A DNA stretch of 64,000 bases, taken from NCBI GenBank assembly GCA_018712805.1, contig DVGI01000020.1, forward strand, positions 51,725 through 115,724. Direction: 5' to 3'. This DNA comes from Candidatus Fimenecus excrementavium. Its GTDB lineage: Bacteria; Bacillota; Clostridia; Oscillospirales; Acutalibacteraceae. The translations under genes were made by a program, and so were the position numbers. Under the pieces are notes generated by a model. It had not been told where the DNA came from and did no database searches. It saw only the letters and a list, made by a program, of their open reading frames with translations. Shown piece after piece: positions 1 to 64,000 of this stretch. Every line of letters begins with the position of its first letter. Positions within the stretch are counted from its first letter, which is position 1.

Positions 1-611
1 TTGACGTTTTCGTGGTCTGCGTTGCCGACGGTGCCGACAGTCGCCATGCAGTCTGCCGAAACGTTACGCAGCTCGCCGGACGGCAGTCTGAGAAGTGCAT
101 AGATGCCTTCTTTTGCCATCAGCTGTGCGGCATTGCCCGCAGCGCGTGCCAACTGGCCGCCGCGGCCGGGATACAGTTCCACGTTATGGACCATTGTACC
201 GGTCGGGATTGCGCTCAGCGGAAGGGCGTTGCCCACTTTGATGTCCGCGGAAGCACCGGCTTCAATCTTGTCGCCGACTTTCAGGCCGACAGGTGCAAGG
301 ATATATCTTTTTTCGCCGTCCTCATACTGCACAAGTGCGATGTGCGCGGAACGGTTGGGGTCGTACTCTAAGGTGAGCACGGTTGCAGGCATATCTACCT
401 TATCACGTTTGAAATCGATGATACGATATTTTCTGCGGTTGCCGCCGCCTCTGTGGCGAACGGTGATTCTTCCGTAGCTGTTGCGGCCGGCTTTTTTGTT
501 GAGCGGCGCGAGAAGGCTTCTTTCGGGAGCGACCTTCGAAAGCTCGGAATAATCTGTCACCGACATGTTACGTCTTGCGTTGGTTGTCGGTTTGTAGACT
601 TTAATCGACAT
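1..611 (-). CDS. rplB: 50S ribosomal protein L2, N-terminal ~203 codons (3' end lies outside the window)
   Basis: Absent from the ORF track because no stop lies in the window. The reverse complement from ATG at 611-609 reads [26 protein letters not shown]...[18 protein letters not shown], with an AAGGAGAG SD upstream. The plus-strand ORFs 12-371 and 103-477 are its shadows. Confidence 0.9.
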
Positions 612-677
612 TTCATTCACTCTCCTTAAAACGATTTAGCGGAGCATGTCGAGGCTCCATACATTATCGTCGGGATT

Positions 678-971
678 TTACATCATGCCGTCGAAGAATT
701 CGATGGTCTTGCTGTCTTCGGTCAGGGTGACAACGGCCTTTTTCCAAGAGGCGGTGTAGCCTTCGAATCTGCCGTATCTTCTCAAGTGACCTTTTACGTT
801 GACGACGTTGACCTTCTGAACCTTGACGCCGAACAGCTTTTCAACTGCCGCTTTGATTTCCGGCTTGGTCGCCTTTTTGTCAACCTTGAAGGTGTATTTC
901 TTCAGCGCCTGACCCATCATGCTTTCTTCTGTGATGACAGGACGAAGGATGATATCTTGTGCCAGTTTCAT
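678..971 (-). CDS. rplW: 50S ribosomal protein L23
   Basis: 97 aa, [18 protein letters not shown]...; position between L4 and L2; its ATG overlaps the rplD stop (TAATG). Confidence 0.95.
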
Positions 972-1594
972 TACGCATAAACCTCCTCGATCTTTGCAAC
1001 GGCATCCTTGAGCACAACGATGGTGTTGCAGTTGAGAATGTCGTATACATTCAGCGTGTTGACGAGGGTGACGTTTGCGCCTTCAATGTTGCGTGCGCTC
1101 TTGTAAACGACGTCGTTCTTTTCGGGAAGGACGATCAGCGTCTTTTTGCCGGCTTTGATAGCGGCGAGCACATCGGCAACCTCTTTCGTTTTGATGGCGT
1201 CGAGACCGAAGTCGTCAAGCACGATCATTTCTTTTGCCGCGACCTTGGAAGAAAGTGCGGACTTCATAGCAAGTCTTTTGACCTTCTTGTTGACGTCAAA
1301 GCTGTAATCGCGGGGCTTCGGGCCGAGCGCGATACCGCCGTGCGTCCACTGGGGCGCTCTGGTGGAACCCTGTCTTGCGCGACCGGTTCCTTTCTGACGC
1401 CACGGTTTTTTACCGCCGCCGGACACTTCGGAACGAGTGAGTGTCGACTGCGTGCCCTGGCGCTGATTTGCCAGGTAGTTGACAACCATCAGATGCATTG
1501 CCGATTTGCTGGGCTCAATGGCGAAAACGGCTTCGTTGAGCTTAATATCGGAAACTTTCTTGCCGGTTTTATCGAGTACTGCAAGCTTTGTCAT
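971..1594 (-). CDS. rplD: 50S ribosomal protein L4
   Basis: 207 aa with [25 protein letters not shown]; S10-operon order. Confidence 0.95.
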
Positions 1595-1610
1595 TTAAAC
1601 CACTCCTTCC

Positions 1611-2243
1611 TTATTTTTTCACCGTGTCCGCGAGAACAACGATGCCGCCTTTGGGGCCCGGAATGGCGCCCTTAACGGCGATGAGGTTGTTTTCAGCGTC
1701 AACCTTAACGATGTCGAGATTCTGAATCGTAACGCGTTCTGCACCGAGGTGACCCGCGAGCTTCTTCCCCTTGTAAACTCTGGAAGGATCGGAGCACGCG
1801 CCCAGGGAGCCTGCGTGTCTTGCGACAGGACCTGTACCGTGGGATTCTTTCAGACGGGAGAAGTTCCATCTCTTGATGGCGCCGGCAGTGCCTTTACCTT
1901 TGCCGGTGCCGACAACGTCGACTTTGTCGCCGACCGCGAAGACATCCGCTTTGAGGATGTCACCGACGGAAAGCGCGGAAGTGTCAGCCAGTCTGAACTC
2001 GCGAAGCACTTTCTTCGGCGCAACGTCCGCTTTCTTGAAGTGACCAGCCTGGGGCTTGTTCACTCTTGTGACTTTCACATCACCGAAACCGACCTGAACC
2101 GCTTCATAGCCGTCGTTTTCCATCGTCTTTTTCTGGACGACGACGCACGGACCTGCTTCCACGACGGTTACGGGGATTACTTTACCGCTTTCGTCGAAAA
2201 GCTGCGTCATGCCGATTTTCTTACCGATAAGACCTTTTTGCAT
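1611..2243 (-). CDS. rplC: 50S ribosomal protein L3
   Basis: 210 aa, [33 protein letters not shown]...; S10-operon order. Confidence 0.95.
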
Positions 2244-2308
2244 TGTTTATTCCTCCTTTGGTTATTGGTTGGCTTTCGCCAACATGACCTGTAAGCGCAA
2301 AACCGAAA

Positions 2309-2626
2309 TTACAGTTTGATTTCGATGTCTACGCCTGCGGGAAGCTCAAGGCCGGTCAGAGCTTCAACGGTCTTGTTTGAAGGTCTGAGAATGTCGATGA
2401 GCCGTTTGTGTGTTCTCTGCTCAAACTGTTCGCGGCTGTCTTTATATTTGTGAACCGCGCGAAGGATGGTGACGACTTCTTTTTCTGTGGGAAGCGGAAC
2501 GGGGCCGGAAACCTGAGCGCCGGTGCGCTTTGCGGTTTCAACGATTTTCTCCGCTGCTCTGTCCACGATGTCGTGATCATAGCCTTTGAGTCTGATGCGA
2601 ATTTTCTTGCCTTTTGCTGCTGCCAT
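2309..2626 (-). CDS. rpsJ: 30S ribosomal protein S10
   Basis: 105 aa from [22 protein letters not shown]...; GGAGG SD about 8 nt upstream of ATG 2626-2624. The 146-aa track ORF is an upstream extension without an SD. Confidence 0.95.
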
Positions 2627-2700
2627 TGTTTTGTTGCCTCCTTGTGAAGTTAGGGCAAATGCTTTTCTGCAACCCTGCCGGGTGTTTTCACCTTTTCGAT

Positions 2701-2730
2701 TATAAAATCCGAAAAACCGGGGTTTTTCGG
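2701..2730 (-). terminator. Terminator/attenuator-like hairpin inside the rpsJ leader
   Basis: The minus strand reads CCGAAAAAC-CCCG-GTTTTTCGG followed by ATTTTATAAT, about 75 nt upstream of the rpsJ ATG. Confidence 0.4.
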
Positions 2731-2935
2731 ACGGCACAGAAAAGCGCACAGTGTCCCTCTTCGGCGCGCAGTTGGGGTACGCAGCCGTAAAGTTTCACAG
2801 TATGGGTCGCCCGGTTTGTAATCGGACATACTCCGCGGTAATTCCCTGCATCAAAGTGCAGCCACCTACCGCATCATCGCATATCAAGTCGCCTAAAAAA
2901 GGACATGGCTCGCCCTTTTCCACGCGTGCTTTGGT

Positions 2936-2964
2936 ATTTTACCATATGGTTTATGAAAATGCAA
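2936..2964 (-). promoter_or_regulatory. Sigma-A-type promoter candidate for the S10 operon
   Basis: Minus strand: TTGCAT, 17-nt spacer, TAAAAT with an upstream TGg (extended -10). This would give a leader of about 300 nt. Confidence 0.45.
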
Positions 2965-3210
2965 CAACTTTTTGAAAAAAAGTTCGTAAAAAAAGCCGAA
3001 ATTTTTCCGACTTGTTTTGTGGAAAAATTCCGGCACAAGATGTTGTGTTTTTTCGTGAAAAACCGTCTTGTTTTACGGGGCTTTCGGTTCGCTTTTTGCC
3101 GTTATTGCGGGCACGAGCAACCAGCCGCAAGGGCTGTCCCTACGGGTTGCGCACAATCAACCGGTTGCTTTTTCGTGGGGACGGCGTTCCACCGCCACCC
3201 GAAAGACTTC

Positions 3211-3470
3211 TGCTCAAGGCCGTTTCCGGGTTGACAAAGAAAAAGATTGATGTCACTGACTGCTCGAATTCGGTGTGTCCGGCGACAGTACCCGCAAAAA
3301 TATTCGTGCAGCTGCTTCCGGGTCAAGGAAGTAAAAGATTGATTTCACTAACTGCTCGAATTCGGCGTGTCCGGCGACAGTACCCGCAAAAATATTCGTG
3401 CAGCTGCTTCCGGGTCAAGAAAGCAAAAGATTGATTTCACTAACTGCTCGAATTCGGTGTGTCCGGCGAC
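3211..3470. repeat. Tandem direct repeat, 92-bp unit, about 2.5 copies plus a degenerate partial copy
   Basis: Units start at 3241, 3333 and 3425 (AAAAGATTGAT[G/T]TCACT...). Copies 1 and 2 differ at about 5 positions by hand alignment. Copy 3 is truncated near 3470 and supplies the last codons and stop of the kinase gene. 3211-3240 resembles a unit end. Confidence 0.85.
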
Positions 3471-5881
3471 ACCGGCGACACGGATTCGGCGATGTCGCCG
3501 TCGTAAGCCAACGGGAGTTTCACCGTCGCTTTGAACAGGTCGCCGTCAATTTGCAGTTCCAGCGCGCCGCCTTGCAGTGTGCAAAGGTCTTTTGCAATCG
3601 AAAGCCCGAGCCCGCTCCCCTCTTTAGTTCGCGACTGGTCCCCGCGCACAAAACGCTGGGTCAGTTCTTCGGGCGGAATGTTCAGCGCCTCGGCGGACAC
3701 GTTTTTCACCGAGAAAATGCCCTCGCCGTTTTCTTCGCGCACGTCCACGTAAACGCGCGTGCCCTCCAGCGAATATTTGCGGGCATTGTTTAACAGATTG
3801 TCAAAGATGCGCCACGTTTTTTGGCTGTCGGCAAAAATCACCGGCGGCGTTTCAGGCGTATTTAACACGATTTCGAGTCGGCGTTCAGCAAAACTGTCTT
3901 CCATTTCGCCGACGGCCTGCGTCGCAAGCTCGCAAAGGTTAACGCGGATTTTGTTAAGCGTAACCGCGCCGGAGGAAACCTTGGAGGCTTCGACTAAATC
4001 TTCAATCAGACGTTTGAGCCGGCCGGATTTCTCGTCGAGCACGCGGATATATTTCTGGGCGGTCTCGTCTTGGATGTCGCATTTTTCGAGCAAATCCACA
4101 TAGGAAATAATCGAAGTCAGCGGCGTTTTCAAATCGTGCGAGACGTTGGTAATCAGCTCGGTTTTCATACGCTCGCCTTTGAGCGCCTCTTCAATCGCCG
4201 CGGCTTTGGACTCCTGCGCGGCAGTGAAATTCTCGGCAAGCGAGCGCAGGGGCTGCGGCATGCTTTGCGTATCCAAAATCTGTGCGGGTTCACCATCATG
4301 CGCTTTTTGGGCGGCGGTTATGATTTTGTCGAGCGAAACGACGTAACGCCAAACCAAAATCAGGCTGATGACATTAAACAAAATCAATAAGAACAGCGCA
4401 ACGCCGATGCGTTCAAACGTAAACAGCGCAAGCACCGCGTTCACGGCAAGATAGAAGAGCGTAAACCAACGTACTTTTTTGGAAAGGGAGGTCAGCTTTG
4501 CAAGGTAGATGCGGCGAAGCGCGCCGAAAAACTTTTTGTTGCCCTTGTGCCACGCGATAAACAGTTTTGCGAGCAGGGTGGAGCGGAAATACGGCCGCCC
4601 CGCCTTATAGCCTTTTGCGACGGAGTTTATCCACTCCATGGCGATTGCATAAACCACAGCCGAAAGCAGAGCGCCGAGCGCGGGGAAGAAAAATTCATCA
4701 GTATAAGAAGAAATCTGATCCGCGCAGGCAACGACCGCCCCCGTGCCGGCAGCGATACCGAGGCCCCAGCTTAACACGAAGTGCAAATCGTTCGGCATTT
4801 TGTCGCCGGGCGCAAGGCAAATGCCCTCCCGTCCGCGCACATGGCCGGTCACAAGCACCAAATACAGCGAAATTACCGCGGCGGCAATCAGCAAGACGAC
4901 CGTTGCAAGACAGCGCGTGCGAATTTGCGACGCGCCGGTCAGGAATTCCTCCTGCGCATCGGCAAAGCTGTCACCGCGTTCGAGCGGCATGGGAATGTCG
5001 AAATAAACATCGTAACCTTTGTCGCTGAAGCGGCTGTTCAACAAATCAGCAAAGGGAATCGCGTAGTTTCCTTGATAAAATGTGTCAATGTTCAGCGAGT
5101 CGGAGTAAAGCGTCAAGCCTTTGTCACAGGTGTAGCCGAAATACCAGTCGGGGCTGTTTAAATATTCTCTAAAGTTTTCTGCCGTGACTTCTGCCGGCAT
5201 ATTGGTAATGACTTCGCCGGTGTCTGTATTATGCAAATAATATTGCACATTTTTCAGTTTGCTGAGCGCCTGCTGCGCCTGCAACACCGAGGACTCAAAC
5301 TCGCGGCGATAATTGGCAAGCGTGCCGGTATAGATTTCTTCGACCGCCTGCCGCGCGTGACTTTCCGAATCTTCGGAATACAGCGTAACTTCCGCCGTTG
5401 GCAGGCTGTTCAGCGGGATTGTCACGATAAATCCGCTGGGGGTCTCGTCTGCTGCATTTGCGCCGTTCAGGGCGTAAGCCGCCGTGGTTTCCTGTGCGTC
5501 GCCGTTACCATCTTCCACGGCTTCTGCGTTGTCGGCGTATTGCTGCCGAATGTCCGCTTTAAACCTTTCAAACTGTTCGACCACATAATCCTGCTCCTCT
5601 TCCAGCGTGTCATAAGCCGGCAGGGCGTCCCGCTCCCAGTTGTTGTCAATATAGGCTTTGCTCAAATCACTCAGGGTAGAGGCAACCTGCTGCTCAAACA
5701 TGGTTGAATCTGTAAAAGATAAATTGTCTCCACTGACGCCCTGCTGCCAGCCGTAGCTGTCGAGGGTCTGCACGACCAGCTGGGTATACCATGCCGCGGA
5801 AAAGACGCAGGCAAGCGCCACCAGGAATGCGACGGTTTTTAAGCCGTAGCTGTATTTAATACTTTTCAATTTTGTATCCAA
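3440..5881 (-). CDS. Sensor histidine kinase with a large N-terminal extracytoplasmic region
   Basis: 813 aa. HisKA H-box ELITNVSHDLKTPLTSIISY; HATPase NLLNNARKYS...GSGLGLSIAKDL; TM segments near residues 17-37 and about 330-530. TTG start overlaps the regulator gene 3' end. Confidence 0.9.
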   Translation of the reverse strand: MDTKLKSIKYSYGLKTVAFLVALACVFSAAWYTQLVVQTLDSYGWQQGVSGDNLSFTDSTMFEQQVASTLSDLSKAYIDNNWERDALPAYDTLEEEQDYVVEQFERFKADIRQQYADNAEAVEDGNGDAQETTAAYALNGANAADETPSGFIVTIPLNSLPTAEVTLYSEDSESHARQAVEEIYTGTLANYRREFESSVLQAQQALSKLKNVQYYLHNTDTGEVITNMPAEVTAENFREYLNSPDWYFGYTCDKGLTLYSDSLNIDTFYQGNYAIPFADLLNSRFSDKGYDVYFDIPMPLERGDSFADAQEEFLTGASQIRTRCLATVVLLIAAAVISLYLVLVTGHVRGREGICLAPGDKMPNDLHFVLSWGLGIAAGTGAVVACADQISSYTDEFFFPALGALLSAVVYAIAMEWINSVAKGYKAGRPYFRSTLLAKLFIAWHKGNKKFFGALRRIYLAKLTSLSKKVRWFTLFYLAVNAVLALFTFERIGVALFLLILFNVISLILVWRYVVSLDKIITAAQKAHDGEPAQILDTQSMPQPLRSLAENFTAAQESKAAAIEEALKGERMKTELITNVSHDLKTPLTSIISYVDLLEKCDIQDETAQKYIRVLDEKSGRLKRLIEDLVEASKVSSGAVTLNKIRVNLCELATQAVGEMEDSFAERRLEIVLNTPETPPVIFADSQKTWRIFDNLLNNARKYSLEGTRVYVDVREENGEGIFSVKNVSAEALNIPPEELTQRFVRGDQSRTKEGSGLGLSIAKDLCTLQGGALELQIDGDLFKATVKLPLAYDGDIAESVSPVSPDTPNSSS

Positions 5882-6545
5882 TGCCCCACACCACTTTCAA
5901 ATACTTCGGTTCTTTCGGGTTGATTTCGATTTTCTCACGGATACGGCGGATATGCACCGTCACGGTTTTTTCGGTGGAAAAAGCGGGCTCGTTCCACACG
6001 GCTTCATAAATTTGGTTGGTGGAAAGGACGCGGCCCATGTTGCGCATGAGCAATTCCAAAATGCCGTATTCCGTTGCAGTCAGGCGAACCGGCTCGCCGT
6101 CAAGGGTGACTTCTTTCGAATCGGGGTCAAGTGTCAGCCCGCCGGTGGTCAGGACGTTTTCGCGGACCTCCATGCTCCCGAGCGAAACATAGCGGCGAAT
6201 TTGCGATTTGACGCGCGCCATAAGCTCCAACGGATTAAACGGTTTGGTGACGTAATCGTCCGCGCCGAACGAAAGGCCGGTGATTTTGTCGGTATCTTCA
6301 CTTTTTGCGGAAAGCAAAATAATCGGGATATTTTTGGTTTCACGCAATTTGAGCGTTGCGTTCAGGCCGTCAAGGCCGGGCATCATGATATCTAATATAA
6401 TGCAATGGATTTCGTTTTCCTGGGCGGCTTTGAGGGCTTCTTCGCCGTTTTCGGCTTTGATGACCTCGTAACCCTCCAAGTGGAGATAAATCTCCAAAGA
6501 ATCCAAAATTGCTTTGTCGTCGTCACAAATTAAAACGGTATACAT
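5856..6545 (-). CDS. OmpR/PhoB-family response regulator
   Basis: 229 aa from MYTVLICDDDKAILDSLEIYL... (receiver), with a winged-helix C-terminus ...TVHIRRIREKIE...YLKVVWGIGYKIE. GAGGGG SD precedes ATG 6545. The upstream 48 codons of the track ORF are rejected. Confidence 0.92.
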   Translation of the reverse strand: MYTVLICDDDKAILDSLEIYLHLEGYEVIKAENGEEALKAAQENEIHCIILDIMMPGLDGLNATLKLRETKNIPIILLSAKSEDTDKITGLSFGADDYVTKPFNPLELMARVKSQIRRYVSLGSMEVRENVLTTGGLTLDPDSKEVTLDGEPVRLTATEYGILELLMRNMGRVLSTNQIYEAVWNEPAFSTEKTVTVHIRRIREKIEINPKEPKYLKVVWGIGYKIEKY

Positions 6546-6715
6546 AACTACCCCTCTTTTATCGGAATAATCGGTTTTCTTTATCATAACAGATTTTTGG
6601 GAAAACGAAAACCTTTTCTTTGGATTTCTTAAAACCCACATTTCTCCTGTATATACTTTATAACAGGAATTTCTAACAAAACAAGCCACAAAAAAGTTAC
6701 AATTCTCTTAAGTGC

Positions 6716-6734
6716 CGCCGGGCACACCGAATCG
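6716..6734. repeat. Inverted partner of an 18-20-mer carried in each 92-bp tandem unit
   Basis: Plus-strand CGCCGGGCACACCGAATCG here. The reverse complement of 3265-3284 is CGCCGGACACACCGAATTCG, giving one mismatch and one indel. Confidence 0.6.
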
Positions 6735-6750
6735 CAGCGCGCGCCAACAC

Positions 6751-6912
6751 GCGGCGAATCGCGGCTTTTACTTTGTAATATAAACAACTTGGTCCTCCCG
6801 ACTCGGCTTCCTTATGATAAAGTGCAATTTACTTTGCGCGTAACGACGGCGCGGGCAGCAAATCGCGGCTTACACTCTAAAAAGAAAACAGCCGTGTCCT
6901 CCCGGCATCGGC
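6751..6912. repeat. Two imperfect direct repeats upstream of the response-regulator gene
   Basis: Both copies (about 6751-6807 and 6851-6912) share AATCGCGGCTT and GTCCTCCCG blocks, spaced 29 vs 32 nt. A third GAATCGCAGC lies at 6729-6738. Confidence 0.5.
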
Positions 6913-6971
6913 ATTGCGCGGGCTGAACAGGGTTCTTTTCCCGACTTTTGAGGGATAAAGCGGTATTACAC

Positions 6972-7006
6972 AAAAAAACAAGGCAGAGTTTTTACACTCT
7001 GCCTTG
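6972..7006 (-). terminator. Rho-independent terminator closing the surface-protein/micro-ORF operon
   Basis: 11-bp perfect stem (CAAGGCAGAGT/ACTCTGCCTTG) with a 6-nt loop, followed on the minus strand by T7. Confidence 0.85.
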
Positions 7007-7061
7007 CTTGTGTTTTGTTAATAAACCCGGTGTGTTTGCACCGATGTCAAAATATCACAGG

Positions 7062-7184
7062 TTAGATTTCCACCCAACCGTCGTCGCCGCCTTCAACAGG
7101 ACCGGTGCCGACAGAGATTGTGATAATATCTTCAACATCATAGAGTGAAACATCGAAATCGGGCGTTGTGTACACTTGTTTCAT
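7062..7184 (-). CDS. Unannotated acidic micro-protein, 40 aa (paralog of 7225-7359)
   Basis: MKQVYTTPDFDVSLYDVEDIITISVGTGPVEGGDDGWVEI. Strong AAGGAGAA SD about 9 nt upstream of the ATG. Below the ORF-track size cutoff. Shares a motif with the neighbouring micro-ORF despite synonymous nucleotide differences. The terminator follows 55 nt downstream. Confidence 0.6.
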   Translation of the reverse strand: MKQVYTTPDFDVSLYDVEDIITISVGTGPVEGGDDGWVEI

Positions 7185-7224
7185 CTGAAGTGTTCTCCTT
7201 TCTTAATTTACCAATTATTTTAAA

Positions 7225-7359
7225 TTACCAAATAATGACTGCATCGCCGCTTCCGTCGTCCGGCAATGACGGTACAACGGAAATATCAGCAATTTTCTCG
7301 TCTTGTTCAAAACGTATAAATTCAAGGTCCGGCGGTGCATATTGCATTTTTGGCTGCAT
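7225..7359 (-). CDS. Unannotated acidic micro-protein, 44 aa (or 40 aa from the ATG at 7347)
   Basis: MQPKMQYAPPDLEFIRFEQDEKIADISVVPSLPDDGSGDAVIIW. Starts 23 nt after the stop of gene 7383-8570; SD is weak (AGGTAG). Shares Y-x-x-P-D-[LF]...[FY]-[ED]...I-S-V...D-D-G with the 40-aa paralog. Confidence 0.5.
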   Translation of the reverse strand: MQPKMQYAPPDLEFIRFEQDEKIADISVVPSLPDDGSGDAVIIW

Positions 7360-7382
7360 TGTCACTACCTACTTACTTTCAA

Positions 7383-8570
7383 TTATCCAGCAAAGGGATA
7401 TGCAGCAAGGTAAGAATCAACAATAGTCTGATAATTGGTATCCAGGAGAGCGGTCTGCGCTGCATCATAGAATGCATACTGCGTAGCACCTTCAGCATCT
7501 GTATACTCAACATATGCAATGTAAGTTGCATCCGAACGGGTTTCAGCGCTTGTAATCTGGATGATTGCGCCGAAGTAAGCATCGGAAGAATCGTCAGCTT
7601 TCTGGACATAAGTGGTGGTCGCTACATCGTAGCCGGCAGCCGAGCCACCCTTAGCAACGGACTTTGCAGTTTCAAGGTCGAAACCGGCGGTGCCTTTGTA
7701 AGCAACGAAGCCGAGCTTAGTGAGCGCGTTGTTGCCGCCAGCAGCGGTGTTCGCGAAGTAGGTATCCCAGTCAGCGTCGGTAATCACAGAGGTTACACGG
7801 AACTGGAATGCATCTTCAACGGTGGTCGGGCTGTTCGGAGTCATCTTGACTTCAGCCTTGGACTTCGCAACGACAGGGCCTGCGGGCTCGTCAGAAACTA
7901 CAGTAACCTTAGCCATAGACTGCGTCAGGTCGTATGCAGTATTTTGATAGCGTGTGCCACCTGCAGGGGACATATAAGAAACATTTTTCAAATAGGTTGC
8001 TTCATGGTTACCAACCCAGATTTCTTCACCGGGCTGAACATCGTCGGAAACAACCATTTTGAATGTGCACATGGGGGTGTTTTCATCTTCAGGAGTCCAG
8101 CCCTGACCAGGTTTATTGATAACACCTAAACCAGTGTCCACAACACCATTCATCAAAATAGCGCTTGTGTAATATGCCTGCTCTTCTTCAGTAAGGTTCG
8201 CTGCCAACTGTGCAATAGGATAAGCAAAGTTAACAGTCGAAGTCTGTTTCATGAAGTTTGCGCAACCATTAACATATTCTCTAAATTCTGTGTTCGTTGT
8301 GGAAACAGGATTCACTTGCTTGTTGTTGTACACGAGGGTCGTCATCCAAGGGCCAAAATCCCCTGTGTAGCTACCACCCGTTTTAACATAAATAGAATAA
8401 GTGATCGTGTCTCCCGCTTTTACTTCTGTTTTATCAGCTTTAACAATGATACCCAAATCACCTGAGTTCAAGGAAGGGGTATAAGTAAGAGCTTGGGCTG
8501 GTAAAACAAATAATGAACACAGCATTACAAGTGCTATAACTAATGATAGTACTTTTTTTGCTTTTTTCAT
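7383..8570 (-). CDS. Secreted protein with an N-terminal cohesin-like beta domain, function unknown
   Basis: 395 aa. Signal peptide MKKAKKVLSLVIALVMLCSLFVLPAQA; IIVKADKTEVKAGDTITYSIYVKT... resembles a cohesin-type sandwich. GGAGG SD. No dockerin, LPXTG or SLH motif seen. Confidence 0.75.
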   Translation of the reverse strand: MKKAKKVLSLVIALVMLCSLFVLPAQALTYTPSLNSGDLGIIVKADKTEVKAGDTITYSIYVKTGGSYTGDFGPWMTTLVYNNKQVNPVSTTNTEFREYVNGCANFMKQTSTVNFAYPIAQLAANLTEEEQAYYTSAILMNGVVDTGLGVINKPGQGWTPEDENTPMCTFKMVVSDDVQPGEEIWVGNHEATYLKNVSYMSPAGGTRYQNTAYDLTQSMAKVTVVSDEPAGPVVAKSKAEVKMTPNSPTTVEDAFQFRVTSVITDADWDTYFANTAAGGNNALTKLGFVAYKGTAGFDLETAKSVAKGGSAAGYDVATTTYVQKADDSSDAYFGAIIQITSAETRSDATYIAYVEYTDAEGATQYAFYDAAQTALLDTNYQTIVDSYLAAYPFAG

Positions 8571-8588
8571 TATTCTTTTCCTCCTGTT

Positions 8589-9686
8589 TTATTGAGTTAC
8601 ACCAAGTGCAGCCGCGACAATTTCCGCAAACTGTGCTTGAGTAGTAAAGTCCATATAAGAAGCAACACCGTCAATGTTCGAAACATCAATACCGTCGATA
8701 AACATATCACCATTGACATCGGAAGCCATAGCTGCTACTGAACCATCACCAGCCATGAAGCTGAAATCCATGTACGATGCAACACCGTCAACATTTGAAA
8801 CATCGATGCCGTCGACAAATCCGTCACCGTTTACATCTCCAAACATGACATAGTAATAGGTTTCTACAACATCGCCATTTGCATTCAACAACTCAATTTT
8901 AGCGCCAGTGCTGAAAGCACTATATGCTTCATTAGCCGTTACACGAATGGAGCCAGCTGGCGTTGTAAGGTTATTCAAAATGTCCGCGTCAGAGAAGACA
9001 TTATCAATACCATAGACAAAGCCATTGCCGTTTGCACAGTTGGAAACTCTGTCGATGATAATGCCAGCAGCTGAACCGGTTTCAGAAAGCTGAAGTTCGG
9101 GAGCAGCACCGCTGCCGATAGTAACCGCCGTATTGGTCAGAGAGAATTCCTGGCCGACAGCCGTTACGGTTGCGGTATTGACATCTGCGGTAGAATAGGC
9201 GCCCAAATACAGCTTGCCGCCGATATTGGTAGCCGTTTTCTGATCTTCCGCTTTGGTCGCAATCGGGGACGCCTGGGCGTTCGCTTTTGCGGTCAGCTGG
9301 AAGGTAAACAAAGTCGTGTTGCTAAGCTGTTTCGCTGTGCCGCCGGCTTTCGGGATGAAAGCGACCATGACACAACCAGCTTCTGTCGTGTTGATTGCAG
9401 TGTCTGTATAGCCAGCGCCGTAAAGGTCGGTGCTGGGGGTAACAGAATCGGGAACGAGGTCAAACGCCGCCGCGTCGTAATAAACCGGAACCGAAGTCGC
9501 CGCTGCATAATAATCCGTTGTAGCAGCAACAGTCACGGTAACGGTCGCCCCGACTTCGACTTGCGTCTCACTCGCGGAAACTGTGATTGTCGCGTTTTGA
9601 TCCGCCGCAAAAGCGCCGAACGCAAACAATCCCGCAATCATAACAACAGCCAAAACGACGCTAATCGCTTTTTTTGCTTTTGTCAT
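8589..9686 (-). CDS. Secreted cohesin-like plus dockerin-like adaptor protein
   Basis: 365 aa. Signal peptide ...GLFAFGAFA. Cohesin-like ITVSASETQVEVGATVTVTVAATTD...VPVYYDAAAFDLV...LFTFQLTAKA. The C-terminus carries two near-identical Ca-loop repeats, DVNGDGFVDGIDVSNVDGVASYMDF and DVNGDMFIDGIDVSNIDGVASYMDF. Confidence 0.75.
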   Translation of the reverse strand: MTKAKKAISVVLAVVMIAGLFAFGAFAADQNATITVSASETQVEVGATVTVTVAATTDYYAAATSVPVYYDAAAFDLVPDSVTPSTDLYGAGYTDTAINTTEAGCVMVAFIPKAGGTAKQLSNTTLFTFQLTAKANAQASPIATKAEDQKTATNIGGKLYLGAYSTADVNTATVTAVGQEFSLTNTAVTIGSGAAPELQLSETGSAAGIIIDRVSNCANGNGFVYGIDNVFSDADILNNLTTPAGSIRVTANEAYSAFSTGAKIELLNANGDVVETYYYVMFGDVNGDGFVDGIDVSNVDGVASYMDFSFMAGDGSVAAMASDVNGDMFIDGIDVSNIDGVASYMDFTTQAQFAEIVAAALGVTQ

Positions 9687-9715
9687 AATTTTTCCTCCTT
9701 ATATTCTTCCCATAT

Positions 9716-9744
9716 AATATACCTGCAAAACGGGAAAAAGTCAA
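9716..9744 (-). promoter_or_regulatory. Sigma-A-type promoter candidate for 8589-9686 and downstream genes
   Basis: Minus strand: TTGACT, 17 nt, TATATT, about 30 nt upstream of the ATG at 9686. Confidence 0.5.
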
Positions 9745-9904
9745 CAAGTAACTTTTATTTGGAAAAAACTTTCTGTTTGCAAAAATCGACAATCAGCTAT
9801 CACTCTAACCGCCTTTTTTGCAAAAAAAGTGGTGAAACAGAAGTTTTCCGCCGTTTATTTTGCATACTACATTTCGCAGAAATGTCTGCGATGGAAATTC
9901 ATGC

Positions 9905-9933
9905 GTGCCGCCGGCCGGAGAGACCGGCGGCAC
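9905..9933. other. GC-rich 10-bp hairpin between the giant gene and the next gene (partial terminator?)
   Basis: GTGCCGCCGG-9 nt-CCGGCGGCAC. The T-run lies on the plus-strand side (ATTTTTC); the minus-strand side has only GCATGAATTT, so termination of the minus-strand transcript is uncertain. Confidence 0.4.
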
Positions 9934-9969
9934 ATTTTTCATTGGGATTTTTCAGAACTTTTGCTTTGG

Positions 9970-12900
9970 TTATCTAACCTGGTCGATGGTAGCAGTGCCC
10001 GCGATAGCGTCTTTCACGAGTGTGTAGTCCGCCACAGCGACCTGTGCGTCGGCGTTGGTGTCAGCCGCGAGGCCGTAAGCACCGGTAAGCGCCTGGACAT
10101 CAGCCAAGCCAAGGTCAAGAACCGCCGCGTCGAACGCGTCAACCGCGCCGTCGCCGTTCACATCACCGTAAATAACCACGGTGTAGGTAGCAACCGTCTG
10201 GCCGCCAAGCTCAGCAACATTAACTTTCACGGTTGCGCCGGTGCCGTAATAACCGGCAGCGGAAGCAACGCTTTCAAGCGTTGCAGTGTAGCCTGCGGGG
10301 GCAGAAGCTTTGACGAGCGCAAGCAGGTCTTCGCCGGAAGCGATGGTTGCAGGAACAAGACCATCAATGATGAGTTCGGTCTGCTCAACGTTGGTGCTGT
10401 TATCCGGGACGTCTTCGTCCGGAACAACCTGGATTGCGCAGGTGAACTGGTTGATAGCATCCTGGAGCGTCGCGACCTGAGAAGCAAGTTCAGCGTCGGT
10501 CGTGGAGCTCATAACGCGATCCGAAGCCACATAGGCTTTTGCGGAATTCACGTAGAGGTTCTGGATGTCGCCGTTTTCGTCTTCATATTCATAGCCGAGT
10601 GCGGCAACAAGGTTTGCCCAAGCGTCAGCAGCTTCGCCTTCCTTCACGGTGTAAAGGTCGGTGTTCTGGAACATGACGTCTGCCTGAGCGATTAAGGATT
10701 CAAGCTGCATGTAAGCGCCGTTGTCTTTCGCGGAATCTTCTTTCGCCATCAACTGATTCTGTGTGATCATCAGGTTGTATTTCGCGTTAAAGACTTCAGA
10801 CTGCAATGCATCGGGTGCGCTGTTGACCTCGTTTGCAGTTGCAAGCGCTGCACTGTAAGCCGCCCAAGAATCTGTGGAGAAGTTGCCTTCTTCATAGCCC
10901 TGTGCGTTTGCAGCAGCAATTTCTTTTGCAAGGAACTGTTTTTCAGCAGTCTTTGCAATCAGGAACTGTTTGTAGTAACCAAGCAAAGCTGCCTGATTTG
11001 CATTGTCCAAAGCGGTATAAGTCGGATATACATACTCTGCCAAAGCAGCTTTATAAGCATCCTTATCAGCTTCGGACGGCTGAACCAAGGTCTTTTCGAT
11101 AGCATCTTTCAAAGTGCTATTAGCTGCTGCCGCAGAAATTTCAAGGATTTCTGCTTCAGAAAGGTCGCATCCTTCAATATAGGCATCCGGAGCCTCGGGA
11201 GCAGTGTACTCTTGAATTCTATTTCTTGTAGCAGTTCTTTCGTCCTGATACTCAAAATATTCATGAAGTCTGTAGTCCTGATAGTTAATTTCTTTATCAA
11301 GATTTTCAGCCTGTGCAAGAGCTTCTTCCAAAACATCAACAGTTGCTGCGGTCGAGGACTTCTTGAGCAGGTTTTCGACTGCTGTTTCAAGCTGTTCTAC
11401 CGCTGCATCCAAGTTTTGCTGGGTGTAAACAGAAGAGAAGCTGGAGGTCATCATAGGAGCTTTCAAATAGTACGCCGCATTCTGCATCGCAGCAAGATAT
11501 GCACTCCACTCCGCATCGGCGGATTCATCAAAGTAAACTCTCTGATAACCAGCATCTACTGTCGAATCAAACAAGGCCTGCAATTCACCAGTATTAGCAT
11601 ACCACAGGCGATCAAAGTTGACATTGAATTTACCGTCCGGGTTAAAGATGAATGTAGACTGTGCGTAGAAATTACCCAAAGCAATGCTGTCGCCCGACTG
11701 CAAGCCAGAGAGATCAGCACCAGTGTATGCTGCGGGTTTGATAACAACGACAGACTGTTTGTCAACGCCAGTGAATCGAGCGCCAGTGTCGCGGACATAG
11801 GTGCCATCGAAGCCGGTATAGCTACCGTTCTTGCCGCCGCTTCCGCCCAAGCTGGATGTACCTGTGAAGGTAACAGACAAGTTGTTAATAGTGTTCGGGA
11901 TACTCTTAATAGAAGTAACAACCGGATTCAACGGTGAACCGTTAACTGAAGTTTCAGCGCCTGAACCCGTGAATGTACCATTCATGTCGGAAAGCTGTGC
12001 TGTCGCATAGTTAAACTCATAAACGGACTGTTGTGTACCAAGTGTGGTACCGTCTTTAAAGGTGTAGTGGTACTGCACTTCAACTGTAACAGCACCTTCG
12101 CCAGAAGCCGTGTAGGCATAGCTTGCAGATGCGCCCGGAGCGACTGTTTGATTCCCTGAGAAAGACACGGAACCATTTGTTGCAACGATATTATCAATTA
12201 CAATGTTATAAGGCTGGTCATAAGACCCATCTGAGCGCTTCAACAGCATGCCGGAAGAAAGGTTGGTAATCTTAACGGTCTCAGCCGCACCCATATAAAT
12301 GTAATCATATCCGTTTGCATTTGTAAACGAGATATCAGGTGCTGCTAATTTCTGTGCATCTGTCGTCCAACCAACGAAGAAGTTCAACAGCGGCATTACA
12401 CCATCAAGGAGACCATTCTGGTACGCTGTAAAGAGCTTCGCCAAAAGATTTTCAGCAAAGTTAGCAATGTTTGTCTGGTTAAACACGCTGTCAATGCTTG
12501 TAATCACGGAAGAATCTAACAAGTCGCCACCAGCTGTTTTCTTGAGAAGCCCATTCAGAAGATCGCGAACGACCTGAACAACGGCAGTAAATGTGCCGGT
12601 GGTTCTCAAGACACTGTTTTCGGGAATGTTAAACATATTGACCGGTTTAACGATGTCCAAATTCAGCAAAGAAACAACAAAGTTGTCTCTCAAAGCAGTC
12701 TCAAGCCAAGTCTTGCCATCAGCAGGTGTAACATTAAGAATCTGCTCAACCGGAAGCAAGCTGCGGATGATTGCGTCAAGCTTCACCCACGGATCCTGTG
12801 CGGTTGCAAGGTCGATGGTGAAGGAACTGGTATCAACAAAGTTCTCCATCTTCCAAGTCCACTCATAGTCATTGCAAAGAGCCCAGTCAACGACCCAGTC

Positions 12901-14967
12901 AATCGTCTCTTCCCACTTCTGCGGGTTAGCTTCGAACTCGCCGAGTTCATAAGTTTTGGATGCAGCAAATTTATAGCCGACATCCGTATCCTCGCCGAGG
13001 TCAGCAAGGTTTTTCAGATAAGACATACCAATGTCCACGCCGATGGTCAGGCAAACATCCAGCCAGTAGCTGTTGTCTTTGTCCAGCAAGATCTTGTTGT
13101 TGTAGTCGGAATAAATCAGTGCATCATAGTTGTAGGTCGGGACAAACTGTGTTGCAAGTTCACGAAGAACTGCAGCCAACAGAGCGCCGACATTTTGACC
13201 CTTCAGATTTTCAGCCGACGGAAGGTTGAGCTGAGGCATCAAGAACTCAAGAAGTTTCGCCGCAATACCGCAGACAATTTCCTGGTTGGTGGAGCTCGGA
13301 TCCATCATCAACTGATAATAACCTGTGTTGTAGTTTTCGCCGAAAATGGATTCGGGGCTGTAGTTAACAACATAGCGAGCCGCTTTCTTCGCATTTTCAA
13401 GAAGGTTGGAGTTGTCACCGTCAACCCAAGCAATTGCAGAAACAACTTCAGGGGTGAAGACGGTTTCAATTACCTTACCGAAGAAATCATTTGCAGCCTG
13501 CAGAACGGTGGTATAACCAGCCGCAGAAGCAGTCTTGCCGTCAGCTGCTGCAGGAATGAACTCATCGATGAAATCATCTGTGATCTTATAATCCCAGTTG
13601 ATGATATCAAAATAAGGATTGGTGTTGGAAAGGTCAGAAGAGTAAATCTGATCTTCAAAACGATAATAGTGGTTACCGTTGATTACAGCGTAATCAGACC
13701 ACTCCCAAAGGTATTCGCCCTGTTCCTGGGTGAAGAAAGCGTTGCCGGAATCCGGAAGTGCTGTAACTTCTTCGCTGCCGACTTCGCCGACATATGTAAA
13801 GGAAGCACCGAACCATTGTGCAAGAGCTTTCTTAACAGAACCGTTCAGAACGACAGGCGCCATCTCCTGGAATACATAAGGCGCAAACTTGTAAAGCAGA
13901 GTAGCTGCAGAATCTGTCTCAAGATCCAAAGTTGCACTGCCAGTGCTCAGAGCGTTTGCGAAAGACGGAAGCCAGTAGCTGTCGTTCTCATAATACTTCA
14001 GATTGTCGCCTTCAGCAGTTTTGAACACATATTCACCACTGCCGACCGGCTCTTCGGTCTTATAGTATTTCGCTTCTTCAGCCGTGTATTCATAAGTTAC
14101 GGGATCCAGCACATAGAAGGTGTAATACTCACCGGTTGAATCCTGACCCTTTTCATACGCGTAACGCAAATAATCGTCCTGTGTGGGAAGCGTGTGGTTG
14201 CTGATGCATACGCCTTCAGCATTCTCTTTATAAGAAGTGTTGCTTTGAGGCTTTGTGAACAAAGACTTCACGAAGCTGTTCAAAACCGCCTGCACACCGC
14301 CGTTGCCCTGCGTGCTCGCCAAAGCACCCATCTGCGTCAGGTCGTCGTCTTTTCTTTCAAGCAGCGGGAAGATGAGGCCTTTGATCAGGCCGGGTATATC
14401 GCCGATATAGCCGCTAACAGCACTAAGATCGACAAAGCTGTTTGCAACGCCGAGATCCAGCTTGCCGGTGCGAAGAACATTACCGACAACACCTGCATTG
14501 TTTTTCAGAACCTCAAGCAGTTCATAAATAATCGTCAGCTGCTCGGTGTTTTCACGCGTCATGCCAGACTGCCAGCTTTTCAAATTAACATCACCGATAA
14601 TACCGACCATCCATTTCAAACCGGAAATCAAGCCATTGTTCAAAATAGATTGCACATTGTCTACCGTTCCGCACAATGCATTAACTGAAGTCAAGTTAAT
14701 GTTCAGCGTGCCAAGAACGCTCAAATCGATGGGGTCCATTACGATGTTGGCATCACCAAGCACCTGATCGAGATAATCGAACAGGATGGATACACGCTCT
14801 TCTGTAGACAGTCTGGTGACTGCGCCGTATGGGCTGTAAGCTTCCAGTGCCTGCAGGTTTTCAACAGTTTTATATTCTGTTTTCGCCGCAGAAGCCAGCA
14901 CGGTCATGCTCGAGAAAAGCATCACAATTGCCAAGATGACGCTCAACAATTTGGTTGACTTTTTCAT
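9970..14967 (-). CDS. Giant secreted dockerin-bearing protein, 1665 aa; the N-terminal ~1000 aa has no recognisable domain
   Basis: Signal peptide MKKSTKLLSVILAIVMLFSSMTVLASA. Several three-helix FIVAR-like segments (e.g. FSTDSWAAYSAALATANEVNSAP, DAEWSAYLAAMQNAAYYL). C-terminal dockerin-like YGDVNGDGAVDAFDAAVLDL...ADTNADAQVAVADYTLVKDAI. AGGAGG SD. Confidence 0.85.
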   Translation of the reverse strand: MKKSTKLLSVILAIVMLFSSMTVLASAAKTEYKTVENLQALEAYSPYGAVTRLSTEERVSILFDYLDQVLGDANIVMDPIDLSVLGTLNINLTSVNALCGTVDNVQSILNNGLISGLKWMVGIIGDVNLKSWQSGMTRENTEQLTIIYELLEVLKNNAGVVGNVLRTGKLDLGVANSFVDLSAVSGYIGDIPGLIKGLIFPLLERKDDDLTQMGALASTQGNGGVQAVLNSFVKSLFTKPQSNTSYKENAEGVCISNHTLPTQDDYLRYAYEKGQDSTGEYYTFYVLDPVTYEYTAEEAKYYKTEEPVGSGEYVFKTAEGDNLKYYENDSYWLPSFANALSTGSATLDLETDSAATLLYKFAPYVFQEMAPVVLNGSVKKALAQWFGASFTYVGEVGSEEVTALPDSGNAFFTQEQGEYLWEWSDYAVINGNHYYRFEDQIYSSDLSNTNPYFDIINWDYKITDDFIDEFIPAAADGKTASAAGYTTVLQAANDFFGKVIETVFTPEVVSAIAWVDGDNSNLLENAKKAARYVVNYSPESIFGENYNTGYYQLMMDPSSTNQEIVCGIAAKLLEFLMPQLNLPSAENLKGQNVGALLAAVLRELATQFVPTYNYDALIYSDYNNKILLDKDNSYWLDVCLTIGVDIGMSYLKNLADLGEDTDVGYKFAASKTYELGEFEANPQKWEETIDWVVDWALCNDYEWTWKMENFVDTSSFTIDLATAQDPWVKLDAIIRSLLPVEQILNVTPADGKTWLETALRDNFVVSLLNLDIVKPVNMFNIPENSVLRTTGTFTAVVQVVRDLLNGLLKKTAGGDLLDSSVITSIDSVFNQTNIANFAENLLAKLFTAYQNGLLDGVMPLLNFFVGWTTDAQKLAAPDISFTNANGYDYIYMGAAETVKITNLSSGMLLKRSDGSYDQPYNIVIDNIVATNGSVSFSGNQTVAPGASASYAYTASGEGAVTVEVQYHYTFKDGTTLGTQQSVYEFNYATAQLSDMNGTFTGSGAETSVNGSPLNPVVTSIKSIPNTINNLSVTFTGTSSLGGSGGKNGSYTGFDGTYVRDTGARFTGVDKQSVVVIKPAAYTGADLSGLQSGDSIALGNFYAQSTFIFNPDGKFNVNFDRLWYANTGELQALFDSTVDAGYQRVYFDESADAEWSAYLAAMQNAAYYLKAPMMTSSFSSVYTQQNLDAAVEQLETAVENLLKKSSTAATVDVLEEALAQAENLDKEINYQDYRLHEYFEYQDERTATRNRIQEYTAPEAPDAYIEGCDLSEAEILEISAAAANSTLKDAIEKTLVQPSEADKDAYKAALAEYVYPTYTALDNANQAALLGYYKQFLIAKTAEKQFLAKEIAAANAQGYEEGNFSTDSWAAYSAALATANEVNSAPDALQSEVFNAKYNLMITQNQLMAKEDSAKDNGAYMQLESLIAQADVMFQNTDLYTVKEGEAADAWANLVAALGYEYEDENGDIQNLYVNSAKAYVASDRVMSSTTDAELASQVATLQDAINQFTCAIQVVPDEDVPDNSTNVEQTELIIDGLVPATIASGEDLLALVKASAPAGYTATLESVASAAGYYGTGATVKVNVAELGGQTVATYTVVIYGDVNGDGAVDAFDAAVLDLGLADVQALTGAYGLAADTNADAQVAVADYTLVKDAIAGTATIDQVR

Positions 14968-15323
14968 GTTTTGTTTTCCTCCTATTGAAATTTACATTGT
15001 AAAAACAATGCATCCGCCCCGCCTTCTCTTTGCCGGCGCGGGACTGAAACCGGCATTGTTGGGAGCCCGATTGCTTCCTCCTCTGACCAACCGCAGAATT
15101 TGCGGAAGGACTGGCAAAAGCGCTCGTCTTTACTCGGAGGCCCTCCACCTAAACTCCGCTTTCTTTGCAAAGTCGGCGGAAGACAGATGATACACACCCG
15201 AGCGTAAACCTTAGGATGTGTATCAAAATGGGTTGGAACTCGTCCCCCGCGTTTTTTAGGGGACAGTTGCCTCTTAAAAAAGAAGACAATTCGCCCCAAT
15301 ACACCATTCCTATGGTTAGGAAA

Positions 15324-15352
15324 ATTATAGAATTTTTATAAAAAAAAGTCAA
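15324..15352 (-). promoter_or_regulatory. Canonical sigma-A promoter upstream of the giant gene
   Basis: Minus strand: TTGACT, 17 nt, TATAAT. The predicted TSS near 15317 leaves a 5' UTR of about 350 nt. Confidence 0.6.
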
Positions 15353-15577
15353 CAGATTATTCATGGTTTTTTCTCGTTTTTATGATTTCAACAAATAAAT
15401 TTGTGTTTTTTGGGCAAGTTATGCAAAGAATTTTGGCAATTTTGTTCTAAAGTTATGAATAAATTATGAACTTAGATGAGGCCGGATTTTTCGCCTCTAT
15501 TTTTCTTTTTTGGCATATAAAACCACTGTTTTTTCGCCATACAACATCTTGTTTTTTATTAAAATTCCAACCGCAAA

Positions 15578-15617
15578 ATATAGAAAACGGCAGACAGCTT
15601 CAACGCTGCCTGCCGTT
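15578..15617 (-). terminator. Rho-independent terminator after the lipoprotein gene 15640-16377
   Basis: 12-bp stem AACGGCAGGCAG/CTGTCTGCCGTT (one G-T pair), followed on the minus strand by TTTCTATATTTT. Confidence 0.6.
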
Positions 15618-15639
15618 AAAACATTATAACACAGAGCCA

Positions 15640-16377
15640 TTATTTGGCTTCGGTTTCCTTGGGAAGATCTTTCATAATTAAATTCGCGTCAATAATAGCT
15701 GAAATATCATAAGAGGTGTCCTGCTTGCCATCGCCGCAAATATAATCAATTTTAAATACATGCCCCTGATAAATATAATAGAATATCTGCGAATAGAAAA
15801 GCCGGGTGCCGTCGCTTTGTGTAAGAGAAAATGTCATAATTCTGCAGTCCAGCGACTGTTGGGTTAATGTTTTTTCAGCATATTCAAAAGAAGCTGTGCT
15901 GTTTTCGTAAGCCTTTTCCATCTGCTGCGCAACTTCCTGAGCCTGCTGCTTTTTCTCGGCAAAAATGCTGTCAATGGTAGCCGTGGCCGGAGCAGCGCCA
16001 AGATCTGTAATCTGCACATAGCTCTTGTCGTTTCCTTCTTTGAAAGCGCGGTTCATTTCATCAATGGTCCAGCCGTCCGGATAAGTAATCTTATATTCCG
16101 GCGTTTCCAGTGTGGTGCCAGAAGAGATTCTGTCCGGGAAAGTCACCGCGTTAGTCTGCGGCTCTCCGTTTGCGTCCTCCACATATTTTCCGTTTTCATC
16201 GGTCACATATACAACAAGCTCGCCATTATCATTAACAACCGTGTTTCCCTCTTCATCGGTCACAAGCGGATACTCATAGCCCTCTTTCGTGACAATGGTC
16301 GGTCCTTTGCCGCAGGCGACAAACAAAAGCGTCAGCGCCAAAACAAGCGCCGCAACAGCGATAATCTTTTTTTGCAT
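15640..16377 (-). CDS. Lipoprotein of unknown function with TDENG-type linker repeats
   Basis: 245 aa. Lipobox LLFVAC after MQKKIIAVAALVLALT; VTDEEGNTVVNDNGELVVYVTDENGKYVEDANGEP; GGAGG SD. Confidence 0.8.
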   Translation of the reverse strand: MQKKIIAVAALVLALTLLFVACGKGPTIVTKEGYEYPLVTDEEGNTVVNDNGELVVYVTDENGKYVEDANGEPQTNAVTFPDRISSGTTLETPEYKITYPDGWTIDEMNRAFKEGNDKSYVQITDLGAAPATATIDSIFAEKKQQAQEVAQQMEKAYENSTASFEYAEKTLTQQSLDCRIMTFSLTQSDGTRLFYSQIFYYIYQGHVFKIDYICGDGKQDTSYDISAIIDANLIMKDLPKETEAK

Positions 16378-16441
16378 TTGGATTCCTCCGTTCGCCGGCT
16401 ATACCGGCAGGTTTTCGGTAGCGCGTTAAGCAGTTATAAAA

Positions 16442-16470
16442 ATTATAGAGTTTTTGCAGAAAAAAGTCAA
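16442..16470 (-). promoter_or_regulatory. Canonical sigma-A promoter for the lipoprotein gene (same cassette as 15324-15352)
   Basis: Minus strand: TTGACT, 17 nt, TATAAT. The surrounding 32 nt is about 27/32 identical to 15321-15352. Confidence 0.6.
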
Positions 16471-16503
16471 TCTATAATCCCGAATTTGTCCCGCGCGCCG
16501 CCG

Positions 16504-16540
16504 ATAAAAATCACCGCTTGCCGAAACCGGTAAGCGGTGA
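16504..16540 (-). terminator. Rho-independent terminator after proS
   Basis: TCACCGCTT-12 nt-AAGCGGTGA, followed on the minus strand by TTTTTAT. Confidence 0.75.
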
Positions 16541-16564
16541 GAAAAGTTAAATTGCTTTTGCGGT

Positions 16565-18001
16565 TTAATACGCTTTGCCCCAATAGAGCATTTTGTCGGC
16601 AGGCTTGCCGCAGCAAACGCAGGTGTCCGCAATATGTTCCTGCTCAAAGGGAATGCAGCGCGAGGACACGCCGGCATATTCCTTAAGCTTTTCTTCACAT
16701 TCGCGGCTGCCGCACCACATGGCTTTGATAAAGCCGGGCTTGTTGTCGGCAATGTCTTTGAGTTCGTCGAGCGTTTTCGCGGTATAGGTCATGTTCGCTC
16801 TGCGCGCAAGCGCCGCTTGGAACAAACCGTCTTGCACGGCGTCGAGCAGTTTCGGAATTTCGGTTTCGAGGTCGTCGAGCGACACGAAATATTTTTCGCG
16901 GTTGTCGCGGCGGACCAATACGCACTGATTTTTCTCGATGTCTTTCGGTCCGATTTCCAAACGCAGCGGCACGCCTTTCATTTCATATTCGGCGAACTTC
17001 CAACCGGGAGAATTGTCGCCGGTGTCGATTTTTACGCGGCAGAACTTGCTGAGTCTGTCGGTGAGTTCCTGCGCTTTTTCCAAAACGCCCGGTTTGTGCG
17101 CCGCGACCGGAATGACGACGACCTGAATCGGTGCAACTTTCGGCGGCAGAACAAGACCGTTGTTGTCGCCGTGGGTCATAATAATAGCGCCGATAAGCCG
17201 CGTGGTGCTGCCCCAGGAGGTCTGGAACGGATATTTCAGTTTATTATCTTTGTCGGTAAACTGGATGTCAAACGCGCGCGCAAAACCGTCGCCGAAATAG
17301 TGGGAGGTTGCGCTTTGGAGCGCCTTGCCGTCATGCATCAGCGCTTCAATCGTGTAAGTGTCTTCCGCACCGGCGAAACGCTCTTTTTCGGTTTTTACAC
17401 CTTTAACGACCGGCATTGCAAGATAGTTTTCACAAAAATCGGCATACACGTTGAGCATGCGGATTGTCTCTTCGCGCGCTTCCTCGGCGGTGGCGTGGAT
17501 GGTGTGCCCCTCCTGCCACAAAAATTCGCGGGAACGCAAAAACGGACGGGTGGTTTTTTCCCAGCGCACGACGGAAACCCATTGGTTGTAAAGCTTCGGC
17601 AAATCGCGGTAAGAATGCACGATTGCTTTATAGTGTTCACAGAACAGGGTTTCGGAGGTCGGGCGCACGCAAAGGCGTTCTTCGAGCTTTTCATTGCCGC
17701 CGTAGGTGACCCAGGCGACCTCGGGCGCGAAACCCTCAACGTGGTCTTTTTCTTTATTGAGCAGGCTTTCCGGAATAAACATCGGCATGCAGACATTTTC
17801 ATGTCCGAGCGCCTTAAACTCCCGGTCGAGCTCTTTCTGAATATTTTCCCAAATGGCATAGCCGTAGGGGCGGATGACCATACAGCCTTTTACGCTGGTG
17901 TATTCGATAAGCTCCGCCTTTTTCACAACGTCGGTATACCATTTTGCGAAATCTTCCTCCATCGAGGTGATTTCTTCAACCATTTTTTTCTGTTGTGCCA
18001 T
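16565..18001 (-). CDS. proS: Proline--tRNA ligase (archaeal/eukaryote-like short form)
   Basis: 478 aa, ...[39 protein letters not shown]...FAPEVAWVT...; class II aaRS motifs; C-terminal zinc-type CxxC ...CVCCGKPA. Confidence 0.93.
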
Positions 18002-18052
18002 GTTTTACTTCCTTCACTTCTCCACTGTTTCCCCGGGAAAACCCGGAAAGGC

Positions 18053-18277
18053 TCAGTGTTCTTCGATATATTTCACGATATCGCCGACGGTTTTAATGTT
18101 GCGGACTTCCTCTTCGGGGACTTCAATCTGGAATTCGTCTTCAAACGACATGACCAAATCCACAAGGTCCAGGCTGTCGGCGTCTAAGTCTTCTTTGAGC
18201 AGGGTGTTTTCGGTTACCTGATCCGGCTCCAAATCAAACTGTTCGCAAATGATATCTCTAACTTTTTCAAAAATCAT
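18053..18277 (-). CDS. acpP: Acyl carrier protein
   Basis: 74 aa; phosphopantetheine site LDADSLDLVDLVMSFEDEF. Confidence 0.9.
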   Translation of the reverse strand: MIFEKVRDIICEQFDLEPDQVTENTLLKEDLDADSLDLVDLVMSFEDEFQIEVPEEEVRNIKTVGDIVKYIEEH

Positions 18278-18318
18278 AAAGGTACCTCCTTAACGGTCGC
18301 AATCACATATACTACAAT

Positions 18319-18346
18319 ATTGTATGAAATTATTTTCCTTTGTCAA
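18319..18346 (-). promoter_or_regulatory. Promoter candidate for acpP-proS
   Basis: Minus strand: TTGACA, 16 nt, TACAAT, directly after the stop of the upstream gene. Confidence 0.45.
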
Positions 18347-18354
18347 TATCCTTT

Positions 18355-19881
18355 TCAAAATTCCCCGCAAAATTGTTGCAGCGGCGAAAGGTCCAAGCCC
18401 TCTGCGTCCGACAGCCACGCAAGCAGCGTCCGCGCGATTTTTAAAAGCACGCCTCTAATATCGCAGGCAAAATTGATCGGAATCACCGGGTCGTGGACGC
18501 TCAAACGGAAAATGAAAAAGCCTTTTATGTCTTCGGCGTCAAAAATGATTTTGGTGCCTTCATAGCTGTCGGTTGCTATGCGGACATCGTTTTCCCCGGT
18601 TGCCTTTTCTTCGACGAACTGGATTAAGCGTTCCCCGCGTGCGTGAAAATCCGGGTCGGTGATTTTGAGGCGGATTTCCGCTTCTTCGGCAGGCGCGCGC
18701 AGGTCGGCGATTAAGTCGGAAAGCGTTTTGCCCTCGCGTTTTAAAAGGCAAAGCTTAATAATGATGCGCGTGACAAGATAGGCGCCGTCGTCCAGATAAT
18801 AATTTTCGCGAAACGCCGCGTGGCCGGAGGTTTCAATCGCAAGGGGCGTGTTCTCCCCGAGGGATTGCCGGCGTTCGGCTTCGTCTATGACATTTTTATA
18901 GCCGCGTTTAAAGCGGATATGGTGCCCGCCGAGCGTCTGCTCAATGAAATCCGTAAGCCCCGCCCAGGTCACGGAATCGGTCACCACACAGCCGCCGGGG
19001 TTTTCTTCAAGCGCAATGGAAGCCGCCACGGCGACCAGCCGGTTGCGGTTGAGTTCTTCGCCGTCCGCGGTGACCGCGCCGCCGCGGTCCACATCGGTGT
19101 CGAAAATCACGCCGAGGTCCGCGTGCGCACGTAAAGTTGCCGCGCGAATGCTATCCATTGCCTGTTTGTTTTCCGGGTTCGGAATGTGGTTCGGGAACAT
19201 GCCGTCCGGCTCTAAAAAGCAGCTGCCGGTTGTGTCCGCGCCGAGCGGCGAGAGCACCCGGTCGGCGTAAAAGCCGCCCACGCCGTTGCCGGCGTCCACC
19301 ACGATTTTTAAGCCCTTTAACGGGTGGTCATAATCGTCGGAGCTGTTCACCCCTTGACAAATTAAATCGCGCAGGTGCGCGCAGTAGGTCGAAAGATAGT
19401 CCATCGGCGTTGCTTTGATTTCCCCGGAAAAGTCCGCCGGCGGTGTTTTTTCGGCGTCTTCCAAAATCGCCGTAATCTCCGCGCCGGAAAGCCCGCCTTC
19501 GGGGGTAAAGAATTTCAAGCCGTTTCTGTCCCACGGGTGGTGGCTCGCGGTAATCTGCACCGCGCCGTCGCAGGATTCGGTTTTTGTCGTCATGAACATC
19601 GCGGGTGTCGAGCAAAGCCCGCAGTCCAAAATCTGCACGCCGGCTGCGGTCAGTTCCAAAAGTACCGCCCGGCAGATGCGTTCGGCGGAAACGCGGGAAT
19701 CGTGCCCGACCGAAAGCAATAAAGACGAAACCGGCTTGCCCTGTTTTTTCGCAAGGAAGCGGGCAAACGCGCCGGAAATGCGGCGGACCGCTTCGTCGGT
19801 CAAATCGATCTGCGCGGGATTTTCAGGGTTGACCGCCGTGCCGCGGACATCGGTTCCGCTTTTTAAGTGCAGGAGTTTCAT
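18355..19881 (-). CDS. Phosphoglucomutase/phosphomannomutase-family enzyme
   Basis: 508 aa; phosphoserine loop ITASHHPWDRNGLKFF; metal loop FDTDVDRGGAV. Confidence 0.85.
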   Translation of the reverse strand: MKLLHLKSGTDVRGTAVNPENPAQIDLTDEAVRRISGAFARFLAKKQGKPVSSLLLSVGHDSRVSAERICRAVLLELTAAGVQILDCGLCSTPAMFMTTKTESCDGAVQITASHHPWDRNGLKFFTPEGGLSGAEITAILEDAEKTPPADFSGEIKATPMDYLSTYCAHLRDLICQGVNSSDDYDHPLKGLKIVVDAGNGVGGFYADRVLSPLGADTTGSCFLEPDGMFPNHIPNPENKQAMDSIRAATLRAHADLGVIFDTDVDRGGAVTADGEELNRNRLVAVAASIALEENPGGCVVTDSVTWAGLTDFIEQTLGGHHIRFKRGYKNVIDEAERRQSLGENTPLAIETSGHAAFRENYYLDDGAYLVTRIIIKLCLLKREGKTLSDLIADLRAPAEEAEIRLKITDPDFHARGERLIQFVEEKATGENDVRIATDSYEGTKIIFDAEDIKGFFIFRLSVHDPVIPINFACDIRGVLLKIARTLLAWLSDAEGLDLSPLQQFCGEF

Positions 19882-21155
19882 AACAATCCTCTCCTTTGCA
19901 GTTCTTCTGCGGCGAGGGTCACCCCGACTTTGCCGCTGTGGAAATTAAGCCCGCCCTGCATCCAAACCGCATACGGTTCGCGAAGCGGCGCGTCGCCCGA
20001 AAGCTCAATTGATGAGCCGCCCGTAAACGCCCCGGCGGACATAATGACTTGGTTGTCATAGCCCGGCATATCCCAAGGCTCGGGCGTGACGTAAGAATCC
20101 ACCGGCGCGCCTTTCTGCATGCCTTGGCAAAAAGCGATGAGCCGGTCGGCATTTTCAAGGCAAATCGCCTGAATAATATCGTGCCGCGTCTCTTCGACGG
20201 TCGGGGTTACTTGAAAGCCGAGTTGTGAAAACAGCGCGGCGGCATACACCGCGGTTTTCAGCGCTTCGCCCACGACGTGCGGCGCGTGGAAAAGCCCCAT
20301 ATAAAGGCTTCGGTTCTGACCCAATGTCGCGCCGACTTCTAATCCCAGTCCCGGCGTCGTCAGGCGGCAGGCGCAAAACTCCACAAGGTCCGCGCGGCCG
20401 GCTATGTATCCGCCCGAAGCGGCAATCCCGCCGCCGGCGTTTTTGATTAACGAACCGGCAATGAGGTCTGCGCCGACCTCGGTCGGTTCGCGTTTTTCGG
20501 TAAATTCCCCGTAGCAGTTATCAACCATCACCACCGCACGGGGGTTGACGCGGTGCACAATCTCGCACACGCGACCGATTTCGTCGACCGAAAGGCTGTG
20601 GCGCAACGAATAGCCGCGCGAACGTTGCAAATACACCATGCGCACATCCGGCTTTGCCGCCGCTTTCTCGATTGCGTCATAATCCAATTGGTCGTCGGCG
20701 GTTAAATCAATTTGACTGTAAGAAACGCCGAAATCCAAAAGCGTGCCTTTGCCTTTGCTTTTGCCATGGTCGATGCCGATGGTCGAATGAATGGTATCGT
20801 AAGGCGTGCCGCTGACGCACAAAAGCGTGTCGCCCGGCCGCAAAACGCCATAAAGGCACACCGAAAGCGTGTGCGTCCCGCAGGAGAGCATCCCCGCGCG
20901 GATAATCGCCTTTTCTGCATCGAAAATATCGGCGCAAAGTTCGTCTAACTTTTCTCTGCCGCGGTCGTTGTAGCCGTAGCCGGTGGTCGTTCCGAAATCC
21001 GCTTCGTCCACACGGTTGCGAATAAACGCCGCAAGCACCTTTTGCTGGTTATATTCTGTGATTTCCTCAATCTGCCGGAAGGCGGGCTTTGCCTCTTTTA
21101 ACGCTTTTTCGGAAGCGCTTTGCACCTTTTCCGACACTGAAAAAAATGTACTCAT
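19878..21155 (-). CDS. PLP-dependent YnbB / aluminium-resistance-protein family (Met gamma-lyase-like)
   Basis: 425 aa; N-terminus ...IEEITEYNQQKVLAAFIRNRVDEADFGTTTGYGYNDRGREKLDEL is typical of this family as I remember it. Confidence 0.8.
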   Translation of the reverse strand: MSTFFSVSEKVQSASEKALKEAKPAFRQIEEITEYNQQKVLAAFIRNRVDEADFGTTTGYGYNDRGREKLDELCADIFDAEKAIIRAGMLSCGTHTLSVCLYGVLRPGDTLLCVSGTPYDTIHSTIGIDHGKSKGKGTLLDFGVSYSQIDLTADDQLDYDAIEKAAAKPDVRMVYLQRSRGYSLRHSLSVDEIGRVCEIVHRVNPRAVVMVDNCYGEFTEKREPTEVGADLIAGSLIKNAGGGIAASGGYIAGRADLVEFCACRLTTPGLGLEVGATLGQNRSLYMGLFHAPHVVGEALKTAVYAAALFSQLGFQVTPTVEETRHDIIQAICLENADRLIAFCQGMQKGAPVDSYVTPEPWDMPGYDNQVIMSAGAFTGGSSIELSGDAPLREPYAVWMQGGLNFHSGKVGVTLAAEELQRRGLL

Positions 21156-21955
21156 AGTTCTACAATTCCCAATTCCACCGAGCCTTGCCGCGCAAAACCC
21201 GATTTTTGATAAAACCGCTCTGTTTTCAAATCGTCACAAAGCAGGAAAATTTGATTGTCCGCCTGTTTCAAGTCGGCGCAAAGCCCGCGGACGCAATCTG
21301 AGCCGTAGCCCATTTTGCGGTAGTCGCGGTCAGTCGCCACGTCGCGGATATAGACATATTGCCCAAGCGTGTCGGCAATCGCCGCGGAAAGCAGAGAATT
21401 TTCAGCGGCGTAAACCGCCTTGACCGCCGTGTAGCCGCCGAGCATCCCGCGGCTTGTTCGTGAGAGCCACTCCTGAAACGCGCGTTCGCTGTATTTCCGA
21501 AACTGGGCACTGTCCCCCGCCGCTGCGCGTGCAGACTGCGTCAGCAAATCAAATACGGGACGAAGCGCGTTTGTATCGGTCACGCTGACCGCTGCTTTGC
21601 CCGGTTCGGGCGTTTCGGAAAGCACCATAAAGCTGTGGCGCGAAAACGGCGTGACGCCCAAGCGCGCGGTATAATCCGGCACGCAGTGAATCACAAGCCC
21701 GCCCAAATGCCGTAAAAACAGCGCGAGCTCTTCAAAATCGGCGTTTTCCCCGACGCTCACATACGCCTTGGTCTGGTCCTTCTGCACGACCAGCGCCGTG
21801 ACCTGTTCTTGTTCGTCGCTTTGCACCCACGCGCCGTCCACCGCGCACCAATCCAAAAGGGCAAACAGCGTAAACGCGGTCATCAAACTCTGCGGCAGGA
21901 CGCCCAGTAACTGCTCGGCGGTTTGGGCGTTTATATTCTCAATCCGCCGGAGCAT
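21152..21955 (-). CDS. GNAT-family N-acetyltransferase (C-terminal domain) with an unknown N-terminal domain
   Basis: Start chosen at MLRRIENINAQ (267 aa) so that it overlaps the upstream gene by only 17 nt. Acetyl-CoA motif YVYIRDVATDRDYRKMGYGS...FYQKSGF. Confidence 0.7.
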   Translation of the reverse strand: MLRRIENINAQTAEQLLGVLPQSLMTAFTLFALLDWCAVDGAWVQSDEQEQVTALVVQKDQTKAYVSVGENADFEELALFLRHLGGLVIHCVPDYTARLGVTPFSRHSFMVLSETPEPGKAAVSVTDTNALRPVFDLLTQSARAAAGDSAQFRKYSERAFQEWLSRTSRGMLGGYTAVKAVYAAENSLLSAAIADTLGQYVYIRDVATDRDYRKMGYGSDCVRGLCADLKQADNQIFLLCDDLKTERFYQKSGFARQGSVELGIVEL

Positions 21956-22958
21956 CGCAAAACGCCTCCGCCAAACGCTCAACCAGCGCCGCGACGCAGT
22001 CAATATCGGACTTTTTCGCCACGCACGCGGGAGAATGGATATAGCGGCAAGGGACGGACACCGCAAGGGTGCGCACCCCGCCGGCTGCCTTATGAATGGC
22101 AGACGCATCGTTGCCGCCGGCAATCATCGTCTTGGTTTGACAGGCGATTCCGTTTTCGCGCGCCAACTCGAACGCCTGTTTATAAAGCGCGCGGTCATAA
22201 ACCGTGCCGCGGTCCATAAAGCCGACCACAGCGCCCGCGCCTAACTTACAAACCTGTTTGTAATTTGGCGTGTCGGGCAAATCCGCCGCCGTCGTGCTTT
22301 CAATTACTATCGCGTAATCGGGCGCAATCCGCGCTGCTGCCGCCGTCGCGCCGCGCGTGCCGATTTCTTCCTGCACGGTAAAGCAGAACGTCATGTCAAA
22401 CGGCAAATCTTTTTTGAGCATTTCGAGCATAATCAGATTGCCCACGCGGTCGTCGAGCGCCTTGCTTTTTACAAAGCCGTCGCCGAATTCGACATATTCC
22501 GAATCAAAATAGGCGTTGTCGCCGAGTGAAACGAGCCGTTCCGCGTCTTTTTTATCCGCCGCACCGATGTCAATCAACATGTTTTCCGCTTCGGGGACGG
22601 TGTCTTTTTCGCCTTTTGTCAGCTGATGAATGGCTTTTCCGCCAATCACGCCCGGCAAAGCGGACGGACCGACTTTCACGCGTTTGCCGAACAGCACGCG
22701 CGAATCAATCCCGCCGACCGGCGCAAATTTCAAATAGCCTTCGTCTGTAATATAAGTGATAATCAGCGCGACTTCATCCATATGCGACGCAAGCATCACA
22801 CGGTTTTTCGGACGGCGTTTCCCTTTCTTTTTCACAATCAGGCTGCCTAAGGGGTCGACAAAATATTCGACCTCTTTCGGCAAATGCGCAATCAGATAGT
22901 CGCGCACGGCTTCTTCTCTCCCGGAGGTCGCATTTAAAGCGCAAAGGTCTTTTAACAT
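21939..22958 (-). CDS. M42-family metallopeptidase (FrvX/CelM-like)
   Basis: 339 aa; ...ALNATSGREEAVRDYL...LASHMDEVAL...; tandem paralog of the next gene. Confidence 0.85.
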   Translation of the reverse strand: MLKDLCALNATSGREEAVRDYLIAHLPKEVEYFVDPLGSLIVKKKGKRRPKNRVMLASHMDEVALIITYITDEGYLKFAPVGGIDSRVLFGKRVKVGPSALPGVIGGKAIHQLTKGEKDTVPEAENMLIDIGAADKKDAERLVSLGDNAYFDSEYVEFGDGFVKSKALDDRVGNLIMLEMLKKDLPFDMTFCFTVQEEIGTRGATAAAARIAPDYAIVIESTTAADLPDTPNYKQVCKLGAGAVVGFMDRGTVYDRALYKQAFELARENGIACQTKTMIAGGNDASAIHKAAGGVRTLAVSVPCRYIHSPACVAKKSDIDCVAALVERLAEAFCDAPAD

Positions 22959-23971
22959 GCCGCTTCCTCCTTATGCAAAATATATTTCGCGAGCAAAAGC
23001 CCGGTGTTTTCGACGTCGGTTGTGTCGACAACCTCAACGCCGGTGTGCATATAGCGAAGCGGAATAGACAAAAGCCCGCTGCGCATACCGCCCGCCTGGG
23101 GCGTCATGACGTCCACGTTTGTCCCCGTCGAGCCGCTCATGATTTCGCGCTGGCTGGGGATTTGATTTTCCATCGCGACCTCTTCGAGCTGTTCGCTGAT
23201 TTCGCGCGTCAAAGCCGGCGCAAAACCGATCATCGGTCCTTTGCCGAGCACGCCGCAATCCTCGTGTTTCGCGTCCGGGGTATAGGCGAAGCTTACGTCC
23301 ACCGCAATGCATTCTTCGGCGCCCGCGGCAAACGCCGCCGCTTTCGCGCCGCCCTCGGTCGTTTCCTCACGGGTGGAAAATACCACGGTCAAATCTGTTG
23401 TGCTGTTTGCATTTTTCAAAAATTCCAGCGCATACAAAAGCACCGCAAGCCCCGCGCGGTCGTCGAGCGCCGGGGCACTCACCGCGCTGCCGAGCAGTTC
23501 CCGGAAATGATGGCGCAGCAAAATCCGGTCGCCGGGGGTGACAAGCGCTTTCGCCTTTTCTTCAGAAAGCCCGATGTCCACCAAAAGCGACTCCGGCACT
23601 TTGCCTTTGTCCGCGTCGGAAAGCAAATGGGGCGGCGTGCTTGTGATCACGCCGAACAACGGTTCTTTGCCGTATACCACGACTTCTTCGCCGGCAAGCA
23701 CACGCTTGTCCGCACCGCCGCAGGGCGCCGCGCGCAAAAAGCCTTCGGGCGTGATTTCCAAAACCGCAAGCCCGATTTGATCCATATGCGCGTCTAAAAG
23801 CACATGGTATTTGCCGCTGCCTTTCACTTCACAAACGACGTTGCCGAGCTTGTCAAAATGCACTTCGCCGTAAGGCGCAAGCAGCCGCTTCGCCGTTTCC
23901 CGTATTTGCTGTTCATCGCCCGAAGCGCCGGGCGCGGCGGTCAGTTCCCGCAAAATCGCGTTTAGCTCCAC
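22952..23971 (-). CDS. M42-family metallopeptidase (FrvX/CelM-like)
   Basis: 339 aa; ...APGASGDEQQIRE...LDAHMDQIGL... Confidence 0.85.
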   Translation of the reverse strand: MELNAILRELTAAPGASGDEQQIRETAKRLLAPYGEVHFDKLGNVVCEVKGSGKYHVLLDAHMDQIGLAVLEITPEGFLRAAPCGGADKRVLAGEEVVVYGKEPLFGVITSTPPHLLSDADKGKVPESLLVDIGLSEEKAKALVTPGDRILLRHHFRELLGSAVSAPALDDRAGLAVLLYALEFLKNANSTTDLTVVFSTREETTEGGAKAAAFAAGAEECIAVDVSFAYTPDAKHEDCGVLGKGPMIGFAPALTREISEQLEEVAMENQIPSQREIMSGSTGTNVDVMTPQAGGMRSGLLSIPLRYMHTGVEVVDTTDVENTGLLLAKYILHKEEAAC

Positions 23972-23995
23972 CGAAATTCGCTCCTTTTGTTACAC

Positions 23996-25276
23996 TCAGA
24001 TTTCCGTTCCGCCGACGGGACGGATGGAAAGGACATAACAAGCGCCCTCTCCGAACACACTCTCCACAGCCGATTTATAGTCCTCCAGCAAATCCATCGG
24101 CACAAACGCCTGAATGGTGCCGGCAAACCCGCCGCCGTGGACGCGCCACGCGCCGCGTCCTTCCAAAATCTGCTGCGAAATCGCCAGCGCCAGAGACACC
24201 GGCTGTTCCTGCGGCTTTTTCACCGAAAAGACATTCTGGTTATACATATAAGAAGAAAAGCCGCTTTGGAGTATGTATTTCTTAAAGGTTTCAAAGTCGC
24301 CTTTGCGAAGCGCCGCAACCTCTTTCAGCACGCGGTCGTTGTCGGAATAGAAGTGCATCGCACGAAGCACCGCACGGTCGCCGACCTGTTTGCGCAGCGC
24401 CGGAATTTCGGCGTAAAACGCCTCGGGGTTCACTTCGCGCAAAACATTTTTACCGAAATAATGCGCGACGCTTTCCATTTCCTCGCGGATATAGGCGTAT
24501 TCATCGGTCAAATCGGAATGGCTGCCTTTGGTGTCGACAATGCAAAGCGCGTGACCGCAGGCAGCGAAGTCAAATTTCACTTCTTCGATTTCGGGGTTCG
24601 CGGGGTCGTTGAAATCAATCGTTACGAACGAGCCGACCGAGCAGGCGGTCTGGTCCATTAAGCCGCAGGGCTTGCCGAAATATTCATTTTCGGCATACTG
24701 CGCGATTTTGGCTATCGTGACGGCGTCCACCTTGCCGTCGTTGTAAAGATAGTTGAGCATTGTTCCGACAAGCACTTCATAAGCCGCCGACGACGAAAGC
24801 CCGGAGCCGGAAAGCACGCGGGACGCGGTTGCCGCGTCGAAGCCGCCAACCTTATAACCGGCGTTGACAAAGCCTTTGCACACGCCGCGCACCAACGCCG
24901 GAGAACGGCCGGTCTCTTCCGGGTGCACGGACAAATCGGCAATATCCACAACGTCCATGTTATAGCCCTCGGATTTCACGCGGACAATATTCTCTTCATT
25001 TTTCGCCGCCGCGGCAATGGCGTCAAGGTTGATACCGGCCGCGAGCACTCTGCCGTGGTTGTGGTCAGTGTGGTTGCCGCCGACTTCGGTGCGGCCCGGT
25101 GCGGAAAACAGGCGAATGTCGCGGTCGGGCGCGTATAATTCGGCAAAGGTTTCAGCAAGCTTGCAATAGCGCGCATGCTGTGCAGCGACCTCCGAATCGG
25201 TGACATAAACCCGGCGGAAACGGTCGTCGTATTCCCCCGATGTGATTTTTTGTTTCAGTTCGTTTAAGACGGGCAT
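23996..25276 (-). CDS. GHMP kinase, galactokinase family
   Basis: 426 aa; galactokinase-like signature GRTEVGGNHTDHNHG; GHMP ATP motif LSGSGLSSSAAYEV. Confidence 0.8.
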   Translation of the reverse strand: MPVLNELKQKITSGEYDDRFRRVYVTDSEVAAQHARYCKLAETFAELYAPDRDIRLFSAPGRTEVGGNHTDHNHGRVLAAGINLDAIAAAAKNEENIVRVKSEGYNMDVVDIADLSVHPEETGRSPALVRGVCKGFVNAGYKVGGFDAATASRVLSGSGLSSSAAYEVLVGTMLNYLYNDGKVDAVTIAKIAQYAENEYFGKPCGLMDQTACSVGSFVTIDFNDPANPEIEEVKFDFAACGHALCIVDTKGSHSDLTDEYAYIREEMESVAHYFGKNVLREVNPEAFYAEIPALRKQVGDRAVLRAMHFYSDNDRVLKEVAALRKGDFETFKKYILQSGFSSYMYNQNVFSVKKPQEQPVSLALAISQQILEGRGAWRVHGGGFAGTIQAFVPMDLLEDYKSAVESVFGEGACYVLSIRPVGGTEI

Positions 25277-25300
25277 CTTTTGGAACTTCCTTTCCTCTCT

Positions 25301-26041
25301 TTATTTTTTATTGGAATCCTTGCTTTTGGACTTTTCGCTGTAAAATTCAATCATGGCGTTGATGCCGAACACCGAAAGCCCTGAAAGCAGGAGCAAGATG
25401 ACAATCGGCAAAATGAAGGCCATCGAGAACGGGTCGTAGACGTTACGACCGATGAAGCTGTAAGAAATCAGCTTCGGCAAGAAGCCGAGCACGGACAGCA
25501 AAAGGTATTTTTTAAAATCAAACTGCATCGCGCCGTAGACCTGGCTTATTGTGTTAATCGGAAAACTCGGCACAAGCCGGAACGCCAAAAGCAAAACCGT
25601 ATTTGCTTTCATGTCGGCATTCATCACGCGGCGCACGCCCTCGTTTTTCACCAAGAATTTGTGGACGATGCCGCCGCCCAAATGCTTACCCCAAAAATAT
25701 TTAATCGCGGAAAGCAGAGAAAAGCCGACAATGTTAATCAAAATGGCGTAAGGCGTTTGAAACGCCATACCGGCAATCACGCAAATGGCGGAAATCGGCA
25801 AAGGCAAAAACGCTTTGGAAAGATAGATAAGCAAAATCACAAGAATGACGAGCCCTTTATAAGGAATGGTTGCCACCTTGTATTCAAATTCGGCAAGGCG
25901 GCCCATGATGTCGTCATAGTGCGCTAAAAAGGTGGGGTCTTGGAACAACAGCGCCACGCAAAACAACACGGCGGCGAGAATCAGCAGGAAAAAGGCTAAA
26001 AGATTTAACAGCTTTTGCCGGTTCAGCTTTGTGTGTGTCAA
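25301..26041 (-). CDS. TVP38/TMEM64 (VTT/DedA-like) membrane protein
   Basis: 246 aa, multi-TM, TTG start; general resemblance to the family, no catalytic motif. Confidence 0.7.
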   Translation of the reverse strand: MTHTKLNRQKLLNLLAFFLLILAAVLFCVALLFQDPTFLAHYDDIMGRLAEFEYKVATIPYKGLVILVILLIYLSKAFLPLPISAICVIAGMAFQTPYAILINIVGFSLLSAIKYFWGKHLGGGIVHKFLVKNEGVRRVMNADMKANTVLLLAFRLVPSFPINTISQVYGAMQFDFKKYLLLSVLGFLPKLISYSFIGRNVYDPFSMAFILPIVILLLLSGLSVFGINAMIEFYSEKSKSKDSNKK

Positions 26042-26243
26042 GCGCGGTCACCACCTTTCTGCGTAAAAGCCTTGTTTCTATCGCATAACATACCTATTGT
26101 AATTTTATAACAAAACAGGCTCAAGGTCAAACAAAATATTCTCTGCCGGAATTTTTCGCGTTTCGCTGTTATGGTATGAAATTTTGTGATACAATATACC
26201 CATGAACGCGCTTGCGGAATTGTTTTGAAAAAGGAGCAGTTTT

Positions 26244-27200
26244 ATGAACATCGTCATTTTAGACGGCTATACCACCAACCCGGGCGATTTGTCGTGGGAT
26301 TTTTTGCGGCAGTTCGGGGAAGTGACCGTATATGACCGCACGAAGCCCGCAGAAATCGTCGAACGCTGCAAAGACGCGCAAATTGTTGTGATCAACAAAA
26401 CGCCTCTGACCAAAACGGAAATCGACCAAATGCCGAAATTGCAGTTTGTGGCGCTGCTTTCCACCGGCTACAATGTCGTGGACGGTGCTTACTTACGCGA
26501 AAAAGGTATTCCGCTTTCGAATATTCCGTCTTATTCGACGAACGCCGTGGCGCAGTTGGTTTTTGCATTTCTGACCGCATTTTGCAACCGTGTTGCCCAA
26601 CACAGCGACGCTGTTCGCGCAGGCGAGTGGAGCGCGTGTGCGGATTTTTGCTTCTGGAAAGCCCCGCTTACGGAACTTTCGGGCAAGACGCTCGGCATTA
26701 TCGGCTTCGGCAAAATCGGGCAAAAGGTCGCGGACATTGCCGAAGCGTTTGACATGCGGATTTTAGCAAGTTCCGGGCACGAAACCGACCAAAGCCACCG
26801 CAAAAACTTTTCGTGGGCGACAACCGAAGAGATTGCCGAACAGGCGGATTTTATCACACTGCACTGCCCGTTAACCCCGCAGACGCAAGGCCTTGTGAAC
26901 GCGGAATTTTTGGCGCGCTGCAAGAAAACCGCTTATCTTATCAACACGTCCCGCGGGCCGGTTGTAGACGACCGGGCACTTGCTGATGCGCTAAACGCGG
27001 GCCGCATAGCCGGCGCGGGGCTTGACGTGCTTTCAGTCGAGCCGCCGAAATCCGACAACCCCCTGTTAACAGCAAAAAATTGCCTGATTACCCCGCACAT
27101 TGCCTGGGCGGCTTATGAAACCCGCGCACGGTTGTTGGGCATTTTCAAAGAAAATATAAAAGCGTTTTGCGACGGTCACCCGATTCACGTTGTAAACTGA
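26244..27200 (+). CDS. D-isomer-specific 2-hydroxyacid dehydrogenase (glycerate dehydrogenase/hydroxypyruvate reductase-like)
   Basis: 318 aa; NAD fold GKTLGIIGFGKIGQKVA; ...NTSRGPVVD...TPHIAWA; AAGGAG SD. Confidence 0.9.
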   Translation: MNIVILDGYTTNPGDLSWDFLRQFGEVTVYDRTKPAEIVERCKDAQIVVINKTPLTKTEIDQMPKLQFVALLSTGYNVVDGAYLREKGIPLSNIPSYSTNAVAQLVFAFLTAFCNRVAQHSDAVRAGEWSACADFCFWKAPLTELSGKTLGIIGFGKIGQKVADIAEAFDMRILASSGHETDQSHRKNFSWATTEEIAEQADFITLHCPLTPQTQGLVNAEFLARCKKTAYLINTSRGPVVDDRALADALNAGRIAGAGLDVLSVEPPKSDNPLLTAKNCLITPHIAWAAYETRARLLGIFKENIKAFCDGHPIHVVN

Positions 27201-27250
27201 AGCAGAACATGCTTCCGAATCTTTTGCTCTGTAAAAAATAAAGCGAACAA

Positions 27251-27283
27251 AAAGCCCTCCCAAAAACGGGAGGGCTTTTTTAT
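27251..27283. terminator. Bidirectional rho-independent terminator between convergent genes
   Basis: AAAGCCCTCCC-6 nt-GGGAGGGCTTT, flanked by an A-run and a T-run. Confidence 0.8.
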
Positions 27284-27303
27284 GGGATTCAAAACAGGTT
27301 TTA

Positions 27304-28533
27304 TCAGAATGTATACGTATTCACTGTCTGCGTGGTTGCCGCGCCGATAATCTGAACCGTGTTGGTTCTGACGGTGAATTTGCTATATGCCTGATACTGA
27401 TAGCTCAAAGTCTTCAGCGTGCCGGTCAACGGGTCGACCTGGAACGTAACGGCAATGTTGCTGTATTTCATTTCAAGGTCGGTCAGTTTCAGAATTTCAA
27501 AGCTGGCCTGGTTGAGTGCCAAACTGTTCTTAATAGAATCCGCTACTTCGTTCTGCACCAAATAGTCGTTGGTGAAACGGGTCAAGCCGCAATCTGCGCG
27601 TCTGTTCGGATTGTCCACATTTTTAAGAAGAACGGTATATTTACCGGTTTCGGGGTCCTGGTTGACAATCTGAATGTCATCCGCGGTAAGTTGGGTGGTC
27701 ATCAGCGCATAATTCTTGGTCGCTGCATTGAGCGTGCCCGCCGTTACCAAATCGTCCGCCGTCTGACCGGCCGGAACACTCGCTGCCACAGCGGCGTTCG
27801 CACCGTTGAATTCGCCGACAACGGTGTCTAAAGTCATACCGTTGCCAAGAGAACCGAGAAGCTGGTTGATGGTATCGGTCTGCGCGCCAATGCTGGCGTG
27901 ACCGTCATCGGTGTACTGGGCAGATCTCGTGAAACTGTAAGCCTCTTTGAAGTTGTTAATCTTTGCCGTGCCTTTGTTCAGCAAGTCAACAATCGCCTGG
28001 CGGTCAGCCTGAGAACCAACGTTCGTACCGTCCGCAAACGGATATTCCGTCGCATCATGAGAAATCGTCGGTTTGCCGGTGATGGAGGCCTCTAACTGAT
28101 CGACAAATGCAAGCAGGGATTCTTTCGCGGTCTGAATGCCGCCGACTGCGGCTACGCCGAGACCGTTGAGGTCCAGTTTGCCCGCGATAGAACCGAGGTC
28201 AATACCGCCGAGCATCCCCAAAATAGAATCCAAAATACCGCCGCCTTCATCGGAAGACGTGTCTGTTGAAGTGCCGGTGGACGGGGTGGTTGTATCGGTG
28301 GAGGGAGTGGTTGTGTCATCGGTACTTGTGCCGCCGTTGTTGACAACTGTCTGCACCGTGTTCGGGTAAACCGGAACTTTCTTCGGGCCGCCTTTAGACG
28401 CAACGCCGTACATAGCGGCAGTCAGCGCCACAGCCAACACGATTGCGCAGAAGCGAACCCAGCCACGCTGTGTCTTTGCCTTTTTTGCCTGAAGTTCTTC
28501 AAGCGTAAGATCGGCTTTTTTCTTTTTCGCCAT
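27304..28533 (-). CDS. Membrane-anchored protein, unknown family (paralog 1 of 3, longest)
   Basis: 409 aa. MAKKKKADLTLEELQAKKAKTQRGW, then a TM, a T/S/P/G-rich linker and a C-terminal domain ending NTYTF. Shares ...TRFTNDYLVQNEVADSIK... with its paralogs. Confidence 0.75.
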   Translation of the reverse strand: MAKKKKADLTLEELQAKKAKTQRGWVRFCAIVLAVALTAAMYGVASKGGPKKVPVYPNTVQTVVNNGGTSTDDTTTPSTDTTTPSTGTSTDTSSDEGGGILDSILGMLGGIDLGSIAGKLDLNGLGVAAVGGIQTAKESLLAFVDQLEASITGKPTISHDATEYPFADGTNVGSQADRQAIVDLLNKGTAKINNFKEAYSFTRSAQYTDDGHASIGAQTDTINQLLGSLGNGMTLDTVVGEFNGANAAVAASVPAGQTADDLVTAGTLNAATKNYALMTTQLTADDIQIVNQDPETGKYTVLLKNVDNPNRRADCGLTRFTNDYLVQNEVADSIKNSLALNQASFEILKLTDLEMKYSNIAVTFQVDPLTGTLKTLSYQYQAYSKFTVRTNTVQIIGAATTQTVNTYTF

Positions 28534-28584
28534 AATGCTCTTCCTTTCGTTGGTTATCGGTTATTCCGTGCGCAAGAGCAGGAA

Positions 28585-29517
28585 TTAATATACGAAATTG
28601 TTGTACGTTGCGTCTACGTAGCCTGCGCCGGTACCGGTTGCAACGCTCAGTTCCAGCTTCTTAACATCCATCACGTAGTAGTAGTGCAGGGATTCGAGTT
28701 TGCCGTCATCCGTAAGCACAACCGTAACTTCGATTTCCGAGAAGGAAACATCGGAGGATTTGACGGAAAGCAGGCTGCTCAAGAAGCCGAGTGCTTCTTT
28801 GATGCCGTCGGCAACTTCCTGTTGGGTGATGAAGTCATCCGTCAGTCTGTTGAGCGACGTGCCGCCGTCTTTCTGCGGGTTGTCAGCGTTCGCAAGCTTA
28901 AAGGTGTAGGTGTTGCCGTCGACTTTCAGTTCCTGTAAATCGGAAGCCTGCAACTGGGTTGCTTTCAACGCGTAGTTTGCATTGCCGAAAGTTTCTTTGG
29001 CGTCCGCACCTGCGGTGTAAGTTGCGTTTTTATCGCCGCGGCCGATGAAGCCGCCGACAACGGAGTTCAAGTCTGCGTTGGAGTCAACGCGGTGGATAAT
29101 GCCGTTGAGCGTTTCGGTTGCGCTGCCGACGTCAATTGCACGCGTCAGTTCGCATTTTCTCGCCCAAGTGTACCCTGCGTTTGCCGCCTGTGCGGTTGCC
29201 GCGTTAATTGCTTTAACCGCCGCTTCGGCTTCGCTGCTTGCCGGTGCGTTGGCATTTGCCGAACCATTGTCGCCGCTTGCGGAACCGTCGTTCCAGCTCT
29301 GGCCGCCGGCATTGCTGTTCGCATATTCCGCGGCGAGACTGGAAGCTTCCGCTTCAGCCGCTTCGTTGGCTTTTTTCGCCTGGTTATTTGCAAAGAACGC
29401 TACACCGCCGACGAGCACAAGTGCAAGCACGATTGCCCAAAAACGGGTCCAGCCGTTGGAACGTCTGATTTTCCGGGCAGCGAGCTCTTCGAGCGTCAAT
29501 TCTGATTTTTTTGCCAT
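28585..29517 (-). CDS. Membrane-anchored protein, unknown family (paralog 2 of 3)
   Basis: 310 aa. MAKKSELTLEELAARKIRRSNGW, then a TM, an A/S/N-rich linker, then AINAATAQAANAGYTW...DSNADLNSVVGGFIGRG...LNRLTDDFITQQEV...YNNFVY. Confidence 0.8.
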   Translation of the reverse strand: MAKKSELTLEELAARKIRRSNGWTRFWAIVLALVLVGGVAFFANNQAKKANEAAEAEASSLAAEYANSNAGGQSWNDGSASGDNGSANANAPASSEAEAAVKAINAATAQAANAGYTWARKCELTRAIDVGSATETLNGIIHRVDSNADLNSVVGGFIGRGDKNATYTAGADAKETFGNANYALKATQLQASDLQELKVDGNTYTFKLANADNPQKDGGTSLNRLTDDFITQQEVADGIKEALGFLSSLLSVKSSDVSFSEIEVTVVLTDDGKLESLHYYYVMDVKKLELSVATGTGAGYVDATYNNFVY

Positions 29518-29543
29518 GATTCCGTCTCCCTCTATCTTCCGAA

Positions 29544-30479
29544 TTAATATACGAAGTCGCTGTAAGTCGCTTCAGTGTGCATTGCGCCCGTGCCCTTAAC
29601 AGTCAGGATTGCAACTTTCAGACCGAGCTCGGTAACTTCTGCATCATAGGAATAAGTCAGCTTCTGCAGCTTACCGTCGGTGATGGTCACTTCGACTTTG
29701 ATGTTGCTGTATGTGCCGACCAGGCTGCTTACTGTAATGCTGCTGCCGACCTGTTCCTGAATTTCTGCGGAAACTTCTTCCTGCGTGACGATGTCGTCCG
29801 TCAATCTGTTCAATGCGGTGGCACCGTCTTTCTTCGGGGTGTCAGCATTGGCAAGCGTAAAGGTGTATGTATCACCGTTCTTGGTAAGGCCCTGAAGGTC
29901 AGCCGCTTCCAGGGAGGTCGCTTTCAGCTTGTAGCTGTCGCCGTGATAACCGATTTCCGTTGCGGCGTCAGCGCCTTTTGCAATCGTTGCGTCTTTCGTA
30001 CCGATGCCGATGAAGCCACCGACAACGGAGTTGATGTTTGCGTTGGAGTCCACCGCCTGAATAACGGTGTTAATCGCGTTGGTCGCGGTGCTGCCGCCGA
30101 CGTCAATGTCTTTGGTAAACTCACTGGTTCTGTTCCAAGTGTAACCGGCCGCTGCTGCCGCTGCGGTTGCTTCGTTAATCGCTTTCGCAGCTTCTTCCGC
30201 TTCATTGCTTACCGGTGCGGCTGTGTCGGTAGAAGTGCTGCCGCCCGTGGAGGTTCCGGCCGAACCACCGGAGGCTGTGCCGCTGGCCTGCACACTCTGA
30301 TAAATCGTGGTGCCCTGGCCGAATGCCACATAGGTGACCGAATAGACAAAAGCCACGGCCAAGAAGAACACGCATGCCCGAACAAAGGTATCGCCGAAAA
30401 GCTTTCTCTTTTCCTTTTTACGGGTTTCGCGGGCTTGACGTTCTTCAGGCGTGAGCTCAATTTTCTCTTTCTTTGCCAT
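29544..30479 (-). CDS. Membrane-anchored protein, unknown family (paralog 3 of 3)
   Basis: 311 aa. MAKKEKIELTPEERQARE, then a TM, a G/S/T linker, then AINEATAAAAAAGYTW...DSNANINSVVGGFIGIG...LNRLTDDIVTQEEV...YSDFVY. Confidence 0.8.
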   Translation of the reverse strand: MAKKEKIELTPEERQARETRKKEKRKLFGDTFVRACVFFLAVAFVYSVTYVAFGQGTTIYQSVQASGTASGGSAGTSTGGSTSTDTAAPVSNEAEEAAKAINEATAAAAAAGYTWNRTSEFTKDIDVGGSTATNAINTVIQAVDSNANINSVVGGFIGIGTKDATIAKGADAATEIGYHGDSYKLKATSLEAADLQGLTKNGDTYTFTLANADTPKKDGATALNRLTDDIVTQEEVSAEIQEQVGSSITVSSLVGTYSNIKVEVTITDGKLQKLTYSYDAEVTELGLKVAILTVKGTGAMHTEATYSDFVY

Positions 30480-30543
30480 TCTGAATGAATCCCCTTTCTT
30501 ATCAATAAACAGATTAACATCCCATGCTAATCGATACTACTAC

Positions 30544-30572
30544 AATTTACAATAAAATCGCACAAATGTCAA
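30544..30572 (-). promoter_or_regulatory. Promoter candidate for the three-paralog cluster
   Basis: Minus strand: TTGACA, 17 nt, TAAATT, about 65 nt upstream of the ATG at 30479. Confidence 0.5.
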
Positions 30573-30655
30573 TAAAGAATCCTTAAATTTTGACGGATTT
30601 GTGAAAAAAAGGCACCTGTTTTCGGCAAGCGGTGAAAAAAAGAGAAAAAAAGCGG

Positions 30656-33013
30656 TTATTGTGCCGGATTTTTCTTGATTTTCAAGGCAATCACCGTAAT
30701 GTCGTCACACCGACCGGTGGCATTTTGCTTTTTGGCGGCGCGCGCGATTCTTTCGGAAATTTCGGCGCTTGAGTCCTCCGGTTTTGTTTGCGCAAGCGCG
30801 TGTTTGACCGCCTGCGGCGCATCTTCAAAAGCACCGTCCGAGCCTAAAAGCAAAAGGTCGCCTTCCTGCAAAAGGCCTTCGGCGGTGGCAAAGGAAATAT
30901 CGCGCAAAATCCCCGCCGGCAAAGAGGCTTTTTTGACTTCCGTATATTTCCCCTGCCGCAGCAAAATGGATTTTGCCGCGCCCGCTTTATAGAAAGTCGC
31001 GCGGCCTGTGTAAAGGTCGATGTTTAAAATATCGAGCGTGGCGAGCGACTCGTCTTTGGATTTGAGAATTAAAGAGGAATTGACCATTTTCAGCGCGCTC
31101 GAATAGCGAATTCCGGCACGCACCAGCTTTGCCGTCAGAGTCGTTGCCATTGTGCTGTCGAGCGCCGCGCGGGTGCCCTGCCCCATACCGTCGCTTAAAA
31201 TCACGACATAATTGCCGCGCCCGTCATAAAAGCTTTCATAACTGTCGCCGCAAAGCGGCTCATCTTCGGCGGTGATTTTCGCGGCGGCGGCTTCCACCGC
31301 GATTGCCGCGCGTTCACAGTAGGTTAAGTGCAGCCCCGTCTTTGTGCTTTCGGAATACGGCAGTTCGAGCGCACGGCCGGTGGCTTCCTCCAGTGCGGTC
31401 TTCATAGCCGCGCGGTCTGTCGTTGGGAGATTACCGGAAAGTTCCAGTTCCAAGCGCAGTTTCCCCTCCGAATTGTAAATGCAGGTCGCCGCACAGTTGT
31501 CCACGGAAAAGTCGTTTCGCAAAACTTCGCGCACGCGGGCGGCGGCGCTTTCGTCAAAGGTCAGTTCTTCGGAGATTTCCCCGGAAAACTCTTTTAAAAT
31601 ATCGCAAAGCCCGTCAAACTGGTCGGCGGTGGCGCTTCGGATTTCTTCTATTTTCCGCCGGGCGGCGGTGCGCTCGACGCTGCGGACATATTGCCGGTTT
31701 AGGCTTTCGAGCATCGTGGAAAGCTTGATGCACCGCGTGGAAAAGGTCGGCGGGACGTGGGTGGGTTTGAGCGCTTCGTTCGACTGCAGCACCTTGCCCA
31801 TACTCTCAAGCGAAGAAAGCGTCTCGCGGCAGTTTTTCTCCCAACAGACCGCGTAACGCCCGCACCCGCTGCAGACTTCGTCGCGCGCGCGGGCAAAAGC
31901 GTCTTTTTCTTCGGGAAGCATCGAATAGCGCAAAATCTCGGAAACCGAACGCACGGAATGGGACATTTCGTCCACAGCGTGGGCGGCGCTTTGCAGGCGG
32001 TGCAAAATTTCCTGCCGTTGGGGATTGTTTTGCGCGCTGGTCACTACGTCGTCGGTCAGGCGTTCCGCCTTTTGCAAAATTGAGCGCGGCGTAACAAGGA
32101 ACAGCCCGCAGCCGGCAAACGCCTCAGCGAGCAGATAAATTTTATCCGCATCATTGCCGGTCAGCAAAAATGCCGCCGCAAACGAAGCGAAAAACACAAG
32201 CGTTCCGAAATAGCGCTTGCTGTGAAAAAACATGGCTGACAAAAGCCCCGCCGCGCCGTAAGCGCACGCCGCAAGTCCCACATTTTTGTCGGTCAAGAAA
32301 ACCGCTGTGGCGGCAACGCCTGCAATCGCACCGCCGGGCTCTTTGTAAAGCCACGCCGCCAAAAGCATCGCGTAAACAAGCAGCACCCGCGCAAACGAGA
32401 CGCCGTACACCGCAATATCCGAGAAAGAAATGAGCAGCAAATAGGTTGTGGAAACCGCCGCGGGCAAAGCGCGCACGGAAACACCGGTGCGGACGGAAAG
32501 GCCTTTAGCGGTATCCATCGCCGACGAAAAGAAATAGGCGGCAACAAACGCCGTGGCGGATTCGGCAAGATAAAGAAAAAAGCCTTGCAGGCGCATCCCG
32601 TCCGCTGTCAAGAGCGCCATGCCGGTCAAAAAGCAGACCAAAAAGCTGATACAAGCAGGAAGCAGGCGGAAATTGCGGATTTTTTCAAATTCACACGCAA
32701 GCCTTGCGAGCACGCCCGCCGAAAGCAGCGCGGCGATATAGCGCAGCGCCGAAACGCTGTCTTGTGTGAGAATATAGCCGGCGGCCGCGCCGAGCCCTGC
32801 GGATAAAATATAGCGCGACGGCACCGCCGCCAAAAAGCTCACCCCGAAAGGGGAAAGAAGGTCGCCCGTGCGGACGCTCGCCAACAGCAAGCCGCAAAGG
32901 AACAGGAACATATGTAACAGCGTTCGCCGGACGCCTTTCGGCAGCGCCCCCGCGAGACTTTCCGCTTTTTGCGTCCATTCTTTTTTCTGTGTTTCTTTTT
33001 CGGATACGAACAA
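30656..33013 (-). CDS. spoIIE: Stage II sporulation protein E (PP2C phosphatase with a polytopic N-terminus)
   Basis: 785 aa; about 10 predicted TM helices, then PP2C motifs VVILSDGMGQGTRAALDS and LLLGSDGAFE. The TTG start is uncertain. Confidence 0.9.
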   Translation of the reverse strand: MFVSEKETQKKEWTQKAESLAGALPKGVRRTLLHMFLFLCGLLLASVRTGDLLSPFGVSFLAAVPSRYILSAGLGAAAGYILTQDSVSALRYIAALLSAGVLARLACEFEKIRNFRLLPACISFLVCFLTGMALLTADGMRLQGFFLYLAESATAFVAAYFFSSAMDTAKGLSVRTGVSVRALPAAVSTTYLLLISFSDIAVYGVSFARVLLVYAMLLAAWLYKEPGGAIAGVAATAVFLTDKNVGLAACAYGAAGLLSAMFFHSKRYFGTLVFFASFAAAFLLTGNDADKIYLLAEAFAGCGLFLVTPRSILQKAERLTDDVVTSAQNNPQRQEILHRLQSAAHAVDEMSHSVRSVSEILRYSMLPEEKDAFARARDEVCSGCGRYAVCWEKNCRETLSSLESMGKVLQSNEALKPTHVPPTFSTRCIKLSTMLESLNRQYVRSVERTAARRKIEEIRSATADQFDGLCDILKEFSGEISEELTFDESAAARVREVLRNDFSVDNCAATCIYNSEGKLRLELELSGNLPTTDRAAMKTALEEATGRALELPYSESTKTGLHLTYCERAAIAVEAAAAKITAEDEPLCGDSYESFYDGRGNYVVILSDGMGQGTRAALDSTMATTLTAKLVRAGIRYSSALKMVNSSLILKSKDESLATLDILNIDLYTGRATFYKAGAAKSILLRQGKYTEVKKASLPAGILRDISFATAEGLLQEGDLLLLGSDGAFEDAPQAVKHALAQTKPEDSSAEISERIARAAKKQNATGRCDDITVIALKIKKNPAQ

Positions 33014-33144
33014 AAAATCACCCCGCCCGTCGGTAAAATGTCAAACAAATTGTTTTTGCCGGACAAGCTCCGGCACGATAGACATTATACCCGCGACGCG
33101 GTGAAAGAAGCGTCGGTTTGTGCTGTTGAAAAAAGTTGTTTTTA

Positions 33145-33178
33145 TGAAAAAACGCCCGTCCTCTGAAAAGGACGGGCG
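33145..33178 (-). terminator. Rho-independent terminator after the PspC-domain gene
   Basis: CGCCCGTCC-8 nt-GGACGGGCG, followed on the minus strand by TTTTTTC. Confidence 0.75.
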
Positions 33179-33196
33179 AAAAAACAGCTTTTTGGC

Positions 33197-33403
33197 TTAC
33201 GGTTCCACATCAAACGGCGCCGCCGGAATGATAACAGCGCAGATAATATAGAGCACAAGGCCGGGGAATCCGGCGGAAAACACGCAAAGCGCGGCATAGA
33301 GAATCCGAATTAAGGTGGAATCCACATTCAGATATTCCGCAAGCCCGCCGAGCACGCCGCAAAGCATTTTATCGGTATTGCTTCTGTACAGTTTCTTTTT
33401 CAT
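33197..33403 (-). CDS. PspC-domain membrane protein
   Basis: 68 aa; DKMLCGVLGGLAEYLNVDSTLIRILY plus one TM. Confidence 0.85.
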   Translation of the reverse strand: MKKKLYRSNTDKMLCGVLGGLAEYLNVDSTLIRILYAALCVFSAGFPGLVLYIICAVIIPAAPFDVEP

Positions 33404-33448
33404 AAAGCATTGACTCCTTTTTATTTATAGTATGCGTCTTTGTGACGG

Positions 33449-34354
33449 TTAGTCCGTATCGTTGCCGACTTCGAGTTTGCCGGTTTCTATCTGCACCGAG
33501 ACAGTTTGCGTTGTTTGCCCGTCTGCGGAAAGCGTAACTTTACCGCTGACGCCGGCGCCCGACCGTTTGGATTCCACAAAATAGCTTCTCTGCACGCCGT
33601 CGTCAAACTCAACTGTGCCGGTGGTAACGGCATAATTCAGCGTAAACGGCGTTGCCGCGGGAACGTCATAATCCACTTCGCCGCGGACGACTGCAATTTG
33701 CAAAGCCCCGACATTGGTGTTGCGGTCGACGCTCACGTCGCCGGTTGTCACGTTGACGGTCACGGTGTCCGCCGTTATATATTCAAGCTCCGCGTCGCCG
33801 GTCGTTACCGTTGCCGTCAAGGTGCCGGGCGTAATACCGGTTGCGTCAATGTCGCCGATTCCGGTAGAAACCGTGATATTTTTCACTTGGTCCGGCACGC
33901 GAATTTCCAAAACGGCTTTTACGCCGCTGCCTTGCTGTTCCGCCGAAGAGAGCGTAACTTCGGAATCCTTCTGCACCGAAACGGTATAGACGGGCTCGCT
34001 CAACTGCCCGTAGGCATATTGCTGTAAATTCACTTCCACACGGTCTCCTGTGCCTTTGACCAGCCGGATGTCGCCTCTGTCCGCACGAACGGTCAGGGTT
34101 TCACCCGCTTGAAAATCCAAAGACTCCGTGCTTTGCAGCGGCGCGTCGTCATCGTCTTGTATTTCCTGTTGTATCTGTTGTCCGATTTGTCCGGAAATAT
34201 TGTTGCCGCGTACTTCATTCCACCACTGACGCGCAACGCCGGAGGGACCGAACAGACCGCCCACCGCCTGTGTACCCAGCGCCGCGGCGAAACCGACCGT
34301 CGAAAGTAAGGAAATCACGCAAAGAATTGCGCAAGCAATCATCGCTTTTTTCAT
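33449..34354 (-). CDS. DUF4097-like beta-helical repeat protein (membrane-anchored or secreted)
   Basis: 301 aa; N-terminal hydrophobic segment; repeated ...GDI/GDV... beta-strand units (TGIGDIDATG, TTGDAELEY, TTGDVSVD). Confidence 0.65.
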   Translation of the reverse strand: MKKAMIACAILCVISLLSTVGFAAALGTQAVGGLFGPSGVARQWWNEVRGNNISGQIGQQIQQEIQDDDDAPLQSTESLDFQAGETLTVRADRGDIRLVKGTGDRVEVNLQQYAYGQLSEPVYTVSVQKDSEVTLSSAEQQGSGVKAVLEIRVPDQVKNITVSTGIGDIDATGITPGTLTATVTTGDAELEYITADTVTVNVTTGDVSVDRNTNVGALQIAVVRGEVDYDVPAATPFTLNYAVTTGTVEFDDGVQRSYFVESKRSGAGVSGKVTLSADGQTTQTVSVQIETGKLEVGNDTD

Positions 34355-34369
34355 AAACGCTCTCCCTCC

Positions 34370-34915
34370 TTAAAATCCCGCACGCTTGTAGCTTAACTTC
34401 AACAGCCACGTCATTAAAAGGAATATAAACAGCCCCGCGGTAAACAAACACACGCAAAGCGAGACCAAAAAACCGACCATACCGGCAGTCGGCACGAACG
34501 CGACCGCGAAAATCGAGATCAGCAGCACAATAAGCGGAGAAGCCATTAAGGTAACGGCCGTCGGGTAAACGCCGAACGCGCAAACCACCAACAAGGCAAA
34601 CATTATGCTCCACAATGTGTGGTTGCGTCGTTCGTAAACCGCTTTTTGCGCCGCGGCGGCTGCGTTATACTTCGGCGGTTCGGTTGCAGGCTTCGGCGGC
34701 TGCTGTGGGACGGTGTAAGCCCCCGGCTGACGAAGATATTGCAACGCGCAGCTATATGGGTTGCCGAGCTCTTGGCAGATTTGCGCTTCGGTTTTGCCCG
34801 ATTCAAGCCCCGCCTGAAAATGCTCTTCAAAATCCGCCAAAATTTCATCGCGATCGGCGGCGGCAAGCGGAAGAAGATGGTTTTGAAGTTGTTGTAAAAA
34901 TTCAGCTTTGGTCAT
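34370..34915 (-). CDS. DUF1700-family membrane protein (HAAS-type sensor partner of PadR)
   Basis: 181 aa; MTKAEFLQQLQNHLLPLAAADRDEILADFEEHFQAGLESGKTEAQICQELGNP, then TM helices. Overlaps the PadR stop by 4 nt. Confidence 0.75.
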   Translation of the reverse strand: MTKAEFLQQLQNHLLPLAAADRDEILADFEEHFQAGLESGKTEAQICQELGNPYSCALQYLRQPGAYTVPQQPPKPATEPPKYNAAAAAQKAVYERRNHTLWSIMFALLVVCAFGVYPTAVTLMASPLIVLLISIFAVAFVPTAGMVGFLVSLCVCLFTAGLFIFLLMTWLLKLSYKRAGF

Positions 34916-35229
34916 TGCCCGTCACCTCCGATAAATGTGGAAACGCTTTTTGTAAATTCCTGCCACTCTTGTGCAAGATGTGCTTGCATATCTTTCCCTT
35001 TTTGGGTCAATTTATAGTATTTGCGCGCCGGTCCCGAAGTGGATTCTTTCAAATAGACTTCAAAATACCCCTCGGCGCGCAGCCGCTTGAGCAGCGGATA
35101 AATCGTGCCTTCGGAAATGTCAATTTGTTTTCCGACGGTGTCCGCCAGCTCATAGCCGTACTTGTCGCCCTGTTTCAAAAGCGAAAGCACGCAAAGCTCC
35201 AGCACGCCTTTTTTGAATTGTGTATTCAT
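34912..35229 (-). CDS. PadR-family transcriptional regulator
   Basis: 105 aa from MNTQFKKGVLELCVLSLLKQGDKYGYELADTV...GTIYPLLKRLRAEGYF; AAAGGAG SD. The upstream 27 codons of the track ORF are rejected. Confidence 0.9.
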   Translation of the reverse strand: MNTQFKKGVLELCVLSLLKQGDKYGYELADTVGKQIDISEGTIYPLLKRLRAEGYFEVYLKESTSGPARKYYKLTQKGKDMQAHLAQEWQEFTKSVSTFIGGDGQ

Positions 35230-35618
35230 AACGCGCTCCTTTCCGTCCAAATTCGGCTCTCGGCCGTTTTCTCTTTCGACAGCTAAAGCATAACACACAT
35301 TACCTTGCAATGCAATATACTTTATATTATTTAATAATTTCTTAATAATTGTTTATTTCCGCGCTCTACTGCCCGGACGGCGTTCGGGTTTCATACGGCT
35401 GAAATTTTCGGATTGTATTCCGACAGAGTATTTCTTTTTTCGGCCTGCCCCTATATAATAAGGGCAAACAAAAACCCTTTCTTTTTTTTGAGAAATGCTG
35501 TGCCGCGGTGCTTTCGGCGATACGTAACGTTTCCGCCCTTGTACGGGACTGCATTTCTCGCGATATGTTCTTTCTCCTGCCCCCCTCTTGTGCCGCTTTT
35601 TTGCGGCGCAACCCCTTC

Positions 35619-35789
35619 TTAGCCCCCGCCGAAAAGCGGGGGCTTACTTTTTTTATGCCCGAAACGTAAAAGCACTTGTTCCCGCTTCGGCGAAAAGCCA
35701 AGGTAAATGACTGGTTTTGCCTGTTGCCGAATATGGCGCAGATACTGCTGTCCCCAAACGCCGACGCGGGTAATAAATTCATCTTTCAA
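35619..35789 (-). pseudogene. Possible truncated TnpV-like (transposon-associated) gene remnant, 56 codons
   Basis: GGAGG SD lies 7 nt before the TTG. (M)KDEFITRVGVWGQQYLRHIRQQAKPVIY... recalls the IGxWGQxxLRYLK motif of TnpV proteins (from memory). The reading frame ends inside the hairpin at 35621-35644. Confidence 0.3.
35621..35654 (+). terminator. Strong orphan hairpin plus T-run on the plus strand (no plus-strand gene upstream)
   Basis: AGCCCCCGC-6 nt-GCGGGGGCT, then TAC and T7. A second small hairpin GCCGC-T6-GCGGC lies at about 35592-35607. Confidence 0.45.
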
Positions 35790-35870
35790 AGCAAAATCCT
35801 CCTTTGCAAGTACATTGTACCGCAACGGAGGAAATAACAAAAATGTGCGATTTGAATTTACAGAAACATA

Positions 35871-35899
35871 TTGACTAATCACGGTTTTTGAACTATAAT
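35871..35899 (+). promoter_or_regulatory. Canonical sigma-A promoter at the start of the low-GC cassette
   Basis: TTGACT, 17 nt, TATAAT on the plus strand. The first SD-preceded ORF begins about 320 nt downstream. Confidence 0.55.
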
Positions 35900-36096
35900 A
35901 CATTTGTCAAGTGATAATGTGTCCTTTAGTATTGAAGATTCGTAGAATGAGAGTACGAATTAGATTCGGAAGGGTTTGGGCATTTGACAAACAAATGAGT
36001 AAATCATCGAAACTATTGATTCCTTACAAATTCTCATTATGGAATCAAGAAAGCAGTTGTGTTGGTTGACTGTAGTTGTCCCCCTGTTGTTTCGTT

Positions 36097-36207
36097 GCTT
36101 TACACCACATTACGAACCGATAGTATTTCATCGGTCTTGTTTTGTTGCGTGTAAAGCAGTATATCTGTAATCGTCGTCCACGCACAATGCAAGTGCGTGG
36201 ATTTTTT
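36097..36207 (+). promoter_or_regulatory. Structured leader: nested hairpin followed by a terminator-like hairpin immediately upstream of the SD
   Basis: Outer 9-bp stem GCTTTACAC (36097-36105) / GTGTAAAGC (36149-36157) encloses ACCGAT-8 nt-ATCGGT plus CTTGTTTTGTT. Then comes TCCACGCAC-7 nt-GTGCGTGGA plus T6 (36177-36207). Confidence 0.45.
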
Positions 36208-36228
36208 CGGTTCAGAAAGGAGAAAAAG

Positions 36229-36456
36229 ATGAGCGGTAAAAAAGTATCGGGGAAGACTCATACCAAAGAGCAACTGGACAGTTGGGCAAACCAGAACAAT
36301 CCAAACAATAAGGCGTATCGGTCAAATGCTAATAATCACGCTAACCAATTGAATCCAAATCGCAAAACACATCAGCAGATTCACAACTCTAACCGTAGGC
36401 ATAAAGATCAAATCTGGCCCGAATGGGCACCCGACTACCCGGAATATGATGATTAA
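36229..36456 (+). CDS. Small basic N/H/Q-rich protein, 75 aa, unknown function
   Basis: AAAGGAG SD; MSGKKVSGKTHTKEQLDSWANQNNPNNKAYRSNANNHANQLNPNRKTHQQIHNSNRRHKDQIWPEWAPDYPEYDD. Low GC: the row at 36301 is 37%. Confidence 0.6.
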   Translation: MSGKKVSGKTHTKEQLDSWANQNNPNNKAYRSNANNHANQLNPNRKTHQQIHNSNRRHKDQIWPEWAPDYPEYDD

Positions 36457-36470
36457 AAAGGAGAATCAAA

Positions 36471-36653
36471 ATGAGCAAACATTTCTTTGATTTTGAAGAT
36501 GGCGACTTTACCCATACGATATCGGATAATATGGCTATTGATTCCGATTGTGATCTTCTGATGAGACTGGGCGATAACATGGCGATGGATATGGATACTG
36601 GTGATATTCATATCATATCATCGTGGTCTAACGATGACGAAGACGACGATTAA
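36471..36653 (+). CDS. Small strongly acidic protein, 60 aa, unknown function
   Basis: AAAGGAGAA SD; MSKHFFDFEDGDFTHTISDNMAIDSDCDLLMRLGDNMAMDMDTGDIHIISSWSNDDEDDD, with the internal repeat DNMA[IM]D. Confidence 0.6.
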   Translation: MSKHFFDFEDGDFTHTISDNMAIDSDCDLLMRLGDNMAMDMDTGDIHIISSWSNDDEDDD

Positions 36654-36675
36654 ATAGAATCATACCTCAATGCAA

Positions 36676-36712
36676 AAATCCCTCTGCCGGTTTCCCGACA
36701 GAGGGATTTTTT
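36676..36712. terminator. Bidirectional rho-independent terminator
   Basis: AAATCCCTCTG-12 nt-CAGAGGGATTT, flanked by A5 and T6. Confidence 0.8.
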
Positions 36713-36843
36713 AGATATAAATTGCTACCTTTACATCTTTCCAACTTGATGTCTTGAAGTGGTGCACATCCGAAACTGTTTCCAGATACTTATGAGCATA
36801 CGCTTCGTCAATCGTCAAATCGGCAACTTTGAGAAAGGAACAA

Positions 36844-39480
36844 TTACTTGTTTCCCTGCTCCTTAATAGCAGCCTGTGCAGCGGCAAGGCGGGCAATCGG
36901 AACACGGAACGGGGAGCAGGAAACGTAATCAAGGCCGATTTCGTTGCAGAACTCGACAGAGGACGGGTCGCCGCCGTGCTCACCGCAGATGCCGCAGTGA
37001 AGGGTCGGGCGGGTAGCCTTACCGAGTTTAACAGCCATCTTCATCAGAGCGCCGACGCCCTTCTGGTCAAGCTTCGCGAACGGATCGTTTTCGTAAATCT
37101 TCTTGTCATAGTAAGCATCGAGGAACTTACCGGCGTCATCACGGCTGAAGCCGAAGGTCATCTGGGTAAGGTCGTTGGTGCCGAAGCAGAAGAATTCAGC
37201 TTCCGTTGCAATCTCGTCAGCGGTGATTGCCGCACGCGGGATTTCGATCATGGTACCGACTTCATATTTCAGGTCGATGCCGGCAGCCGCGATTTCCGCG
37301 TCAGCGGTTTCGACAACGATGTTCTTGACATATTTCAGCTCTTTGACTTCGCCGACCAACGGAATCATGATTTCCGGAACGATGTTCCAATCCGGATGTT
37401 TCTTCTTCACGTTGATAGCCGCACGGATAACTGCGGAGGTCTGCATCTTCGCGATTTCCGGATAGGTAACGGTCAGACGGCAGCCGCGGTGACCCATCAT
37501 CGGGTTGAACTCATGCAAAGAGGAGATGAGCGCTTTGATGTCGGCAACAGATTTGCCCTGTGCTTTTGCAAGCGCTTCGATGTCCGCTTCCTCGGTGGGA
37601 ACAAACTCGTGCAGCGGCGGGTCTAAGAAGCGGATGGTAACCGGGTTGCCTTCCAGTGCTTCATAGAGTTTTTCAAAGTCGCCCTGCTGATAGGGAAGAA
37701 TCTTTGCAAGGGCAGCTTCTCTCTGTTCCACGGTGTCTGCGCAGATCATTTCACGGAATGCCGCGATTCTGTCCGCTTCGAAGAACATGTGCTCTGTACG
37801 GCAAAGGCCGATGCCTTCCGCGCCGAGCTCTCTGGCTTTCTTGGCGTCCGCCGGGGTGTCGGCGTTGGTGCGAACCTGCATGGTTCTGAACTCGTCAGCC
37901 CAAGTCATGATTCTGCCGAACTCGCCCGCGATTTCCGCGTCGACGGTCGGGATAATGCCGTCATAAATGTTACCGGTGGAACCATCAATAGAGATGTAGT
38001 CACCTTCATGATAGATCTTGCCGCCGAGTTCAAACTGTTTGTTTTCTTCGTCCATCTTGATGTCGCCGCAGCCGGAAACACAGCAAGCGCCCATGCCGCG
38101 CGCAACAACCGCAGCATGAGAAGTCATACCGCCGCGGACGGTCAGGATGCCCTGTGCCGCTTTCATACCGGTGATGTCTTCGGGAGAGGTTTCAAGACGT
38201 ACCAGAATGACTTTTTCGCCTCTTGCGTTCCAAGCTTCTGCGTCGTCAGCGGAGAAGACGATTTTACCGCAGGCAGCGCCGGGGGAAGCGCCGAGACCTT
38301 TGCCCGCCGGGGTAGCCGCTTTCAGCGCTTTCGCGTCGAACTGCGGGTGCAGGAGGGTGTCAAGGTTTCTCGGGTCGATCATTGCGACAGCCTGTTTCTT
38401 GTCGATCATGCCTTCGTCGACGAGGTCGCAGGCAATTTTCAGAGCCGCCTGAGCGGTTCTCTTACCGTTTCTGGTCTGGAGCATATAAAGTTTGCCGGAT
38501 TCAACGGTGAACTCCATATCCTGCATGTCACGGTAATGATTTTCCAAAATCTTGCAAACTTCTTTAAACTGTTTGAATGCTTCGGGGAACTTCTGTTCCA
38601 TTTCGCTGATGTGCATCGGGGTGCGAACACCGGCAACAACGTCTTCGCCCTGTGCGTTGGTGAGGAATTCACCGAACAGGCCTTTTTCGCCGGTCGCGGG
38701 GTCACGGGTGAACGCAACGCCGGTACCGCAGTCGTCGCCCATGTTGCCGAACGCCATCATCTGGACGTTAACGGCAGTACCCCAAGAATACGGGATATCG
38801 TTGTCACGACGGTAAACATTGGCGCGGGGGTTGTCCCAGGAACGGAAAACCGCTTCGATAGCGCCCATGAGCTGTTCTTTCGGATCGGTCGGGAAATCGG
38901 TGCCGATTTTCGCTTTGTATTCGGCTTTGAACTGGCCGGCAAGAGTTTTGAGGTCTTCCGCGGTCAGGTCGACGTCCTGCTGAACGCCTTTTTCTTCTTT
39001 CATCTTGTCGATGAGCTGTTCAAAGTACTTTTTGCCGACTTCCATAACAACGTCGGAGTACATCTGAATGAATCTTCTGTAGCAGTCCCAAGCCCAACGG
39101 GGGTTGCCGGATTTCTTCGCGATTGCGTCGACAACGTCTTCGTTAAGGCCGAGGTTCAAAATGGTATCCATCATGCCGGGCATGGAAGCTCTGGCGCCGG
39201 AACGAACGGAAACCAACAGCGGGTTTTCCTTGTCGCCGAACTTTTTGCCGGTGATCTTTTCCATCTTCTCGATGTATTCCATGATCTGTGCCTGGATTTC
39301 ATCGTTGATCTTTCTGCCATCTTCATAGTATCTGGTGCAGGCTTCGGTTGTGATGGTGAAGCCCTGCGGTACGGGAAGACCGAGGCCGGTCATTTCCGCG
39401 AGGTTTGCGCCCTTGCCGCCGAGCAAGTTGCGCATGTCTTTGTTACCCTCTGAGAACAAGTAAACATACTTTTGACTCAT
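36844..39480 (-). CDS. ppdK: Pyruvate, phosphate dikinase
   Basis: 878 aa from MSQKYVYLFSEGNKDMRNLLGGKGANLAEM...; phosphohistidine region GGMTSHAAVVARGMG; GGAGG SD. The 9-codon upstream extension is rejected. Confidence 0.95.
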   Translation of the reverse strand: MSQKYVYLFSEGNKDMRNLLGGKGANLAEMTGLGLPVPQGFTITTEACTRYYEDGRKINDEIQAQIMEYIEKMEKITGKKFGDKENPLLVSVRSGARASMPGMMDTILNLGLNEDVVDAIAKKSGNPRWAWDCYRRFIQMYSDVVMEVGKKYFEQLIDKMKEEKGVQQDVDLTAEDLKTLAGQFKAEYKAKIGTDFPTDPKEQLMGAIEAVFRSWDNPRANVYRRDNDIPYSWGTAVNVQMMAFGNMGDDCGTGVAFTRDPATGEKGLFGEFLTNAQGEDVVAGVRTPMHISEMEQKFPEAFKQFKEVCKILENHYRDMQDMEFTVESGKLYMLQTRNGKRTAQAALKIACDLVDEGMIDKKQAVAMIDPRNLDTLLHPQFDAKALKAATPAGKGLGASPGAACGKIVFSADDAEAWNARGEKVILVRLETSPEDITGMKAAQGILTVRGGMTSHAAVVARGMGACCVSGCGDIKMDEENKQFELGGKIYHEGDYISIDGSTGNIYDGIIPTVDAEIAGEFGRIMTWADEFRTMQVRTNADTPADAKKARELGAEGIGLCRTEHMFFEADRIAAFREMICADTVEQREAALAKILPYQQGDFEKLYEALEGNPVTIRFLDPPLHEFVPTEEADIEALAKAQGKSVADIKALISSLHEFNPMMGHRGCRLTVTYPEIAKMQTSAVIRAAINVKKKHPDWNIVPEIMIPLVGEVKELKYVKNIVVETADAEIAAAGIDLKYEVGTMIEIPRAAITADEIATEAEFFCFGTNDLTQMTFGFSRDDAGKFLDAYYDKKIYENDPFAKLDQKGVGALMKMAVKLGKATRPTLHCGICGEHGGDPSSVEFCNEIGLDYVSCSPFRVPIARLAAAQAAIKEQGNK

Positions 39481-39568
39481 TAAAATACCTCCAAATTTTA
39501 TTTCCAACAGTAAAATGGTTGTCCGAAAAAAGACAGTTTGCGGTTTCGGACAGAATTCACCGCCTGAT

Positions 39569-39597
39569 ATTATAACAGATATTTTTGCGGATTTCCA
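39569..39597 (-). promoter_or_regulatory. Promoter candidate for ppdK
   Basis: Minus strand: TGGAAA, 17 nt, TGtTATAAT (extended -10). Confidence 0.5.
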
Positions 39598-39692
39598 TAG
39601 TTTTCTTATATTTTTTCAAGTTTATGGACCTTTTTGCAAAGGACTGCCGCTTTTATACAATTTTAAGCGGTTTTGCACAAAACAAAACCGGT

Positions 39693-39953
39693 TCAGCCCG
39701 CTTCCTGCGCCGCTTTTGCCGCGTGCAGCGCTTGCACGAGCTGGTCGGGGCAGGAGGTCGGCTTCATGCCGCAGCGAATCCCCGAAAAGGCTTTTTCGAC
39801 TTCTTCGATTGTTTTGCCGCGGACAATTGCGGAAATGCCCTGCAAATTGCCGTTGCAGCCGCCGTAAAATTGGACGGATTTGATAATATCGCCGTCTAAT
39901 TCGACATCGATTTGGCGGGAACAGGTCCCGCGGGTTCTGTAAGAATAAACCAT
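39693..39953 (-). CDS. TSCPD-domain small protein (TIGR03905-like)
   Basis: 86 aa; MVYSYRTRGTCSRQIDVELDGDIIKSVQFYGGCNGNLQGI...CGMKPTSCPDQL. Confidence 0.8.
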   Translation of the reverse strand: MVYSYRTRGTCSRQIDVELDGDIIKSVQFYGGCNGNLQGISAIVRGKTIEEVEKAFSGIRCGMKPTSCPDQLVQALHAAKAAQEAG

Positions 39954-39958
39954 AATTT

Positions 39959-40831
39959 TCACTCCTCGTCGGATTCCAAAAGCATATCGGACAGCCGGCA
40001 AAGCTGTTCCATTGTTAATTTTTCCGCGCGTACGTCGGCGGGAAGTCCGGCACTTTGAAGCGCCGCCGCCACGGTTTCTTTCGGCAGGGCAAGCCCCGCG
40101 GAAATCCCGTTTAACGCGGTTTTGCGCCGCTGGGCAAACGCCGCGCGCACCATGCGGAAAAAGAAAGTTTCGTCCGCCGGGGCGAACGCCGCGTTTTTGC
40201 GAATGTCGAGCCGAATCACCGCGCTGTCGACTTTCGGCGACGGCACAAACGAGCCGCGCCCGACTTTAAAAAGCGCTCGTGCCGCCGCGTAATACTGCAC
40301 CGCCACGGTGACCGCGCCCGCTTCGCGCGAGCCGACTTCGGCGCAAAGGCGGTCCGCCGCCTCTTTTTGCACCATGACGACAATGCTTTCAACCGGCAGC
40401 TTTTCTTCGAGCAGCTTCATAATAACCGGCGAAGTGATATAATACGGCAAGTTTGCACAGACTGTCACCTTTCGGCAATCGGCGAATTTTTCGCGCAAAA
40501 GCGCGTGCAAATCGAGTTTCAGCACATCGCCGCTGACAATTTCGACGTTGTCAAAATCCCCGAGCGTTTCGGAAAGCACCGGCAAAAGCCGGCGGTCGAG
40601 CTCCACGGCGACGACCTTTTTCGCCCGCGCGCAAAGTTCCGCGGTCAAAACGCCGATGCCGGGGCCGACTTCCAAAACGCCGTCTTCGCCTGACGCGACC
40701 GCTTCTTCGGCCATCGCGGGGCAGACGTTCGGATTGATTAAGAAATTCTGCCCGAGCGATTTCGAAAAGGAAAATCCGTGTTTTTCGAGAATGGCGCGGA
40801 CGGTTTTTAAATCGGAAAGATTATAACGCAT
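39959..40831 (-). CDS. rsmA: 16S rRNA (adenine1518/1519-N6)-dimethyltransferase
   Basis: 290 aa from MRYNLSDLKTVRAILEKHGFSFSKSLGQNFL...VLEVGPGIGVLT. Confidence 0.9.
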   Translation of the reverse strand: MRYNLSDLKTVRAILEKHGFSFSKSLGQNFLINPNVCPAMAEEAVASGEDGVLEVGPGIGVLTAELCARAKKVVAVELDRRLLPVLSETLGDFDNVEIVSGDVLKLDLHALLREKFADCRKVTVCANLPYYITSPVIMKLLEEKLPVESIVVMVQKEAADRLCAEVGSREAGAVTVAVQYYAAARALFKVGRGSFVPSPKVDSAVIRLDIRKNAAFAPADETFFFRMVRAAFAQRRKTALNGISAGLALPKETVAAALQSAGLPADVRAEKLTMEQLCRLSDMLLESDEE

Positions 40832-42005
40832 GAGAAAGTTCGCCCAAAATGTGCATGCCCTCAACAATGCGTTCGTCGGAAGGCGTGGTGAAGTTCAAGC
40901 GGATGCTGTTGACGACTTCGTCCGGCTCCACGATGAACGCGCTGCCCGGAACGACCGCAACCTTTTTCTCTACGGCGCGTTTGCAGAAGTCCATCATATC
41001 GACGCGTTCGGGCAGTTCGCACCAAACGAACATACCGCCCTCAGGACGGACATAGCGGACAAAGTCGCCGAGCTGTTCGTCGATAAGGTCGCACATCAAA
41101 TTGAGTTTGCGGCGGTAAATGTCGCGGATTTTCTCAATATGGCCTTCAAAGTCGGTGGTTTTCATCCACTCGTCGACGAGCATTTGCGTAAACACCGGGG
41201 TGTGGACGTCCGCCGCCTGTTTGCCGACGGTCATTTTGGCAACGATTTCCGCCGGCGCCACGGTGAACGCGACACGCACACCGGGGGCAAAAATCTTGGA
41301 GAAAGAACCGGCGTAAATGACAATGCCGTCTTCGTCCATGCTCTTAATCGACGGAACGGGTTCGCCCGCCACGCGCAAATCGCCGTAGGGGTTGTCCTCC
41401 AAAATCAGCACGCCGTATTGTTTGGCGAGCGCATAAAGCTGTTTGCGTTTTTCAAGCGACATCGTCACGCCCGACGGGTTCTGGAAGTTCGGAATTGTGT
41501 AAATAAAGCGGACGTTTTTGTTGTCGCGCAGCTTCTGTTCGAGCACTTCCATGTTCATGCCGTCATCTTCGACCGGCACGCCGCGAAGCGTTACGCCGTA
41601 AGAACGGAAGCAGTTGAGCGAGCCGATGAACGACGGCGTTTCGGAAATGACAACATCCCCGAAGTTGCAAAGGGATTTGGTCGCAAGGTCCATGACCTGC
41701 TGCGCGCCGGAGGTGATAATCAGATTATCAAAATCCCGGCCGATGTTGTGTTTCTTTTTCATATAAGCGGAAACGCGTTCCCGAAGCGGTGTGTAGCCTT
41801 CGGTCACGCCGTATTGCAGCGCCGTAATCGGGGAATCCTTTAAAATCCGCGCGGCAATTTCGCGCACCTCTTCCACCGGGAACGCCGCAGCGTCGGGGTT
41901 GCCCGCCGCAAACGGAATAATCGCCGGGTCGGCGGTCGCTTTTAAAATCTCACGAATCGCCGACGGTTGTAACGACGAAATGCGGTCTGAAAATGTGTAT
42001 TTCAT
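40821..42005 (-). CDS. PLP-dependent aminotransferase, class I/II (2-aminoadipate/aromatic aminotransferase-like)
   Basis: 394 aa; ...LQPSAIREILK...FAAGNPD...; PLP lysine context GSFSKIFAPGVRVAF. Confidence 0.85.
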   Translation of the reverse strand: MKYTFSDRISSLQPSAIREILKATADPAIIPFAAGNPDAAAFPVEEVREIAARILKDSPITALQYGVTEGYTPLRERVSAYMKKKHNIGRDFDNLIITSGAQQVMDLATKSLCNFGDVVISETPSFIGSLNCFRSYGVTLRGVPVEDDGMNMEVLEQKLRDNKNVRFIYTIPNFQNPSGVTMSLEKRKQLYALAKQYGVLILEDNPYGDLRVAGEPVPSIKSMDEDGIVIYAGSFSKIFAPGVRVAFTVAPAEIVAKMTVGKQAADVHTPVFTQMLVDEWMKTTDFEGHIEKIRDIYRRKLNLMCDLIDEQLGDFVRYVRPEGGMFVWCELPERVDMMDFCKRAVEKKVAVVPGSAFIVEPDEVVNSIRLNFTTPSDERIVEGMHILGELSHAL

Positions 42006-42042
42006 TACAAAACACTCCCTGTTTTCTCAACTTTTGCAAAAT

Positions 42043-42071
42043 ATTGTAGCACAAAATTTTTTCGCGCGCAA
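42043..42071 (-). promoter_or_regulatory. Promoter candidate for the aminotransferase-rsmA unit
   Basis: Minus strand: TTGCGC, 17 nt, TGcTACAAT (extended -10). Confidence 0.4.
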
Positions 42072-42083
42072 TCGGGCGGGTGC

Positions 42084-42114
42084 AAAAAAGCCGCAAACTT
42101 CAAAGTTTGCGGCT
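42084..42114 (-). terminator. Rho-independent terminator after lipoprotein gene 42157-43059
   Basis: AGCCGCAAACTT-2 nt-AAGTTTGCGGCT, followed on the minus strand by T6. Confidence 0.75.
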
Positions 42115-42156
42115 TTGGTCAGCTTAAATTGCTATTTATTACAGTATTAAAAATTC

Positions 42157-43059
42157 TTATTCCGAAACCGGGTAAAGTTTTGCCCAGCCTGCGAGCACCT
42201 GCTCAAACGCTTCGCCTTTGAGCATTTTCAGGCAGTCGGTGCGGTACTGGGAATACAAATCGCGGTCTTCGTCGGTGATGTCCTCGCGCTGAACCACGAA
42301 TATGTAATCCCCGGCGGTAAACGCCTTTGCGGTGCCGTTCGGAATTGCGGCAACCGCGGTGAAAAATTCGGCGGGATAGCGTGTATCCGCCTTGGAAATC
42401 ACGACGGTTTCCGTGTTGACAATCGTGTTGTCCAACGCGTTCGCCTGTTCCTCAATCGAAGAACCGCCGTTCACGGCGTTCGCGATATTGGTAAACGAGG
42501 TGGTCAGCGCCGTTTTTTCCGCGTCGGAAAGCGGCACGGCGTTGCCGTCGTTATCAACGGTGGTCAAAAAGCCGGTGATGTTTTTAAACGCGATGTAATT
42601 TTGATTGAAATAGGTTTTGAGCGTCTCTTCGGCAATCGGCTCGTCGCCGTCGGGTGCGTAATAATCCACAATCAGCGCGTCGCGGTATTGTTTATTCGCT
42701 TCGACATTGTTCAAATCCTGTTTCGTAACACCGAGCTCGGTGTAATACGTCCCGAACAGCCGCCAAAGCGAGTTGACCGTTTGTGTCAGCTCCATTTTTG
42801 CATCGGCGGAAAGCGAAAGCCCCCTGTCGGCGTAAATCGAATTGACTGCCACATATTCCGAAATCATTTGGTTGACCGCTGTTTTGAGCGCGGCTTCGTC
42901 CGCGTCGGGATTTTCTTTTTTGGCTTCATCGGTAAAATAGAGATAAATGCCTTTGCTTATCTCCGCTCCGTTGACAGAAACGCCGCTCCCGCGCGAGCAG
43001 GCAGACAGCGCACAAAGGCAGAGCACGGCGGCAAGCACCGCGCAAATCGCTTTTTTCAT
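42157..43059 (-). CDS. Lipoprotein, unknown function (possibly SurA/PrsA N-terminal-like)
   Basis: 300 aa from MKKAICAVLAAVLCLCALSAC (lipobox); an SD-like GGGGTGAAAGG precedes this ATG. Confidence 0.7.
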   Translation of the reverse strand: MKKAICAVLAAVLCLCALSACSRGSGVSVNGAEISKGIYLYFTDEAKKENPDADEAALKTAVNQMISEYVAVNSIYADRGLSLSADAKMELTQTVNSLWRLFGTYYTELGVTKQDLNNVEANKQYRDALIVDYYAPDGDEPIAEETLKTYFNQNYIAFKNITGFLTTVDNDGNAVPLSDAEKTALTTSFTNIANAVNGGSSIEEQANALDNTIVNTETVVISKADTRYPAEFFTAVAAIPNGTAKAFTAGDYIFVVQREDITDEDRDLYSQYRTDCLKMLKGEAFEQVLAGWAKLYPVSE

Positions 43060-43076
43060 CTGCCTTTCACCCCTTG

Positions 43077-43928
43077 TCATTTTAACATAAACTCAAACGT
43101 AAACGTCCGTTCCCCACAGTGCGACGTAATCGTGCACCCCACGGTGGAAACGATATATTCTTTAAATTTCAGCGTTTTGTGAATTTCCTTTTGCAGCGCT
43201 TTCATCTGTCCATCGCTGACGCCCGCCGTGCGGGAAAGAAACGCCCGGTCGGTATCAATGCGCCCCGCGTATTGCTCGAGCAAATCGCGGACATACTGCA
43301 TTTGGCAGTTTTCAAGCTTGCCGCGGTATTTTTTGCCGACCTGCAATTTGCCGTCTACCATGACGATGCTGGGTTTTATCCCGAGCACGTTCGCGCCGAG
43401 CATGGCGACGCCCGAACAGCGCCCGCCTTTATATAAGAATTCCAGCTTGTCCAAAATAAAGGTGGTGACCACCTTTTCGCGCTTGTATTCCATTTCGTGC
43501 GCGATGGTTTTCGCGTCCAGACCGTCTTGCGCAAGCTGCGCGGCTTTAATTGCCAGCAAAGCAATGCCGGTGGAAAGGCTTTTGGAATCGACAATATACA
43601 CGTTGTCAAAATCCTCCGCCGCCAATCGTGCGTTTTGGTGCGTTACGGAAAGCGCCGAAGAAAAGCTGATGTGCACAACCGAACTGCCGTCTTGGGTCAA
43701 CTCTTTAAAGAAGTCGGTATATTCCGCAACCGAGACCGCGGAAGTCTTGGGCAGTCTTCCGGTCTTTTTATAAAATGCATACAAATCGTCCGGCTGAATG
43801 TTGACGCCGTCTTCAAAGCAGTCGTCGTCCAAAATAATGTGCAGCGGAATCACGCGAATATCATATCGTTCCCGAATTTCCGCCGGCACATCCGCAGGGC
43901 TGTCAGTGGATATGATCGTCCTGGCCAT
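43077..43928 (-). CDS. DegV-family fatty-acid-binding protein
   Basis: 283 aa; MARTIISTDSPADVPAEIRERYDIRVIPLHIILDD... Confidence 0.9.
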   Translation of the reverse strand: MARTIISTDSPADVPAEIRERYDIRVIPLHIILDDDCFEDGVNIQPDDLYAFYKKTGRLPKTSAVSVAEYTDFFKELTQDGSSVVHISFSSALSVTHQNARLAAEDFDNVYIVDSKSLSTGIALLAIKAAQLAQDGLDAKTIAHEMEYKREKVVTTFILDKLEFLYKGGRCSGVAMLGANVLGIKPSIVMVDGKLQVGKKYRGKLENCQMQYVRDLLEQYAGRIDTDRAFLSRTAGVSDGQMKALQKEIHKTLKFKEYIVSTVGCTITSHCGERTFTFEFMLK

Positions 43929-44634
43929 TGAGGTATGCCTCCCAAACTTTTTCTTTCAGCTCTGCTTCCCGCGCTTCCTGCAAAAGGGCGGCACGGACAG
44001 CTTTTTTATTTTTTCCGATTTTCCCGTTTTTATAAAAGGAGACCAAAAACATGCCGGCAAGCGCACCGCACGCGGTGATAATGAAATCGCCCATTGTGTC
44101 TAAAAGCCCCGATTCGGAAATCGGACTCGACTGTTGGAGCGTAAAGCCGTAAAGCCGGTCCATTGTAAACTCGTAAATTTCCCACGCAACGGAAATCCCG
44201 AGCGAGAAGCAAAGCCCGAACATGGCGCTCAATGCCGGGGAAAGCCGACCGTAACGCCCCTGCATAATGTGGGCGAATTCATAGCCGAACCAAGCGGCAA
44301 TGAACCCCGCGCAGAAGTGGGTCACGATGTCGAAATCCTTAAAATCTGTCCGATTGTTGAGCGTTGTGCCGATGACCACGCCGAGGAAAATGAAGACATT
44401 GAGCATTGTGCCCGAAATGTAATCGACCCGCGTGATAAACGACCGCCCGCCAAACACCTGGAAATAGTCCCACATGTGGGTGAAGAGAATGGCGAAAATC
44501 GCCTGTAAAAATTCTACGACCGAGCCGTGAAACAGCCCGTAAACGCCCCAAATCATCAGCCCGACGCGCATCAGCAGCCACAAAATCCGGTGGCTGTCGG
44601 GAAGATACCCGGGAAAATCCTGTTGTTTTGCCAT
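43903..44634 (-). CDS. Polytopic membrane protein, family uncertain
   Basis: 243 aa; about 6 TM helices and a charged C-terminal tail. Overlaps the degV start by 26 nt. Confidence 0.6.
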   Translation of the reverse strand: MAKQQDFPGYLPDSHRILWLLMRVGLMIWGVYGLFHGSVVEFLQAIFAILFTHMWDYFQVFGGRSFITRVDYISGTMLNVFIFLGVVIGTTLNNRTDFKDFDIVTHFCAGFIAAWFGYEFAHIMQGRYGRLSPALSAMFGLCFSLGISVAWEIYEFTMDRLYGFTLQQSSPISESGLLDTMGDFIITACGALAGMFLVSFYKNGKIGKNKKAVRAALLQEAREAELKEKVWEAYLNGQDDHIH

Positions 44635-44655
44635 TTGTTAAGTCCTTTGTTTTTT

Positions 44656-46398
44656 TTAGGTAAACCGCGCAATCATACCGACCGTCGATTTGCCGTCACT
44701 CTTTGCGCCCGACCCGACCAAGTCGCCGTCGGAAGAAAGCGTTGAGCCGCAGGCGATAATCTGCCCGTCTTTGGTGACGCACAGCGCTTCAAATTTATCA
44801 TCTTTGCTGCCGCCGTAGCCCTGGACGGAGTTTACCCGCCCGTGGGAAGCGTCGACCGTCACCACGAAAGCGTCGGTGCCGCCGCGGTTGCCGATCGGTT
44901 TTAAGTCACGGTTGGAGGAATTGGAATATCCCACCGCCGCGTAGCCGCCGTCAATCGGGACAATATCGGTAAAGATATCGTCATAAAAGCCGCGGAACGC
45001 ACTTTGCCAGGCGACAGAGCCGTCGGCATTGTATTTTACCAAATAAGCGTCATAGCCGCCCTGGTTCGCAAGACTTATAAACGAGTGGTCGCTTGAGCGC
45101 GAACGACCGGCAATCACGCAGCCGCCGTCGGAAGCCGCGGTAATCGCAGTGAAGCTGTCGATTTGAGAGCCGCCGTATTGCTTAACCCAAAGCGTTTTGC
45201 CGGAGGCGTCGAGTTTAATGACGCCGCCGTCCGCGCGGCCGAAGCTCTTAAAGAGGCTGTTCGAATCGTTCGAGGAGAAGTTCCCCACCGTGTAAATATT
45301 GCCGTCGCCGTCCACGGTGACCGCCATCAGCGAATCGCCGGTGGAGCCGATGGATTTCGCAAACACCTGGCTGCCGTTTGCGTTGTATTTCACAATCATT
45401 GAAGCGCTGTGGGCGGATTTAAAGCCGAACGCCGACGCGCTGCCGTCAATCGAGTTTGTATAGCCGACTGCAACAAACGAGCCGTCCGGACCCGCCGCGA
45501 CGCCTTCAAAACCGTCGGTGTTGCTGCCGCTGAAATGCTGTAACCACTGTTGGTCGCCGCGGTCATTGAATTTATAAAGCACCGCGTCATAGTCGCCGGC
45601 ATTGGTAAAACCGAGATTGGTGGATTTGGAATACCCGCATACGGCGATATTATCGTCTTTATCCACCGCAAGGCCTGTCACAATAATGCCGCTGTTTGAA
45701 GAAATGGCTTTCTGCCACGCGACCGTGCCGTTCTTTTTGTATTTAATCAGCACCGGAATCGGCGTGTTGGAGCTGCCCGCGAGCGCCGACATGCTGCCGT
45801 CTTTGGAGTTGGACTGCATCAGCGCGACAAACGAGCCGTCGGAAAGGCTGACGGTGTCGACAAAATTGTCATTGCCGCTGCCGCCGAAGGTCGCGCCCCA
45901 GTTCGAGCTGTTGTCACCGGGGGTTGCCGGGTTTGTGGTATACGTCATTGTATAGGTCACGGTTTCACCGTCGGGCTTCGTGACATAATTGCCGTTGCCG
46001 TCGGTCATCGGGAAAGCCGTAACCACCGGGCCGCCTGTCGTCGGGGGCACCGTAATCATCGTGGTTAAAATCTCACCGTTTTCGTCGCGGACCGGGTTAC
46101 CGTCTTCATCGGTCACCGGCACGCCGACCTCCTGCGGAATATAAACGACCGAGGTCTTGACGTTGCCGTTTTCGTCATAGACCTTTTCGCCGTTGGCGTT
46201 GGTCACTTCGACGATTTCCGTTTGCAAAACGACGGTCATTGCCTCGCCGTTTTCGTCGGTCACGGGCACGCCGTTTTCATCGGTCACAACGACCGTTTCC
46301 CCCTCGCCGCTCTGCGAACCCTTGCAGGCGGAAAGTGTTATAAACACCGCAACAAGCAACAGCAGCGAAAAAAGCCATATTTTTTTGTTGCCGTTCAT
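44656..46398 (-). CDS. Lipoprotein with TDENG linker repeats and beta-propeller (SBBP-like) repeats
   Basis: 580 aa from MNGNKKIWLFSLLLLVAVFITLSAC. VTDENGVPVTDENGEAMT..., then about 6 repeats of the type GGSGNDNFVDTVSLSDGSFVA / GSNTDGFEGVAAGPDGSFVAVG. GGAGG SD. Confidence 0.75.
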   Translation of the reverse strand: MNGNKKIWLFSLLLLVAVFITLSACKGSQSGEGETVVVTDENGVPVTDENGEAMTVVLQTEIVEVTNANGEKVYDENGNVKTSVVYIPQEVGVPVTDEDGNPVRDENGEILTTMITVPPTTGGPVVTAFPMTDGNGNYVTKPDGETVTYTMTYTTNPATPGDNSSNWGATFGGSGNDNFVDTVSLSDGSFVALMQSNSKDGSMSALAGSSNTPIPVLIKYKKNGTVAWQKAISSNSGIIVTGLAVDKDDNIAVCGYSKSTNLGFTNAGDYDAVLYKFNDRGDQQWLQHFSGSNTDGFEGVAAGPDGSFVAVGYTNSIDGSASAFGFKSAHSASMIVKYNANGSQVFAKSIGSTGDSLMAVTVDGDGNIYTVGNFSSNDSNSLFKSFGRADGGVIKLDASGKTLWVKQYGGSQIDSFTAITAASDGGCVIAGRSRSSDHSFISLANQGGYDAYLVKYNADGSVAWQSAFRGFYDDIFTDIVPIDGGYAAVGYSNSSNRDLKPIGNRGGTDAFVVTVDASHGRVNSVQGYGGSKDDKFEALCVTKDGQIIACGSTLSSDGDLVGSGAKSDGKSTVGMIARFT

Positions 46399-46613
46399 AG
46401 AAAGACCTCCAAAAATCTCTGCCTTTACCGCAAGGCAGGACATATATCGTTATTTTATCATATCGTTTTTTGTTTTTCAATTAAAAAATTATGAACATGC
46501 ACCCCCCTTTGTACACCGTTTTGCCGAAAATTTCCCGATTTCAAAAATTTTTCTTGAAACCGCGCCCGTTTCCTTGTATAATAGACGGTAGTTTTTCTAA
46601 GGAGTCGTAACGG

Positions 46614-47348
46614 ATGTTGGGTAAATTTGTCAAAGTTCGGGTCACAAAACCCCAAGGCTGCTTTGACCGCGAAACCAACACAAAATACCTTTTGAATTAC
46701 GGCGTCGTCGAAAGCGGGCTTCTGCCCCGTTCCCCGGTTGCCGGGGCTTATATTCTGGGCGTGGATCATCCCGTCCGCCGGTTTGACGGGCGCGTGGTTG
46801 CCGTAATTAAGGACAAACAGAAACACGCGGTGTTTCTTGTGGTTTCGCCGAAGTCAAAGCGGTTTATCATTCACGATATTCAACCGGCGGTGGCGTTTTT
46901 GCATAAAGGCAAGGGCGTTTCCATAGACTGTTTTTATGAGCGTTCGTGCGGCGCGGTGGTTTTCCGCGATATCGGCGGCGAAAAACGCTTTTTGCTCATC
47001 AAAAACAAACGCAGTGCCCACTGGGGCTTCCCGAAAGGGCACGTGGAAAAAGGCGAAACCGACGAACAGACCGCCTGCCGCGAGGTGTTGGAGGAAACCG
47101 GGATTCATATTTCCATTTTCCCCGATTTCAAAAGCAAATCCGAATACACCATTCAGGGAAAAATCAACAAGACCGTTTTGATTTTCCTCGCGACCACCAA
47201 AGACACACAAACGGTCATTCAGCAGTCCGAAATTGAGGATTACATTTGGTTAGGCTTTGACGCGGCGCTCGATACGCTCAATTACGAAAACGACAAAGCC
47301 ATTCTCAAAAAAGCCAAAGCCTATATGGACGCACATCAACTGTTCTGA
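46614..47348 (+). CDS. NUDIX hydrolase with an ~90-aa N-terminal extra domain
   Basis: 244 aa; Nudix box GFPKGHVEKGETDEQTACREVLEETGI. Confidence 0.85.
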   Translation: MLGKFVKVRVTKPQGCFDRETNTKYLLNYGVVESGLLPRSPVAGAYILGVDHPVRRFDGRVVAVIKDKQKHAVFLVVSPKSKRFIIHDIQPAVAFLHKGKGVSIDCFYERSCGAVVFRDIGGEKRFLLIKNKRSAHWGFPKGHVEKGETDEQTACREVLEETGIHISIFPDFKSKSEYTIQGKINKTVLIFLATTKDTQTVIQQSEIEDYIWLGFDAALDTLNYENDKAILKKAKAYMDAHQLF

Positions 47349-47361
47349 CAAGGAGGAACTT

Positions 47362-47859
47362 ATGGCCGAAACCTTAGCCCAGACGCTGGTGGAGTTGTTT
47401 CAAGACAAAATCCCCGCGGAACTCACCGTTTTCATCATTTCCCTTTTGCCGATTTTGGAACTGCGCGGCGGTATGATTGCCGCAAGGCTTTTGGAAATGG
47501 ACTTTCTCAGAGCCTTTATCATTTCCTATATCGGGAACATGGTTCCGATTCCGTTTATCATTTTGTTTATCAAAAAGATTTTCGAGTTTCTCCGGCGGTT
47601 TAAATTCTTTGAAAAGATTATCACGAAGCTCGAAGCGAAAACCGAGCGCAACAAAGATAAGGTCTTGCGCTATAAATCCTGGGGACTTTTGATTTTCGTC
47701 GCGATTCCGCTGCCGGGAACGGGCGGCTGGACCGGCGCGCTGATGGCGGCGCTTTTGGGCATTCCGTTTAAGCGGGCTTTGCCGATTATCGGCATGGGTG
47801 TTTTCGTGGCGGGGCTTATTATGTCCTTTGTAACCTACGGGATTTTCTCGATGGGATAA
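47362..47859 (+). CDS. Putative small multidrug-export-family membrane protein (COG2426-like)
   Basis: 165 aa from MAETLAQTLVELF...; LPILELRGGMIAA motif; AGGAGG SD. Confidence 0.7.
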   Translation: MAETLAQTLVELFQDKIPAELTVFIISLLPILELRGGMIAARLLEMDFLRAFIISYIGNMVPIPFIILFIKKIFEFLRRFKFFEKIITKLEAKTERNKDKVLRYKSWGLLIFVAIPLPGTGGWTGALMAALLGIPFKRALPIIGMGVFVAGLIMSFVTYGIFSMG

Positions 47860-47878
47860 AGCAAAAACAAAGTTTTCC

Positions 47879-47915
47879 GGCGTATCAAGCCTTTTGCTTG
47901 CATACGCCTTTTTTT
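47879..47915 (+). terminator. Rho-independent terminator
   Basis: GGCGTATCAAGC-4 nt-GCTTGCATACGCC followed by T7. Confidence 0.75.
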
Positions 47916-47931
47916 AAATCTGATTTTTGAG

Positions 47932-48138
47932 GTGAAAGCTATGGACGTGCGCGTCGGCGACACGCTGGTGATGAAAAAAGAACACCCTTGTAAGAACCGC
48001 GAATTTTTGGTTTTGCGCGTCGGCATGGATTTTCGCCTGCGCTGTACGAAATGCGGGCATGAATTTATGGCGCCGCGTGTAAAAATCGAGAAAAACATTA
48101 AAAAAATTGTGCGGCAGGACGGCGAAAACGATGATTGA
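47932..48138 (+). CDS. DUF951-family small protein
   Basis: 68 aa; [38 protein letters not shown]. Overlaps the prfA start by 8 nt. Confidence 0.7.
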
Positions 48139-49219
48139 AAAATTAGAGGGCATTTGCGAACGGCTCGACGAAATCAACCGGCAGCTTTGTCTCCCCGAAG
48201 TCGTCGCCGACCAGAAGTTATATGCCAATTTGATGCGCGAAGCGAAACACTTAACGCCGGTGGCGGAGAAATTCCGCGCCTATAAACGCGTGCAGGCGCA
48301 AAACGAAGAAGCGCGCGCCCTTTTGGAAGAAAGCACAGACGACCGGGAACTGCGCGAGCTCGCGGAAGCGGAACTTGCGGAAACCGGCAAAACGCTGGAA
48401 GCTTTAAACGATGAATTGAAGCTGCTGCTTCTCGGGCGCGACGAAAACGACGACAAAAACGTCATTGTCGAAATCCGCGCGGGTGCGGGCGGCGAAGAAG
48501 CCGCGCTGTTTGCCGCTTCGCTGTTTCGGATGTATTCGATGTACGCCGAGCGCAAGGGCTTTAAAATCGAACTGCTCAACGAAAACGCGACGGAACTCGG
48601 CGGCTATAAGGAAATCAGCTTTATGGTCGAGGGCGAGGGCGCATATTCCCGTTTTAAATTTGAAAGCGGCGTCCACCGCGTCCAGCGCGTGCCGGAAACC
48701 GAAAGCCAGGGGCGCGTGCACACGTCGACGGCGACGGTCGCGGTTTTGCCGGAAGCCGAAGAGGTGGAATTTGAACTTAACCCCGCCGATTTGCAAATTG
48801 ATGTGTTCCGCTCGAGCGGCGCGGGCGGGCAAAAGGTTAACAAAACCTCGTCGGCAATCCGCATTACCCACCTGCCGACCGGCATGGTGGTGGAATGTCA
48901 GGACGAGCGCAGTCAGCACAAAAACAAAGACAAGGCATTGAAAGTTTTGCGCTCCCGCCTTTTTGAAATCGAACAGGCGAAGCAAAACGCCCAAATTGCC
49001 GGCGAACGCCGCAGCCAGGTGGGCACAGGCGACCGCAGCGAGCGCATTCGCACCTATAACTACCCGCAAGGGCGCGTTTCCGACCACCGAATCGGTCTGA
49101 CGCTTTACAAAATCGAGCAGATTTTAAACGGCGATTTAGACGAAATCATTGACGCGCTGATTACCGCGGACAATGCCGAAAAGCTCAAAGCTTCGGCGGA
49201 CGCGGCGGCGGAAGGGTAA
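48131..49219 (+). CDS. prfA: Peptide chain release factor 1
   Basis: 362 aa from [15 protein letters not shown]...; codon-recognition [17 protein letters not shown]; GGQ loop [23 protein letters not shown]. Confidence 0.95.
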
Positions 49220-49242
49220 AAGCAAAAGAAAATTTTTGAAAA

Positions 49243-49275
49243 CCGTTCGGTTTTTTGCCGGACGGTTATTTTTTT
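49243..49275 (+). terminator. Rho-independent terminator after prfA
   Basis: CCGTTCGG-7 nt-CCGGACGG (one G-T pair) followed by TTATTTTTTT. Confidence 0.6.
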
Positions 49276-49323
49276 GTATAGGCGTTCGGTTTTTCGGGAA
49301 CACTTTTTCTGGGAGGTGTTTCC

Positions 49324-50079
49324 ATGAACCATTCCGAGGAAACCAAAAAGAAATTTAAATTCCGCGCCGGTGCGGTGTATGCGGTTCTGGCGCTTTGTGT
49401 GGCGGGCGTCGGCATTGCCACCTGGTATTCCACCAGCGCAAAACTTTTGCCGGACGCGCAGAGTGAAACAACAACCGAGGGCATTACCGCGAAAATTGCC
49501 GCGGACGAATTGACGACTGTCCCCGACCCGGTCACTCCGACTTCGCCGGACTTATCCGAAGACGCGACACCTGAAAATAACGGGGACGCAGAAAATGTGA
49601 CCGAAGAGGGCGGCGTTGCCGTGCTCGCTTCGAAAGACAGCGTGGCGCGCGCCGAAACCTTTTCTTTGCCGCTCGAAGCCGGCATCGCCAAAGCCTATTC
49701 CAACGGGGAAATGGTGCAGTCGAAAACCATGGGCGACTGGCGCGTCCACAACGGCGTGGACTTTAAAGGCACGGTCGGCGACGCGGTGAAAGCCATCAAC
49801 AACGGCGTGGTTAAGGCGGTTTATGACGATGTGCTTTGGGGCACCGTCGTTGAAATCGACCACGGGCAGGGCATGATTGCAAAATACTGCGGACTCGGCA
49901 AAGGCAGCACGCCCGAAGTCGGCGAAAAGGTCAAAATCAACGACCGCGTGGGCAATCTCGGCACAATTCCGATCGAAAGCGCCGACGACGTGCATTTGCA
50001 TTTGGAAATTTTACAAGACGGCAAAGCCGTCGAGCCCCTTGCCGCCATGGGTAAAGACCAAAACGGCGAACAGAAATAA
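49324..50079 (+). CDS. Membrane-anchored M23/LytM-family peptidase (SpoIIQ-like role possible but unproven)
   Basis: 251 aa; TM AVYAVLALCVAGVGIATWY; LytM motifs HNGVDFKG...HLHLEI. Confidence 0.8.
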   Translation: MNHSEETKKKFKFRAGAVYAVLALCVAGVGIATWYSTSAKLLPDAQSETTTEGITAKIAADELTTVPDPVTPTSPDLSEDATPENNGDAENVTEEGGVAVLASKDSVARAETFSLPLEAGIAKAYSNGEMVQSKTMGDWRVHNGVDFKGTVGDAVKAINNGVVKAVYDDVLWGTVVEIDHGQGMIAKYCGLGKGSTPEVGEKVKINDRVGNLGTIPIESADDVHLHLEILQDGKAVEPLAAMGKDQNGEQK

Positions 50080-50100
50080 AATTTTGCTTAAAAAATATAA

Positions 50101-50132
50101 AGCGCACTGCTTTTGCGGTGCGCTGTTTTTTT
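50101..50132 (+). terminator. Rho-independent terminator
   Basis: AGCGCAC-10 nt-GTGCGCT followed by GTTTTTTT. Confidence 0.8.
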
Positions 50133-50247
50133 ATTTAAGTTTGCGTTTGAAATATTTTCTTTCTTTTCATTTTTCCGTATAAATACCGGTTCTCGACAGA
50201 CAATAACAAGGAACTATTCATTAAAATTATAAAGGAGAAATTCAGAT

Positions 50248-50787
50248 ATGAAAGCAACCGGTATTGTCAGACGCATTGACGACCTGGGAAGAGTGGTTAT
50301 TCCGAAAGAAATTCGGCGGACAATGCGCATTCGCGAAGGCGACCCGTTAGAAATTTTTACCGCGCCGAACGGCGAGGTCATTTTTAAGAAATATTCCCCG
50401 ATAGGCGAGCTGTCGGAAACCGCGCACCAATACGCCGAGGTGCTCCACCGCGCCACCGACCTGCCGGTCATTATGACCGACCGCGACCACGTGATTGCCG
50501 TATCCGGCGCGCCGCGCCGCGAACTTGTGGACCGCCGCGTTTCGGAGGCGCTCGAATCGCTGATGACCGAACGGCGCAACTACACCGCTTCGCCCGACCG
50601 TCCGCCGCTGCACCCGGTCACGGGCTATGAGTGCGAGGCCGCCGTGGCGTTCCCGATTATCGGGGGCGGCGATGTTTCGGGCGCGGTCGTATTGATTTTG
50701 CGCGACGACGGGTCGATGCCGTCGCCGGAAGAAATCAAACTCACGCAGGTCGCCGCGTCGTTTTTAGGCAAGCAAATGGAAGACTGA
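50248..50787 (+). CDS. spoVT: Stage V sporulation regulator SpoVT (AbrB-type N-terminus plus GAF-like C-terminus)
   Basis: 179 aa; MKATGIVRRIDDLGRVVIPKEIRRTMRIREGDPLEIF. Confidence 0.9.
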   Translation: MKATGIVRRIDDLGRVVIPKEIRRTMRIREGDPLEIFTAPNGEVIFKKYSPIGELSETAHQYAEVLHRATDLPVIMTDRDHVIAVSGAPRRELVDRRVSEALESLMTERRNYTASPDRPPLHPVTGYECEAAVAFPIIGGGDVSGAVVLILRDDGSMPSPEEIKLTQVAASFLGKQMED

Positions 50788-50794
50788 TAAAAAA

Positions 50795-50834
50795 GAAACC
50801 GGAGGTCGTAAGACGTCCGGTTTCTTTATTTTTC
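50795..50834. terminator. Bidirectional rho-independent terminator between spoVT and nfo
   Basis: GAAACCGGA-12 nt-TCCGGTTTC, flanked by an A-run and TTTATTTTT. Confidence 0.8.
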
Positions 50835-50840
50835 TCTTTT

Positions 50841-51695
50841 TTATTTCTTTCCCGCTTCGTTTACGGCGGCGCGCAGCATGCGGATTTCCGCCGCGTGACC
50901 GGCGGTGTCGGTCGGCGTTTCCAAAACGAACGGAAGCGACGAAAGCGCCGGGTGGCAAAGGAAGGCGACAAGCGCTTTTTTGCCGATGTGCCCTTCGCCT
51001 ATCAGCGCGTGGCGGTCTTTGTGGCTGCCGAGCGGGTTTAGGCTGTCGTTTAAGTGCACCGCGCAAAGTTTTGAAAGCCCAATTTCGCGGTCAAATTCAT
51101 TCAATACACCGTCTAAATTTTCGGCGATATCATAGCCACCGTCCCAAACGTGGCAGGTGTCGAGGCACACGCCGACTTTTTCGCTGTATTTTATCTGCGC
51201 CAAAATTTCGCCGAGTTCCGAAAATGTGCGCCCGACCTCGCTGCCTTTTCCCGCCATCGTTTCCAAAAGCACGGTGGTTTTGGTTTCGGGGGTCAAAACC
51301 GCGTTCAACATATCGGCAATTTGCGCCGCGGCGGTTTTTAAGGGCGTTTGCAGGCGCGAACCGGGGTGGAAATTATAGAAATTGCCGGGGATATATTCCA
51401 TGCGCCGCATGTCGTCTGCAAACATTTCCCGGGCAAATTGACGCGTGCTTTCATTCGGCGAGCAAGGGTTCATGGTATAGGGCGCGTGGGCGACCGCCGG
51501 CGCGAAGTTGTTTTCTTTTAAAAATGCCGAAAACGCGCGCATATCCGCTTCGTCTAAAGGTTTCGCTTTGCCGCCGCGCGGGTTGCGCAGAAAAAACGAC
51601 ATGGTTTGCATATCGGCTTCTTTCGCTTCTTTTCCCATGTGGAGAAACCCTTTGGCGCTGGAAAGAAACGCGCCGAGATTTATGGTTTGTGTCAT
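50841..51695 (-). CDS. nfo: Deoxyribonuclease IV (endonuclease IV)
   Basis: 284 aa; AHAPYTMNPCS, NFHPGS, LETMAGKGSEVG, CLDTCHVWDGGYD, VHLNDS. Confidence 0.9.
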   Translation of the reverse strand: MTQTINLGAFLSSAKGFLHMGKEAKEADMQTMSFFLRNPRGGKAKPLDEADMRAFSAFLKENNFAPAVAHAPYTMNPCSPNESTRQFAREMFADDMRRMEYIPGNFYNFHPGSRLQTPLKTAAAQIADMLNAVLTPETKTTVLLETMAGKGSEVGRTFSELGEILAQIKYSEKVGVCLDTCHVWDGGYDIAENLDGVLNEFDREIGLSKLCAVHLNDSLNPLGSHKDRHALIGEGHIGKKALVAFLCHPALSSLPFVLETPTDTAGHAAEIRMLRAAVNEAGKK

Positions 51696-52618
51696 TTTGA
51701 AGTCTCCTTTTTTTCGTCATTTGCCGGCGCTTGCAGGCTTTCTTCGAGCAAATCCAAAAACCGATTGAGTTGCGGGTTTTTGGTCGAGGTCAGATATACC
51801 GCGCCGAACGAAAGCGGTTCGATTTCGGGCATCGGGATATAGCAAAGGTCGGGCGTTCTGTTGCTCGGGAACGCCGCCGCCACGGCAAAGGCATAGCCGG
51901 TTTCCACAAGCAAATTCAAAACCTCCTGGTTGTCGCAAAACAGGATCTTCCCGGATTCCCGACCGGTGACGACCCGGCTTTGCGCCGCGAACAGCGGGGG
52001 CGGACAAACCGGCGGGCGGCAGGCGGCGACGCGACCGGATTTTTGCAGTTTTTCCACCGAAAGGCTCTGGTAGCGCGCCAGCGGATATTCCGGGCTGCAC
52101 ACGCACATCACGGGGCAGCGCGTCAGCTCGCGGTAACGCGTTTTGGGGATTCCGGGGTTGCCGAACGAAAACAGCAGGTGAATGTCGCCGTCGTTTAAAA
52201 GGTTTGCCATAGAATCAAACGGAATCAGCTGTAAAACCGGCATGGTTTCCGGCTCGGCAACGCGAAGGGCGCGAAGCGCGGGCTTTAAAAGCCGCATTTC
52301 GGGCACGTTCCGGCAACCAATCACAAGCCGCTTGCCCGCCACGCGCTGTAAATCGTTCACGCGCGCTTTGGAAATACCGGAAAGCTTTAAAATTTCGCCC
52401 GCATAGCGCAAAAACAAATACCCCTCCTGCGTCAGCCGCACGCTTTTGCTTGTGCGGTGGAACAGTTTGACGCCGAGTTCGTCCTCGAGCGTATTGATTT
52501 GGTGGCTCACCGCCGGCTGAGAAAGGCGGAGCTGCTGCGCCGCCTTGGAAAAATTCAAATAGTTTGCAACCTCTACAAAGCATTCCAATTGTGTCGTATT
52601 CACCAAAAGACCTCCCAT
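51692..52618 (-). CDS. LysR-family transcriptional regulator
   Basis: 308 aa; HTH TQLECFVEVANYLNFSKAAQQLRLSQPAVSHQINTLEDELGVKLFHR. Confidence 0.9.
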   Translation of the reverse strand: MGGLLVNTTQLECFVEVANYLNFSKAAQQLRLSQPAVSHQINTLEDELGVKLFHRTSKSVRLTQEGYLFLRYAGEILKLSGISKARVNDLQRVAGKRLVIGCRNVPEMRLLKPALRALRVAEPETMPVLQLIPFDSMANLLNDGDIHLLFSFGNPGIPKTRYRELTRCPVMCVCSPEYPLARYQSLSVEKLQKSGRVAACRPPVCPPPLFAAQSRVVTGRESGKILFCDNQEVLNLLVETGYAFAVAAAFPSNRTPDLCYIPMPEIEPLSFGAVYLTSTKNPQLNRFLDLLEESLQAPANDEKKETSK

Positions 52619-52769
52619 AGAAAAAGGGTAGTTTGTTCAATTCATAAAAGCAATAAAAATCTTTTATAGATAATAACATATTTGTATTTCACTTGCAAGC
52701 CGCTTTATGGTATAAATAGTTCGTAGCAAAACAGTTTTATCACGAACAGACCGAAAAGAGGCGAAACCC

Positions 52770-53249
52770 ATGAAGCAAATTGACTGCGAACAACTGGTGC
52801 AGGACAACCGGCAAATCTGTCTTCGTATGGAGCGGCTGGCAAACCGCTTTATGGAGACCGAGGGCCTGACCGCCGTGCAGGGGCACTTGCTGTTGTATAT
52901 CCTGTCAAAAGGCGACAGCGGCACTTCGCTGACGGCGATTCACCGCGAGTTCGGCTATTCCAAGGCGACGCTTTCAAACATGCTCAAGCGTCTTCGGGAA
53001 AAAGGCTATGTGCGTGTGGCGAGCTGCGCGGGCGACGACCGCTTGAAGCTTTTGTTTGCCACCGAAAAAGGCGAACAGGTGCGCGCGTTTTTAGAAACAG
53101 CTATCCGCGATGTGCAGCAGCAGGTTTACGGCTGTTTTTCCGAACAGGAGCTGCGCACGCTTAACCGTCTGCAAAAGAAACTGCTTCAAAATCTCTGCGT
53201 CAGCGCAGAAAAAAATATCCGGAATCAAAAGGAGGAATCCGATTTATGA
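52770..53249 (+). CDS. MarR-family transcriptional regulator
   Basis: 159 aa; LTAVQGHLLLYILSKGDSGTSLTAIHREFGYSKATLSNMLKRLREKGYV. Confidence 0.9.
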   Translation: MKQIDCEQLVQDNRQICLRMERLANRFMETEGLTAVQGHLLLYILSKGDSGTSLTAIHREFGYSKATLSNMLKRLREKGYVRVASCAGDDRLKLLFATEKGEQVRAFLETAIRDVQQQVYGCFSEQELRTLNRLQKKLLQNLCVSAEKNIRNQKEESDL

Positions 53250-54985
53250 GAACTGTATTGCATCAGCTTGGCCGGTATAAAAAAGACACGGTCATCTGTG
53301 TTCTCATGACGACGCTGGAAGTCGTAATGGACATTTTGCTGCCGTTTATCACCGCGATTATCATTGACCGGGGTTTGAGCGCAGCGAATATGTCGGTCGT
53401 TTGGCGTTACGGCATTATTATGGTCGTCATGGCGTTTTTAGGTCTTGTGTTCGGCGCGGGCGCCGGTAAATATGCCGCGAGCGCTTCGTCGGGCTTTGCC
53501 GCGAATTTGCGCGAAGCCATTTACAGCAACATTCAAACCTTTTCTTTTTCCAACATAGACAAATTCAGCGTTCCGGGTCTTGTCACCCGAATGACCACCG
53601 ACGTCACCAACGTGCAGAACGCATTTATGATGCTGATCCGCATGGCCGTTCGTGCGCCGCTTACGCTCGTGTTCAGCTACATTATGTGCTTAATCATCAG
53701 CCCGCGCATGAGCCTGATGTTCTTAATCGCACTGGTTTTCCTGGTTGTGGTGCTCGGCGTGATTATGATTACCGCCATGAAAATCTTTAATGACGTTTTC
53801 CACAGATACGACGACTTGAACGCGAGTGTGCAGGAAAATGTTTCCGCAATTCGCGTGGTGAAGGCGTTTGTGCGTGAGGACTTTGAAGAGCAGAAATTTT
53901 CCAAGGCTTCCAAAACGCTTTACAAGCTGTTTGTGAAGGCGGAAAGCCTGCTTGCAATTAACAACCCCGCGATGATGCTCGCGATTTATTTCTGCATCAT
54001 GCTCGTTTCGTGGCTCGGCGCGCATTACATTGTCGCAGGCTCCATGACCACCGGCGAGCTGACCAGTTTGTTCAGCTATGTGCTCTCTTTGATGATGAGC
54101 TTAATGATGCTTTCCATGATTGTGGTTATGATCAGCATTTCCCTGGCGAGCATCCGCCGTATTGCCGAAGTGCTCCGCGAAACGCCGGACCTTGCCGACC
54201 CCGAAAATCCGGTGATGGAAGTCAAAGACGGCAGCATCGATTTTGACCACGTGCAGTTCGCCTATAAACACGGCAGCGGCAAAAACACGCTTTCCGACAT
54301 TGATTTGCACATTCATTCCGGCGAGACCATCGGCGTCATCGGCGGCACGGGCAGCGGCAAGAGCAGCCTTGTCAACCTGATTTGCCGGCTTTACGACGTG
54401 GACGAAGGCGCGGTGCGCGTCGGCGGCGTGGACGTTCGTAAATATGATATGGAAGTCTTACGTAACCAGGTTTCGGTGGTGCTTCAGAAAAACACCTTGT
54501 TCTCCGGCTCGATTTTAGACAACCTGCGTTGGGGCAACCCGCAGGCGACCGAAGAAGAATGTATGGAAGCTTGCAAATCGGCGTGTGCCGACGAGTTTAT
54601 CGACCGCATGCCGGACGGCTACCACACCCACATTGAACGCGGCGGCGCGAATGTTTCGGGCGGTCAGAAACAACGTCTTTGCATTGCGCGCGCGCTTTTG
54701 AAAAAACCGAAAGTTTTGATTTTGGACGACTCGACGAGCGCCGTGGACACCGCAACCGATGCGAAAATCCGCGAAGCGTTCCAAAAGAAGATTCCCGGCA
54801 CCACCAAGATTATCATTGCACAGCGTGTTTCGAGCGTGGAAAACGCCGACCGCATTTTGGTCTTGGACAACGGCCGGATTAACGGCTTTGACACCCACGA
54901 AAACCTGTTGAAGACCAACGCCATTTACAGCGAGATTTATGAATCGCAGGTCCAGGGCGGCGGCGACTTCGACCAGCCCGCGTAA
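53246..54985 (+). CDS. ABC exporter, fused permease/ATPase (heterodimer subunit A)
   Basis: 579 aa; Walker A GGTGSGKSS, signature VSGGQKQRLCIARAL, Walker B VLILDDSTSAVD. Its start overlaps the marR stop. Confidence 0.9.
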   Translation: MRTVLHQLGRYKKDTVICVLMTTLEVVMDILLPFITAIIIDRGLSAANMSVVWRYGIIMVVMAFLGLVFGAGAGKYAASASSGFAANLREAIYSNIQTFSFSNIDKFSVPGLVTRMTTDVTNVQNAFMMLIRMAVRAPLTLVFSYIMCLIISPRMSLMFLIALVFLVVVLGVIMITAMKIFNDVFHRYDDLNASVQENVSAIRVVKAFVREDFEEQKFSKASKTLYKLFVKAESLLAINNPAMMLAIYFCIMLVSWLGAHYIVAGSMTTGELTSLFSYVLSLMMSLMMLSMIVVMISISLASIRRIAEVLRETPDLADPENPVMEVKDGSIDFDHVQFAYKHGSGKNTLSDIDLHIHSGETIGVIGGTGSGKSSLVNLICRLYDVDEGAVRVGGVDVRKYDMEVLRNQVSVVLQKNTLFSGSILDNLRWGNPQATEEECMEACKSACADEFIDRMPDGYHTHIERGGANVSGGQKQRLCIARALLKKPKVLILDDSTSAVDTATDAKIREAFQKKIPGTTKIIIAQRVSSVENADRILVLDNGRINGFDTHENLLKTNAIYSEIYESQVQGGGDFDQPA

Positions 54986-54999
54986 AGGAGGTATTTGTT

Positions 55000-56886
55000 A
55001 TGCAAGAAAGACCGAGCAAAAAGAATTCTCTTGCGGTTTTAAAACGCGTTTTCCGCTATATGATGCATTACTACAAACTGCCTTTTACGATGGTGGTTTT
55101 GTGCATTTTGATTTCCGCGATTGCAAGCGTTATCGGCGCAACGTTCCCCCAGACGCTGGTCGATGATTACATTGTGCCGATGCTGCAAACCGGGTCCACG
55201 GATTTCAGCGGTCTCGGGCACGCAATGATTCGCTTAATTTGCATTTTGGCGGTCGGCGTTTTGGCGGCTTACGGCTACAACCGCATTATGGCGAACGTCA
55301 CCCAGGGCACCATGCATCACCTGCGCAATGACTTGTTCGGCAAAATGGAAAAGCTGCCGATTAAATATTTCGACACCCACGCGCACGGCGACATTATGTC
55401 GGTTTACACCAACGATATTGATACCCTGCGCCAGTTAATCAGCCAAAGCATTCCCCAGATTATCAACTCTACGATTTCGATGACCGCGACATTTATCACA
55501 ATGGTGATTTTGAACCCCGCGCTCACCATCATTTCGATTTTGACCGCGATTGTGATGCTGCTCGTCACGTCCGGCTTCTCGCGGCTTTCCGGAAAATATT
55601 ACGTCCGTCAGCAGCGCGACCTCGGCGCCGTGGACGGCTTCATTGAAGAAATGCTCGATGGGCAGAAGGTCGTCAAAGTGTTCTGCCACGAAGAAGCAGC
55701 AAAAGAAGATTTCCAAAAGGTCAACGACCGTCTGCGCGACAGCGCGAACAAGGCGAACCGTTACGCAAACCTGTTAATGCCGGTCAACGCGAACATCGGC
55801 TGGGTCAGCTACGCGGTGGTCACGATTGTCGGCGCGATTCTCGGCATCAACAACCTGGCGGGCGTTACGCTCGGCACGGTTATTACCTTTGTCGGTCTGA
55901 ACAAAAGCTTCACGCAGCCGATTACCCAGGTCAGCATGCAGATTAACTTCGTTGTTACGGCGGCGGCCGGCGCACAGCGTGTGTTCGATTTGATGGACCA
56001 GCAGCCCGAACAGGACCAGGGTTATGTCGAACTTGTCAACGCGAAGAAAGACGAAAACGGCAATTTGGTGGAAGTGCCCCAGCGCACAAATCTTTGGGCG
56101 TGGAAACACCCGCACCAGGCGGACGGCACTGTTACCTACACCCAAATGGAAGGCGGCGTGGTCTTTGACGACGTGGACTTCGGCTATGATGAAAACAAGC
56201 TGGTTCTCCACAACATCAGCCTTTGGGCAAAGCCGGGTCAGAAAATCGCATTTGTCGGCGCAACCGGCGCGGGCAAAACCACGATTACAAACCTGATTAA
56301 CCGCTTTTACGACATTGCGGACGGTAAAATCCGCTATGACGGGATTAACATCAATAAAATTAAAAAAGCCGATTTGCGCCACTCGTTAGGCATGGTGCTC
56401 CAGGAAACCCACCTGTTCACCGGCACGGTAATGGACAATATCCGTTACGGCAAGCTGGACGCAACCGACGAAGAATGCATCGCGGCGGCGAAACTCGCCA
56501 ACGCCGACAGCTTTATCCGCCGGCTACCCGACGGCTACAACACAATGCTCGGCGGCGACGGCGGGAACCTTTCTCAAGGTCAGCGCCAGCTTTTGGCGAT
56601 TGCCCGCGCGGCGGTTGCCGACCCGCCCGTATTGATTTTGGATGAAGCAACGTCTTCGATTGATACGCGTACGGAAAAACTCGTACAGGACGGCATGGAC
56701 GCGCTGATGAAAGGCCGCACGACATTTGTCATTGCGCACAGACTTTCGACCGTTCGCAACGCCGACTGCATTATGGTTCTTGAGCAGGGCCGCATCATTG
56801 AGCGCGGCACACACGACGAACTGATTGAAAAGAAAGGCAAATATTATCAGCTGTATACCGGCAATTTTGCCGACGCAACGGCGTAA
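55000..56886 (+). CDS. ABC exporter, fused permease/ATPase (heterodimer subunit B)
   Basis: 628 aa; Walker A GATGAGKTT, signature LSQGQRQLLAIARA, Walker B VLILDEATSSID. Confidence 0.9.
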   Translation: MQERPSKKNSLAVLKRVFRYMMHYYKLPFTMVVLCILISAIASVIGATFPQTLVDDYIVPMLQTGSTDFSGLGHAMIRLICILAVGVLAAYGYNRIMANVTQGTMHHLRNDLFGKMEKLPIKYFDTHAHGDIMSVYTNDIDTLRQLISQSIPQIINSTISMTATFITMVILNPALTIISILTAIVMLLVTSGFSRLSGKYYVRQQRDLGAVDGFIEEMLDGQKVVKVFCHEEAAKEDFQKVNDRLRDSANKANRYANLLMPVNANIGWVSYAVVTIVGAILGINNLAGVTLGTVITFVGLNKSFTQPITQVSMQINFVVTAAAGAQRVFDLMDQQPEQDQGYVELVNAKKDENGNLVEVPQRTNLWAWKHPHQADGTVTYTQMEGGVVFDDVDFGYDENKLVLHNISLWAKPGQKIAFVGATGAGKTTITNLINRFYDIADGKIRYDGININKIKKADLRHSLGMVLQETHLFTGTVMDNIRYGKLDATDEECIAAAKLANADSFIRRLPDGYNTMLGGDGGNLSQGQRQLLAIARAAVADPPVLILDEATSSIDTRTEKLVQDGMDALMKGRTTFVIAHRLSTVRNADCIMVLEQGRIIERGTHDELIEKKGKYYQLYTGNFADATA

Positions 56887-57000
56887 TTTTGCAAAACGTT
56901 TTGCTCGCAGGTTGCGAAGCTTTTGAAACATAAAATCCCCTGAAAACGGGCAAAACAAAGCCGAAAATACAAAATGCATTTTCGGGAACAGAAAACGAAC

Positions 57001-57032
57001 ACGCCCCGGCACAATGTGCCGAGGCGTTTTAT
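57001..57032. terminator. Rho-independent terminator shared by the convergent ABC and APH genes
   Basis: ACGCCcCGGCAC-3 nt-GTGCCGaGGCGT (one mismatch) followed by TTTTAT. Confidence 0.65.
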
Positions 57033-57046
57033 GATTTCTTTTTTAA

Positions 57047-57904
57047 TTAAAACAATTCGTCAAGCAAAATGTAATAGCGCAGTTTTTCCGGGTCTTTTTC
57101 TACGCCCAGTTTTTCAAACAGCGCGTCGGGTGAAAAGTCGCGGTTTTTTGCGCCGAATTTTCCACCGAAATTTTGCTTTAACGAGCGGTAACACAGGGCA
57201 ATATCCTGCCAACGATCCGCCACGCCGGCTTTGCCGAGGTCAATATAGCCGGTAATCTGCCCGTTTTCCGCAAACACATTCGGCAGGCAAAAATCCCCGT
57301 GGGTGAGACAAAGGTCCTCTTTCGGGCGGTTTTGCTCAAGCCAGCGTAACAGCGCCGCCGGATTTTCAAACCCGCCTTTGCCGAACGTGCCGGGTTCGGC
57401 GTCCTCGACATCCACCAAGCCGTTTTCCACATTTTTGCGCGCGGCGGAAAGCCGCTTGGAAAGCAGATTGTCACAAGGACAATTTTTTATATCGACCGCC
57501 CACAGATTTTTAAGCCCTTGCGCGAGCAAATCCAAAAGCCGCGCAGGGGTTTTCAAAAATTTTTCTTCCGCCAGCATTTCGCCTTTTGCGCGCGACATTA
57601 AAAGAAACGACCTGCCGCCCTGCACGGCGTATGCAAGTCTTTTCGGCACGGGAAGCCGCCCGGAAAGCCAGGCAAGCATTTGGCTTTCGTTTCGGCTTTC
57701 TTCGCTGTCTGCCTGTATTTTCAGCACCATGTCTGAAAACAACAGAACCTGCGAATCCGACTGCCCGCCGCTGTCCGCTGTGTAATTTCGTTCTTGTAAA
57801 ATCTCTTGAATCGGGGCGGGGAAATCCGCTTTTGTGTTATTTCCTGTTGTTTCCAAATTGTTCAAACCTTTCTTGCATATCGCCCGTTCTTCGTCACTAA
57901 ACAA
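57047..57904 (-). CDS. Aminoglycoside 3'-phosphotransferase-family kinase, APH(3')-like
   Basis: 285 aa. HGDFCLPNVF...GYIDLGKAGVADRWQDIALCYRSL...KLRYYILLDELF closely mirrors the APH(3')-III C-terminus as I remember it. The TTG start is uncertain. Confidence 0.8.
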   Translation of the reverse strand: MFSDEERAICKKGLNNLETTGNNTKADFPAPIQEILQERNYTADSGGQSDSQVLLFSDMVLKIQADSEESRNESQMLAWLSGRLPVPKRLAYAVQGGRSFLLMSRAKGEMLAEEKFLKTPARLLDLLAQGLKNLWAVDIKNCPCDNLLSKRLSAARKNVENGLVDVEDAEPGTFGKGGFENPAALLRWLEQNRPKEDLCLTHGDFCLPNVFAENGQITGYIDLGKAGVADRWQDIALCYRSLKQNFGGKFGAKNRDFSPDALFEKLGVEKDPEKLRYYILLDELF

Positions 57905-57961
57905 GCTCTCATATTCCGGTTTTTGGCCCTCTTTGTGCCGGCATTTCCTTGTTGCTAAGAA

Positions 57962-59113
57962 TTACCGCCGTTCCAAAAGGCAGACGCACTCAATATGCTT
58001 CGTGTGCGGAAACATATCGACCGGCTGGATTTTGCGGACACGATAGCCGTTTTTCGAAAGGAACACAAGGTCGCGGCGCAAGGTTTCGGGGTTGCAGGAA
58101 ACATAGACGACTCTTTTCGGCGAGAGTGTCAAAAGCGACGACAAAAAGGCACGGTCACTCCCGGCACGCGGCGGGTCCATGAGCACCACGTCTGCTTTTT
58201 CGCCGGCTTTTGCCATGCCGGTCATAAATTCGCCGGCGTCCGCTTTGAAAAACCGGATATTTTGAACGTCGTTTAATTTTGCGTTTTCGCGCGCGTCCGC
58301 CACGGCGTCGCCGTTTAATTCCACGCCGATGACCTGTTTTGCGCGCCCGGCGGCAAAAATGCCGATGGTGCCCGTCCCGCAATAAGCGTCAATGACCGTT
58401 TCGCGCCCGGTAAGCCCGGCAAATTCCAGCGCCTTTTGATAAAGCACCTCGGTTTGCGCGGGGTTGATTTGATAAAACGCGCGCGCCGAAATGCGAAATA
58501 CGCAGTCGCCGAGCTGTTCTTCGATTTTGCCCGGACCGAAAAGCACTTCCTCCTGCGCGCCCAACACCATACTGGTGCGCCCGGGGTTGACATTTTGCAA
58601 AACCGTGGTAATTTCAGGGTGGGCGTGCAAAAGGGCATTGACAAACGACCGCTTTTTCGGGAACTCGCGAACGCCGGTCACCAAAACGACCATAATTTGT
58701 CCGCTTTTAAACCCGCGTTTGACGAGCACATGCCGCAAAAAGCCGCGCCCGGTGTCGGGGTTATAGGGTTTTAATTTAAAACTCTTTAAAAGCCGGCGCA
58801 CCGTACCGATGATTTCGTCGGCTTTCTCGTCTTCGGTAAGACAGGTTTCAACCGCCACCACGCGGTGGGACGCTGCCTGATAGACGCCGGAAATGATATT
58901 TCCGCGCCGGTCCTCGGAAAAAGCCGCCTGTACCTTATTGCGATAGTGGTAGGGGTGTTCCATGCCCAAAATTTCTTCGACGCGGCAAAACTGCCCCAAA
59001 AGGCGAATGCACTGCACCTGTTTATATTGCAGTTGTTTTTCGTAAGACAGGTTTTGGAGCTGGCACCCACCGCATTTTTTCGCAAGCGGACAGCGTTTTT
59101 CGCTTTTTTCCAA
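57962..59113 (-). CDS. 23S rRNA (uracil-5-)-methyltransferase, RlmCD/RumA family
   Basis: 383 aa; Fe-S cysteines CPLAKKCGGCQLQ; SAM motif VIDAYCGTGTIG; catalytic VYVSCNPETLRRD. Confidence 0.85.
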   Translation of the reverse strand: MEKSEKRCPLAKKCGGCQLQNLSYEKQLQYKQVQCIRLLGQFCRVEEILGMEHPYHYRNKVQAAFSEDRRGNIISGVYQAASHRVVAVETCLTEDEKADEIIGTVRRLLKSFKLKPYNPDTGRGFLRHVLVKRGFKSGQIMVVLVTGVREFPKKRSFVNALLHAHPEITTVLQNVNPGRTSMVLGAQEEVLFGPGKIEEQLGDCVFRISARAFYQINPAQTEVLYQKALEFAGLTGRETVIDAYCGTGTIGIFAAGRAKQVIGVELNGDAVADARENAKLNDVQNIRFFKADAGEFMTGMAKAGEKADVVLMDPPRAGSDRAFLSSLLTLSPKRVVYVSCNPETLRRDLVFLSKNGYRVRKIQPVDMFPHTKHIECVCLLERR

Positions 59114-59374
59114 CGGCGTTTTCCTCCCTTCGCGTTTTTCTTATGGTAGCATTTTTCCCATTTCTTTGCAACTGCGCCGGATTGTTAAATCATTAACACG
59201 ACCTGTTAAAATGTTTTATTCTTTTTTTGAAAGTGTTCAAGCCCCTCGGGTTTTCCTTAAAATTTTTCGAATTTCACGGTTGATTCCCGCTTGAAAACGG
59301 CAAATAAAGAACAATTTGACAAGATGCACAAATTAGGGGTGCGAAATTTGTGTAACATTTCGACTGCTTACCTC

Positions 59375-59403
59375 TTTAAAAAAACGTAGCTGTATGCTAT
59401 ACT
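59375..59403 (+). promoter_or_regulatory. Promoter candidate for the 48-aa peptide gene
   Basis: TTTAAA, 17 nt, TGcTATACT (extended -10). Confidence 0.4.
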
Positions 59404-59443
59404 TTCCATACAGAGAGATATTTTGGTAAAGGAGATGAAACCA

Positions 59444-59590
59444 ATGGATCAACTCGGCAGCATTCTTAACACCATTATGGAGGCGCTTTCCAGCTTCCTT
59501 CCGATGGATGAGATCACAGGCGCGCTTCAGCCGGTTCTTGACACCATAATGAAGCTTCTTGAACCCATCATCGGCAGCCTTATGGGCTAA
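59444..59590 (+). CDS. Unannotated 48-aa anionic amphipathic peptide (51 aa if started at 59435)
   Basis: AAAGGAG SD lies 9 nt upstream. MDQLGSILNTIMEALSSFLPMDEITGALQPVLDTIMKLLEPIIGSLMG, with the internal repeat L-x-x-[IV]-L-[ND]-T-I-M-[EK]-x-L. Below the ORF-track cutoff. Confidence 0.5.
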   Translation: MDQLGSILNTIMEALSSFLPMDEITGALQPVLDTIMKLLEPIIGSLMG

Positions 59591-59603
59591 TCATTTTTGC
59601 GTG

Positions 59604-59640
59604 AAAAGCGGCGGCGTATTACACGCCGCCGCTTTTTTAT
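59604..59640 (+). terminator. Rho-independent terminator after the peptide gene
   Basis: GCGGCGGCGT-5 nt-ACGCCGCCGC followed by T6. The next gene's SD follows directly. Confidence 0.8.
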
Positions 59641-59656
59641 TTTTAGGAGTGATATT

Positions 59657-60226
59657 TTGAAAGGCTGTAAAAAGCTTTTGGTGAGCGGCCTTTTGGTCTG
59701 TCTGTTATTTAGCGGCTGCGGCGCACAAGACACGGAATCTACCACCGCGCCCGCCACTACGGTTCCGGCAACAACCACTGCGCCCGCGGCGACAACGACG
59801 ACCACCGCGCCCGCGCCGGAAACCACCACCCAAGCGGCGACCATCGTGTTCGGCGGGGAAGTGTATACCGTTCCCGAAAAAAGCGGAGATATGCTTTTCA
59901 CCGATGACCCGAGCAACAAATTTATTCGCGCGGTCACCGACAAATACGGCGTGGACGCTTCGCTTTTGGCTTGCATTTATAAAAACCCGGCGAGCGACAG
60001 CAACTTTGTCTGGCAGTTCAACGGGCAAAAAGATGCCGACGGCAAGCCGGTTCGGACCCCGGACACCTTAAAATATGTCTATTTGCTTTCTGCGGATTGC
60101 ACAAGTATTGTGCGCGCCGGCGGCTTTACCGGAAATGACGGCGTCAATATCGCAAGCGGCGTTTTGATGATGCAAACCGCCAAGCGGCTGATGATTCCCG
60201 AATTTCAAGACCAGCTAAATGCATAA
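59657..60226 (+). CDS. Lipoprotein with a T/P/A-rich linker, unknown function
   Basis: 189 aa from a TTG start: (M)KGCKKLLVSGLLVCLLFSGC (lipobox), then TTAPATTVPATTTAPAATTTTTAPAPETTT. AGGAG SD. Confidence 0.7.
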   Translation: MKGCKKLLVSGLLVCLLFSGCGAQDTESTTAPATTVPATTTAPAATTTTTAPAPETTTQAATIVFGGEVYTVPEKSGDMLFTDDPSNKFIRAVTDKYGVDASLLACIYKNPASDSNFVWQFNGQKDADGKPVRTPDTLKYVYLLSADCTSIVRAGGFTGNDGVNIASGVLMMQTAKRLMIPEFQDQLNA

Positions 60227-60243
60227 ACTTTTGAAAAATATAT

Positions 60244-60275
60244 CCCCCGATAGTTTCCTGTCGGGGGTCTTTTTA
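60244..60275. terminator. Rho-independent terminator between convergent genes
   Basis: CCCCCGA-10 nt-TCGGGGG followed by TCTTTTTAT. Confidence 0.75.
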
Positions 60276-61220
60276 TTCTATGCCGGCGTCTAAAATGTGC
60301 ATCGTGCGAAGCGCGCGGTTTTCGATTGTGTCTAAAACCGCAAACGCATAAGGCTCTAAATAGGTTTCGCCGGATTTCTTTTGCACGATTTTTGCGGCGG
60401 CAAGGCGGTCTAACAGCGCGGCGGCAATTCGCTCGATTTCTTCGGCTGTTTTTTCGTTTGCCGGCGCCGAAAGGAGCGCCGCCAGGCGGTCGGGCAGGTC
60501 TCCCGCGCCCGGCAGTTCCCGCGCGGCGCGGAATTGCCACTTGTAAAACGGCATATAGCGTTTATCCAATAAAAACAGCAAGTGCAGCGCCGCCGAGACA
60601 AATTCGTTGCGCGCCAAAAGCGCCGCGCCCGGTTCGCCGTGCGCAAGACAACGGTTGAAATTATATTGCCCGCTTTGCGCCGTTAAGCACAAGCAGGCGG
60701 CGATTTTTTTGCGGCGGACATCCTCGGGGTAAAAATCCAAAAGCGTTTGCCGAATCGAAGAAAACACCCCCGCGCCGTCATAAAACACCGCGCCGTTTGT
60801 CGCGTTCGAAAGCGCATATTCCGGCGTGTAAAGCCACTCTTCTGCCGTTTCGGGCGCGTGCGGAAGGCCGATAAGTTCACGGTAAAAGTCGGAAATCCGA
60901 AACACGCCGACGCGGCTGTTGCCGTAATAGCTGTGCGCCTGCATTTTCACGCCCAAAAACGATTTCGGCAGGCGGTTGTAAGCGCGCATCAGCGGAAAGC
61001 CGAACGCCTGTTCCGCTTCGTCGGTAAGCCAAAAGCAAAAGCCCGCTTCGAAATCGTGGTCTTTGGATTGCTCGTCGTCATAGCCGAAGCACTCCGACCC
61101 GCGGCCGACCAGTCCCGCGGCAATTTGGTCTTTTTGCGCGGCAAATTCGTTTTCGAGAAGCGGCAAGCCGTAGGTTTCAAAATACCGCCGCGCGAGTTCA
61201 AGCCCCTGCATAAAACGCAT
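60273..61220 (-). CDS. DUF4037-like protein with an N-terminal Pol-beta-type nucleotidyltransferase motif
   Basis: 315 aa; GLVGRGSECFGYDDEQSKDHDFE fits the G-[GS]-x(n)-D-x-[DE] NTase pattern. Its start overlaps the upstream TPR gene by 23 nt. Confidence 0.65.
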   Translation of the reverse strand: MRFMQGLELARRYFETYGLPLLENEFAAQKDQIAAGLVGRGSECFGYDDEQSKDHDFEAGFCFWLTDEAEQAFGFPLMRAYNRLPKSFLGVKMQAHSYYGNSRVGVFRISDFYRELIGLPHAPETAEEWLYTPEYALSNATNGAVFYDGAGVFSSIRQTLLDFYPEDVRRKKIAACLCLTAQSGQYNFNRCLAHGEPGAALLARNEFVSAALHLLFLLDKRYMPFYKWQFRAARELPGAGDLPDRLAALLSAPANEKTAEEIERIAAALLDRLAAAKIVQKKSGETYLEPYAFAVLDTIENRALRTMHILDAGIE

Positions 61221-62025
61221 CCGCCCTTTCTGTTAAGCGCTTCGCCTGTTTGAAAAAGCCATAATAGCCATAGGCTTCGGAAAGTTTCCGGCAGACAAAC
61301 GCATATTCTTCGTCGTGCACCGTTTTGGGGTCTTCCAAAAGTGCAAACGCCGAAAGCAAAAGATTTTCAATTTCCGTTTCCGGCGCCTCTTTCGCCGCAT
61401 ACAAATCCGCAAGGTTGACAAGCGTCACCGCCCGGTCAGGCGCGGTGTCGGGGTTTTGCTCTAAAATGCGAAGCGCCGCGCGGTAGTTTTCTTCTGCCTC
61501 ATCCAAGCGCGAAAGCGCGGTCAGCGTTGTTGCAAGGTTGTTGTAAAGCGCCGCAAAGCGCAAATCGGTTTTGTGGAGTTCCCTTTCATAAACCGCTTTT
61601 GCCTTGTCGTAAAGCGGCAGGGCGCGTTCGGGTTGGTCGAATGCCTTACAGGTGGTGGCGGCGTTTAAAAGAATGGTCGCCGTGGAAAGAAGCCCCTCCC
61701 CGCCGATTTCCGCAATCAGCTGAAGGCAGCGTTCCACCGCCGCAAGCCCCCAGGGCTTGTCGCCTATGCGCCTCGAAAGCCCGAGCACCTCGTTTTGCAC
61801 CGATAATTCGCCTCGCCGGTCGTTAAGCGCTTTTGCGTCTTCAATCCAATAACGCAAAACCCTTGCGCCCTCGGCGTAATTTTCACGCGCCAAGCAGTCG
61901 TCGAGTTTGCGAATCACCGCATCAACCGGAATATGTCCCTGCGGCTTTTTGGGGTCAAAATTATAAAACGCTTCGCCGCCGCAAAGTGCACAGGCGGGTT
62001 CTTTATAATCCAACGGGTCGAGCAT
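61198..62025 (-). CDS. Tetratricopeptide-repeat protein
   Basis: 275 aa; TPR units such as ALYNNLATTLTALSRLDEAEENYRAALRILEQ; N-terminal CALCGG. Confidence 0.75.
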   Translation of the reverse strand: MLDPLDYKEPACALCGGEAFYNFDPKKPQGHIPVDAVIRKLDDCLARENYAEGARVLRYWIEDAKALNDRRGELSVQNEVLGLSRRIGDKPWGLAAVERCLQLIAEIGGEGLLSTATILLNAATTCKAFDQPERALPLYDKAKAVYERELHKTDLRFAALYNNLATTLTALSRLDEAEENYRAALRILEQNPDTAPDRAVTLVNLADLYAAKEAPETEIENLLLSAFALLEDPKTVHDEEYAFVCRKLSEAYGYYGFFKQAKRLTERADAFYAGA

Positions 62026-62087
62026 AGTGTCCTCCGAATCTGCGCCGAGCGCAAAATGCTTGTAAATTTAGGTCGGCATCTAAAGGT

Positions 62088-62116
62088 ATAATACCTTAAA
62101 TCGTTATGCTTGTCAA
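62088..62116 (-). promoter_or_regulatory. Sigma-A promoter candidate for the TPR/DUF4037 pair
   Basis: Minus strand: TTGACA, 17 nt, TATTAT, about 60 nt upstream of the ATG at 62025. Confidence 0.6.
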
Positions 62117-62199
62117 CAGTAATAGGAACTATTACTGATTATAGAGTAGGGGCACGAACAGCCAGCCAAACTGCTTTTTGGAAAGGTTGTATTATGGCA

Positions 62200-62400
62200 G
62201 TATATCGTCGTTTCGCCCTTGATAACCGCATAAAACCAAGACCGTGCGGGCGGGGTGAAAACGGAACCGCCTTCCCGCGCGGGTAGTCGGGAAGACGGGA
62301 TTTCCCCGGACAAGCCGCGGAGACAGCAACCGAAAAACGGGCATTGCTCTGTTTTGCCGCACAGGATATACTTTGGCATATGCTCCGGGAAAAAACAGGG
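62200..62400. other. GC-rich, hairpin-dense non-coding block inside an AT-rich intergenic region (unclassified)
   Basis: Examples: GCGGGCGG...CCGCCTTCCCGC, and CGGGATTTCCCCG. The overlapping track ORFs have no SD and junk-like composition. Confidence 0.2.
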
Positions 62401-62564
62401 ATTTTCACAAAAAATTTCTGAAATTCTATGGATATGTTACAATGGCAAAATGCACAAGAGAAAAACTTAAAAATTGTCTGCGGCGCGCTCCGAATTGTAT
62501 AATTTGTAAAGGAAATCAAACAGACAGTAATTCGTCAAAGCTTTAACAAACTTTATAAACAATG

Positions 62565-62650
62565 GTTCAAAACCCGGTTTTTGTTCAAAAATCGGCGTTT
62601 TTTGGGGTACTTTTTAACAGTTTGAACAGGGTTTTGAACATTTTTGAACA
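62565..62650. repeat. Array of five GTTCAAAA/TTTTGAAC motifs, including an 11-bp perfect inverted repeat
   Basis: GTTCAAAA at 62565 and 62583. TTTGAAC / TTTTGAAC at 62621, 62632 and 62642. GTTCAAAACCC (62565-62575) is the exact reverse complement of 62629-62639. Confidence 0.7.
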
Positions 62651-62813
62651 AAACTATTTTATACTCTTTGTATATTTAATTTTTTCAAAACTTTGGTGAA
62701 AATCCCATATTGACAGATTTTGCGCCTGTTTTCTGCTTCCGATTTTTACCGCTTCGCATAAATTTTTGGTTTTGTTCCCATACTATAAAAAACAAGACGC
62801 GGAGGCAGAAAAA

Positions 62814-63077
62814 ATGGTTAAGGGAATCAATCGGCAGGTATTGGAAATTCGCGAAACGGGGTCGCCGTATTTTGAGCGCGCGTTCTTTTTTGTAAGCCCC
62901 GAATTTTCGGACACGGACGAGAAAAAACTGCGCGCGGCGGCGGCAAATGCGTTAAGTTCCGCGGACAGAGTGCCGAAAACCCGACACAAAAAGCGCCGCG
63001 ATGTTTTGTTTTGGCTGACCTCGTCCGGCGTTGCCGCCGGGATCGGCGCGCTGATTACCGCGCTTTGCACGCAATAA
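62814..63077 (+). CDS. Small tail-anchored membrane protein, 87 aa, unknown function
   Basis: GGAGG SD; MVKGINRQVLEIRETGSPYFERAFFFVSPEF...; C-terminal TM VLFWLTSSGVAAGIGALITALC. Confidence 0.65.
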   Translation: MVKGINRQVLEIRETGSPYFERAFFFVSPEFSDTDEKKLRAAAANALSSADRVPKTRHKKRRDVLFWLTSSGVAAGIGALITALCTQ

Positions 63078-63152
63078 TTTTTTCATCTCGCAAAACGGAC
63101 GCAAAAGCAAAGAAAAGCACCCGCCAATATAGACGGGTGTCCGTAAAACAGT

Positions 63153-63192
63153 TAATCCTCCGTATGGCTTAGACCATGCGGAGGATTTGTTT
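63153..63192 (+). terminator. Terminator-like hairpin after the 87-aa gene
   Basis: AATCCTCCGtATGG-5 nt-CCATGCGGAGGATT followed by TGTTTAT. Confidence 0.55.
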
Positions 63193-63196
63193 ATGT

Positions 63197-63436
63197 CTAA
63201 TCTTCAAACTTGCTGGCGGCAAACGGTTTGTCAAAACCGTTTGCGGATGGCAAGTCCACAAGGGATAGCCGCATAAGCGGCGCAAGGGGGTGTAGCCACC
63301 TTGACGGAACGAAGTGACGCAACATTCCCGGTCGGGCAGTTTTCTTCTGCTGACCGGGAATGAAGCTCCACAGGACGCACATACTCCCGATAGGAGAGTA
63401 TAGAAGTGCGCCCTTTAGTTCCTAAAGGGATTTTAT
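63197..63436 (+). ncRNA. Candidate structured small RNA of unknown class, ending in an intrinsic terminator
   Basis: Hairpins in series: ACTTGC[...GGCAAACGGTTT-4-AAACCGTTTGC...]GCAAGT; GCCGC-4-GCGGC; CATTCCCGGTC-18-GACCGGGAATG; TACTCC-5-GGAGAGTA. It ends with CCCTTTAG-3-CTAAAGGG plus ATTTTAT. No plausible ORF and no obvious promoter. Confidence 0.25.
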
Positions 63437-63473
63437 CAGTTCGCCAAACTGAAAGTTTCCGTTGCTTGTCTAT

Positions 63474-63908
63474 TTATATAAAGCCTCTTTTTTTTGCTCC
63501 TTCAATCAATATAGGTTGAATTAAAGGATATGTCCAATTTTCAACTAACTTATCTGAAATCAATATCTTCTCAATCTCACTATGTAATTCCTCAAATGAG
63601 TTAATGTCTGCAATAAATAACATTCCGAAAGTTTCATCATCAATATTTTCATTTACTCGTGTCTTTCCTTTAACAGAATACACACATATTGGTTCAATTC
63701 TAAAATCAACTGCTCCTGTTTCTTCTTGTAATTCTCTTTTAGCTGTTTCTAAAATACTCTCTCCAGGTTCTCTGTGACCTCCTGGTATTTCATAAGTCTC
63801 TCTTTCTTTGTGTTTACAGAATACCCACTTGTTATCTGTTTTGGATATTATCACTGCAAACTTCAAAAATTCATCTGCGACATTGTCATAAAATTTTACT
63901 TCTACCAT
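63474..63908 (-). CDS. NUDIX hydrolase (MutT-like) in very low-GC DNA
   Basis: 144 aa; Nudix box GGHREPGESILETAKRELQEETGA. The row at 63601 is 27% GC by hand count. Confidence 0.85.
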   Translation of the reverse strand: MVEVKFYDNVADEFLKFAVIISKTDNKWVFCKHKERETYEIPGGHREPGESILETAKRELQEETGAVDFRIEPICVYSVKGKTRVNENIDDETFGMLFIADINSFEELHSEIEKILISDKLVENWTYPLIQPILIEGAKKRGFI

Positions 63909-64000
63909 TCTATCAATACCTCGTCAAATAAGAATTTATCTAACTGTTTTATGAATTAAAATCTACTGATTGTAATGATACAACACTTCTTTTCCATGCC

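Follow-up and report, generated by a model that had tools for sequence, protein, structure and literature searches.

In the type III system of R. flavefaciens, ScaC serves as an adaptor scaffoldin, and dyads of X module and dockerin (X-Doc) in ScaB and CttA bind either ScaE, a cohesin on the cell surface, or CohG, an autonomous cohesin; the roles of ScaC and of the X-Doc–ScaE contact have been described (PMC5934362). A cassette of surface-protein genes found in the present window (the whole stretch of 64,000 nucleotides that was analysed) resembles this system in four respects: its 365-aa product is a small secreted protein with one cohesin and one dockerin like ScaC, X modules stand ahead of the dockerins, a single-cohesin protein is encoded beside its presumed partners in one gene cluster, and the N-terminal domain of the 395-aa product is placed by Foldseek near CohG (4n2o/4wkz) and the ScaC cohesin (5lxv). 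Unlike R. flavefaciens, the cassette contains no enzymes or CBMs, its cargo being a giant protein of 1665 aa without a fold match; its terminal cohesin protein, of 395 aa, has no sortase signal and carries an unassigned 165-aa domain; the cluster also encodes a lipoprotein and two small peptides; and conspecific strains differ extremely in its dockerin/cohesin pair.

Adams and co-workers are said to have described in 2008 non-cellulosomal cohesin/FIVAR-dockerin complexes of the glycoside-hydrolase toxins NagH/NagJ of C. perfringens. As in this gut Clostridium, the cohesin-dockerin joint is used here outside plant-fibre degradation, helical modules of FIVAR type precede the dockerin (FIVAR being below the Pfam threshold in our case), and the top fold match of the 395-aa model is the GH84C cohesin-FN3 construct 2w1n. 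Unlike the cassette products, NagH/NagJ are enzymes without an adaptor tier, and we know of no allelic cassette system described for them.

The cassette is also like the slpA S-layer cassette of C. difficile in that deeply divergent surface genes occupy a fixed chromosomal site and are swapped by recombination among otherwise close strains. Two reports describe surface features of C. difficile as recombination hot spots and its S-layer as a phage receptor (PMC7677006, PMC8809339). The C. difficile proteins are, however, unrelated and are anchored by SLH-like CWB2 and not by cohesin-dockerin contacts, whereas the present cassette exchanges sub-genic modules with breakpoints at domain boundaries, and its exchanged units include a putatively matched and interacting pair that spans two genes.

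Gene content and modules of the cassette

Three minus-strand ORFs, 9970-14967 (1665 aa), 8589-9686 (365 aa) and 7383-8570 (395 aa), encode products that each have a single N-terminal hydrophobic segment followed by an AxA-type cleavage site, in line with the Sec signal peptides given in a first-pass annotation of this DNA. The limits of the region delineated there (6972-15352) correspond to a promoter (15352-15324) and a terminator (7009-6976); the upstream lipoprotein gene, the two in-operon small peptide genes, the X modules and the within-species hypervariability were absent from it. The following features were recognized.

15640..16377, minus strand: gene of a 245-aa lipoprotein, first in the cassette (lipobox LFVAC)
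15324..15352, minus strand: sigma-70-like promoter of the giant gene (TTGACT-17-TATAAT, 11/12 matches)
14887..14967, minus strand: signal peptide of the giant protein (residues 1-27, cleavage after LASA), its sole hydrophobic segment
12358..14886, minus strand: N-terminal "head" of the giant protein (residues 28-870), mostly alpha-helical with beta inserts, family not assigned
11593..12357, minus strand: two Ig-like beta-sandwich domains of the giant protein (residues ~871-1125), from the secondary structure of the model
10378..11592, minus strand: helical stalk of the giant protein with FIVAR-like repeats (residues ~1126-1530), helices at the end of the model
9973..10377, minus strand: X module (~1531-1597) and dockerin (1598-1665) of the giant protein
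9716..9744, minus strand: promoter-like site 5' of the 365-aa gene (10/12 matches)
9102..9605, minus strand: cohesin of the 365-aa protein (residues 28-195), GC 55.4%, genome-typical
8592..9101, minus strand: X module (196-278) and dockerin (279-365) of the 365-aa protein, hypervariable, GC 43.9%
7887..8489, minus strand: N-terminal cohesin-fold domain of the 395-aa protein (residues 28-228), GC 42.8%
7386..7886, minus strand: C-terminal beta-rich domain of the 395-aa protein (residues 229-395), family not assigned
7225..7359, minus strand: small acidic peptide of 44 aa (ATG at 7359, ends ...DAVIIW)
7062..7184, minus strand: small acidic peptide of 40 aa (motif Y-x-x-P-[DE]-F ... T-[IL]-S ... 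GG-D-x-G-W)
6976..7009, minus strand: intrinsic-terminator-like hairpin at the operon end (14-bp stem, then T run)
5856-6545, minus strand: OmpR-type response regulator (Pfam)
3440-5881, minus strand: histidine kinase (Pfam), with an ectodomain at about residues 38-318 by transmembrane layout

The giant gene has a predicted 5' leader of about 350 nt, for which no Rfam family was found; the leader DNA (15500-14900) is 81-100% identical across strains even where both adjoining blocks are divergent. The lipoprotein gene has a separate promoter-like site (16470-16442) and terminator (15617-15586), and its product has a conserved tether (residues 23-82) and a variable C-terminal domain, keeps the lipobox across the homologues listed, and gave no Pfam or PDB match.

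Residues 28-870 of the giant protein gave no Pfam match, and the model of the head (AlphaFold, pLDDT 83.9) gave no credible fold match by Foldseek against PDB and BFVD (TM <= 0.10), which agrees with the first impression that this part resembles nothing known; among 1.84 billion proteins only 106 cluster representatives match the head, none with an enzyme domain. The Ig-like domains obtained generic tandem-Ig matches only (usher chaperones, transglutaminase barrels, intimin). The stalk scores 19.8 bits for FIVAR, under the gathering cutoff of 29.2, and a remote homologue of the giant protein (P0429) has a significant FIVAR match (E 3.5e-12). The dockerin exceeds the Dockerin_1 gathering cutoff of 22.9 both in the whole protein (31.2 bits) and as the domain alone (35.5 bits), and its best PDB match is the dockerin 4uyp_B (E 3.3e-4). 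The protein had been called an orphan, a description to be withdrawn if it means a protein without relatives: 3779 homologues were scored, and its family has thousands of members in metagenomes.

With its architecture cohesin–X–dockerin, the 365-aa protein is an adaptor that resembles ScaC. Searched by itself, its cohesin reaches 29.1 bits for Pfam Cohesin (cutoff 24.1), and the structures matched by the cohesin profile include 3l8q (E 2.8e-5) and 5g5d (E 2.7e-4), both type II cohesins. The two dockerin repeats are near-identical to one another; this allele reaches 19.4 bits for Dockerin_1 (E 1.3e-3), just under the cutoff of 22.9, while 21 of the 26 family members are matched (best E 6.5e-13) and a profile built from the family finds solved dockerins in PDB at E 1e-6 to 1e-11. 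The dockerins originally proposed at the ends of the giant and 365-aa proteins are thus supported by Pfam for the former and by family matches for the latter. The two X-Docs are homologous (34% identity, E 5e-9), and the X-Doc part of the 365 profile matches every giant homologue with a complete C-terminus.

The 395-aa protein was modelled with AlphaFold (pLDDT 88.5), and similarity of the model to cohesin structures reaches a target-normalised TM of 0.6-0.7, its N-terminal domain being placed by Foldseek with the OlpA/OlpC cohesins of C. thermocellum (TM 0.70) and with CohG 4n2o (TM 0.62). No cohesin HMM matched this domain, so that of the two cohesin-like N-terminal domains suggested at the outset, one is recognized by Pfam and this one by predicted fold only. 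The C-terminal domain, a candidate cell-envelope anchor, gave no Pfam or PDB sequence match, and hhalign shows no homology of it to the cohesin (probability 0.4%). The cassette proteins are devoid of recognisable catalytic, CBM, SLH and LPXTG features, as had been reported, and only two dockerins are present within the inspected 64 kb.

The small peptides are paralogues, and the 44-aa one gave no Pfam or NCBIfam match. Its gene is called in related contigs and is conserved in L001, L005 and L012. The 40-aa peptide is conserved where the giant protein is only 41-48% identical (L003, L004, L005, L009, L012, L017), and the 365→395 gene pair lies directly 5' of it in 78 of the 80 metagenome loci found with this peptide.

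A mosaic of allelic modules at a constant site

The cassette, in the order lipoprotein, giant protein, optional 365-aa protein, 395-aa protein and two small peptides, shows synteny across 17 uncultured species (GTDB) of Clostridia and about 80 contigs, most of them from human gut; the relatives bear the labels Candidatus Fimenecus, Oscillospiraceae or "Eubacteriales". In all relatives it lies between proS and the S10 ribosomal operon. In the 17 species, contig permitting, the giant gene has a 395-family gene 3', with or without a 365-type adaptor, and a lipoprotein homologue directly 5' wherever the contig reaches that far. The histidine kinase and response regulator adjoin the cassette in strains of the species and in a single sister lineage (L001) only, and neither was found 3' of it in more distant species; between strains, the kinase ectodomain is 58-99% identical and the regulator 97-100%. 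The proposal that this pair regulates the cassette is not supported, and the link is weak.

Flanking proteins are 98-100% identical across strains. In strains with 98-99% identical ProRS, 99-100% identical ribosomal proteins and a 100% identical response regulator, identity is 41-100% for the lipoprotein, 66-97% for the giant protein, 65-87% for the 365-aa protein and 35-66% for the 395-aa protein, and DNA identity falls from 92-100% to 40-60% at sharp edges matching domain limits. Inside the species, recombination at the limits of domains has made the locus a mosaic of allelic modules.

In the giant protein, residues 201-850 are 78-94% identical between strains, and residues ~51-200 form a variable sub-block (52-98%) that co-varies with the lipoprotein across a conserved 600-bp spacer (rho 0.84 for residues 51-200, nine strains). 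The hypervariable block (residues ~755-1355) has at its core the Ig-like domains, which are 25-37% identical among conspecific strains except L029 (99%, the allele of the window); DNA identity is 43-62% over positions 12300-11100 of the window, and the edges of the divergent block lie near 12700 and 10900. The X-Doc of the giant protein is 89-100% identical between conspecific strains.

The cohesin of the 365-aa protein is likewise 93-99% identical between conspecific strains, whereas identity to conspecific alleles is 24-88% for its X module and 20-57% for its dockerin, which has a within-species median of 49% and falls into 16 types at 60% identity. The N-terminal domain of the 395-aa protein is the most variable module (12-41% between conspecific strains, median 26% in the same background, 19 types). 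The C-terminal domain occurs in two allele classes (93-98% identity inside a class, 47-49% across) and assorts independently of the N-terminal domain, as seen in L018 versus L020.

Co-inheritance of cohesins and dockerins and a proposed explanation

Co-inheritance was analysed in 88 unique haplotypes, 66 of them in one species background. Identity of the 395 N-terminal domain tracks identity of the 365 dockerin with a Spearman coefficient of 0.85 overall and 0.90 among 2231 pairs with at least 90% identical 365 cohesin, correlations that are coarse where modules at 10-25% identity are effectively unalignable; the corresponding rho is 0.30 with the C-terminal domain of the same gene and 0.04 with the 365 cohesin. 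The table of dockerin types against 395 N-terminal types is nearly block-diagonal (AMI 0.76 overall). In the one background, AMI is 0.67, where permutations give 0.15 at most, and it is 0 for the two domains of the 395-aa protein. Because the dockerin and N-terminal domain are adjacent on the DNA, with a gap of only ~20-40 bp, a part of this co-inheritance is linkage; the argument for pairing comes from the two 395 domains, which are equally adjacent but far more weakly coupled. The giant dockerin and the 365 cohesin both have a median identity of 98% (88 haplotypes) amid variable surroundings, and their types coincide (AMI 0.99). L008, L010, L016 and L017 lack the adaptor, and in them a 395-family gene comes straight after the giant gene, whose product ends in an X-Doc; the adaptor-less L015 has this arrangement too, cut there by the contig end. 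In L012 and L013, the giant and 365-aa proteins carry 94-96% identical X-Docs, each followed by its own 395 copy (copies 96-100% identical), the unit of X-Doc and 395 gene having been duplicated as a block.

The explanation that we favour, as somewhat better than an even prospect, is a resident, lineage-restricted surface assembly without a recognisable enzyme, built in three tiers (giant → 365 → 395) and diversified by allelic recombination. From the above patterns we infer binding, anchoring and function of the cassette proteins as follows. The conserved giant dockerin would plug into the conserved 365 cohesin, and the hypervariable 365 X-Doc into the equally hypervariable 395 N-terminal cohesin, these two being exchanged as a matched pair; the 395 C-terminal domain would hold the complex on the cell envelope, and in adaptor-less species the X-Doc of the giant protein would bind the 395 cohesin directly. 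With lower confidence, the assembly may display the head and so function as an adhesin or as an organelle for ligand binding, its diversity may be kept up by frequency-dependent selection (through phages, antibodies or discrimination between strains), and the lipoprotein may contact head residues ~50-200; alternatively, the lipoprotein could be the base of the assembly. A self-contained assembly had been proposed from the first reading, and synteny in 17 species, dockerin/395 co-inheritance much closer than adjacency would account for, and block duplication favour it. The 365 cohesin has no obvious partner at the locus in L012 and L013, so cohesins may also serve dockerins encoded elsewhere.

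This last point also fits an unlikely rival, in which the proteins do not bind one another and join a genome-wide cohesin-dockerin network (cellulosome- or amylosome-like) with partner scaffoldins and enzymes elsewhere. The 365-aa protein shares its architecture with ScaC, which bridges other proteins (PMC5934362), and the two dockerins were counted in a 64-kb portion of the genome; however, gene order is kept in 17 species, the X-Doc and 395 unit has been duplicated as a whole, the correspondence of dockerin types and 395 N-terminal types is almost one-to-one, and neither the cassette nor its remote homologues contain a CAZyme, CBM or anchoring module. Pure linkage, with the variable modules as independent exposed antigenic or adhesive domains whose folds do not serve mutual binding, appears rather improbable. 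A single recombination tract can replace the 365 dockerin and 395 N-terminal domain across their short gap, the latter lacks a cohesin HMM match, and dockerin type 14 occurs with four 395 N-terminal types; yet the two domains of the 395 gene recombine freely whereas dockerin and N-terminal domain do not, and an X-Doc always has a 395 gene after it, whichever protein bears the X-Doc.

We give little credence to the giant protein being a polymorphic toxin that is secreted, or a lytic enzyme, in either case with a novel active domain, the lipoprotein acting as immunity protein or inhibitor and the cohesin-dockerin contacts merely retaining it on the producer. Dockerin-bearing proteins in cellulosomes are usually enzymes, many charged and aromatic residues of the head are invariant, and its co-variation with the lipoprotein would suit such a pair. 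Against this, Pfam, NCBIfam, PDB sequence and fold searches pointed to no catalytic family, whether toxin, hydrolase or other, the variable segment is small and N-terminal with the bulk of the head conserved, the co-variation comes from nine strains only, and the lipoprotein gene, situated upstream, has a separate terminator. Hardly credible, and already contradicted, is the horizontally acquired island first suggested by low GC. The composition does differ from the flanks as had been claimed (GC 47.1% for the region and 52.2% elsewhere in the window; GC3 0.43-0.51 in four locus genes and 0.57-0.72, about 0.64, in nearly all other ORFs), and some cassette types are common to different species; the GC values quoted in support (38.3% and 60.0%) were correct, but these 60-base rows are extremes. 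There was no sign of an integrase, a transposase, a tRNA or repeat boundaries, no relatives were found in IMG/VR and no phage or plasmid signature was seen, and the constant proS–S10 site means that the cassette is not a mobile island. Since low GC is confined to the hypervariable modules, while conserved modules of the locus have genome-typical values (55-60%), the composition at this resident site indicates allelic replacement by recombination.

Gene content and transcription units

The genes around the cassette are housekeeping genes of a spore-forming Firmicute: on one flank lie proS, an acyl carrier protein gene and a phosphoglucomutase gene, and on the other an OmpR-type response regulator/histidine kinase (RR/HK) pair and the S10 ribosomal operon, with SpoIIE further along. 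The following features have been assigned to the cassette; promoter-like sites and terminators were obtained by consensus scans, and the transcription units are suggestions from these scans.

Genes and predicted transcription signals of the cassette (window positions)
16470-16442, promoter-like site ahead of the lipoprotein gene
15640-16377, minus strand, lipoprotein gene (245 aa), upstream of the giant gene
15617-15586, terminator after the lipoprotein gene
15352-15324, promoter-like site ahead of the giant gene
9970-14967, minus strand, giant ORF (1665 aa)
9744-9716, third promoter-like site
8589-9686, minus strand, ORF of the 365-aa protein
7383-8570, minus strand, ORF of the 395-aa protein
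7225-7359, minus strand, small ORF (44 aa) between the 395-aa protein gene and the terminator
7062-7184, minus strand, small ORF (40 aa) between the 395-aa protein gene and the terminator
7009-6976, strong terminator after the two small ORFs

Judged from the promoter-like sites and terminator, the locus limits proposed in the first-pass annotation frame one operon but leave out the lipoprotein gene, a member of the cassette by comparative data. The giant, 365-aa and 395-aa proteins each have one N-terminal hydrophobic segment and an AxA cleavage motif, in agreement with the signal peptides previously assigned to them. Between the promoter-like site and the giant start codon lies a leader of ~350 nt (14968-15323; 40% GC) that is conserved among strains; an Rfam scan of the whole window gave no family for it, and it is a possible regulatory RNA.

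The 40-aa and 44-aa genes are paralogous and encode acidic peptides in which Y5, P8 and W37 are invariant, and they are kept in species whose giant is just 41-48% identical. They carry the motif Y-x-x-P-[DE]-[FL] ... T-[IL]-S, which is similar to a RiPP/lasso leader but has a spacing two residues longer than the canonical one. RiPP lasso leaders have YxxPxL ... T at -2 and are encoded beside maturation genes (cyclase, protease/RRE); no such genes were found in the operon, nor did a Pfam sample of ten larger ORFs of the window contain any.

Domain architecture of the cassette proteins

The giant has a Dockerin_1 domain (PF00404; 31.2 bits for the whole protein and 35.5 bits for the domain, against a gathering cutoff of 22.9 bits), which is alignable to solved dockerins and has a tandem pair of Ca-binding loop repeats, DVNGDGAVDAFD and DTNADAQVAVAD, with the D-x-[ND]-x-D ... 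D pattern. The corresponding pair in the 365-aa protein is DVNGDGFVDGID and DVNGDMFIDGID. Its window allele alone scores 19.4 bits (E 1.3e-3), under the same cutoff, but the cutoff is exceeded by 21 of the 26 members of its family (best E 6.5e-13), and a profile of the family matches solved PDB dockerins at E 1e-6 to 1e-11 (lowest 9e-11); judged by sequence, the family is clearly a dockerin. A small beta module (X), homologous in the two proteins, stands before each dockerin, and the two X module-dockerin dyads (X-Doc) are 34% identical (E 5e-9). When residues 28-200 of the 365-aa protein were scanned alone, the Cohesin family (PF00963) was matched with 29.1 bits (E 1.3e-6; gathering cutoff 24.1 bits), as it was by 8 of 10 orthologous domains, and the profile of this cohesin finds type II cohesin structures. 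The protein has the architecture of a ScaC-type adaptor, namely signal peptide, cohesin (28-195), X module and dockerin (279-365).

The cohesin-like character proposed for the 395-aa protein is found in its fold but not in its sequence: Pfam gives no match, and the N-terminal domain has no cohesin HMM match at E <= 1. The model (pLDDT 88.5) has an N-terminal nine-stranded jelly-roll cohesin fold, a fold test that covered this protein alone, and then a second beta-rich domain. Foldseek relates the N-domain with probability 1.0 to many cohesins (target-normalised TM 0.57-0.71), including R. flavefaciens CohG, the ScaC cohesin, C. thermocellum OlpA/OlpC cohesins and type II cohesins (TM 0.6-0.7). 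For the C-domain, profile searches found no sequence relative in Pfam or PDB, and a double cohesin was rejected at sequence level (hhalign of the C-domain against the cohesin profile, probability 0.4%).

In the model of giant residues 28-1200 (pLDDT 83.9), an 850-residue mostly helical head is followed by two Ig-like domains. The N-terminal part had been thought to resemble nothing known; this holds for the head, which Foldseek left unmatched in PDB and BFVD, but not for the Ig-like part, which has generic Ig-like matches. The head family comprises 106 cluster representatives among 1.84 billion proteins, and none of its remote members has an enzyme domain; these have either a FIVAR/dockerin C-terminus or FN3 repeats. 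Since FIVAR (PF07554) scores 17.6-19.8 bits on the stalk of the giant, below the gathering cutoff of 29.2, and is passed by the remote homologue P0429 (47.2 bits), the stalk is FIVAR-like at best.

NCBIfam gave no match to the four cassette proteins. No catalytic or CBM family was found in the cassette proteins or the remote giant homologues (Pfam, NCBIfam), and no SLH Pfam match or LPXTG motif was found in the giant, 365-aa and 395-aa proteins, as the first reading of the sequence had it. The cassette therefore does not contain the components of a cellulosome or amylosome (dockerin enzymes, CBM scaffoldin, SLH/LPXTG anchoring scaffoldin). With its ScaC-like adaptor, it belongs to the cohesin-dockerin assemblies, which are a known kind, and what is new is the uncharacterised cargo, the lack of a known anchor, the accessory lipoprotein and peptide genes, and a dockerin/cohesin pair, apparently matched, that is diversified within species. 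The literature gave nothing specific on Fimenecus and cohesin/dockerin, nor on hypervariable dockerin loci. The observation made in the first-pass annotation is confirmed and its interpretation partly supported.

Distribution, within-species variability and base composition

The giant, previously described as an orphan, has metagenomic homologues in the thousands, none with a name other than "hypothetical protein", and is present in 17 GTDB species, all represented by MAGs and labelled Candidatus Fimenecus, Oscillospiraceae, Ruminococcaceae UBA6434 or Eubacteriales, plus one "Phocaeicola" contig. The last (JAHHQU010000083.1) has a full Firmicute-type cassette in a MAG labelled Phocaeicola sp., and is probably a binning contaminant. 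Across these species, wherever the contig reaches far enough, the giant has the lipoprotein gene 5' and a 395-family gene 3', and about half of the giant loci carry the 365-type adaptor.

We compared nine contigs of the same or a sister species, in which ProRS is 97-99%, ribosomal proteins 98-100% and the RR 97-100% identical. In the same contigs, identity is 41-100% for the lipoprotein, 66-97% for the giant, 62-87% for the 365-aa and 35-71% for the 395-aa protein. The DNA identity falls from 92-100% to 40-60% in the following blocks, which have sharp edges at domain boundaries and assort independently.

Divergent blocks among the compared contigs (window positions)
~16300-15500, lipoprotein body
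14900-14300, giant residues ~20-220
12700-10900, giant residues ~755-1355
9100-7900, X-Doc of the 365-aa protein and N-cohesin of the 395-aa protein
7900-7300, C-domain of the 395-aa protein, two allele classes

The two allele classes of the 395 C-domain (7386-7886) show 93-98% identity inside a class and 47-49% across, and they assort independently of the 395 N-domain; the contigs L018 and L020, for example, have identical 365-aa proteins and 395 N-domains and 395 C-domains of different classes.

The lower GC content noticed previously was borne out by GC (47.1% for the locus vs. 52.2% for the rest of the window) and GC3 (0.43-0.51 vs. about 0.64), and the composition signal is real, if modest overall. 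It had been read as a possible mark of horizontal acquisition. The signal comes, however, from the variable modules (42.8-45.4% GC), while the conserved modules are typical of the genome (365 cohesin 55.4%, giant dockerin 60.1%, 395 C-domain 51.8%). Every relative that is close enough for comparison has the cassette at the same site, between proS and the S10 operon, and in the same gene order; no mobility genes were found at the cassette, no tRNA or other Rfam family in the whole window, and no relatives in IMG/VR scans with the 395 and giant families. A horizontally acquired island was rejected on these grounds. A diversity-generating retroelement was also rejected, because whole domains are 10-40% identical, unlike the outcome of targeted adenine mutagenesis, and no reverse transcriptase was noticed in the locus. 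Cassette types are common to several species: the window allele of X-Doc/395 N-domain is nearer to those of L012 and L013, contigs from two other species, than to most conspecific ones, and the 365 cohesin of L012/L013 is just 51-53% identical to that of the window. This sharing implies that the alleles are old or move between species by recombination.

Other low-GC stretches (40-45%), at 35300-36800 and 62000-64000, have small ORFs only and are unrelated to the cassette.

Examples of ORFs in the other low-GC stretches (window positions)
36142-36456, Asn/His-rich 104-aa ORF
36471-36653, very acidic 60-aa ORF
63474-63908, NUDIX-like 144-aa ORF

Co-inherited dockerin and cohesin types and the proposed assembly

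From adaptor-less loci, a block duplication and co-inheritance, we infer that X-Doc and the 395 N-cohesin are partners. In the adaptor-less loci (L008, L010, L015, L016 and L017), a giant ending in X-Doc is directly followed by a 395-family gene. In L012 (9641-19764) and L013 (10001-20142), the unit of X-Doc and 395 gene is found twice, on the giant and on the 365-aa protein; since the X-Docs of these two proteins are 94-96% identical and the two 395 copies 96-100% identical, the unit was evidently duplicated in one piece, and the linker AAPELQL marks the junction. In these two contigs, the locus encodes no obvious partner for the 365 cohesin.

With the 40-aa peptide as query, 80 loci were retrieved from metagenomes, mostly on human-gut contigs, in 78 of which the small peptide genes lie directly 3' of the 365→395 pair. 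These and the earlier loci make up 88 unique haplotypes, in which the identity of the 395 N-domain correlates with that of the 365 dockerin (rho 0.85; 0.90 among 2231 pairs with 365 cohesins at least 90% identical), but just weakly with that of the 395 C-domain in the same gene (rho 0.30) and not with that of the 365 cohesin (rho 0.04). With a 60% identity threshold, 19 types of 395 N-domain and 16 types of 365 dockerin are distinguished, and their table is nearly block-diagonal (AMI 0.76). Within one species background (66 haplotypes), the AMI of dockerin and 395 N-domain is 0.67 (permutation maximum 0.15) and that of the 395 C- and N-domains is 0. Linkage alone is insufficient for this coupling, because the dockerin and the 395 C-domain both adjoin the 395 N-domain and only the dockerin stays with it; as far as sequences can tell, selection keeping a matched pair does explain it.

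The giant X-Doc and the 365 cohesin both have a median identity of 98% and their types coincide (AMI 0.99), a pattern as expected if they form a second, conserved joint. The 365 cohesin shares the conservation of the giant dockerin, and the 365 dockerin the variability of the 395 N-cohesin; by this conservation pattern, the cohesin and dockerin of the adaptor would differ in specificity and bridge two components. Pairing of the giant dockerin with the 395 C-domain is unlikely, because L018 and L020 have identical giant dockerins and 395 C-domains only 49% identical.

In the proposed assembly, the giant X-Doc would bind the 365 cohesin, the 365 X-Doc would bind the 395 N-cohesin, and attachment to the envelope would be via the 395 C-domain or the lipoprotein. 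By analogy with R. flavefaciens, where the order is enzyme → adaptor → anchoring scaffoldin (PMC5934362), the 395-aa protein would be at the base and the giant head at the tip. The polarity may also be the opposite, the lipoprotein holding the head at the membrane with the 365-aa and 395-aa proteins distal. In the nine strains, the lipoprotein C-domain (gene 15640-16377) co-varies with giant residues 51-200 (14368-14817; rho 0.84), which hints at a contact between them, and the ~600 bp of promoter, leader and signal-peptide DNA between the two variable segments is 81-100% identical; the co-variation across this conserved spacer points to co-adaptation of the two segments, not to a single recombination tract. 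Profile searches with the lipoprotein gave no significant match, and a PsbP match of one member out of 13 (E 1.4e-3) was considered insignificant.

In its pattern of deep allelic types exchanged at a fixed site, the locus is like the C. difficile S-layer cassette (PMC7677006, PMC8809339). By this analogy, the pattern may reflect frequency-dependent selection, with phage, antibody or strain discrimination as the agent. A bolder reading, which we regard as speculative and rather improbable in its entirety, is a strain-specific surface organelle of a kind not recognised before, in which a new-fold 850-residue head on a stalk is joined to the cell via ~19 orthogonal dockerin/cohesin "barcodes" serving self-only assembly or escape from phage or antibody, together with a co-adapted lipoprotein and two co-transcribed peptides that may signal or be post-translationally modified. 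On the main reading, the proposed assembly would take cohesin-dockerin joints beyond enzyme complexes, to a surface structure that is non-enzymatic and varies between strains of abundant, uncultured Clostridia of the human gut. With its ~16-19 dockerin/cohesin types, inherited together while the scaffold stays constant, the locus is a natural panel that could be used to study the encoding of binding specificity and could supply orthogonal connectors for protein engineering. The hypervariable locus could be of use for strain typing and as a handle on selection at commensal surfaces (phage, IgA, competition), and the 850-residue conserved domain, the 165-residue domain and the lipoprotein domain are targets without known relatives for structural and functional studies.

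The neighbouring RR/HK pair had been suggested as a regulator of the locus. The kinase (3440-5881) does have a large ectodomain of ~280 residues (residues ~40-330), but the pair lies 3' of the cassette in conspecific strains and L001 only and is absent there in other species, so that the regulatory link is weak. Conspecific strains differ in the ectodomain itself (58-99% identity); the cytoplasmic part of the kinase is 84-98% and the RR 97-100% identical.

Follow-up and report, generated by a model that had tools for sequence, protein, structure and literature searches.

Two small ORFs at the end of a clostridial cohesin/dockerin operon as probable precursors of LPP-like modified peptides

Two small open reading frames, ORF A and ORF B, close a cohesin/dockerin operon of Candidatus Fimenecus. 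They are almost certainly functional coding genes, and they probably encode RRE-dependent RiPP precursors that resemble the linear polyphosphorylated peptides (LPPs) and represent a clostridial sister branch of the LPP system. Throughout, the window means the whole stretch of DNA analysed, 64,000 nucleotides in length. The two ORFs are under purifying selection at the peptide level, they carry the leader motif of RRE-dependent precursors, and they belong to a family with a conserved head and a variable tail. Orthologues of B, as well as distant members of this family, adjoin genes for a kinase, an RRE, a peptidase and an exporter. In the window itself, the modification, cleavage and export of A and B would require enzymes encoded outside it, acting in trans from elsewhere in the genome.

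The position and features of both ORFs are given in Table 1. As the earlier note had described, the two frames of 44 and 40 codons run in the same direction as the cohesin/dockerin genes, and a strong terminator comes after them. ORF A (MQPKMQYAPPDLEFIRFEQDEKIADISVVPSLPDDGSGDAVIIW) begins about 20 nt after the gene of the 395-aa secreted protein and is separated from ORF B (MKQVYTTPDFDVSLYDVEDIITISVGTGPVEGGDDGWVEI) by 40 nt. The acidic composition was also reproduced, with nine Asp/Glu residues in each ORF against three Lys/Arg residues in A and one in B; neither sequence contains Cys or a signal-peptide-like N-terminus, and the Shine-Dalgarno sequence claimed for B is present. ORF B would consist of a leader, MKQVYTTPDFDVSLYDVEDIIT, followed by a conserved Ser and an acidic tail ending in GGDDGWVEI (tail peptide ISVGTGPVEGGDDGWVEI), while ORF A ends in GDAVIIW immediately before its stop codon. 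Alternative starts of ORF A were found at GTG 7365 and ATG 7347. Since the first ATG is replaced by ACG in one strain (L117), the true start of ORF A may be the one giving MQYAPP.

Table 1. Features of the peptide genes and of the operon that they close (positions within the window)
Feature	Position	Strand	Description
Dockerin-bearing protein, 1665 aa	9970-14967	minus	First gene of the set; Dockerin_1, E 2.5e-7
Secreted cohesin-like and dockerin protein, 365 aa	8589-9686	minus	Two DVNGD.F.DGIDVS repeats
Secreted protein, 395 aa	7383-8570	minus	Signal peptide, cohesin-like domain, then conserved C-terminal domain
Conserved C-terminal domain of the 395-aa protein, residues 228-395	7386-7889	minus	About 165 aa; constant upstream neighbour of B
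ORF A	7225-7359	minus	44 aa, ATG at 7359; paralogue of B with a different tail
A Y7-L12 (YAPPDL)	7324-7341	minus	Also fits [Y/W]xxPx[L/V/I/F/A]; read from sequence
Shine-Dalgarno sequence AGGAG	7195-7199	minus	10 nt 5' of the ATG of B; read from sequence
ORF B	7062-7184	minus	40 aa; putative precursor peptide
B Y5-F10 (YTTPDF)	7155-7172	minus	Fits [Y/W]xxPx[L/V/I/F/A]; read from sequence
B D19-S24 (DIITIS)	7113-7130	minus	Best-conserved superfamily block; candidate site of cleavage, with the candidate phospho-acceptor Ser
Intrinsic terminator after B	6976-7009	minus	14-bp stem with 6 G-C pairs, T tract; closes the operon

The conservation of A and B extends well beyond this genome. In a collection of 5.8 billion proteins, homologues of B formed 47 clusters and those of A formed 4 clusters at 90% identity. 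Among species-representative genomes (GTDB), 26 loci from Candidatus Fimenecus, Eubacterium sp. CAG:180 and Ruminococcaceae/Oscillospiraceae carried either the A+B pair or B alone. About half of the related loci had ORF A, in every case located between B and the gene with the conserved C-terminal domain, and it was intact in all eight conspecific strains sharing an identical B. No broken frame of either ORF was found in any strain or species examined. The differences between homologues were concentrated at third codon positions, both in ORF B (0.50 vs 0.13-0.20, with a pN/pS of 0.30) and in ORF A (0.43 vs 0.19-0.21), indicating purifying selection on the peptides, as had been proposed earlier from their synonymous codons. 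The cassette, both peptides included, also occurs as a tandem duplication. The exact sequences have already been called as genes in public data, B on 494 contigs and A on 403, so that the ORFs can be termed unannotated only in the sense that these gene calls carry no informative name. One contig with the exact B sequence is 2.1 Mb long, and OZ007023.1 is among the genomes with both ORFs.

The paralogy of A and B, also suggested in the earlier note, was supported by profile-profile comparison. Pairwise signals were weak: BLASTP of A against B gave no match and a shuffle test gave p = 0.03. When the A family was compared with the B family by hhalign, the two profiles matched over 27 N-terminal columns with a probability of 86% (E 4.6e-6), and the joint alignment was collinear over the full length. 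Shared residues are encoded by different synonymous codons in the two ORFs (CCG/CCC, GAC/GAT, TCC GTT/TCT GTC). Searches of A and B against Pfam and NCBIfam returned nothing at E <= 10, in line with the statement that the family was not a recognised one. However, a known element had been overlooked there, namely the YxxPx[LF] leader motif of RRE-dependent RiPP precursors.

When a combined A+B profile was searched against 1.84 billion representative proteins, at least 162 clusters (50% identity) were recovered at E <= 1e-3, nearly all of 33-65 aa. This superfamily, which is modelled in neither Pfam nor NCBIfam, is widespread in gut Clostridia. Its consensus is MKxxYxxPE[LMF][ED][VI]xxF[ED]xED[VI]IT[TL]S followed by a hypervariable tail, the conserved part being the N-terminal 24 residues or so only. 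The tails are acidic, rich in Gly and Pro and frequently end in Trp. In a 147-sequence alignment of the superfamily, Y5, P8, D19, T22 and S24 (B numbering) were conserved at 90% or above, and within the ORF A family the Tyr, the Pro and the aliphatic or aromatic residue of the leader motif were invariant. Most family members have a Thr preceding the conserved Ser; in the ORF A allele of the window its place is taken by Ala-Asp, and an ITIS allele is found in other strains of this species. An AlphaFold2 prediction of B from the 147-sequence alignment contained no secondary structure, and its confidence was highest in the first 20 residues. By this prediction A and B are not fold-forming, globular mini-proteins, and the model of B fits a peptide that would fold only on a partner.

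The genes of the superfamily are characteristically placed right after large genes for secreted surface proteins. A scan of metagenomes yielded 79 loci, mostly from one human-gut clade, in which 36 distinct peptides had near-identical first 24 residues (common head MKERYETPEMEIVEFETEDIITTSG) and different tails. For 88 of the 96 cases, an ORF of 100 aa or longer on the same strand ended no more than 400 nt upstream of the small gene; the other eight had too little upstream sequence. Most of the upstream ORFs that were complete encoded proteins of at least about 1,000 aa, whose N-termini resembled signal peptides and which had GLUG or LRR_5 domains. Arrays in which large and small genes alternate were frequent in this clade. 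Here the type of tail tracked the C-terminal type of the upstream protein, in 22 of 22 cases for one upstream type and 24 of 26 for the other, corresponding to only two to four independent gene pairs; because these pairs are so few, the co-variation is not strong evidence. Membrane-anchored extracellular stalk proteins share their terminal tail sequence with the small ORF that comes next. In one such locus (L036) the 17 codons common to the tail of the stalk protein and the small ORF differ mainly at third positions, indicating that the match between the tails is maintained by selection on the peptide. No larger protein ending in an A-like or B-like tail was found in the window or in the loci of the Candidatus Fimenecus group.

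For B, the constant upstream neighbour is the C-terminal domain of the 395-aa protein. The same domain ends various cohesin-type proteins, a 773-aa LRR_5 protein and proteins of 937-960 aa, and B follows each of them whatever the N-terminal module. Strains of the window's species differ in the cohesin part (385-441 aa), whereas the C-terminal domain, A and B are constant. The AlphaFold2 model of the 395-aa protein, based on a nine-sequence alignment, had a mean pLDDT of 60, with low confidence in the N-terminal part; the C-terminal domain was predicted as a separate beta-sandwich with helices at a pLDDT of 75-85. With foldseek, the N-terminal domain best matched the Ruminococcus flavefaciens ScaC cohesin 5lxv (E 4e-6), a match that is indicative only, given the low-confidence model. 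The orthologues of the 365-aa protein matched Pfam Cohesin (weakly) and Dockerin_1. The C-terminal domain had no Pfam or PDB sequence match, and a search for its homologues gave only eight fragments. Neither the two secreted proteins (395 and 365 aa) nor the profiles of the C-terminal domain and of the peptides found an informative match among PDB sequences. Derivation of A and B from this domain was rejected, the hhalign probability being 0.5%. Across loci B was 70-100% identical and the C-terminal domain 40-83%, which suggests a constraint on part of B that does not come from this domain.

LPPs, the products of lppA-K-B-S-D-N gene clusters, were described in Bacilli by Popov et al. (Nat Commun 2026; PMC13381572). 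Their precursors are 35-200 aa long; the N-terminus is conserved (YxxPxVLxHQxIxFETxxS) and the C-terminus varies, and the clusters encode an HprK-like kinase (LppK), a discrete RRE (LppB), an NTP transferase (LppN), an archaeal-type SpI-like leader peptidase and an MsbA-like exporter (PMC13381572). Cleavage of the leader takes place after T-1 and depends on the RRE, and S3 receives several phosphates; the motif [Y/W]xxPx[L/V/I/F/A] is bound by lasso-type and LPP RREs (PMC13381572). The clusters are often located in capsule loci, and the biological function of LPPs is unknown (PMC13381572). In the same study, clostridial SpI homologues were listed in similarity-network clusters 4 and 9, labelled "RRE others", with precursors entered as "ND" (PMC13381572, Supplementary Data 1).

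In six of the B loci (L015, L018, L019, L021, L022 and L028), four processing-type genes directly follow B in the same order: an HprK-like P-loop protein, a PqqD protein (RRE; 88 aa, PF05402, E 1.8e-16), an SpI-like peptidase (148 aa, matching the archaeal signal peptidase I model TIGR02228 with E 9e-6) and an MsbA-like ABC exporter. These are four of the five genes associated with LPPs. An NTP transferase was not seen adjoining the clusters of the Candidatus Fimenecus group. The gut clade has all five, located at the ends of its arrays: a P-loop protein with weak HprK-like/ScmC similarity, a PqqD protein of 86-97 aa (PF05402, E about 1e-15), a protein of 144 aa that matches archaeal-type signal peptidase I, an ABC exporter lacking a C39 domain and an NTP_transf_5 protein (PF14907). 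The same accessory genes are thus found in two very distant branches of the peptide family. The associated exporters consist of ABC_membrane and ABC_tran domains only. At L022, the peptidase (L022:9084-9530) was 43% identical (E 7e-36) to SCH01704.1, a cluster-9 entry of PMC13381572, and only 29% identical to a cluster-1 peptidase, while the RRE (L022:8815-9081) was 40% identical (E 2e-25) to SCH01659.1, the partner of SCH01704.1. This RRE also matched the solved RREs TbiB1 (1.5e-7) and LppB (9x8z_B, 1.3e-4). Following the four genes at this locus is a Wzz/tyrosine-kinase gene of capsule type.

Among the three roles offered in the earlier note, that of exported peptides fits best with B orthologues lying directly upstream of such a cluster. 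Like LPP precursors, A and B are short, bear the YxxP motif in the form bound by LPP-type RREs and belong to a family with a conserved N-terminus and a highly variable C-terminus. Where the accessory genes adjoin family members, the set and its order are the same as in LPP clusters, no lasso cyclase was seen in those loci, as in LPP clusters, one clade of the present family has the NTP transferase, and the capsule-type gene beside the L022 cluster is a further likeness. The two systems also differ in several respects. The present family occurs in Clostridia and LPPs in Bacilli. The leader reads YxxPE.E..FE.EDVIT.S here, so that the full LPP consensus is absent from the A/B family and the spacing from Tyr to Thr/Ser is not the same. 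When the superfamily was compared with nine published LPP precursors of Bacilli by hhalign, the signal was weak (probability 8.6%, P 0.004) and only KKxYxxP and FE were aligned. The tails are much shorter (about 10-25 aa), and the precursor genes stand directly after surface-protein genes, often in arrays, and in the window apart from the enzyme genes. The peptidase and RRE fall with network cluster 9 ("RRE others"), which has no assigned precursor (PMC13381572).

By analogy with LPPs, the N-terminal half of A and B (Y-x-x-P-x-F/L ... E-D-I-I-T-x-S) would act as a leader that binds as an extended strand to the small PqqD-type RRE. The EDIIT.S block would hold both the cleavage and the modification site; in B the corresponding DIITIS was assigned as the candidate cleavage and phospho-Ser block from F-3/E-2/T-1 and S3 of LppA. 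The boundary between leader and core may lie after T22, if T-1 of LPPs is followed, or after residue 17, if the alignment with FET of LppA is followed. The SpI-like peptidase would remove the leader, and the HprK-like kinase would phosphorylate the Ser, conserved almost without exception, that adjoins the cleavage region; the near-invariance of T22 and S24 agrees with these two steps. The MsbA-like ABC exporter would secrete the acidic tail. The exported tail of B would have about 16-23 residues ending in DDGWVEI, and that of A would end in DAVIIW.

This reading as LPP-like precursors is weakened by the absence of kinase, RRE and peptidase genes from the 64-kb window. The only matches there were generic ABC exporters 46 kb away, with E values of 1e-45 to 1e-49 vs about 1e-280 for true orthologues. 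The enzyme genes were likewise absent within 7-10 kb of every locus having both A and B. It is also weakened by the lack of Thr before the conserved Ser in the A allele of the window and by a leader unlike the published LPP consensus. Prochlorosins are an example in which scattered precursor genes are served by one enzyme set. They resemble the present family in having many precursor genes per genome, near-identical leaders, hypervariable cores and some genes far from the enzymes, and they differ from it in their chemistry and leader and in that each precursor gene is here tied to a surface-protein gene.

Other explanations were weighed against this one. The leading idea of the earlier note was that A and B are unmodified, cytoplasmic acidic partners of the cohesin/dockerin proteins, such as export chaperones or assembly factors. 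The strict synteny with the gene of the conserved C-terminal domain, the close spacing to the upstream gene, the acidic composition without a signal peptide and the lack of processing genes near loci with both A and B are all consistent with such a role. Nevertheless, we consider it unlikely, since no fold is predicted for B, the tails are hypervariable, and conservation across the superfamily is confined to the N-terminal half even though the proteins encoded upstream are unrelated to each other. That conserved half contains the RRE-binding motif, family members adjoin RRE, peptidase and exporter genes, and the tails shared between membrane-anchored stalk proteins and neighbouring peptides point to extracellular action. 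Precursors of lasso peptides, with a B1-type RRE, a core starting at Ser24 of B, a Ser1-Glu8 macrolactam and a Trp plug in the tail, share their leader motif with A and B. B has Thr at -2 from Ser24 and Glu at core position 8, the associated RRE scored best against lasso-type PqqD chaperones, and superfamily members matched the NCBIfam leader model lasso_cyano below threshold (E 0.01-0.1); ten members had only such sub-threshold matches, to lasso or thiopeptide leader models. Despite these similarities a lasso structure is very improbable. Neither a macrolactam synthetase nor a B2 cysteine protease gene was found among the genes flanking the kinase/RRE/peptidase/exporter sets in the fetched and partly annotated flanks, where no protein resembled an asparagine synthetase or a transglutaminase. 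In addition, many tails of the superfamily have no acidic residue at core positions 7-9, and the protease belongs to the signal peptidase I type known from the linear LPPs (PMC13381572).

A signalling function, another role offered earlier, would make A and B precursors of pheromones, and the sensing system would be the OmpR-type response regulator and histidine kinase encoded downstream of B (3440-6689, minus strand). The species of the window and its close relatives have this two-component system after B. The C-terminal Trp-containing tails also recall ComX-type and XIP-type signals. We give this explanation little credence because a strong terminator lies between B and the regulator gene and because the two-component system is not kept beside A/B in other species, where membrane proteins and a deacetylase (L001) or the processing-type genes (L015-L028) are found instead; the constant neighbour of B in these loci is the upstream surface-protein gene. 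It might also be argued that A and B are relics without present function, former precursor genes that date from before the processing genes disappeared or were relocated, as those genes are missing from the window and from the surroundings of all loci with both peptides. Such a decay hardly agrees with purifying selection in exactly these lineages, with intact frames throughout, with an identical B recurring on the 494 contigs or with the tandem duplication of the cassette, and we regard it as highly unlikely.

Several known systems were compared with the probable LPP-like precursors. Phosphorylated lasso peptides of the paeninodin type likewise have an RRE-dependent [Y/W]xxP leader and accessory genes for an HprK-like kinase, an NTP transferase and an ABC exporter (PMC13381572). 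They differ in that the loci examined here have no macrolactam synthetase or B2 protease, that the motif contains Tyr and not Trp, and that a signal-peptidase-type serine protease takes the place of the cysteine protease. Double-glycine-leader peptides were rejected, as the leader is unlike LSxxELxxIxGG and the exporters have no C39 peptidase domain. A ComX-like prenylated pheromone, a streptide-like Lys-Trp crosslink, a type VII secretion YxxxD signal and a toxin-immunity pair were dropped for want of a supporting gene or motif. With cohesin-dockerin pairs A and B share the genomic setting and possibly protein-peptide recognition at the cell surface. However, the two ~22-residue Ca-binding repeats of Dockerin_1 and their Ca-binding loops are absent from A and B, in keeping with the empty Pfam search. 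The proposal that the peptides are ligands of the neighbouring cohesin or dockerin modules is not supported in that form, as the conserved neighbour is neither of these but the separate beta-sandwich domain.

The tracking of the upstream C-terminal type by the tails, the stalk proteins with matching tails and the placement of the genes together suggest, as a hypothesis, that the tails work extracellularly in combination with the surface proteins. A tentative proposal, which we judge rather doubtful at present, is that each exported and probably phosphorylated tail serves as an extracellular partner specific to the surface protein whose gene lies upstream. For B, whose constant position after one C-terminal domain suggests joint action of the exported peptide with the surface protein, the partner would, speculatively, be that C-terminal domain of the cohesin-bearing protein.

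The A/B superfamily is a candidate precursor family for the clostridial peptidase/RRE clusters that had been left without precursors (PMC13381572). What is new is the identity of this precursor family and its systematic placement after surface-protein genes, including cohesin/dockerin scaffolds, and this placement offers a specific starting point for testing what the peptide class does. ORFs of less than 50 aa at the ends of operons can be scattered RiPP precursors that are missed by cluster-based genome mining. If the tails do act with the surface proteins, each surface-protein gene would have its own small modified-peptide ligand for tethering, release or regulation at the cell surface. Such an arrangement would amount to a peptide version of cohesin-dockerin pairing and would give LPP-like peptides a first biological role.

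In strains carrying a B identical to that of the window (B being the 40-aa ORF; related loci L115-L122), the adjacent cohesin-bearing protein ranged from 385 to 441 aa and its N-terminal (cohesin) part differed from strain to strain, while its conserved C-terminal domain and the ORFs A (44 aa) and B were constant. The adjoining cohesin/dockerin protein was also variable (339-381 aa). With the cohesin part varying next to an unchanging C-terminal domain, A and B, the pattern resembles module swapping at a 3' end that stays fixed.

Within this one species, A occurred as two alleles among the window and L115-L122. The first, ...EKIAD[IV]SVV..., is the form of the window, and the second reads ...D[DE][EK]ITISVV.... 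Since the first ATG of A is replaced by ACG in L117, the true start may be the internal Met at window position 7347 (MQYAPP).

Tandem duplication of the whole cassette, comprising the cohesin/dockerin protein, the protein with the cohesin part and C-terminal domain, A and B, was found in L001, L002, L004, L016 and L031, with nearly identical copies. L035 has a B-type ORF whose tail resembles that of A (...SEDNTNHDAIIDLT), and upstream of it the conserved C-terminal domain was not found in any gene. This ORF may be a recombinant of the paralogues A and B.

The C-termini of the 'stalk' proteins have the same tail motif as the next small ORF, as in ...IELPFVPAE vs ...INLPFVPVGK and ...MPDDGLNWSPLVPVN vs ...MPDDGLEWSPLIPVN (stalk protein vs small ORF). 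In L036, the differences among codons common to the two were mostly at third positions.

Features of the window and of related loci
Feature	Location	Strand	Remark
OmpR-type response regulator and 813-aa histidine kinase	window 3440-6689	-	directly after terminator
A	window 7225-7359	-	
Cohesin-bearing protein	window 7383-8570	-	
ABC exporter gene pair (ABC_membrane + ABC_tran)	window 53246-56886	+	46 kb from A and B
B-type ORF	L035 7001-7123		
Spacer, B to kinase-like gene	L022 7200-7800; L019 7150-7700		
AAA_14/DUF4143 ATPase gene	L039 8065-9384		
Kinase-like gene	L066 9141-9721; L068 9172-9754		
'Stalk' proteins	L048 8305-8910; L036 8200-8628; L094 10968-11618		membrane-anchored or lipoprotein, long low-complexity linkers

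In the window, the response regulator and histidine kinase genes are followed by the S10 ribosomal-protein operon, an order that strains of the species share but that is not conserved in other A- and B-bearing species. The ABC exporter pair of the window resembled the exporter of the peptide clusters only in a generic way, and there is no gene for a kinase, RRE or peptidase next to it.

In L022 and L019, B and the kinase-like gene of the processing cluster are separated by a spacer of 0.5-0.9 kb with repeated sequence units that translate as ...GGETPPLRV.... No gene was apparent in either of these spacers; the one in L019 includes a stretch masked as N. Some strains of the gut clade, a distant human-gut branch of the peptide superfamily, have a gene for an AAA_14/DUF4143 ATPase as an insertion between the kinase-like and RRE genes (L039, L043, L062, L080 and L088). 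L066 and L068 have an apparently truncated kinase-like gene and, between it and the NTP-transferase gene, lack those for the RRE, peptidase and exporter, suggesting that the processing cluster is decaying in some strains.

Follow-up and report, generated by a model that had tools for sequence, protein, structure and literature searches.

What would two genes of 75 and 60 codons require of some 320 nt of structured leader RNA and a promoter of near-consensus strength? This question is raised by a small-gene cassette in the window, by which we mean the whole 64,000-nt stretch of DNA analyzed here, at a place where the G+C content falls to 35–43% (35700–36750) as against 53–57% in the flanking DNA. 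The original prediction had described a promoter, a leader with a terminator, and a small basic and acidic protein pair of foreign origin, and all of the features that it named were found where it had placed them, with a few corrections of detail noted below. Our preferred reading, to which we give a probability of roughly 0.55, is that the leader is a riboswitch-like transcription attenuator responding to an effector that we do not name. For the cassette as a whole, the best explanation is an accessory module carried on mobile elements of gut Clostridia.

The sigma-70-type promoter, located on the plus strand like the leader and both genes, consists of TTGACT and TATAAT separated by 17 nt (35871–35899). 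It had been called perfect; the site stands, although its score of 11/12 in a consensus scan makes it near-consensus instead. Promoters scoring 12/12 are present at many of the homologous loci scanned, and in 33 of 35 such loci a near-consensus −35/−10 pair ends 46–53 nt ahead of the loop motif of the first leader hairpin, H1. The −10 hexamer is followed at a distance of 329 nt by the ORF1 start codon (36229), and the transcript probably starts near 35906, which would yield a leader of ~323 nt (35906–36228), in agreement with the ~320 nt anticipated. At the far end of the cassette, in the gap that separates ORF2 from the pyruvate phosphate dikinase gene convergent with it, a hairpin framed by A5 and T6 (36674–36711) was read from the sequence, appeared as an inverted self-match in the sequence comparison, and is probably a two-way terminator; the terminator scan omits it because its loop exceeds 8 nt.

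The leader, which belongs to a motif class that we designate class I, is conserved together with its first gene at more than 100 loci, and it accompanies ORF1 in the DNA even at loci that lack ORF2. Its minimum free energy is −93.9 kcal/mol (z = −4.3 relative to dinucleotide shuffles). In an alignment of 37 sequences, 90.4% of the cells of the proposed helices are paired, a value that drops to 33–41% once the partners are slid, and compensatory changes affect 33 of 55 pairs; none of 500 shuffles reached the observed covariation measures. The corresponding values for 64 distinct sequences are 93.2% paired and 29–47% after sliding, and G-U pairs on the sense strand tell which strand folds. Based on this comparative evidence, the fold is composed of two hairpins with kissing loops, a third stem, a helix (P4) that encloses a smaller hairpin, and a terminator, so that the leader has the covariation-conserved structure that characterizes terminator-type riboswitches and transcription attenuators.

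Hairpin H1 (35938–35944 with 35954–35960), whose loop contains AAUGAGAG, is paired in 93.4% of cells and has changed on both sides in 5 of its 7 pairs among the 37 sequences. Hairpin H2 (36016–36023 with 36041–36048) is 91.9% paired, with compensatory changes in 7 of 8 pairs, and in all 8 when the 64 distinct sequences are used. The two loops (35946–35953 and 36031–36038) form a kissing-loop pseudoknot in which 92.9% of cells are paired and three pairs are compensatory, including a C-G to U-A change in 11 sequences. The same kissing pairing, ACGAGAA with UUCUCGU, can be recognized by inspection in a second class of leaders, class II, which have a bigger domain in place of the H3 region. In class I, the outer stem of H3 (36052–36056 with 36084–36088) is 94% paired with compensatory changes in 3 of 5 pairs, its inner stem (36068–36070 with 36078–36080) is weak (77%, 37 sequences), and one of its strands is a conserved C-rich segment. 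Farther downstream, homolog alignment defines helix P4, in which GCUUUACAC (36097–36105) pairs with GUGUAAAGC (36149–36157); it encloses the covarying inner hairpin A:B (36116–36121 with 36130–36135). This arrangement is what had been noticed as a nested hairpin at 36097–36157, and both of its parts are supported across homologs. A:B is 85.4% paired and compensatory in 4 of 6 pairs (37 sequences), or in 6 of 6 (64 sequences). P4, with 90.7% of cells paired, is almost invariant in sequence in the 37-sequence alignment; it could be a binding site for protein or RNA, and not a simple switch helix.

An intrinsic terminator is situated between these elements and the start codon, as in a transcription attenuator. 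Its stem (36176–36202) contains 10 pairs, 6 of them G-C, according to the terminator scan, and it is followed by T6, which ends at 36207, shortly before the Shine-Dalgarno (SD) sequence AAAGGAG (36216–36222), as originally described. In the 37 sequences the stem is 90.3% paired and compensatory in 7 of 9 pairs. Of 133 distinct homologous sequences, 125 have a hairpin followed by a T-rich tail, with the stem ending 10–20 nt ahead of the SD, and together with the strong covariation of the structured RNA this bears out the earlier proposal of leader-based control. At the 80 metagenomic loci examined in this respect, each true instance of the leader precedes an open reading frame with an SD. In one widespread lineage of IME copies (L001–L006), the terminator stem has been lost while the rest of the leader is kept, and therefore termination cannot be the sole output of this RNA.

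A second pairing spans the terminator. Segment A (GAACCGA, 36114–36120) has a second partner in segment C (UCGGUUC, 36207–36213), which adjoins the SD; 96.5% of the cells of this A:C helix are paired, and 5 of its 7 pairs show compensatory changes. This helix brackets the terminator and excludes A:B. Because A:B and A:C both covary, selection maintains two mutually exclusive pairings, and because segment C lies beyond the terminator, selection must act on the full-length mRNA. By inspection, class II leaders possess an equivalent terminator-bracketing helix with a different 5′ partner. The candidate antiterminator (36146–36151 with 36179–36184) is 87.8% paired, with one-sided changes only, and in the window sequence the terminator state is favored over the state containing it by ~13 kcal/mol; P4 plus the terminator is the minimum free energy state of the nascent RNA.

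The leader corresponds to no RNA family in Rfam 15. The Rfam scan that had been suggested (Rfam 15, 4227 models, cmscan with permissive filters) returned no match at E ≤ 10 on the plus strand of 35900–36230, class II leaders had none at E ≤ 1, and the loci of distant ORF1 homologs gave only tRNAs at the gathering threshold. The P4 strings were absent from the 200 of 408 supplementary files that were searched of a catalogue of structured RNAs from the human microbiome (PMC8040213), and a literature search on riboswitch candidates found no relevant paper. A T-box leader was considered and rejected, there being no T-box among the Rfam matches and no UGGN bulge in the alignment. A leader peptide was rejected as well: the homolog alignment contains no conserved reading frame within the leader, and neither an ATG at 35995 nor either of two frames (35911–36069 and 36039–36170) is maintained as an ORF. 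Read-through of the leader, mis-called as coding, accounts for some database "proteins" that have N-terminal extensions.

ORF1 (36229–36456, 75 aa) had been predicted with an implied start one base off; the gene itself stands. Its N-terminal part is basic, rich in N, Q and H, and includes two xNQxNPNxK motifs, and its tail, PEWAPDYPEYDD, is acidic and aromatic. ORF2 (36471–36653, SD GGAG at 36459–36462), the 60-aa acidic second frame of the original prediction, is strongly acidic with three D-x-D/E-G-D-like repeats. Homologs number 329 for ORF1 and 617 for ORF2, hundreds of them at 70–97% identity, and most differences between them affect the third position of a codon (first, second and third positions: 638/376/1788 in ORF1, 805/281/2124 in ORF2); by these measures both are real genes. 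The family searches proposed earlier were conducted for both products and placed neither in a known family. ORF1 gave no match to Pfam, NCBIfam, PADLOC or PDB sequence profiles and just two weak matches to PHROG families of unknown function (E 0.021 and 0.19), and its motif strings were not found in the literature. Its profile recovers 321 clusters at 50% identity, almost all of 40–150 aa; fusions of the motif to known domains were sought, and the long matches proved to be mis-calls or tandem repeats of the motif. ORF2 matches in Pfam, NCBIfam, PHROG and PADLOC were insignificant, those to PDB sequence profiles were at chance level, and its AlphaFold2 model found no fold match in the PDB at E < 0.9 using Foldseek. 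AlphaFold2 predicts three helices for ORF1 with modest confidence (pLDDT 67) and six short beta strands for ORF2 (pLDDT 78).

Three layouts of genes occur under the leader, namely an ORF1-like gene alone, ORF1 plus ORF2, and an HNH-like protein of 113 aa plus ORF2, the last being the commonest. The HNH-like proteins, which belong to sister cassettes and not to the window, match HNH_5, HNH_4 and HNH at 15–21 bits, below the cut-offs of 21–27.5, and their HHIxP...GG...N motif aligns weakly with the Cas8f-HNH core (E 0.28). The class of leader partly tracks the first gene: the ORF1 subfamily is accompanied by class I, whereas most class II leaders precede HNH-like genes. Because first genes are swapped and ORF2 is optional, no encoded protein is a constant partner of the leader.

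The distribution of the cassette is rare and patchy, 10 of 401 genomes of the family and 3 of 399 of the class being carriers, which supports the foreign origin suggested from base composition. A cultured carrier, Hominenteromicrobium mulieris CLA-AA-H250, has a class I cassette that includes ORF2 (L040). In agreement with the foreign origin, the same-genus genomes that were examined lack the cassette at the ppdk locus, one of them (G382) has a class II copy on a different contig, and mobile-element genes recur as neighbors, including TnpV, HTH_17, integrases and large serine recombinases, or defense islands with type I R-M, AbiH and ToxN. TnpV is found upstream and divergent at 27 of 80 metagenomic loci. 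In the window, the TnpV-like scar reported beside the cassette is a truncated, divergent frame on the minus strand (35622–35792) that has no Pfam match by itself; its likeness to TnpV was supported by alignment to residues 1–28 of the intact TnpV of a near-identical locus, L014 (15/28 identical, E 4e-10), which occupies the same position and matches PF14198 at E 8.5e-28. Homology between the window and L014 begins at 35749. Searches of plasmid records gave no match, and the same genome contains no further copies of the leader, ORF1 or ORF2. The cassette was also considered as an integration target and rejected as such, since the neighboring element at L010 and L012 is instead found in a tRNA-Ser gene 370 bp upstream. 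Two cassettes without adjoining mobile-element genes (L007 and L010) retain the full leader fold.

We envision the attenuator operating as follows. A strong and probably constitutive sigma-A promoter would produce the ~320-nt leader RNA, the 5′ part of which, comprising H1 and H2 joined by the loop-loop kiss along with H3, would serve as the sensor and settle whether P4 forms. With P4 closed, the intrinsic terminator would form and most transcripts would stop at ~36207, ahead of the genes. An effector that alters the sensor would cause P4 to open, and the freed 3′ strand of P4 (UGCGUG) would be able to pair with CACGCA in the 5′ strand of the terminator, allowing read-through into both genes. 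Since different genes can take each other's place under the leader, the most likely effector is a small molecule or other factor derived from the host. In the read-through RNA, segment C by the SD would pair with segment A, displacing A:B and bracketing the terminator, and A:C would thereby provide a second layer of control, probably over translation or mRNA stability. Of the products, ORF1 would be small and helical, its body basic and its tail acidic and aromatic, and ORF2 would be small, acidic and beta-rich, the latter probably a binding partner or modulator of whichever first product is present, ORF1-like or HNH-like. A more ambitious form of this reading, which we advance only tentatively and consider doubtful, is that the leaders constitute a new, two-variant riboswitch class of phages and integrative elements that senses a small molecule reporting on the host or on the state of infection, and that gates small effectors directed at nucleic acids, either HNH-like or NPNN-motif proteins, along with an acidic modulator; the leader would then be the ligand-gated switch of a module for defense, counter-defense or addiction.

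The pairing of the two proteins lends itself to another explanation. A toxin/antidote pair had been suggested for ORF1 and ORF2, and in its strongest form this idea holds that they act as a type II-like toxin-antidote or nuclease-inhibitor pair that protects or stabilizes the element, with ORF2 neutralizing ORF1 or the HNH-like protein and the leader merely limiting expression. Their charges are complementary, the genes are adjacent, SD-coupled and 14 nt apart, the setting is one of mobile elements and defense islands, and distant members keep the pairing in the complete Dorea phage genome NatCom_31361, where they lie between the tail chaperone and tape-measure genes. Because ORF2-like proteins recur directly behind ORF1-like ones (50 of 137 scorable cases) or HNH-like ones (37 of about 80 loci), a partnership between ORF1 and ORF2 is plausible from gene order. 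The co-occurrence is not obligate, however: in the remaining 87 of the 137 cases an ORF1-like gene has no ORF2-like partner, and lone ORF2-like genes, which have a promoter to themselves and lack a leader of this kind, are found in ordinary chromosomal settings. Neither product matches a toxin, antitoxin or defense family at the thresholds of Pfam, NCBIfam, PHROG and PADLOC. The pair was thus not established as toxin and antidote, and we regard this explanation as unlikely.

The leader itself might instead be the active product. A consensus-strength promoter followed by a terminator that forms by default should make the free leader RNA abundant, as is to be expected at most of the loci, whose promoters are at or near consensus, and this would also fit a leader RNA that is functional by itself. 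Such an RNA, of ~300 nt, would bind and neutralize, or else scaffold, the small nucleic-acid-related proteins encoded downstream in a manner reminiscent of type III toxin-antitoxin systems, whose terminator fixes the RNA-to-protein ratio, in keeping with the order of promoter, structured RNA, terminator and small gene, with first-gene products that are basic or HNH-like, with the partial correspondence of leader class to first gene, and with the lineage that has lost the terminator and retains all else of the fold. We nevertheless consider it quite unlikely, in that one RNA core precedes unrelated first genes, segment C, covarying with A, lies beyond the terminator, and the leader is without the tandem repeats of ToxI-type antitoxins, none being detected in 35850–36720 even though the terminator is present. 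In addition, no ToxN- or AbiEii-like endoribonuclease was found, PADLOC at E ≤ 1 yielding only an insignificant DpdF match (E 0.017) for the HNH-like protein of L129. Very unlikely is an attenuator set by a macromolecule encoded by the element and not by a host metabolite, whether by feedback from one of the element's own products or by an antisense RNA of the type known from pT181, pIP501 and prgQ/Anti-Q: the invariant P4 and the equally invariant single-stranded blocks GUAAA, GAAACUAU and GAGAA are such as a protein- or RNA-binding site would have, ORF1 is basic, and countertranscripts are often used by mobile elements of this kind, but the minus strand of the window's leader has no promoter-like site, and both the lack of an encoded protein common to all cassettes and the persistence of the fold at L007 and L010 argue against autoregulation.

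If the leader is a true sensor, as our preferred reading of it as an attenuator holds, it would represent a new orphan class of regulatory RNA belonging to the mobile elements of gut Clostridia that are abundant and for the most part uncultured. A handle would likewise be gained on three conserved families of small proteins without known function or fold: the NPNN-motif proteins, which form ~320 clusters at 50% identity, the ORF2 family of acidic, beta-rich proteins, and the mini HNH-like family. The layout of consensus promoter, kissing-loop sensor, invariant helix, terminator and terminator-bracketing helix is fixed, and the exclusive, covarying A:B and A:C pairings are indicative of two-tiered control. 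Riboswitch-like elements do not usually have different genes swapped beneath a single RNA, and this modularity suggests that the signal matters to the mobile element and not to host metabolism.

Among known systems, terminator-type and orphan riboswitches (e.g. the Breaker/Weinberg motifs in Rfam) share with this leader a promoter, a long 5′ leader, a multi-helix sensor with a loop-loop contact, a conserved helix that overlaps, through its 3′ strand, with a possible antiterminator, and an intrinsic terminator just ahead of the SD. The lysine riboswitch also has a kissing loop. The present leader differs in matching none of the 4227 Rfam 15 models, in controlling tiny mobile-element proteins of unassigned function and not metabolic or transport genes, and in the extra covarying A:C helix that spans its terminator. 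Type III toxin-antitoxin loci (ToxIN, CptIN, TenpIN) likewise combine a promoter, a noncoding RNA, a Rho-independent terminator and a small protein gene in a setting of mobile elements and defense islands, although here the RNA is a single complex fold and not a series of tandem repeats, the proteins are not ToxN-like, and the cassette often includes ORF2 as an additional protein gene. Antisense attenuation in pT181 repC, pIP501 repR and pCF10 prgQ/Anti-Q also involves leaders of Firmicutes mobile elements, a choice between termination and read-through made by alternative pairings, and a central role for loop-loop kissing, whereas the kiss described here is intramolecular, with covarying loops, and the window contains no antisense promoter. 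For sister cassettes, an analogy may be drawn to colicin-type HNH DNases with acidic immunity proteins, in that the gene for a small HNH-like protein directly precedes one for a very acidic protein, also small; the HNH matches are below Pfam thresholds, however, the first gene of the window is ORF1 and encodes no HNH, and ORF2 is predicted to be all-beta, while Im proteins are helical. Finally, phage morons and other accessory small-gene cassettes resemble this one in having their own promoter and terminator, in their low G+C content and in their insertion among unrelated genes, and a related ORF1-like/ORF2-like pair resides in the tail region of the Dorea phage; to our knowledge, no moron has a conserved, structured leader of 300 nt, and it is this feature that sets the cassette apart from them.

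The cassette at ~35871–36653 (+) is best read, with a probability of about 0.55, as a mobile accessory unit governed by a cis-acting, riboswitch-like attenuator. Sequence reading, the ORF list and a consensus scan bore out the anatomy given in the original prediction. The promoter TTGACT-17-TATAAT (35871–35899, +), described there as perfect, is present but matches the consensus at 11 of 12 positions. No credible gene lies between it and the Shine-Dalgarno (SD) sequence AAAGGAG of ORF1 (36216–36222, +), with its ATG at 36229, and a terminator hairpin of 10 pairs, six of them G-C, followed by T6, occupies 36176–36202 (+). ORF1 (36229–36456, +; 75 aa) is N/Q/H-rich and strongly basic over residues 1–59 and aromatic and acidic in its C-terminal 16 residues (PEWAPDYPEYDD), and the very acidic ORF2 (36471–36653, +; 60 aa) has its own GGAG. 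A hairpin between A5 and T6 (36674–36711) marks the boundary with the convergent pyruvate phosphate dikinase gene (ppdk).

In BLAST comparisons of the cassette with the first related loci, the untranslated region was conserved to the same degree as the genes, and its conservation persists in loci without ORF2. The structure read off an alignment of 37 leaders, all on the + strand, comprises helices H1 (35938–44 with 35954–60; 93.4% of cells paired, 5/7 pairs compensatory), H2 (36016–23 with 36041–48; 91.9%, 7/8) and H3 (36052–56 with 36084–88; 94.0%, 3/5), a kissing interaction between the H1 and H2 loops (35946–53 with 36031–38; 92.9%, 3/8), the nearly invariant P4 (36097–105 with 36149–57; 90.7%, 2/9), the A:B helix within P4 (36116–21 with 36130–35; 85.4%, 4/6) and the terminator stem (36177–85 with 36193–201; 90.3%, 7/9). 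Standard pairs fill 90.4% of 1994 cells, compared with 33–41% after sliding of the 3′ strands by 1–3 columns; changes are two-sided at 33 of 55 pairs, and none of 500 shuffles equalled the real alignment on any of five measures. Because G-U pairs are frequent on the sense strand, the folding strand is +. When 64 distinct sequences, metagenomic members included, were realigned with R1, a covariance model of the leader core (36008–36162), 93.2% of cells were paired versus 29–47% when slid, in an alignment that is fitted to the model and whose P4 figures are not independent because the metagenomic members were fished with a pattern fixing the P4 sequence. The window leader folds at −93.9 kcal/mol (z = −4.3). 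The leader alignment contains no conserved reading frame, and Rfam 15 yielded no match to the leader even at E ≤ 10. On this comparative evidence, the leader RNA is both structured and conserved.

A −35/−10 pair with 8–12 of 12 matches, in many cases TTGACA-17-TATAAT, ends 46–53 nt ahead of the H1 loop in 33 of 35 loci. Likewise, a hairpin with a T-rich tail lies 3′ of P4 in 125 of 133 distinct sequences (the exceptions being mostly false pattern matches), 10–20 nt separating the stem end from the SD, and an SD and ORF follow every true leader instance among the 80 metagenomic loci checked. Judged by this recurrence, promoter and terminator belong to the conserved unit. The true exception is a lineage (L001–L006, ~3900–4000) that has lost the terminator stem and retains H1, H2, H3, P4, A:B and the A:C complementarity described below; its keeping the rest of the leader argues that termination is not the sole output. 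This copy is widespread and is carried by an integrative element of the integrase/ParB/NikA/AAA_25 type.

Homologs of ORF1 (n = 329) and ORF2 (n = 617), mostly 70–97% identical, belong to uncultured Clostridia of the gut and rumen, with labels including Oscillospiraceae, Ruminococcaceae, Eubacteriaceae and Butyrivibrio, and differ mainly at third codon positions (positions 1/2/3: 638/376/1788 for ORF1, 805/281/2124 for ORF2); by these sequence comparisons, both are genuine conserved genes. Neither was assigned to a family by Pfam, NCBIfam, PHROGs, PADLOC or PDB sequence profiles. When 1.84 billion representative proteins were searched with a profile, the ORF1 family yielded 321 clusters, nearly all of 40–150 aa, in which a ~25-residue motif, (T/S)xxQLDxxANQxNPNNxAY, occurs one to three times. 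Fusion of this motif to known domains was rejected, the longer matches being mis-called leader read-through or tandem motif repeats. AlphaFold2 predicts three helices for ORF1 (pLDDT 67) and six short beta strands for ORF2 (pLDDT 78), the latter fold having no relative among PDB structures.

Leaders were collected by a pattern scan of metagenomic and viral contigs and by whole-genome scans with R1, whose scores separate class I (110–170 bits), which includes the window leader, from class II (45–80 bits), which has a larger H3 domain and no Rfam match. Gene content downstream of the leader is modular: in the metagenomic sample, 37 loci carry an HNH-like gene (110–125 aa) and then an ORF2-like gene, 16 an HNH-like gene that either stands by itself or has a second ORF that is cut or unclassified, nine ORF1-like then ORF2-like genes, and seven an ORF1-like gene alone. 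The HNH-like/ORF2-like cassette, the commonest (L113 from the window's genus, L129, L128/L135 and most of L145–L224), usually sits as TnpV(−) [DUF6809(−)], cassette, HTH_17 240 aa(−). On one contig (L221:6132–8532) two cassettes lie 2.2 kb apart with an HTH_17 gene between them, class II with HNH-like and ORF2 first, then class I (ORF1 type by score).

Across the loci examined, an ORF2-like gene stands directly behind 50 ORF1-like genes and is missing behind 87, and solitary ORF2-like genes (L115–L126) have their own promoter and no R1-type leader; consequently, ORF2 is not an obligate antidote of ORF1. These solitary genes occupy ordinary chromosomal neighbourhoods, e.g. behind TldD/PmbA genes. 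Recurrence behind two unrelated first genes points to ORF2 as a partner or modulator, and the HNH-like and acidic ORF2-like proteins are a candidate nuclease/inhibitor pair. Matches of the HNH-like proteins to Pfam HNH models are all below threshold; one phage-like contig carries HNH-like, ORF1-like, canonical HNH and small terminase subunit genes in that order. That a toxin/antidote or nuclease/inhibitor pair is the point of the module seems unlikely, and such a pair is compatible with an attenuator. The leader-controlled small-protein families, three in all, are uncharacterised.

One example of this recurrence of ORF2-like genes comes from a complete Dorea phage genome, where a distant ORF1-like/ORF2-like pair is located between the genes for tail chaperone and tape measure. 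Distant ORF1-like genes are preceded by another conserved leader, class III, of ~170 nt (L086–L093, L077–L083 and L265:3040–3232 of Dorea phage NatCom_31361, PV036443.1), in which a block ~120 nt upstream, CUCCAACCUUGA, is complementary to a conserved UCAAGG...GGAG around the SD; it looks like a translational, SD-sequestering switch. At L077–L080 and L086–L093, R1 found no match and Rfam at gathering threshold found tRNAs only.

Within the class I leader, segment A (GAACCGA, 36114–36120) can pair either locally with B or with segment C (UCGGUUC, 36207–36213), which directly follows the T tract and lies 3 nt ahead of the SD. A:C is paired in 96.5% of cells, with 5/7 pairs compensatory, and since A:B and A:C both covary, selection acts on both. 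C is transcribed past the termination point and therefore cannot affect termination; its action has to be on read-through RNA, at the level of translation, processing or stability. This position, together with the lack of repeats, argues against the leader acting in trans or as a protein partner like a type III toxin-antitoxin RNA, which we regard as quite improbable. In the minimum free energy fold of the window, C pairs instead with 36163–36172, just 3′ of P4, bracketing the terminator; by inspection, the class II bracketing helix uses the same position, its sequence varying by locus with complementarity kept (e.g. GGAUCA/UGAUCC, CUGACCA/UGGUCAG, UCAGACUUG/CAAGUCUGA and CGAACCU/AGGUUCG). A putative antiterminator would join the P4 3′ strand to the terminator 5′ strand (36146–51 with 36179–84); it is 87.8% paired with one-sided changes only, and ~13 kcal/mol costlier than the P4-plus-terminator state.

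The G+C content is 35–43% across 35700–36750 versus 53–57% on either side. The leader motif occurs once in the source genome and, in R1 whole-genome scans, in 10 of 401 genomes and 9 of 185 genera of the family and 3 of 399 genomes of the class, a rare and patchy distribution; the ppdk neighbourhood of same-genus genomes holds unrelated genes and no cassette. A near-identical locus (L014, CP091722.1, Oscillospiraceae MAG) has a Fic protein and an intact divergent TnpV (PF14198, E 8.5e-28) directly upstream. Its homology with the window begins at 35749, and within the window just the first 28 residues of TnpV can be aligned. Of 80 metagenomic loci, 27 have a divergent TnpV upstream and 31 a convergent HTH_17 protein of 240 aa downstream; other copies neighbour tyrosine integrases, a TnpX-like large serine recombinase, type I restriction-modification genes, AbiH and ToxN.

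At the end of the TnpV remnant, a strong G+C-rich terminator hairpin (35621–35644, +; 9 pairs, 8 of them G-C, T7 tail) with no gene ahead of it is probably left from the rearrangement that cut TnpV short. An 11-nt inverted repeat at 35797–35832 (TCCTCCTTTGC / GCAACGGAGGA, 91% complementarity) overlaps the minus-strand SD of the truncated TnpV frame and could sequester it. Elsewhere, comparison of L010:3261–3349 with L012:3100–3292 shows a tRNA-Ser(CGA) gene, 370 bp ahead of a class I cassette, into which a TnpV/HTH_17/Fic element has integrated; the cassette lies at an integration hot spot without being the target of integration.

With this modular gene content, the RNA lacks any encoded protein that always accompanies it, which weighs against autoregulation and favours a host-cell signal. 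An attenuator governed by a protein or antisense RNA that the element encodes is very unlikely. The preferred riboswitch-like attenuator would be off by default, with a presumptive effector from the host cell and putative functions for all of its protein products. The leader RNA was not found in the searchable literature and may sit unnamed in some large uncurated catalogue. This RNA is without an Rfam family, and the kind of element that it represents, a terminator-based regulatory leader, is already known.
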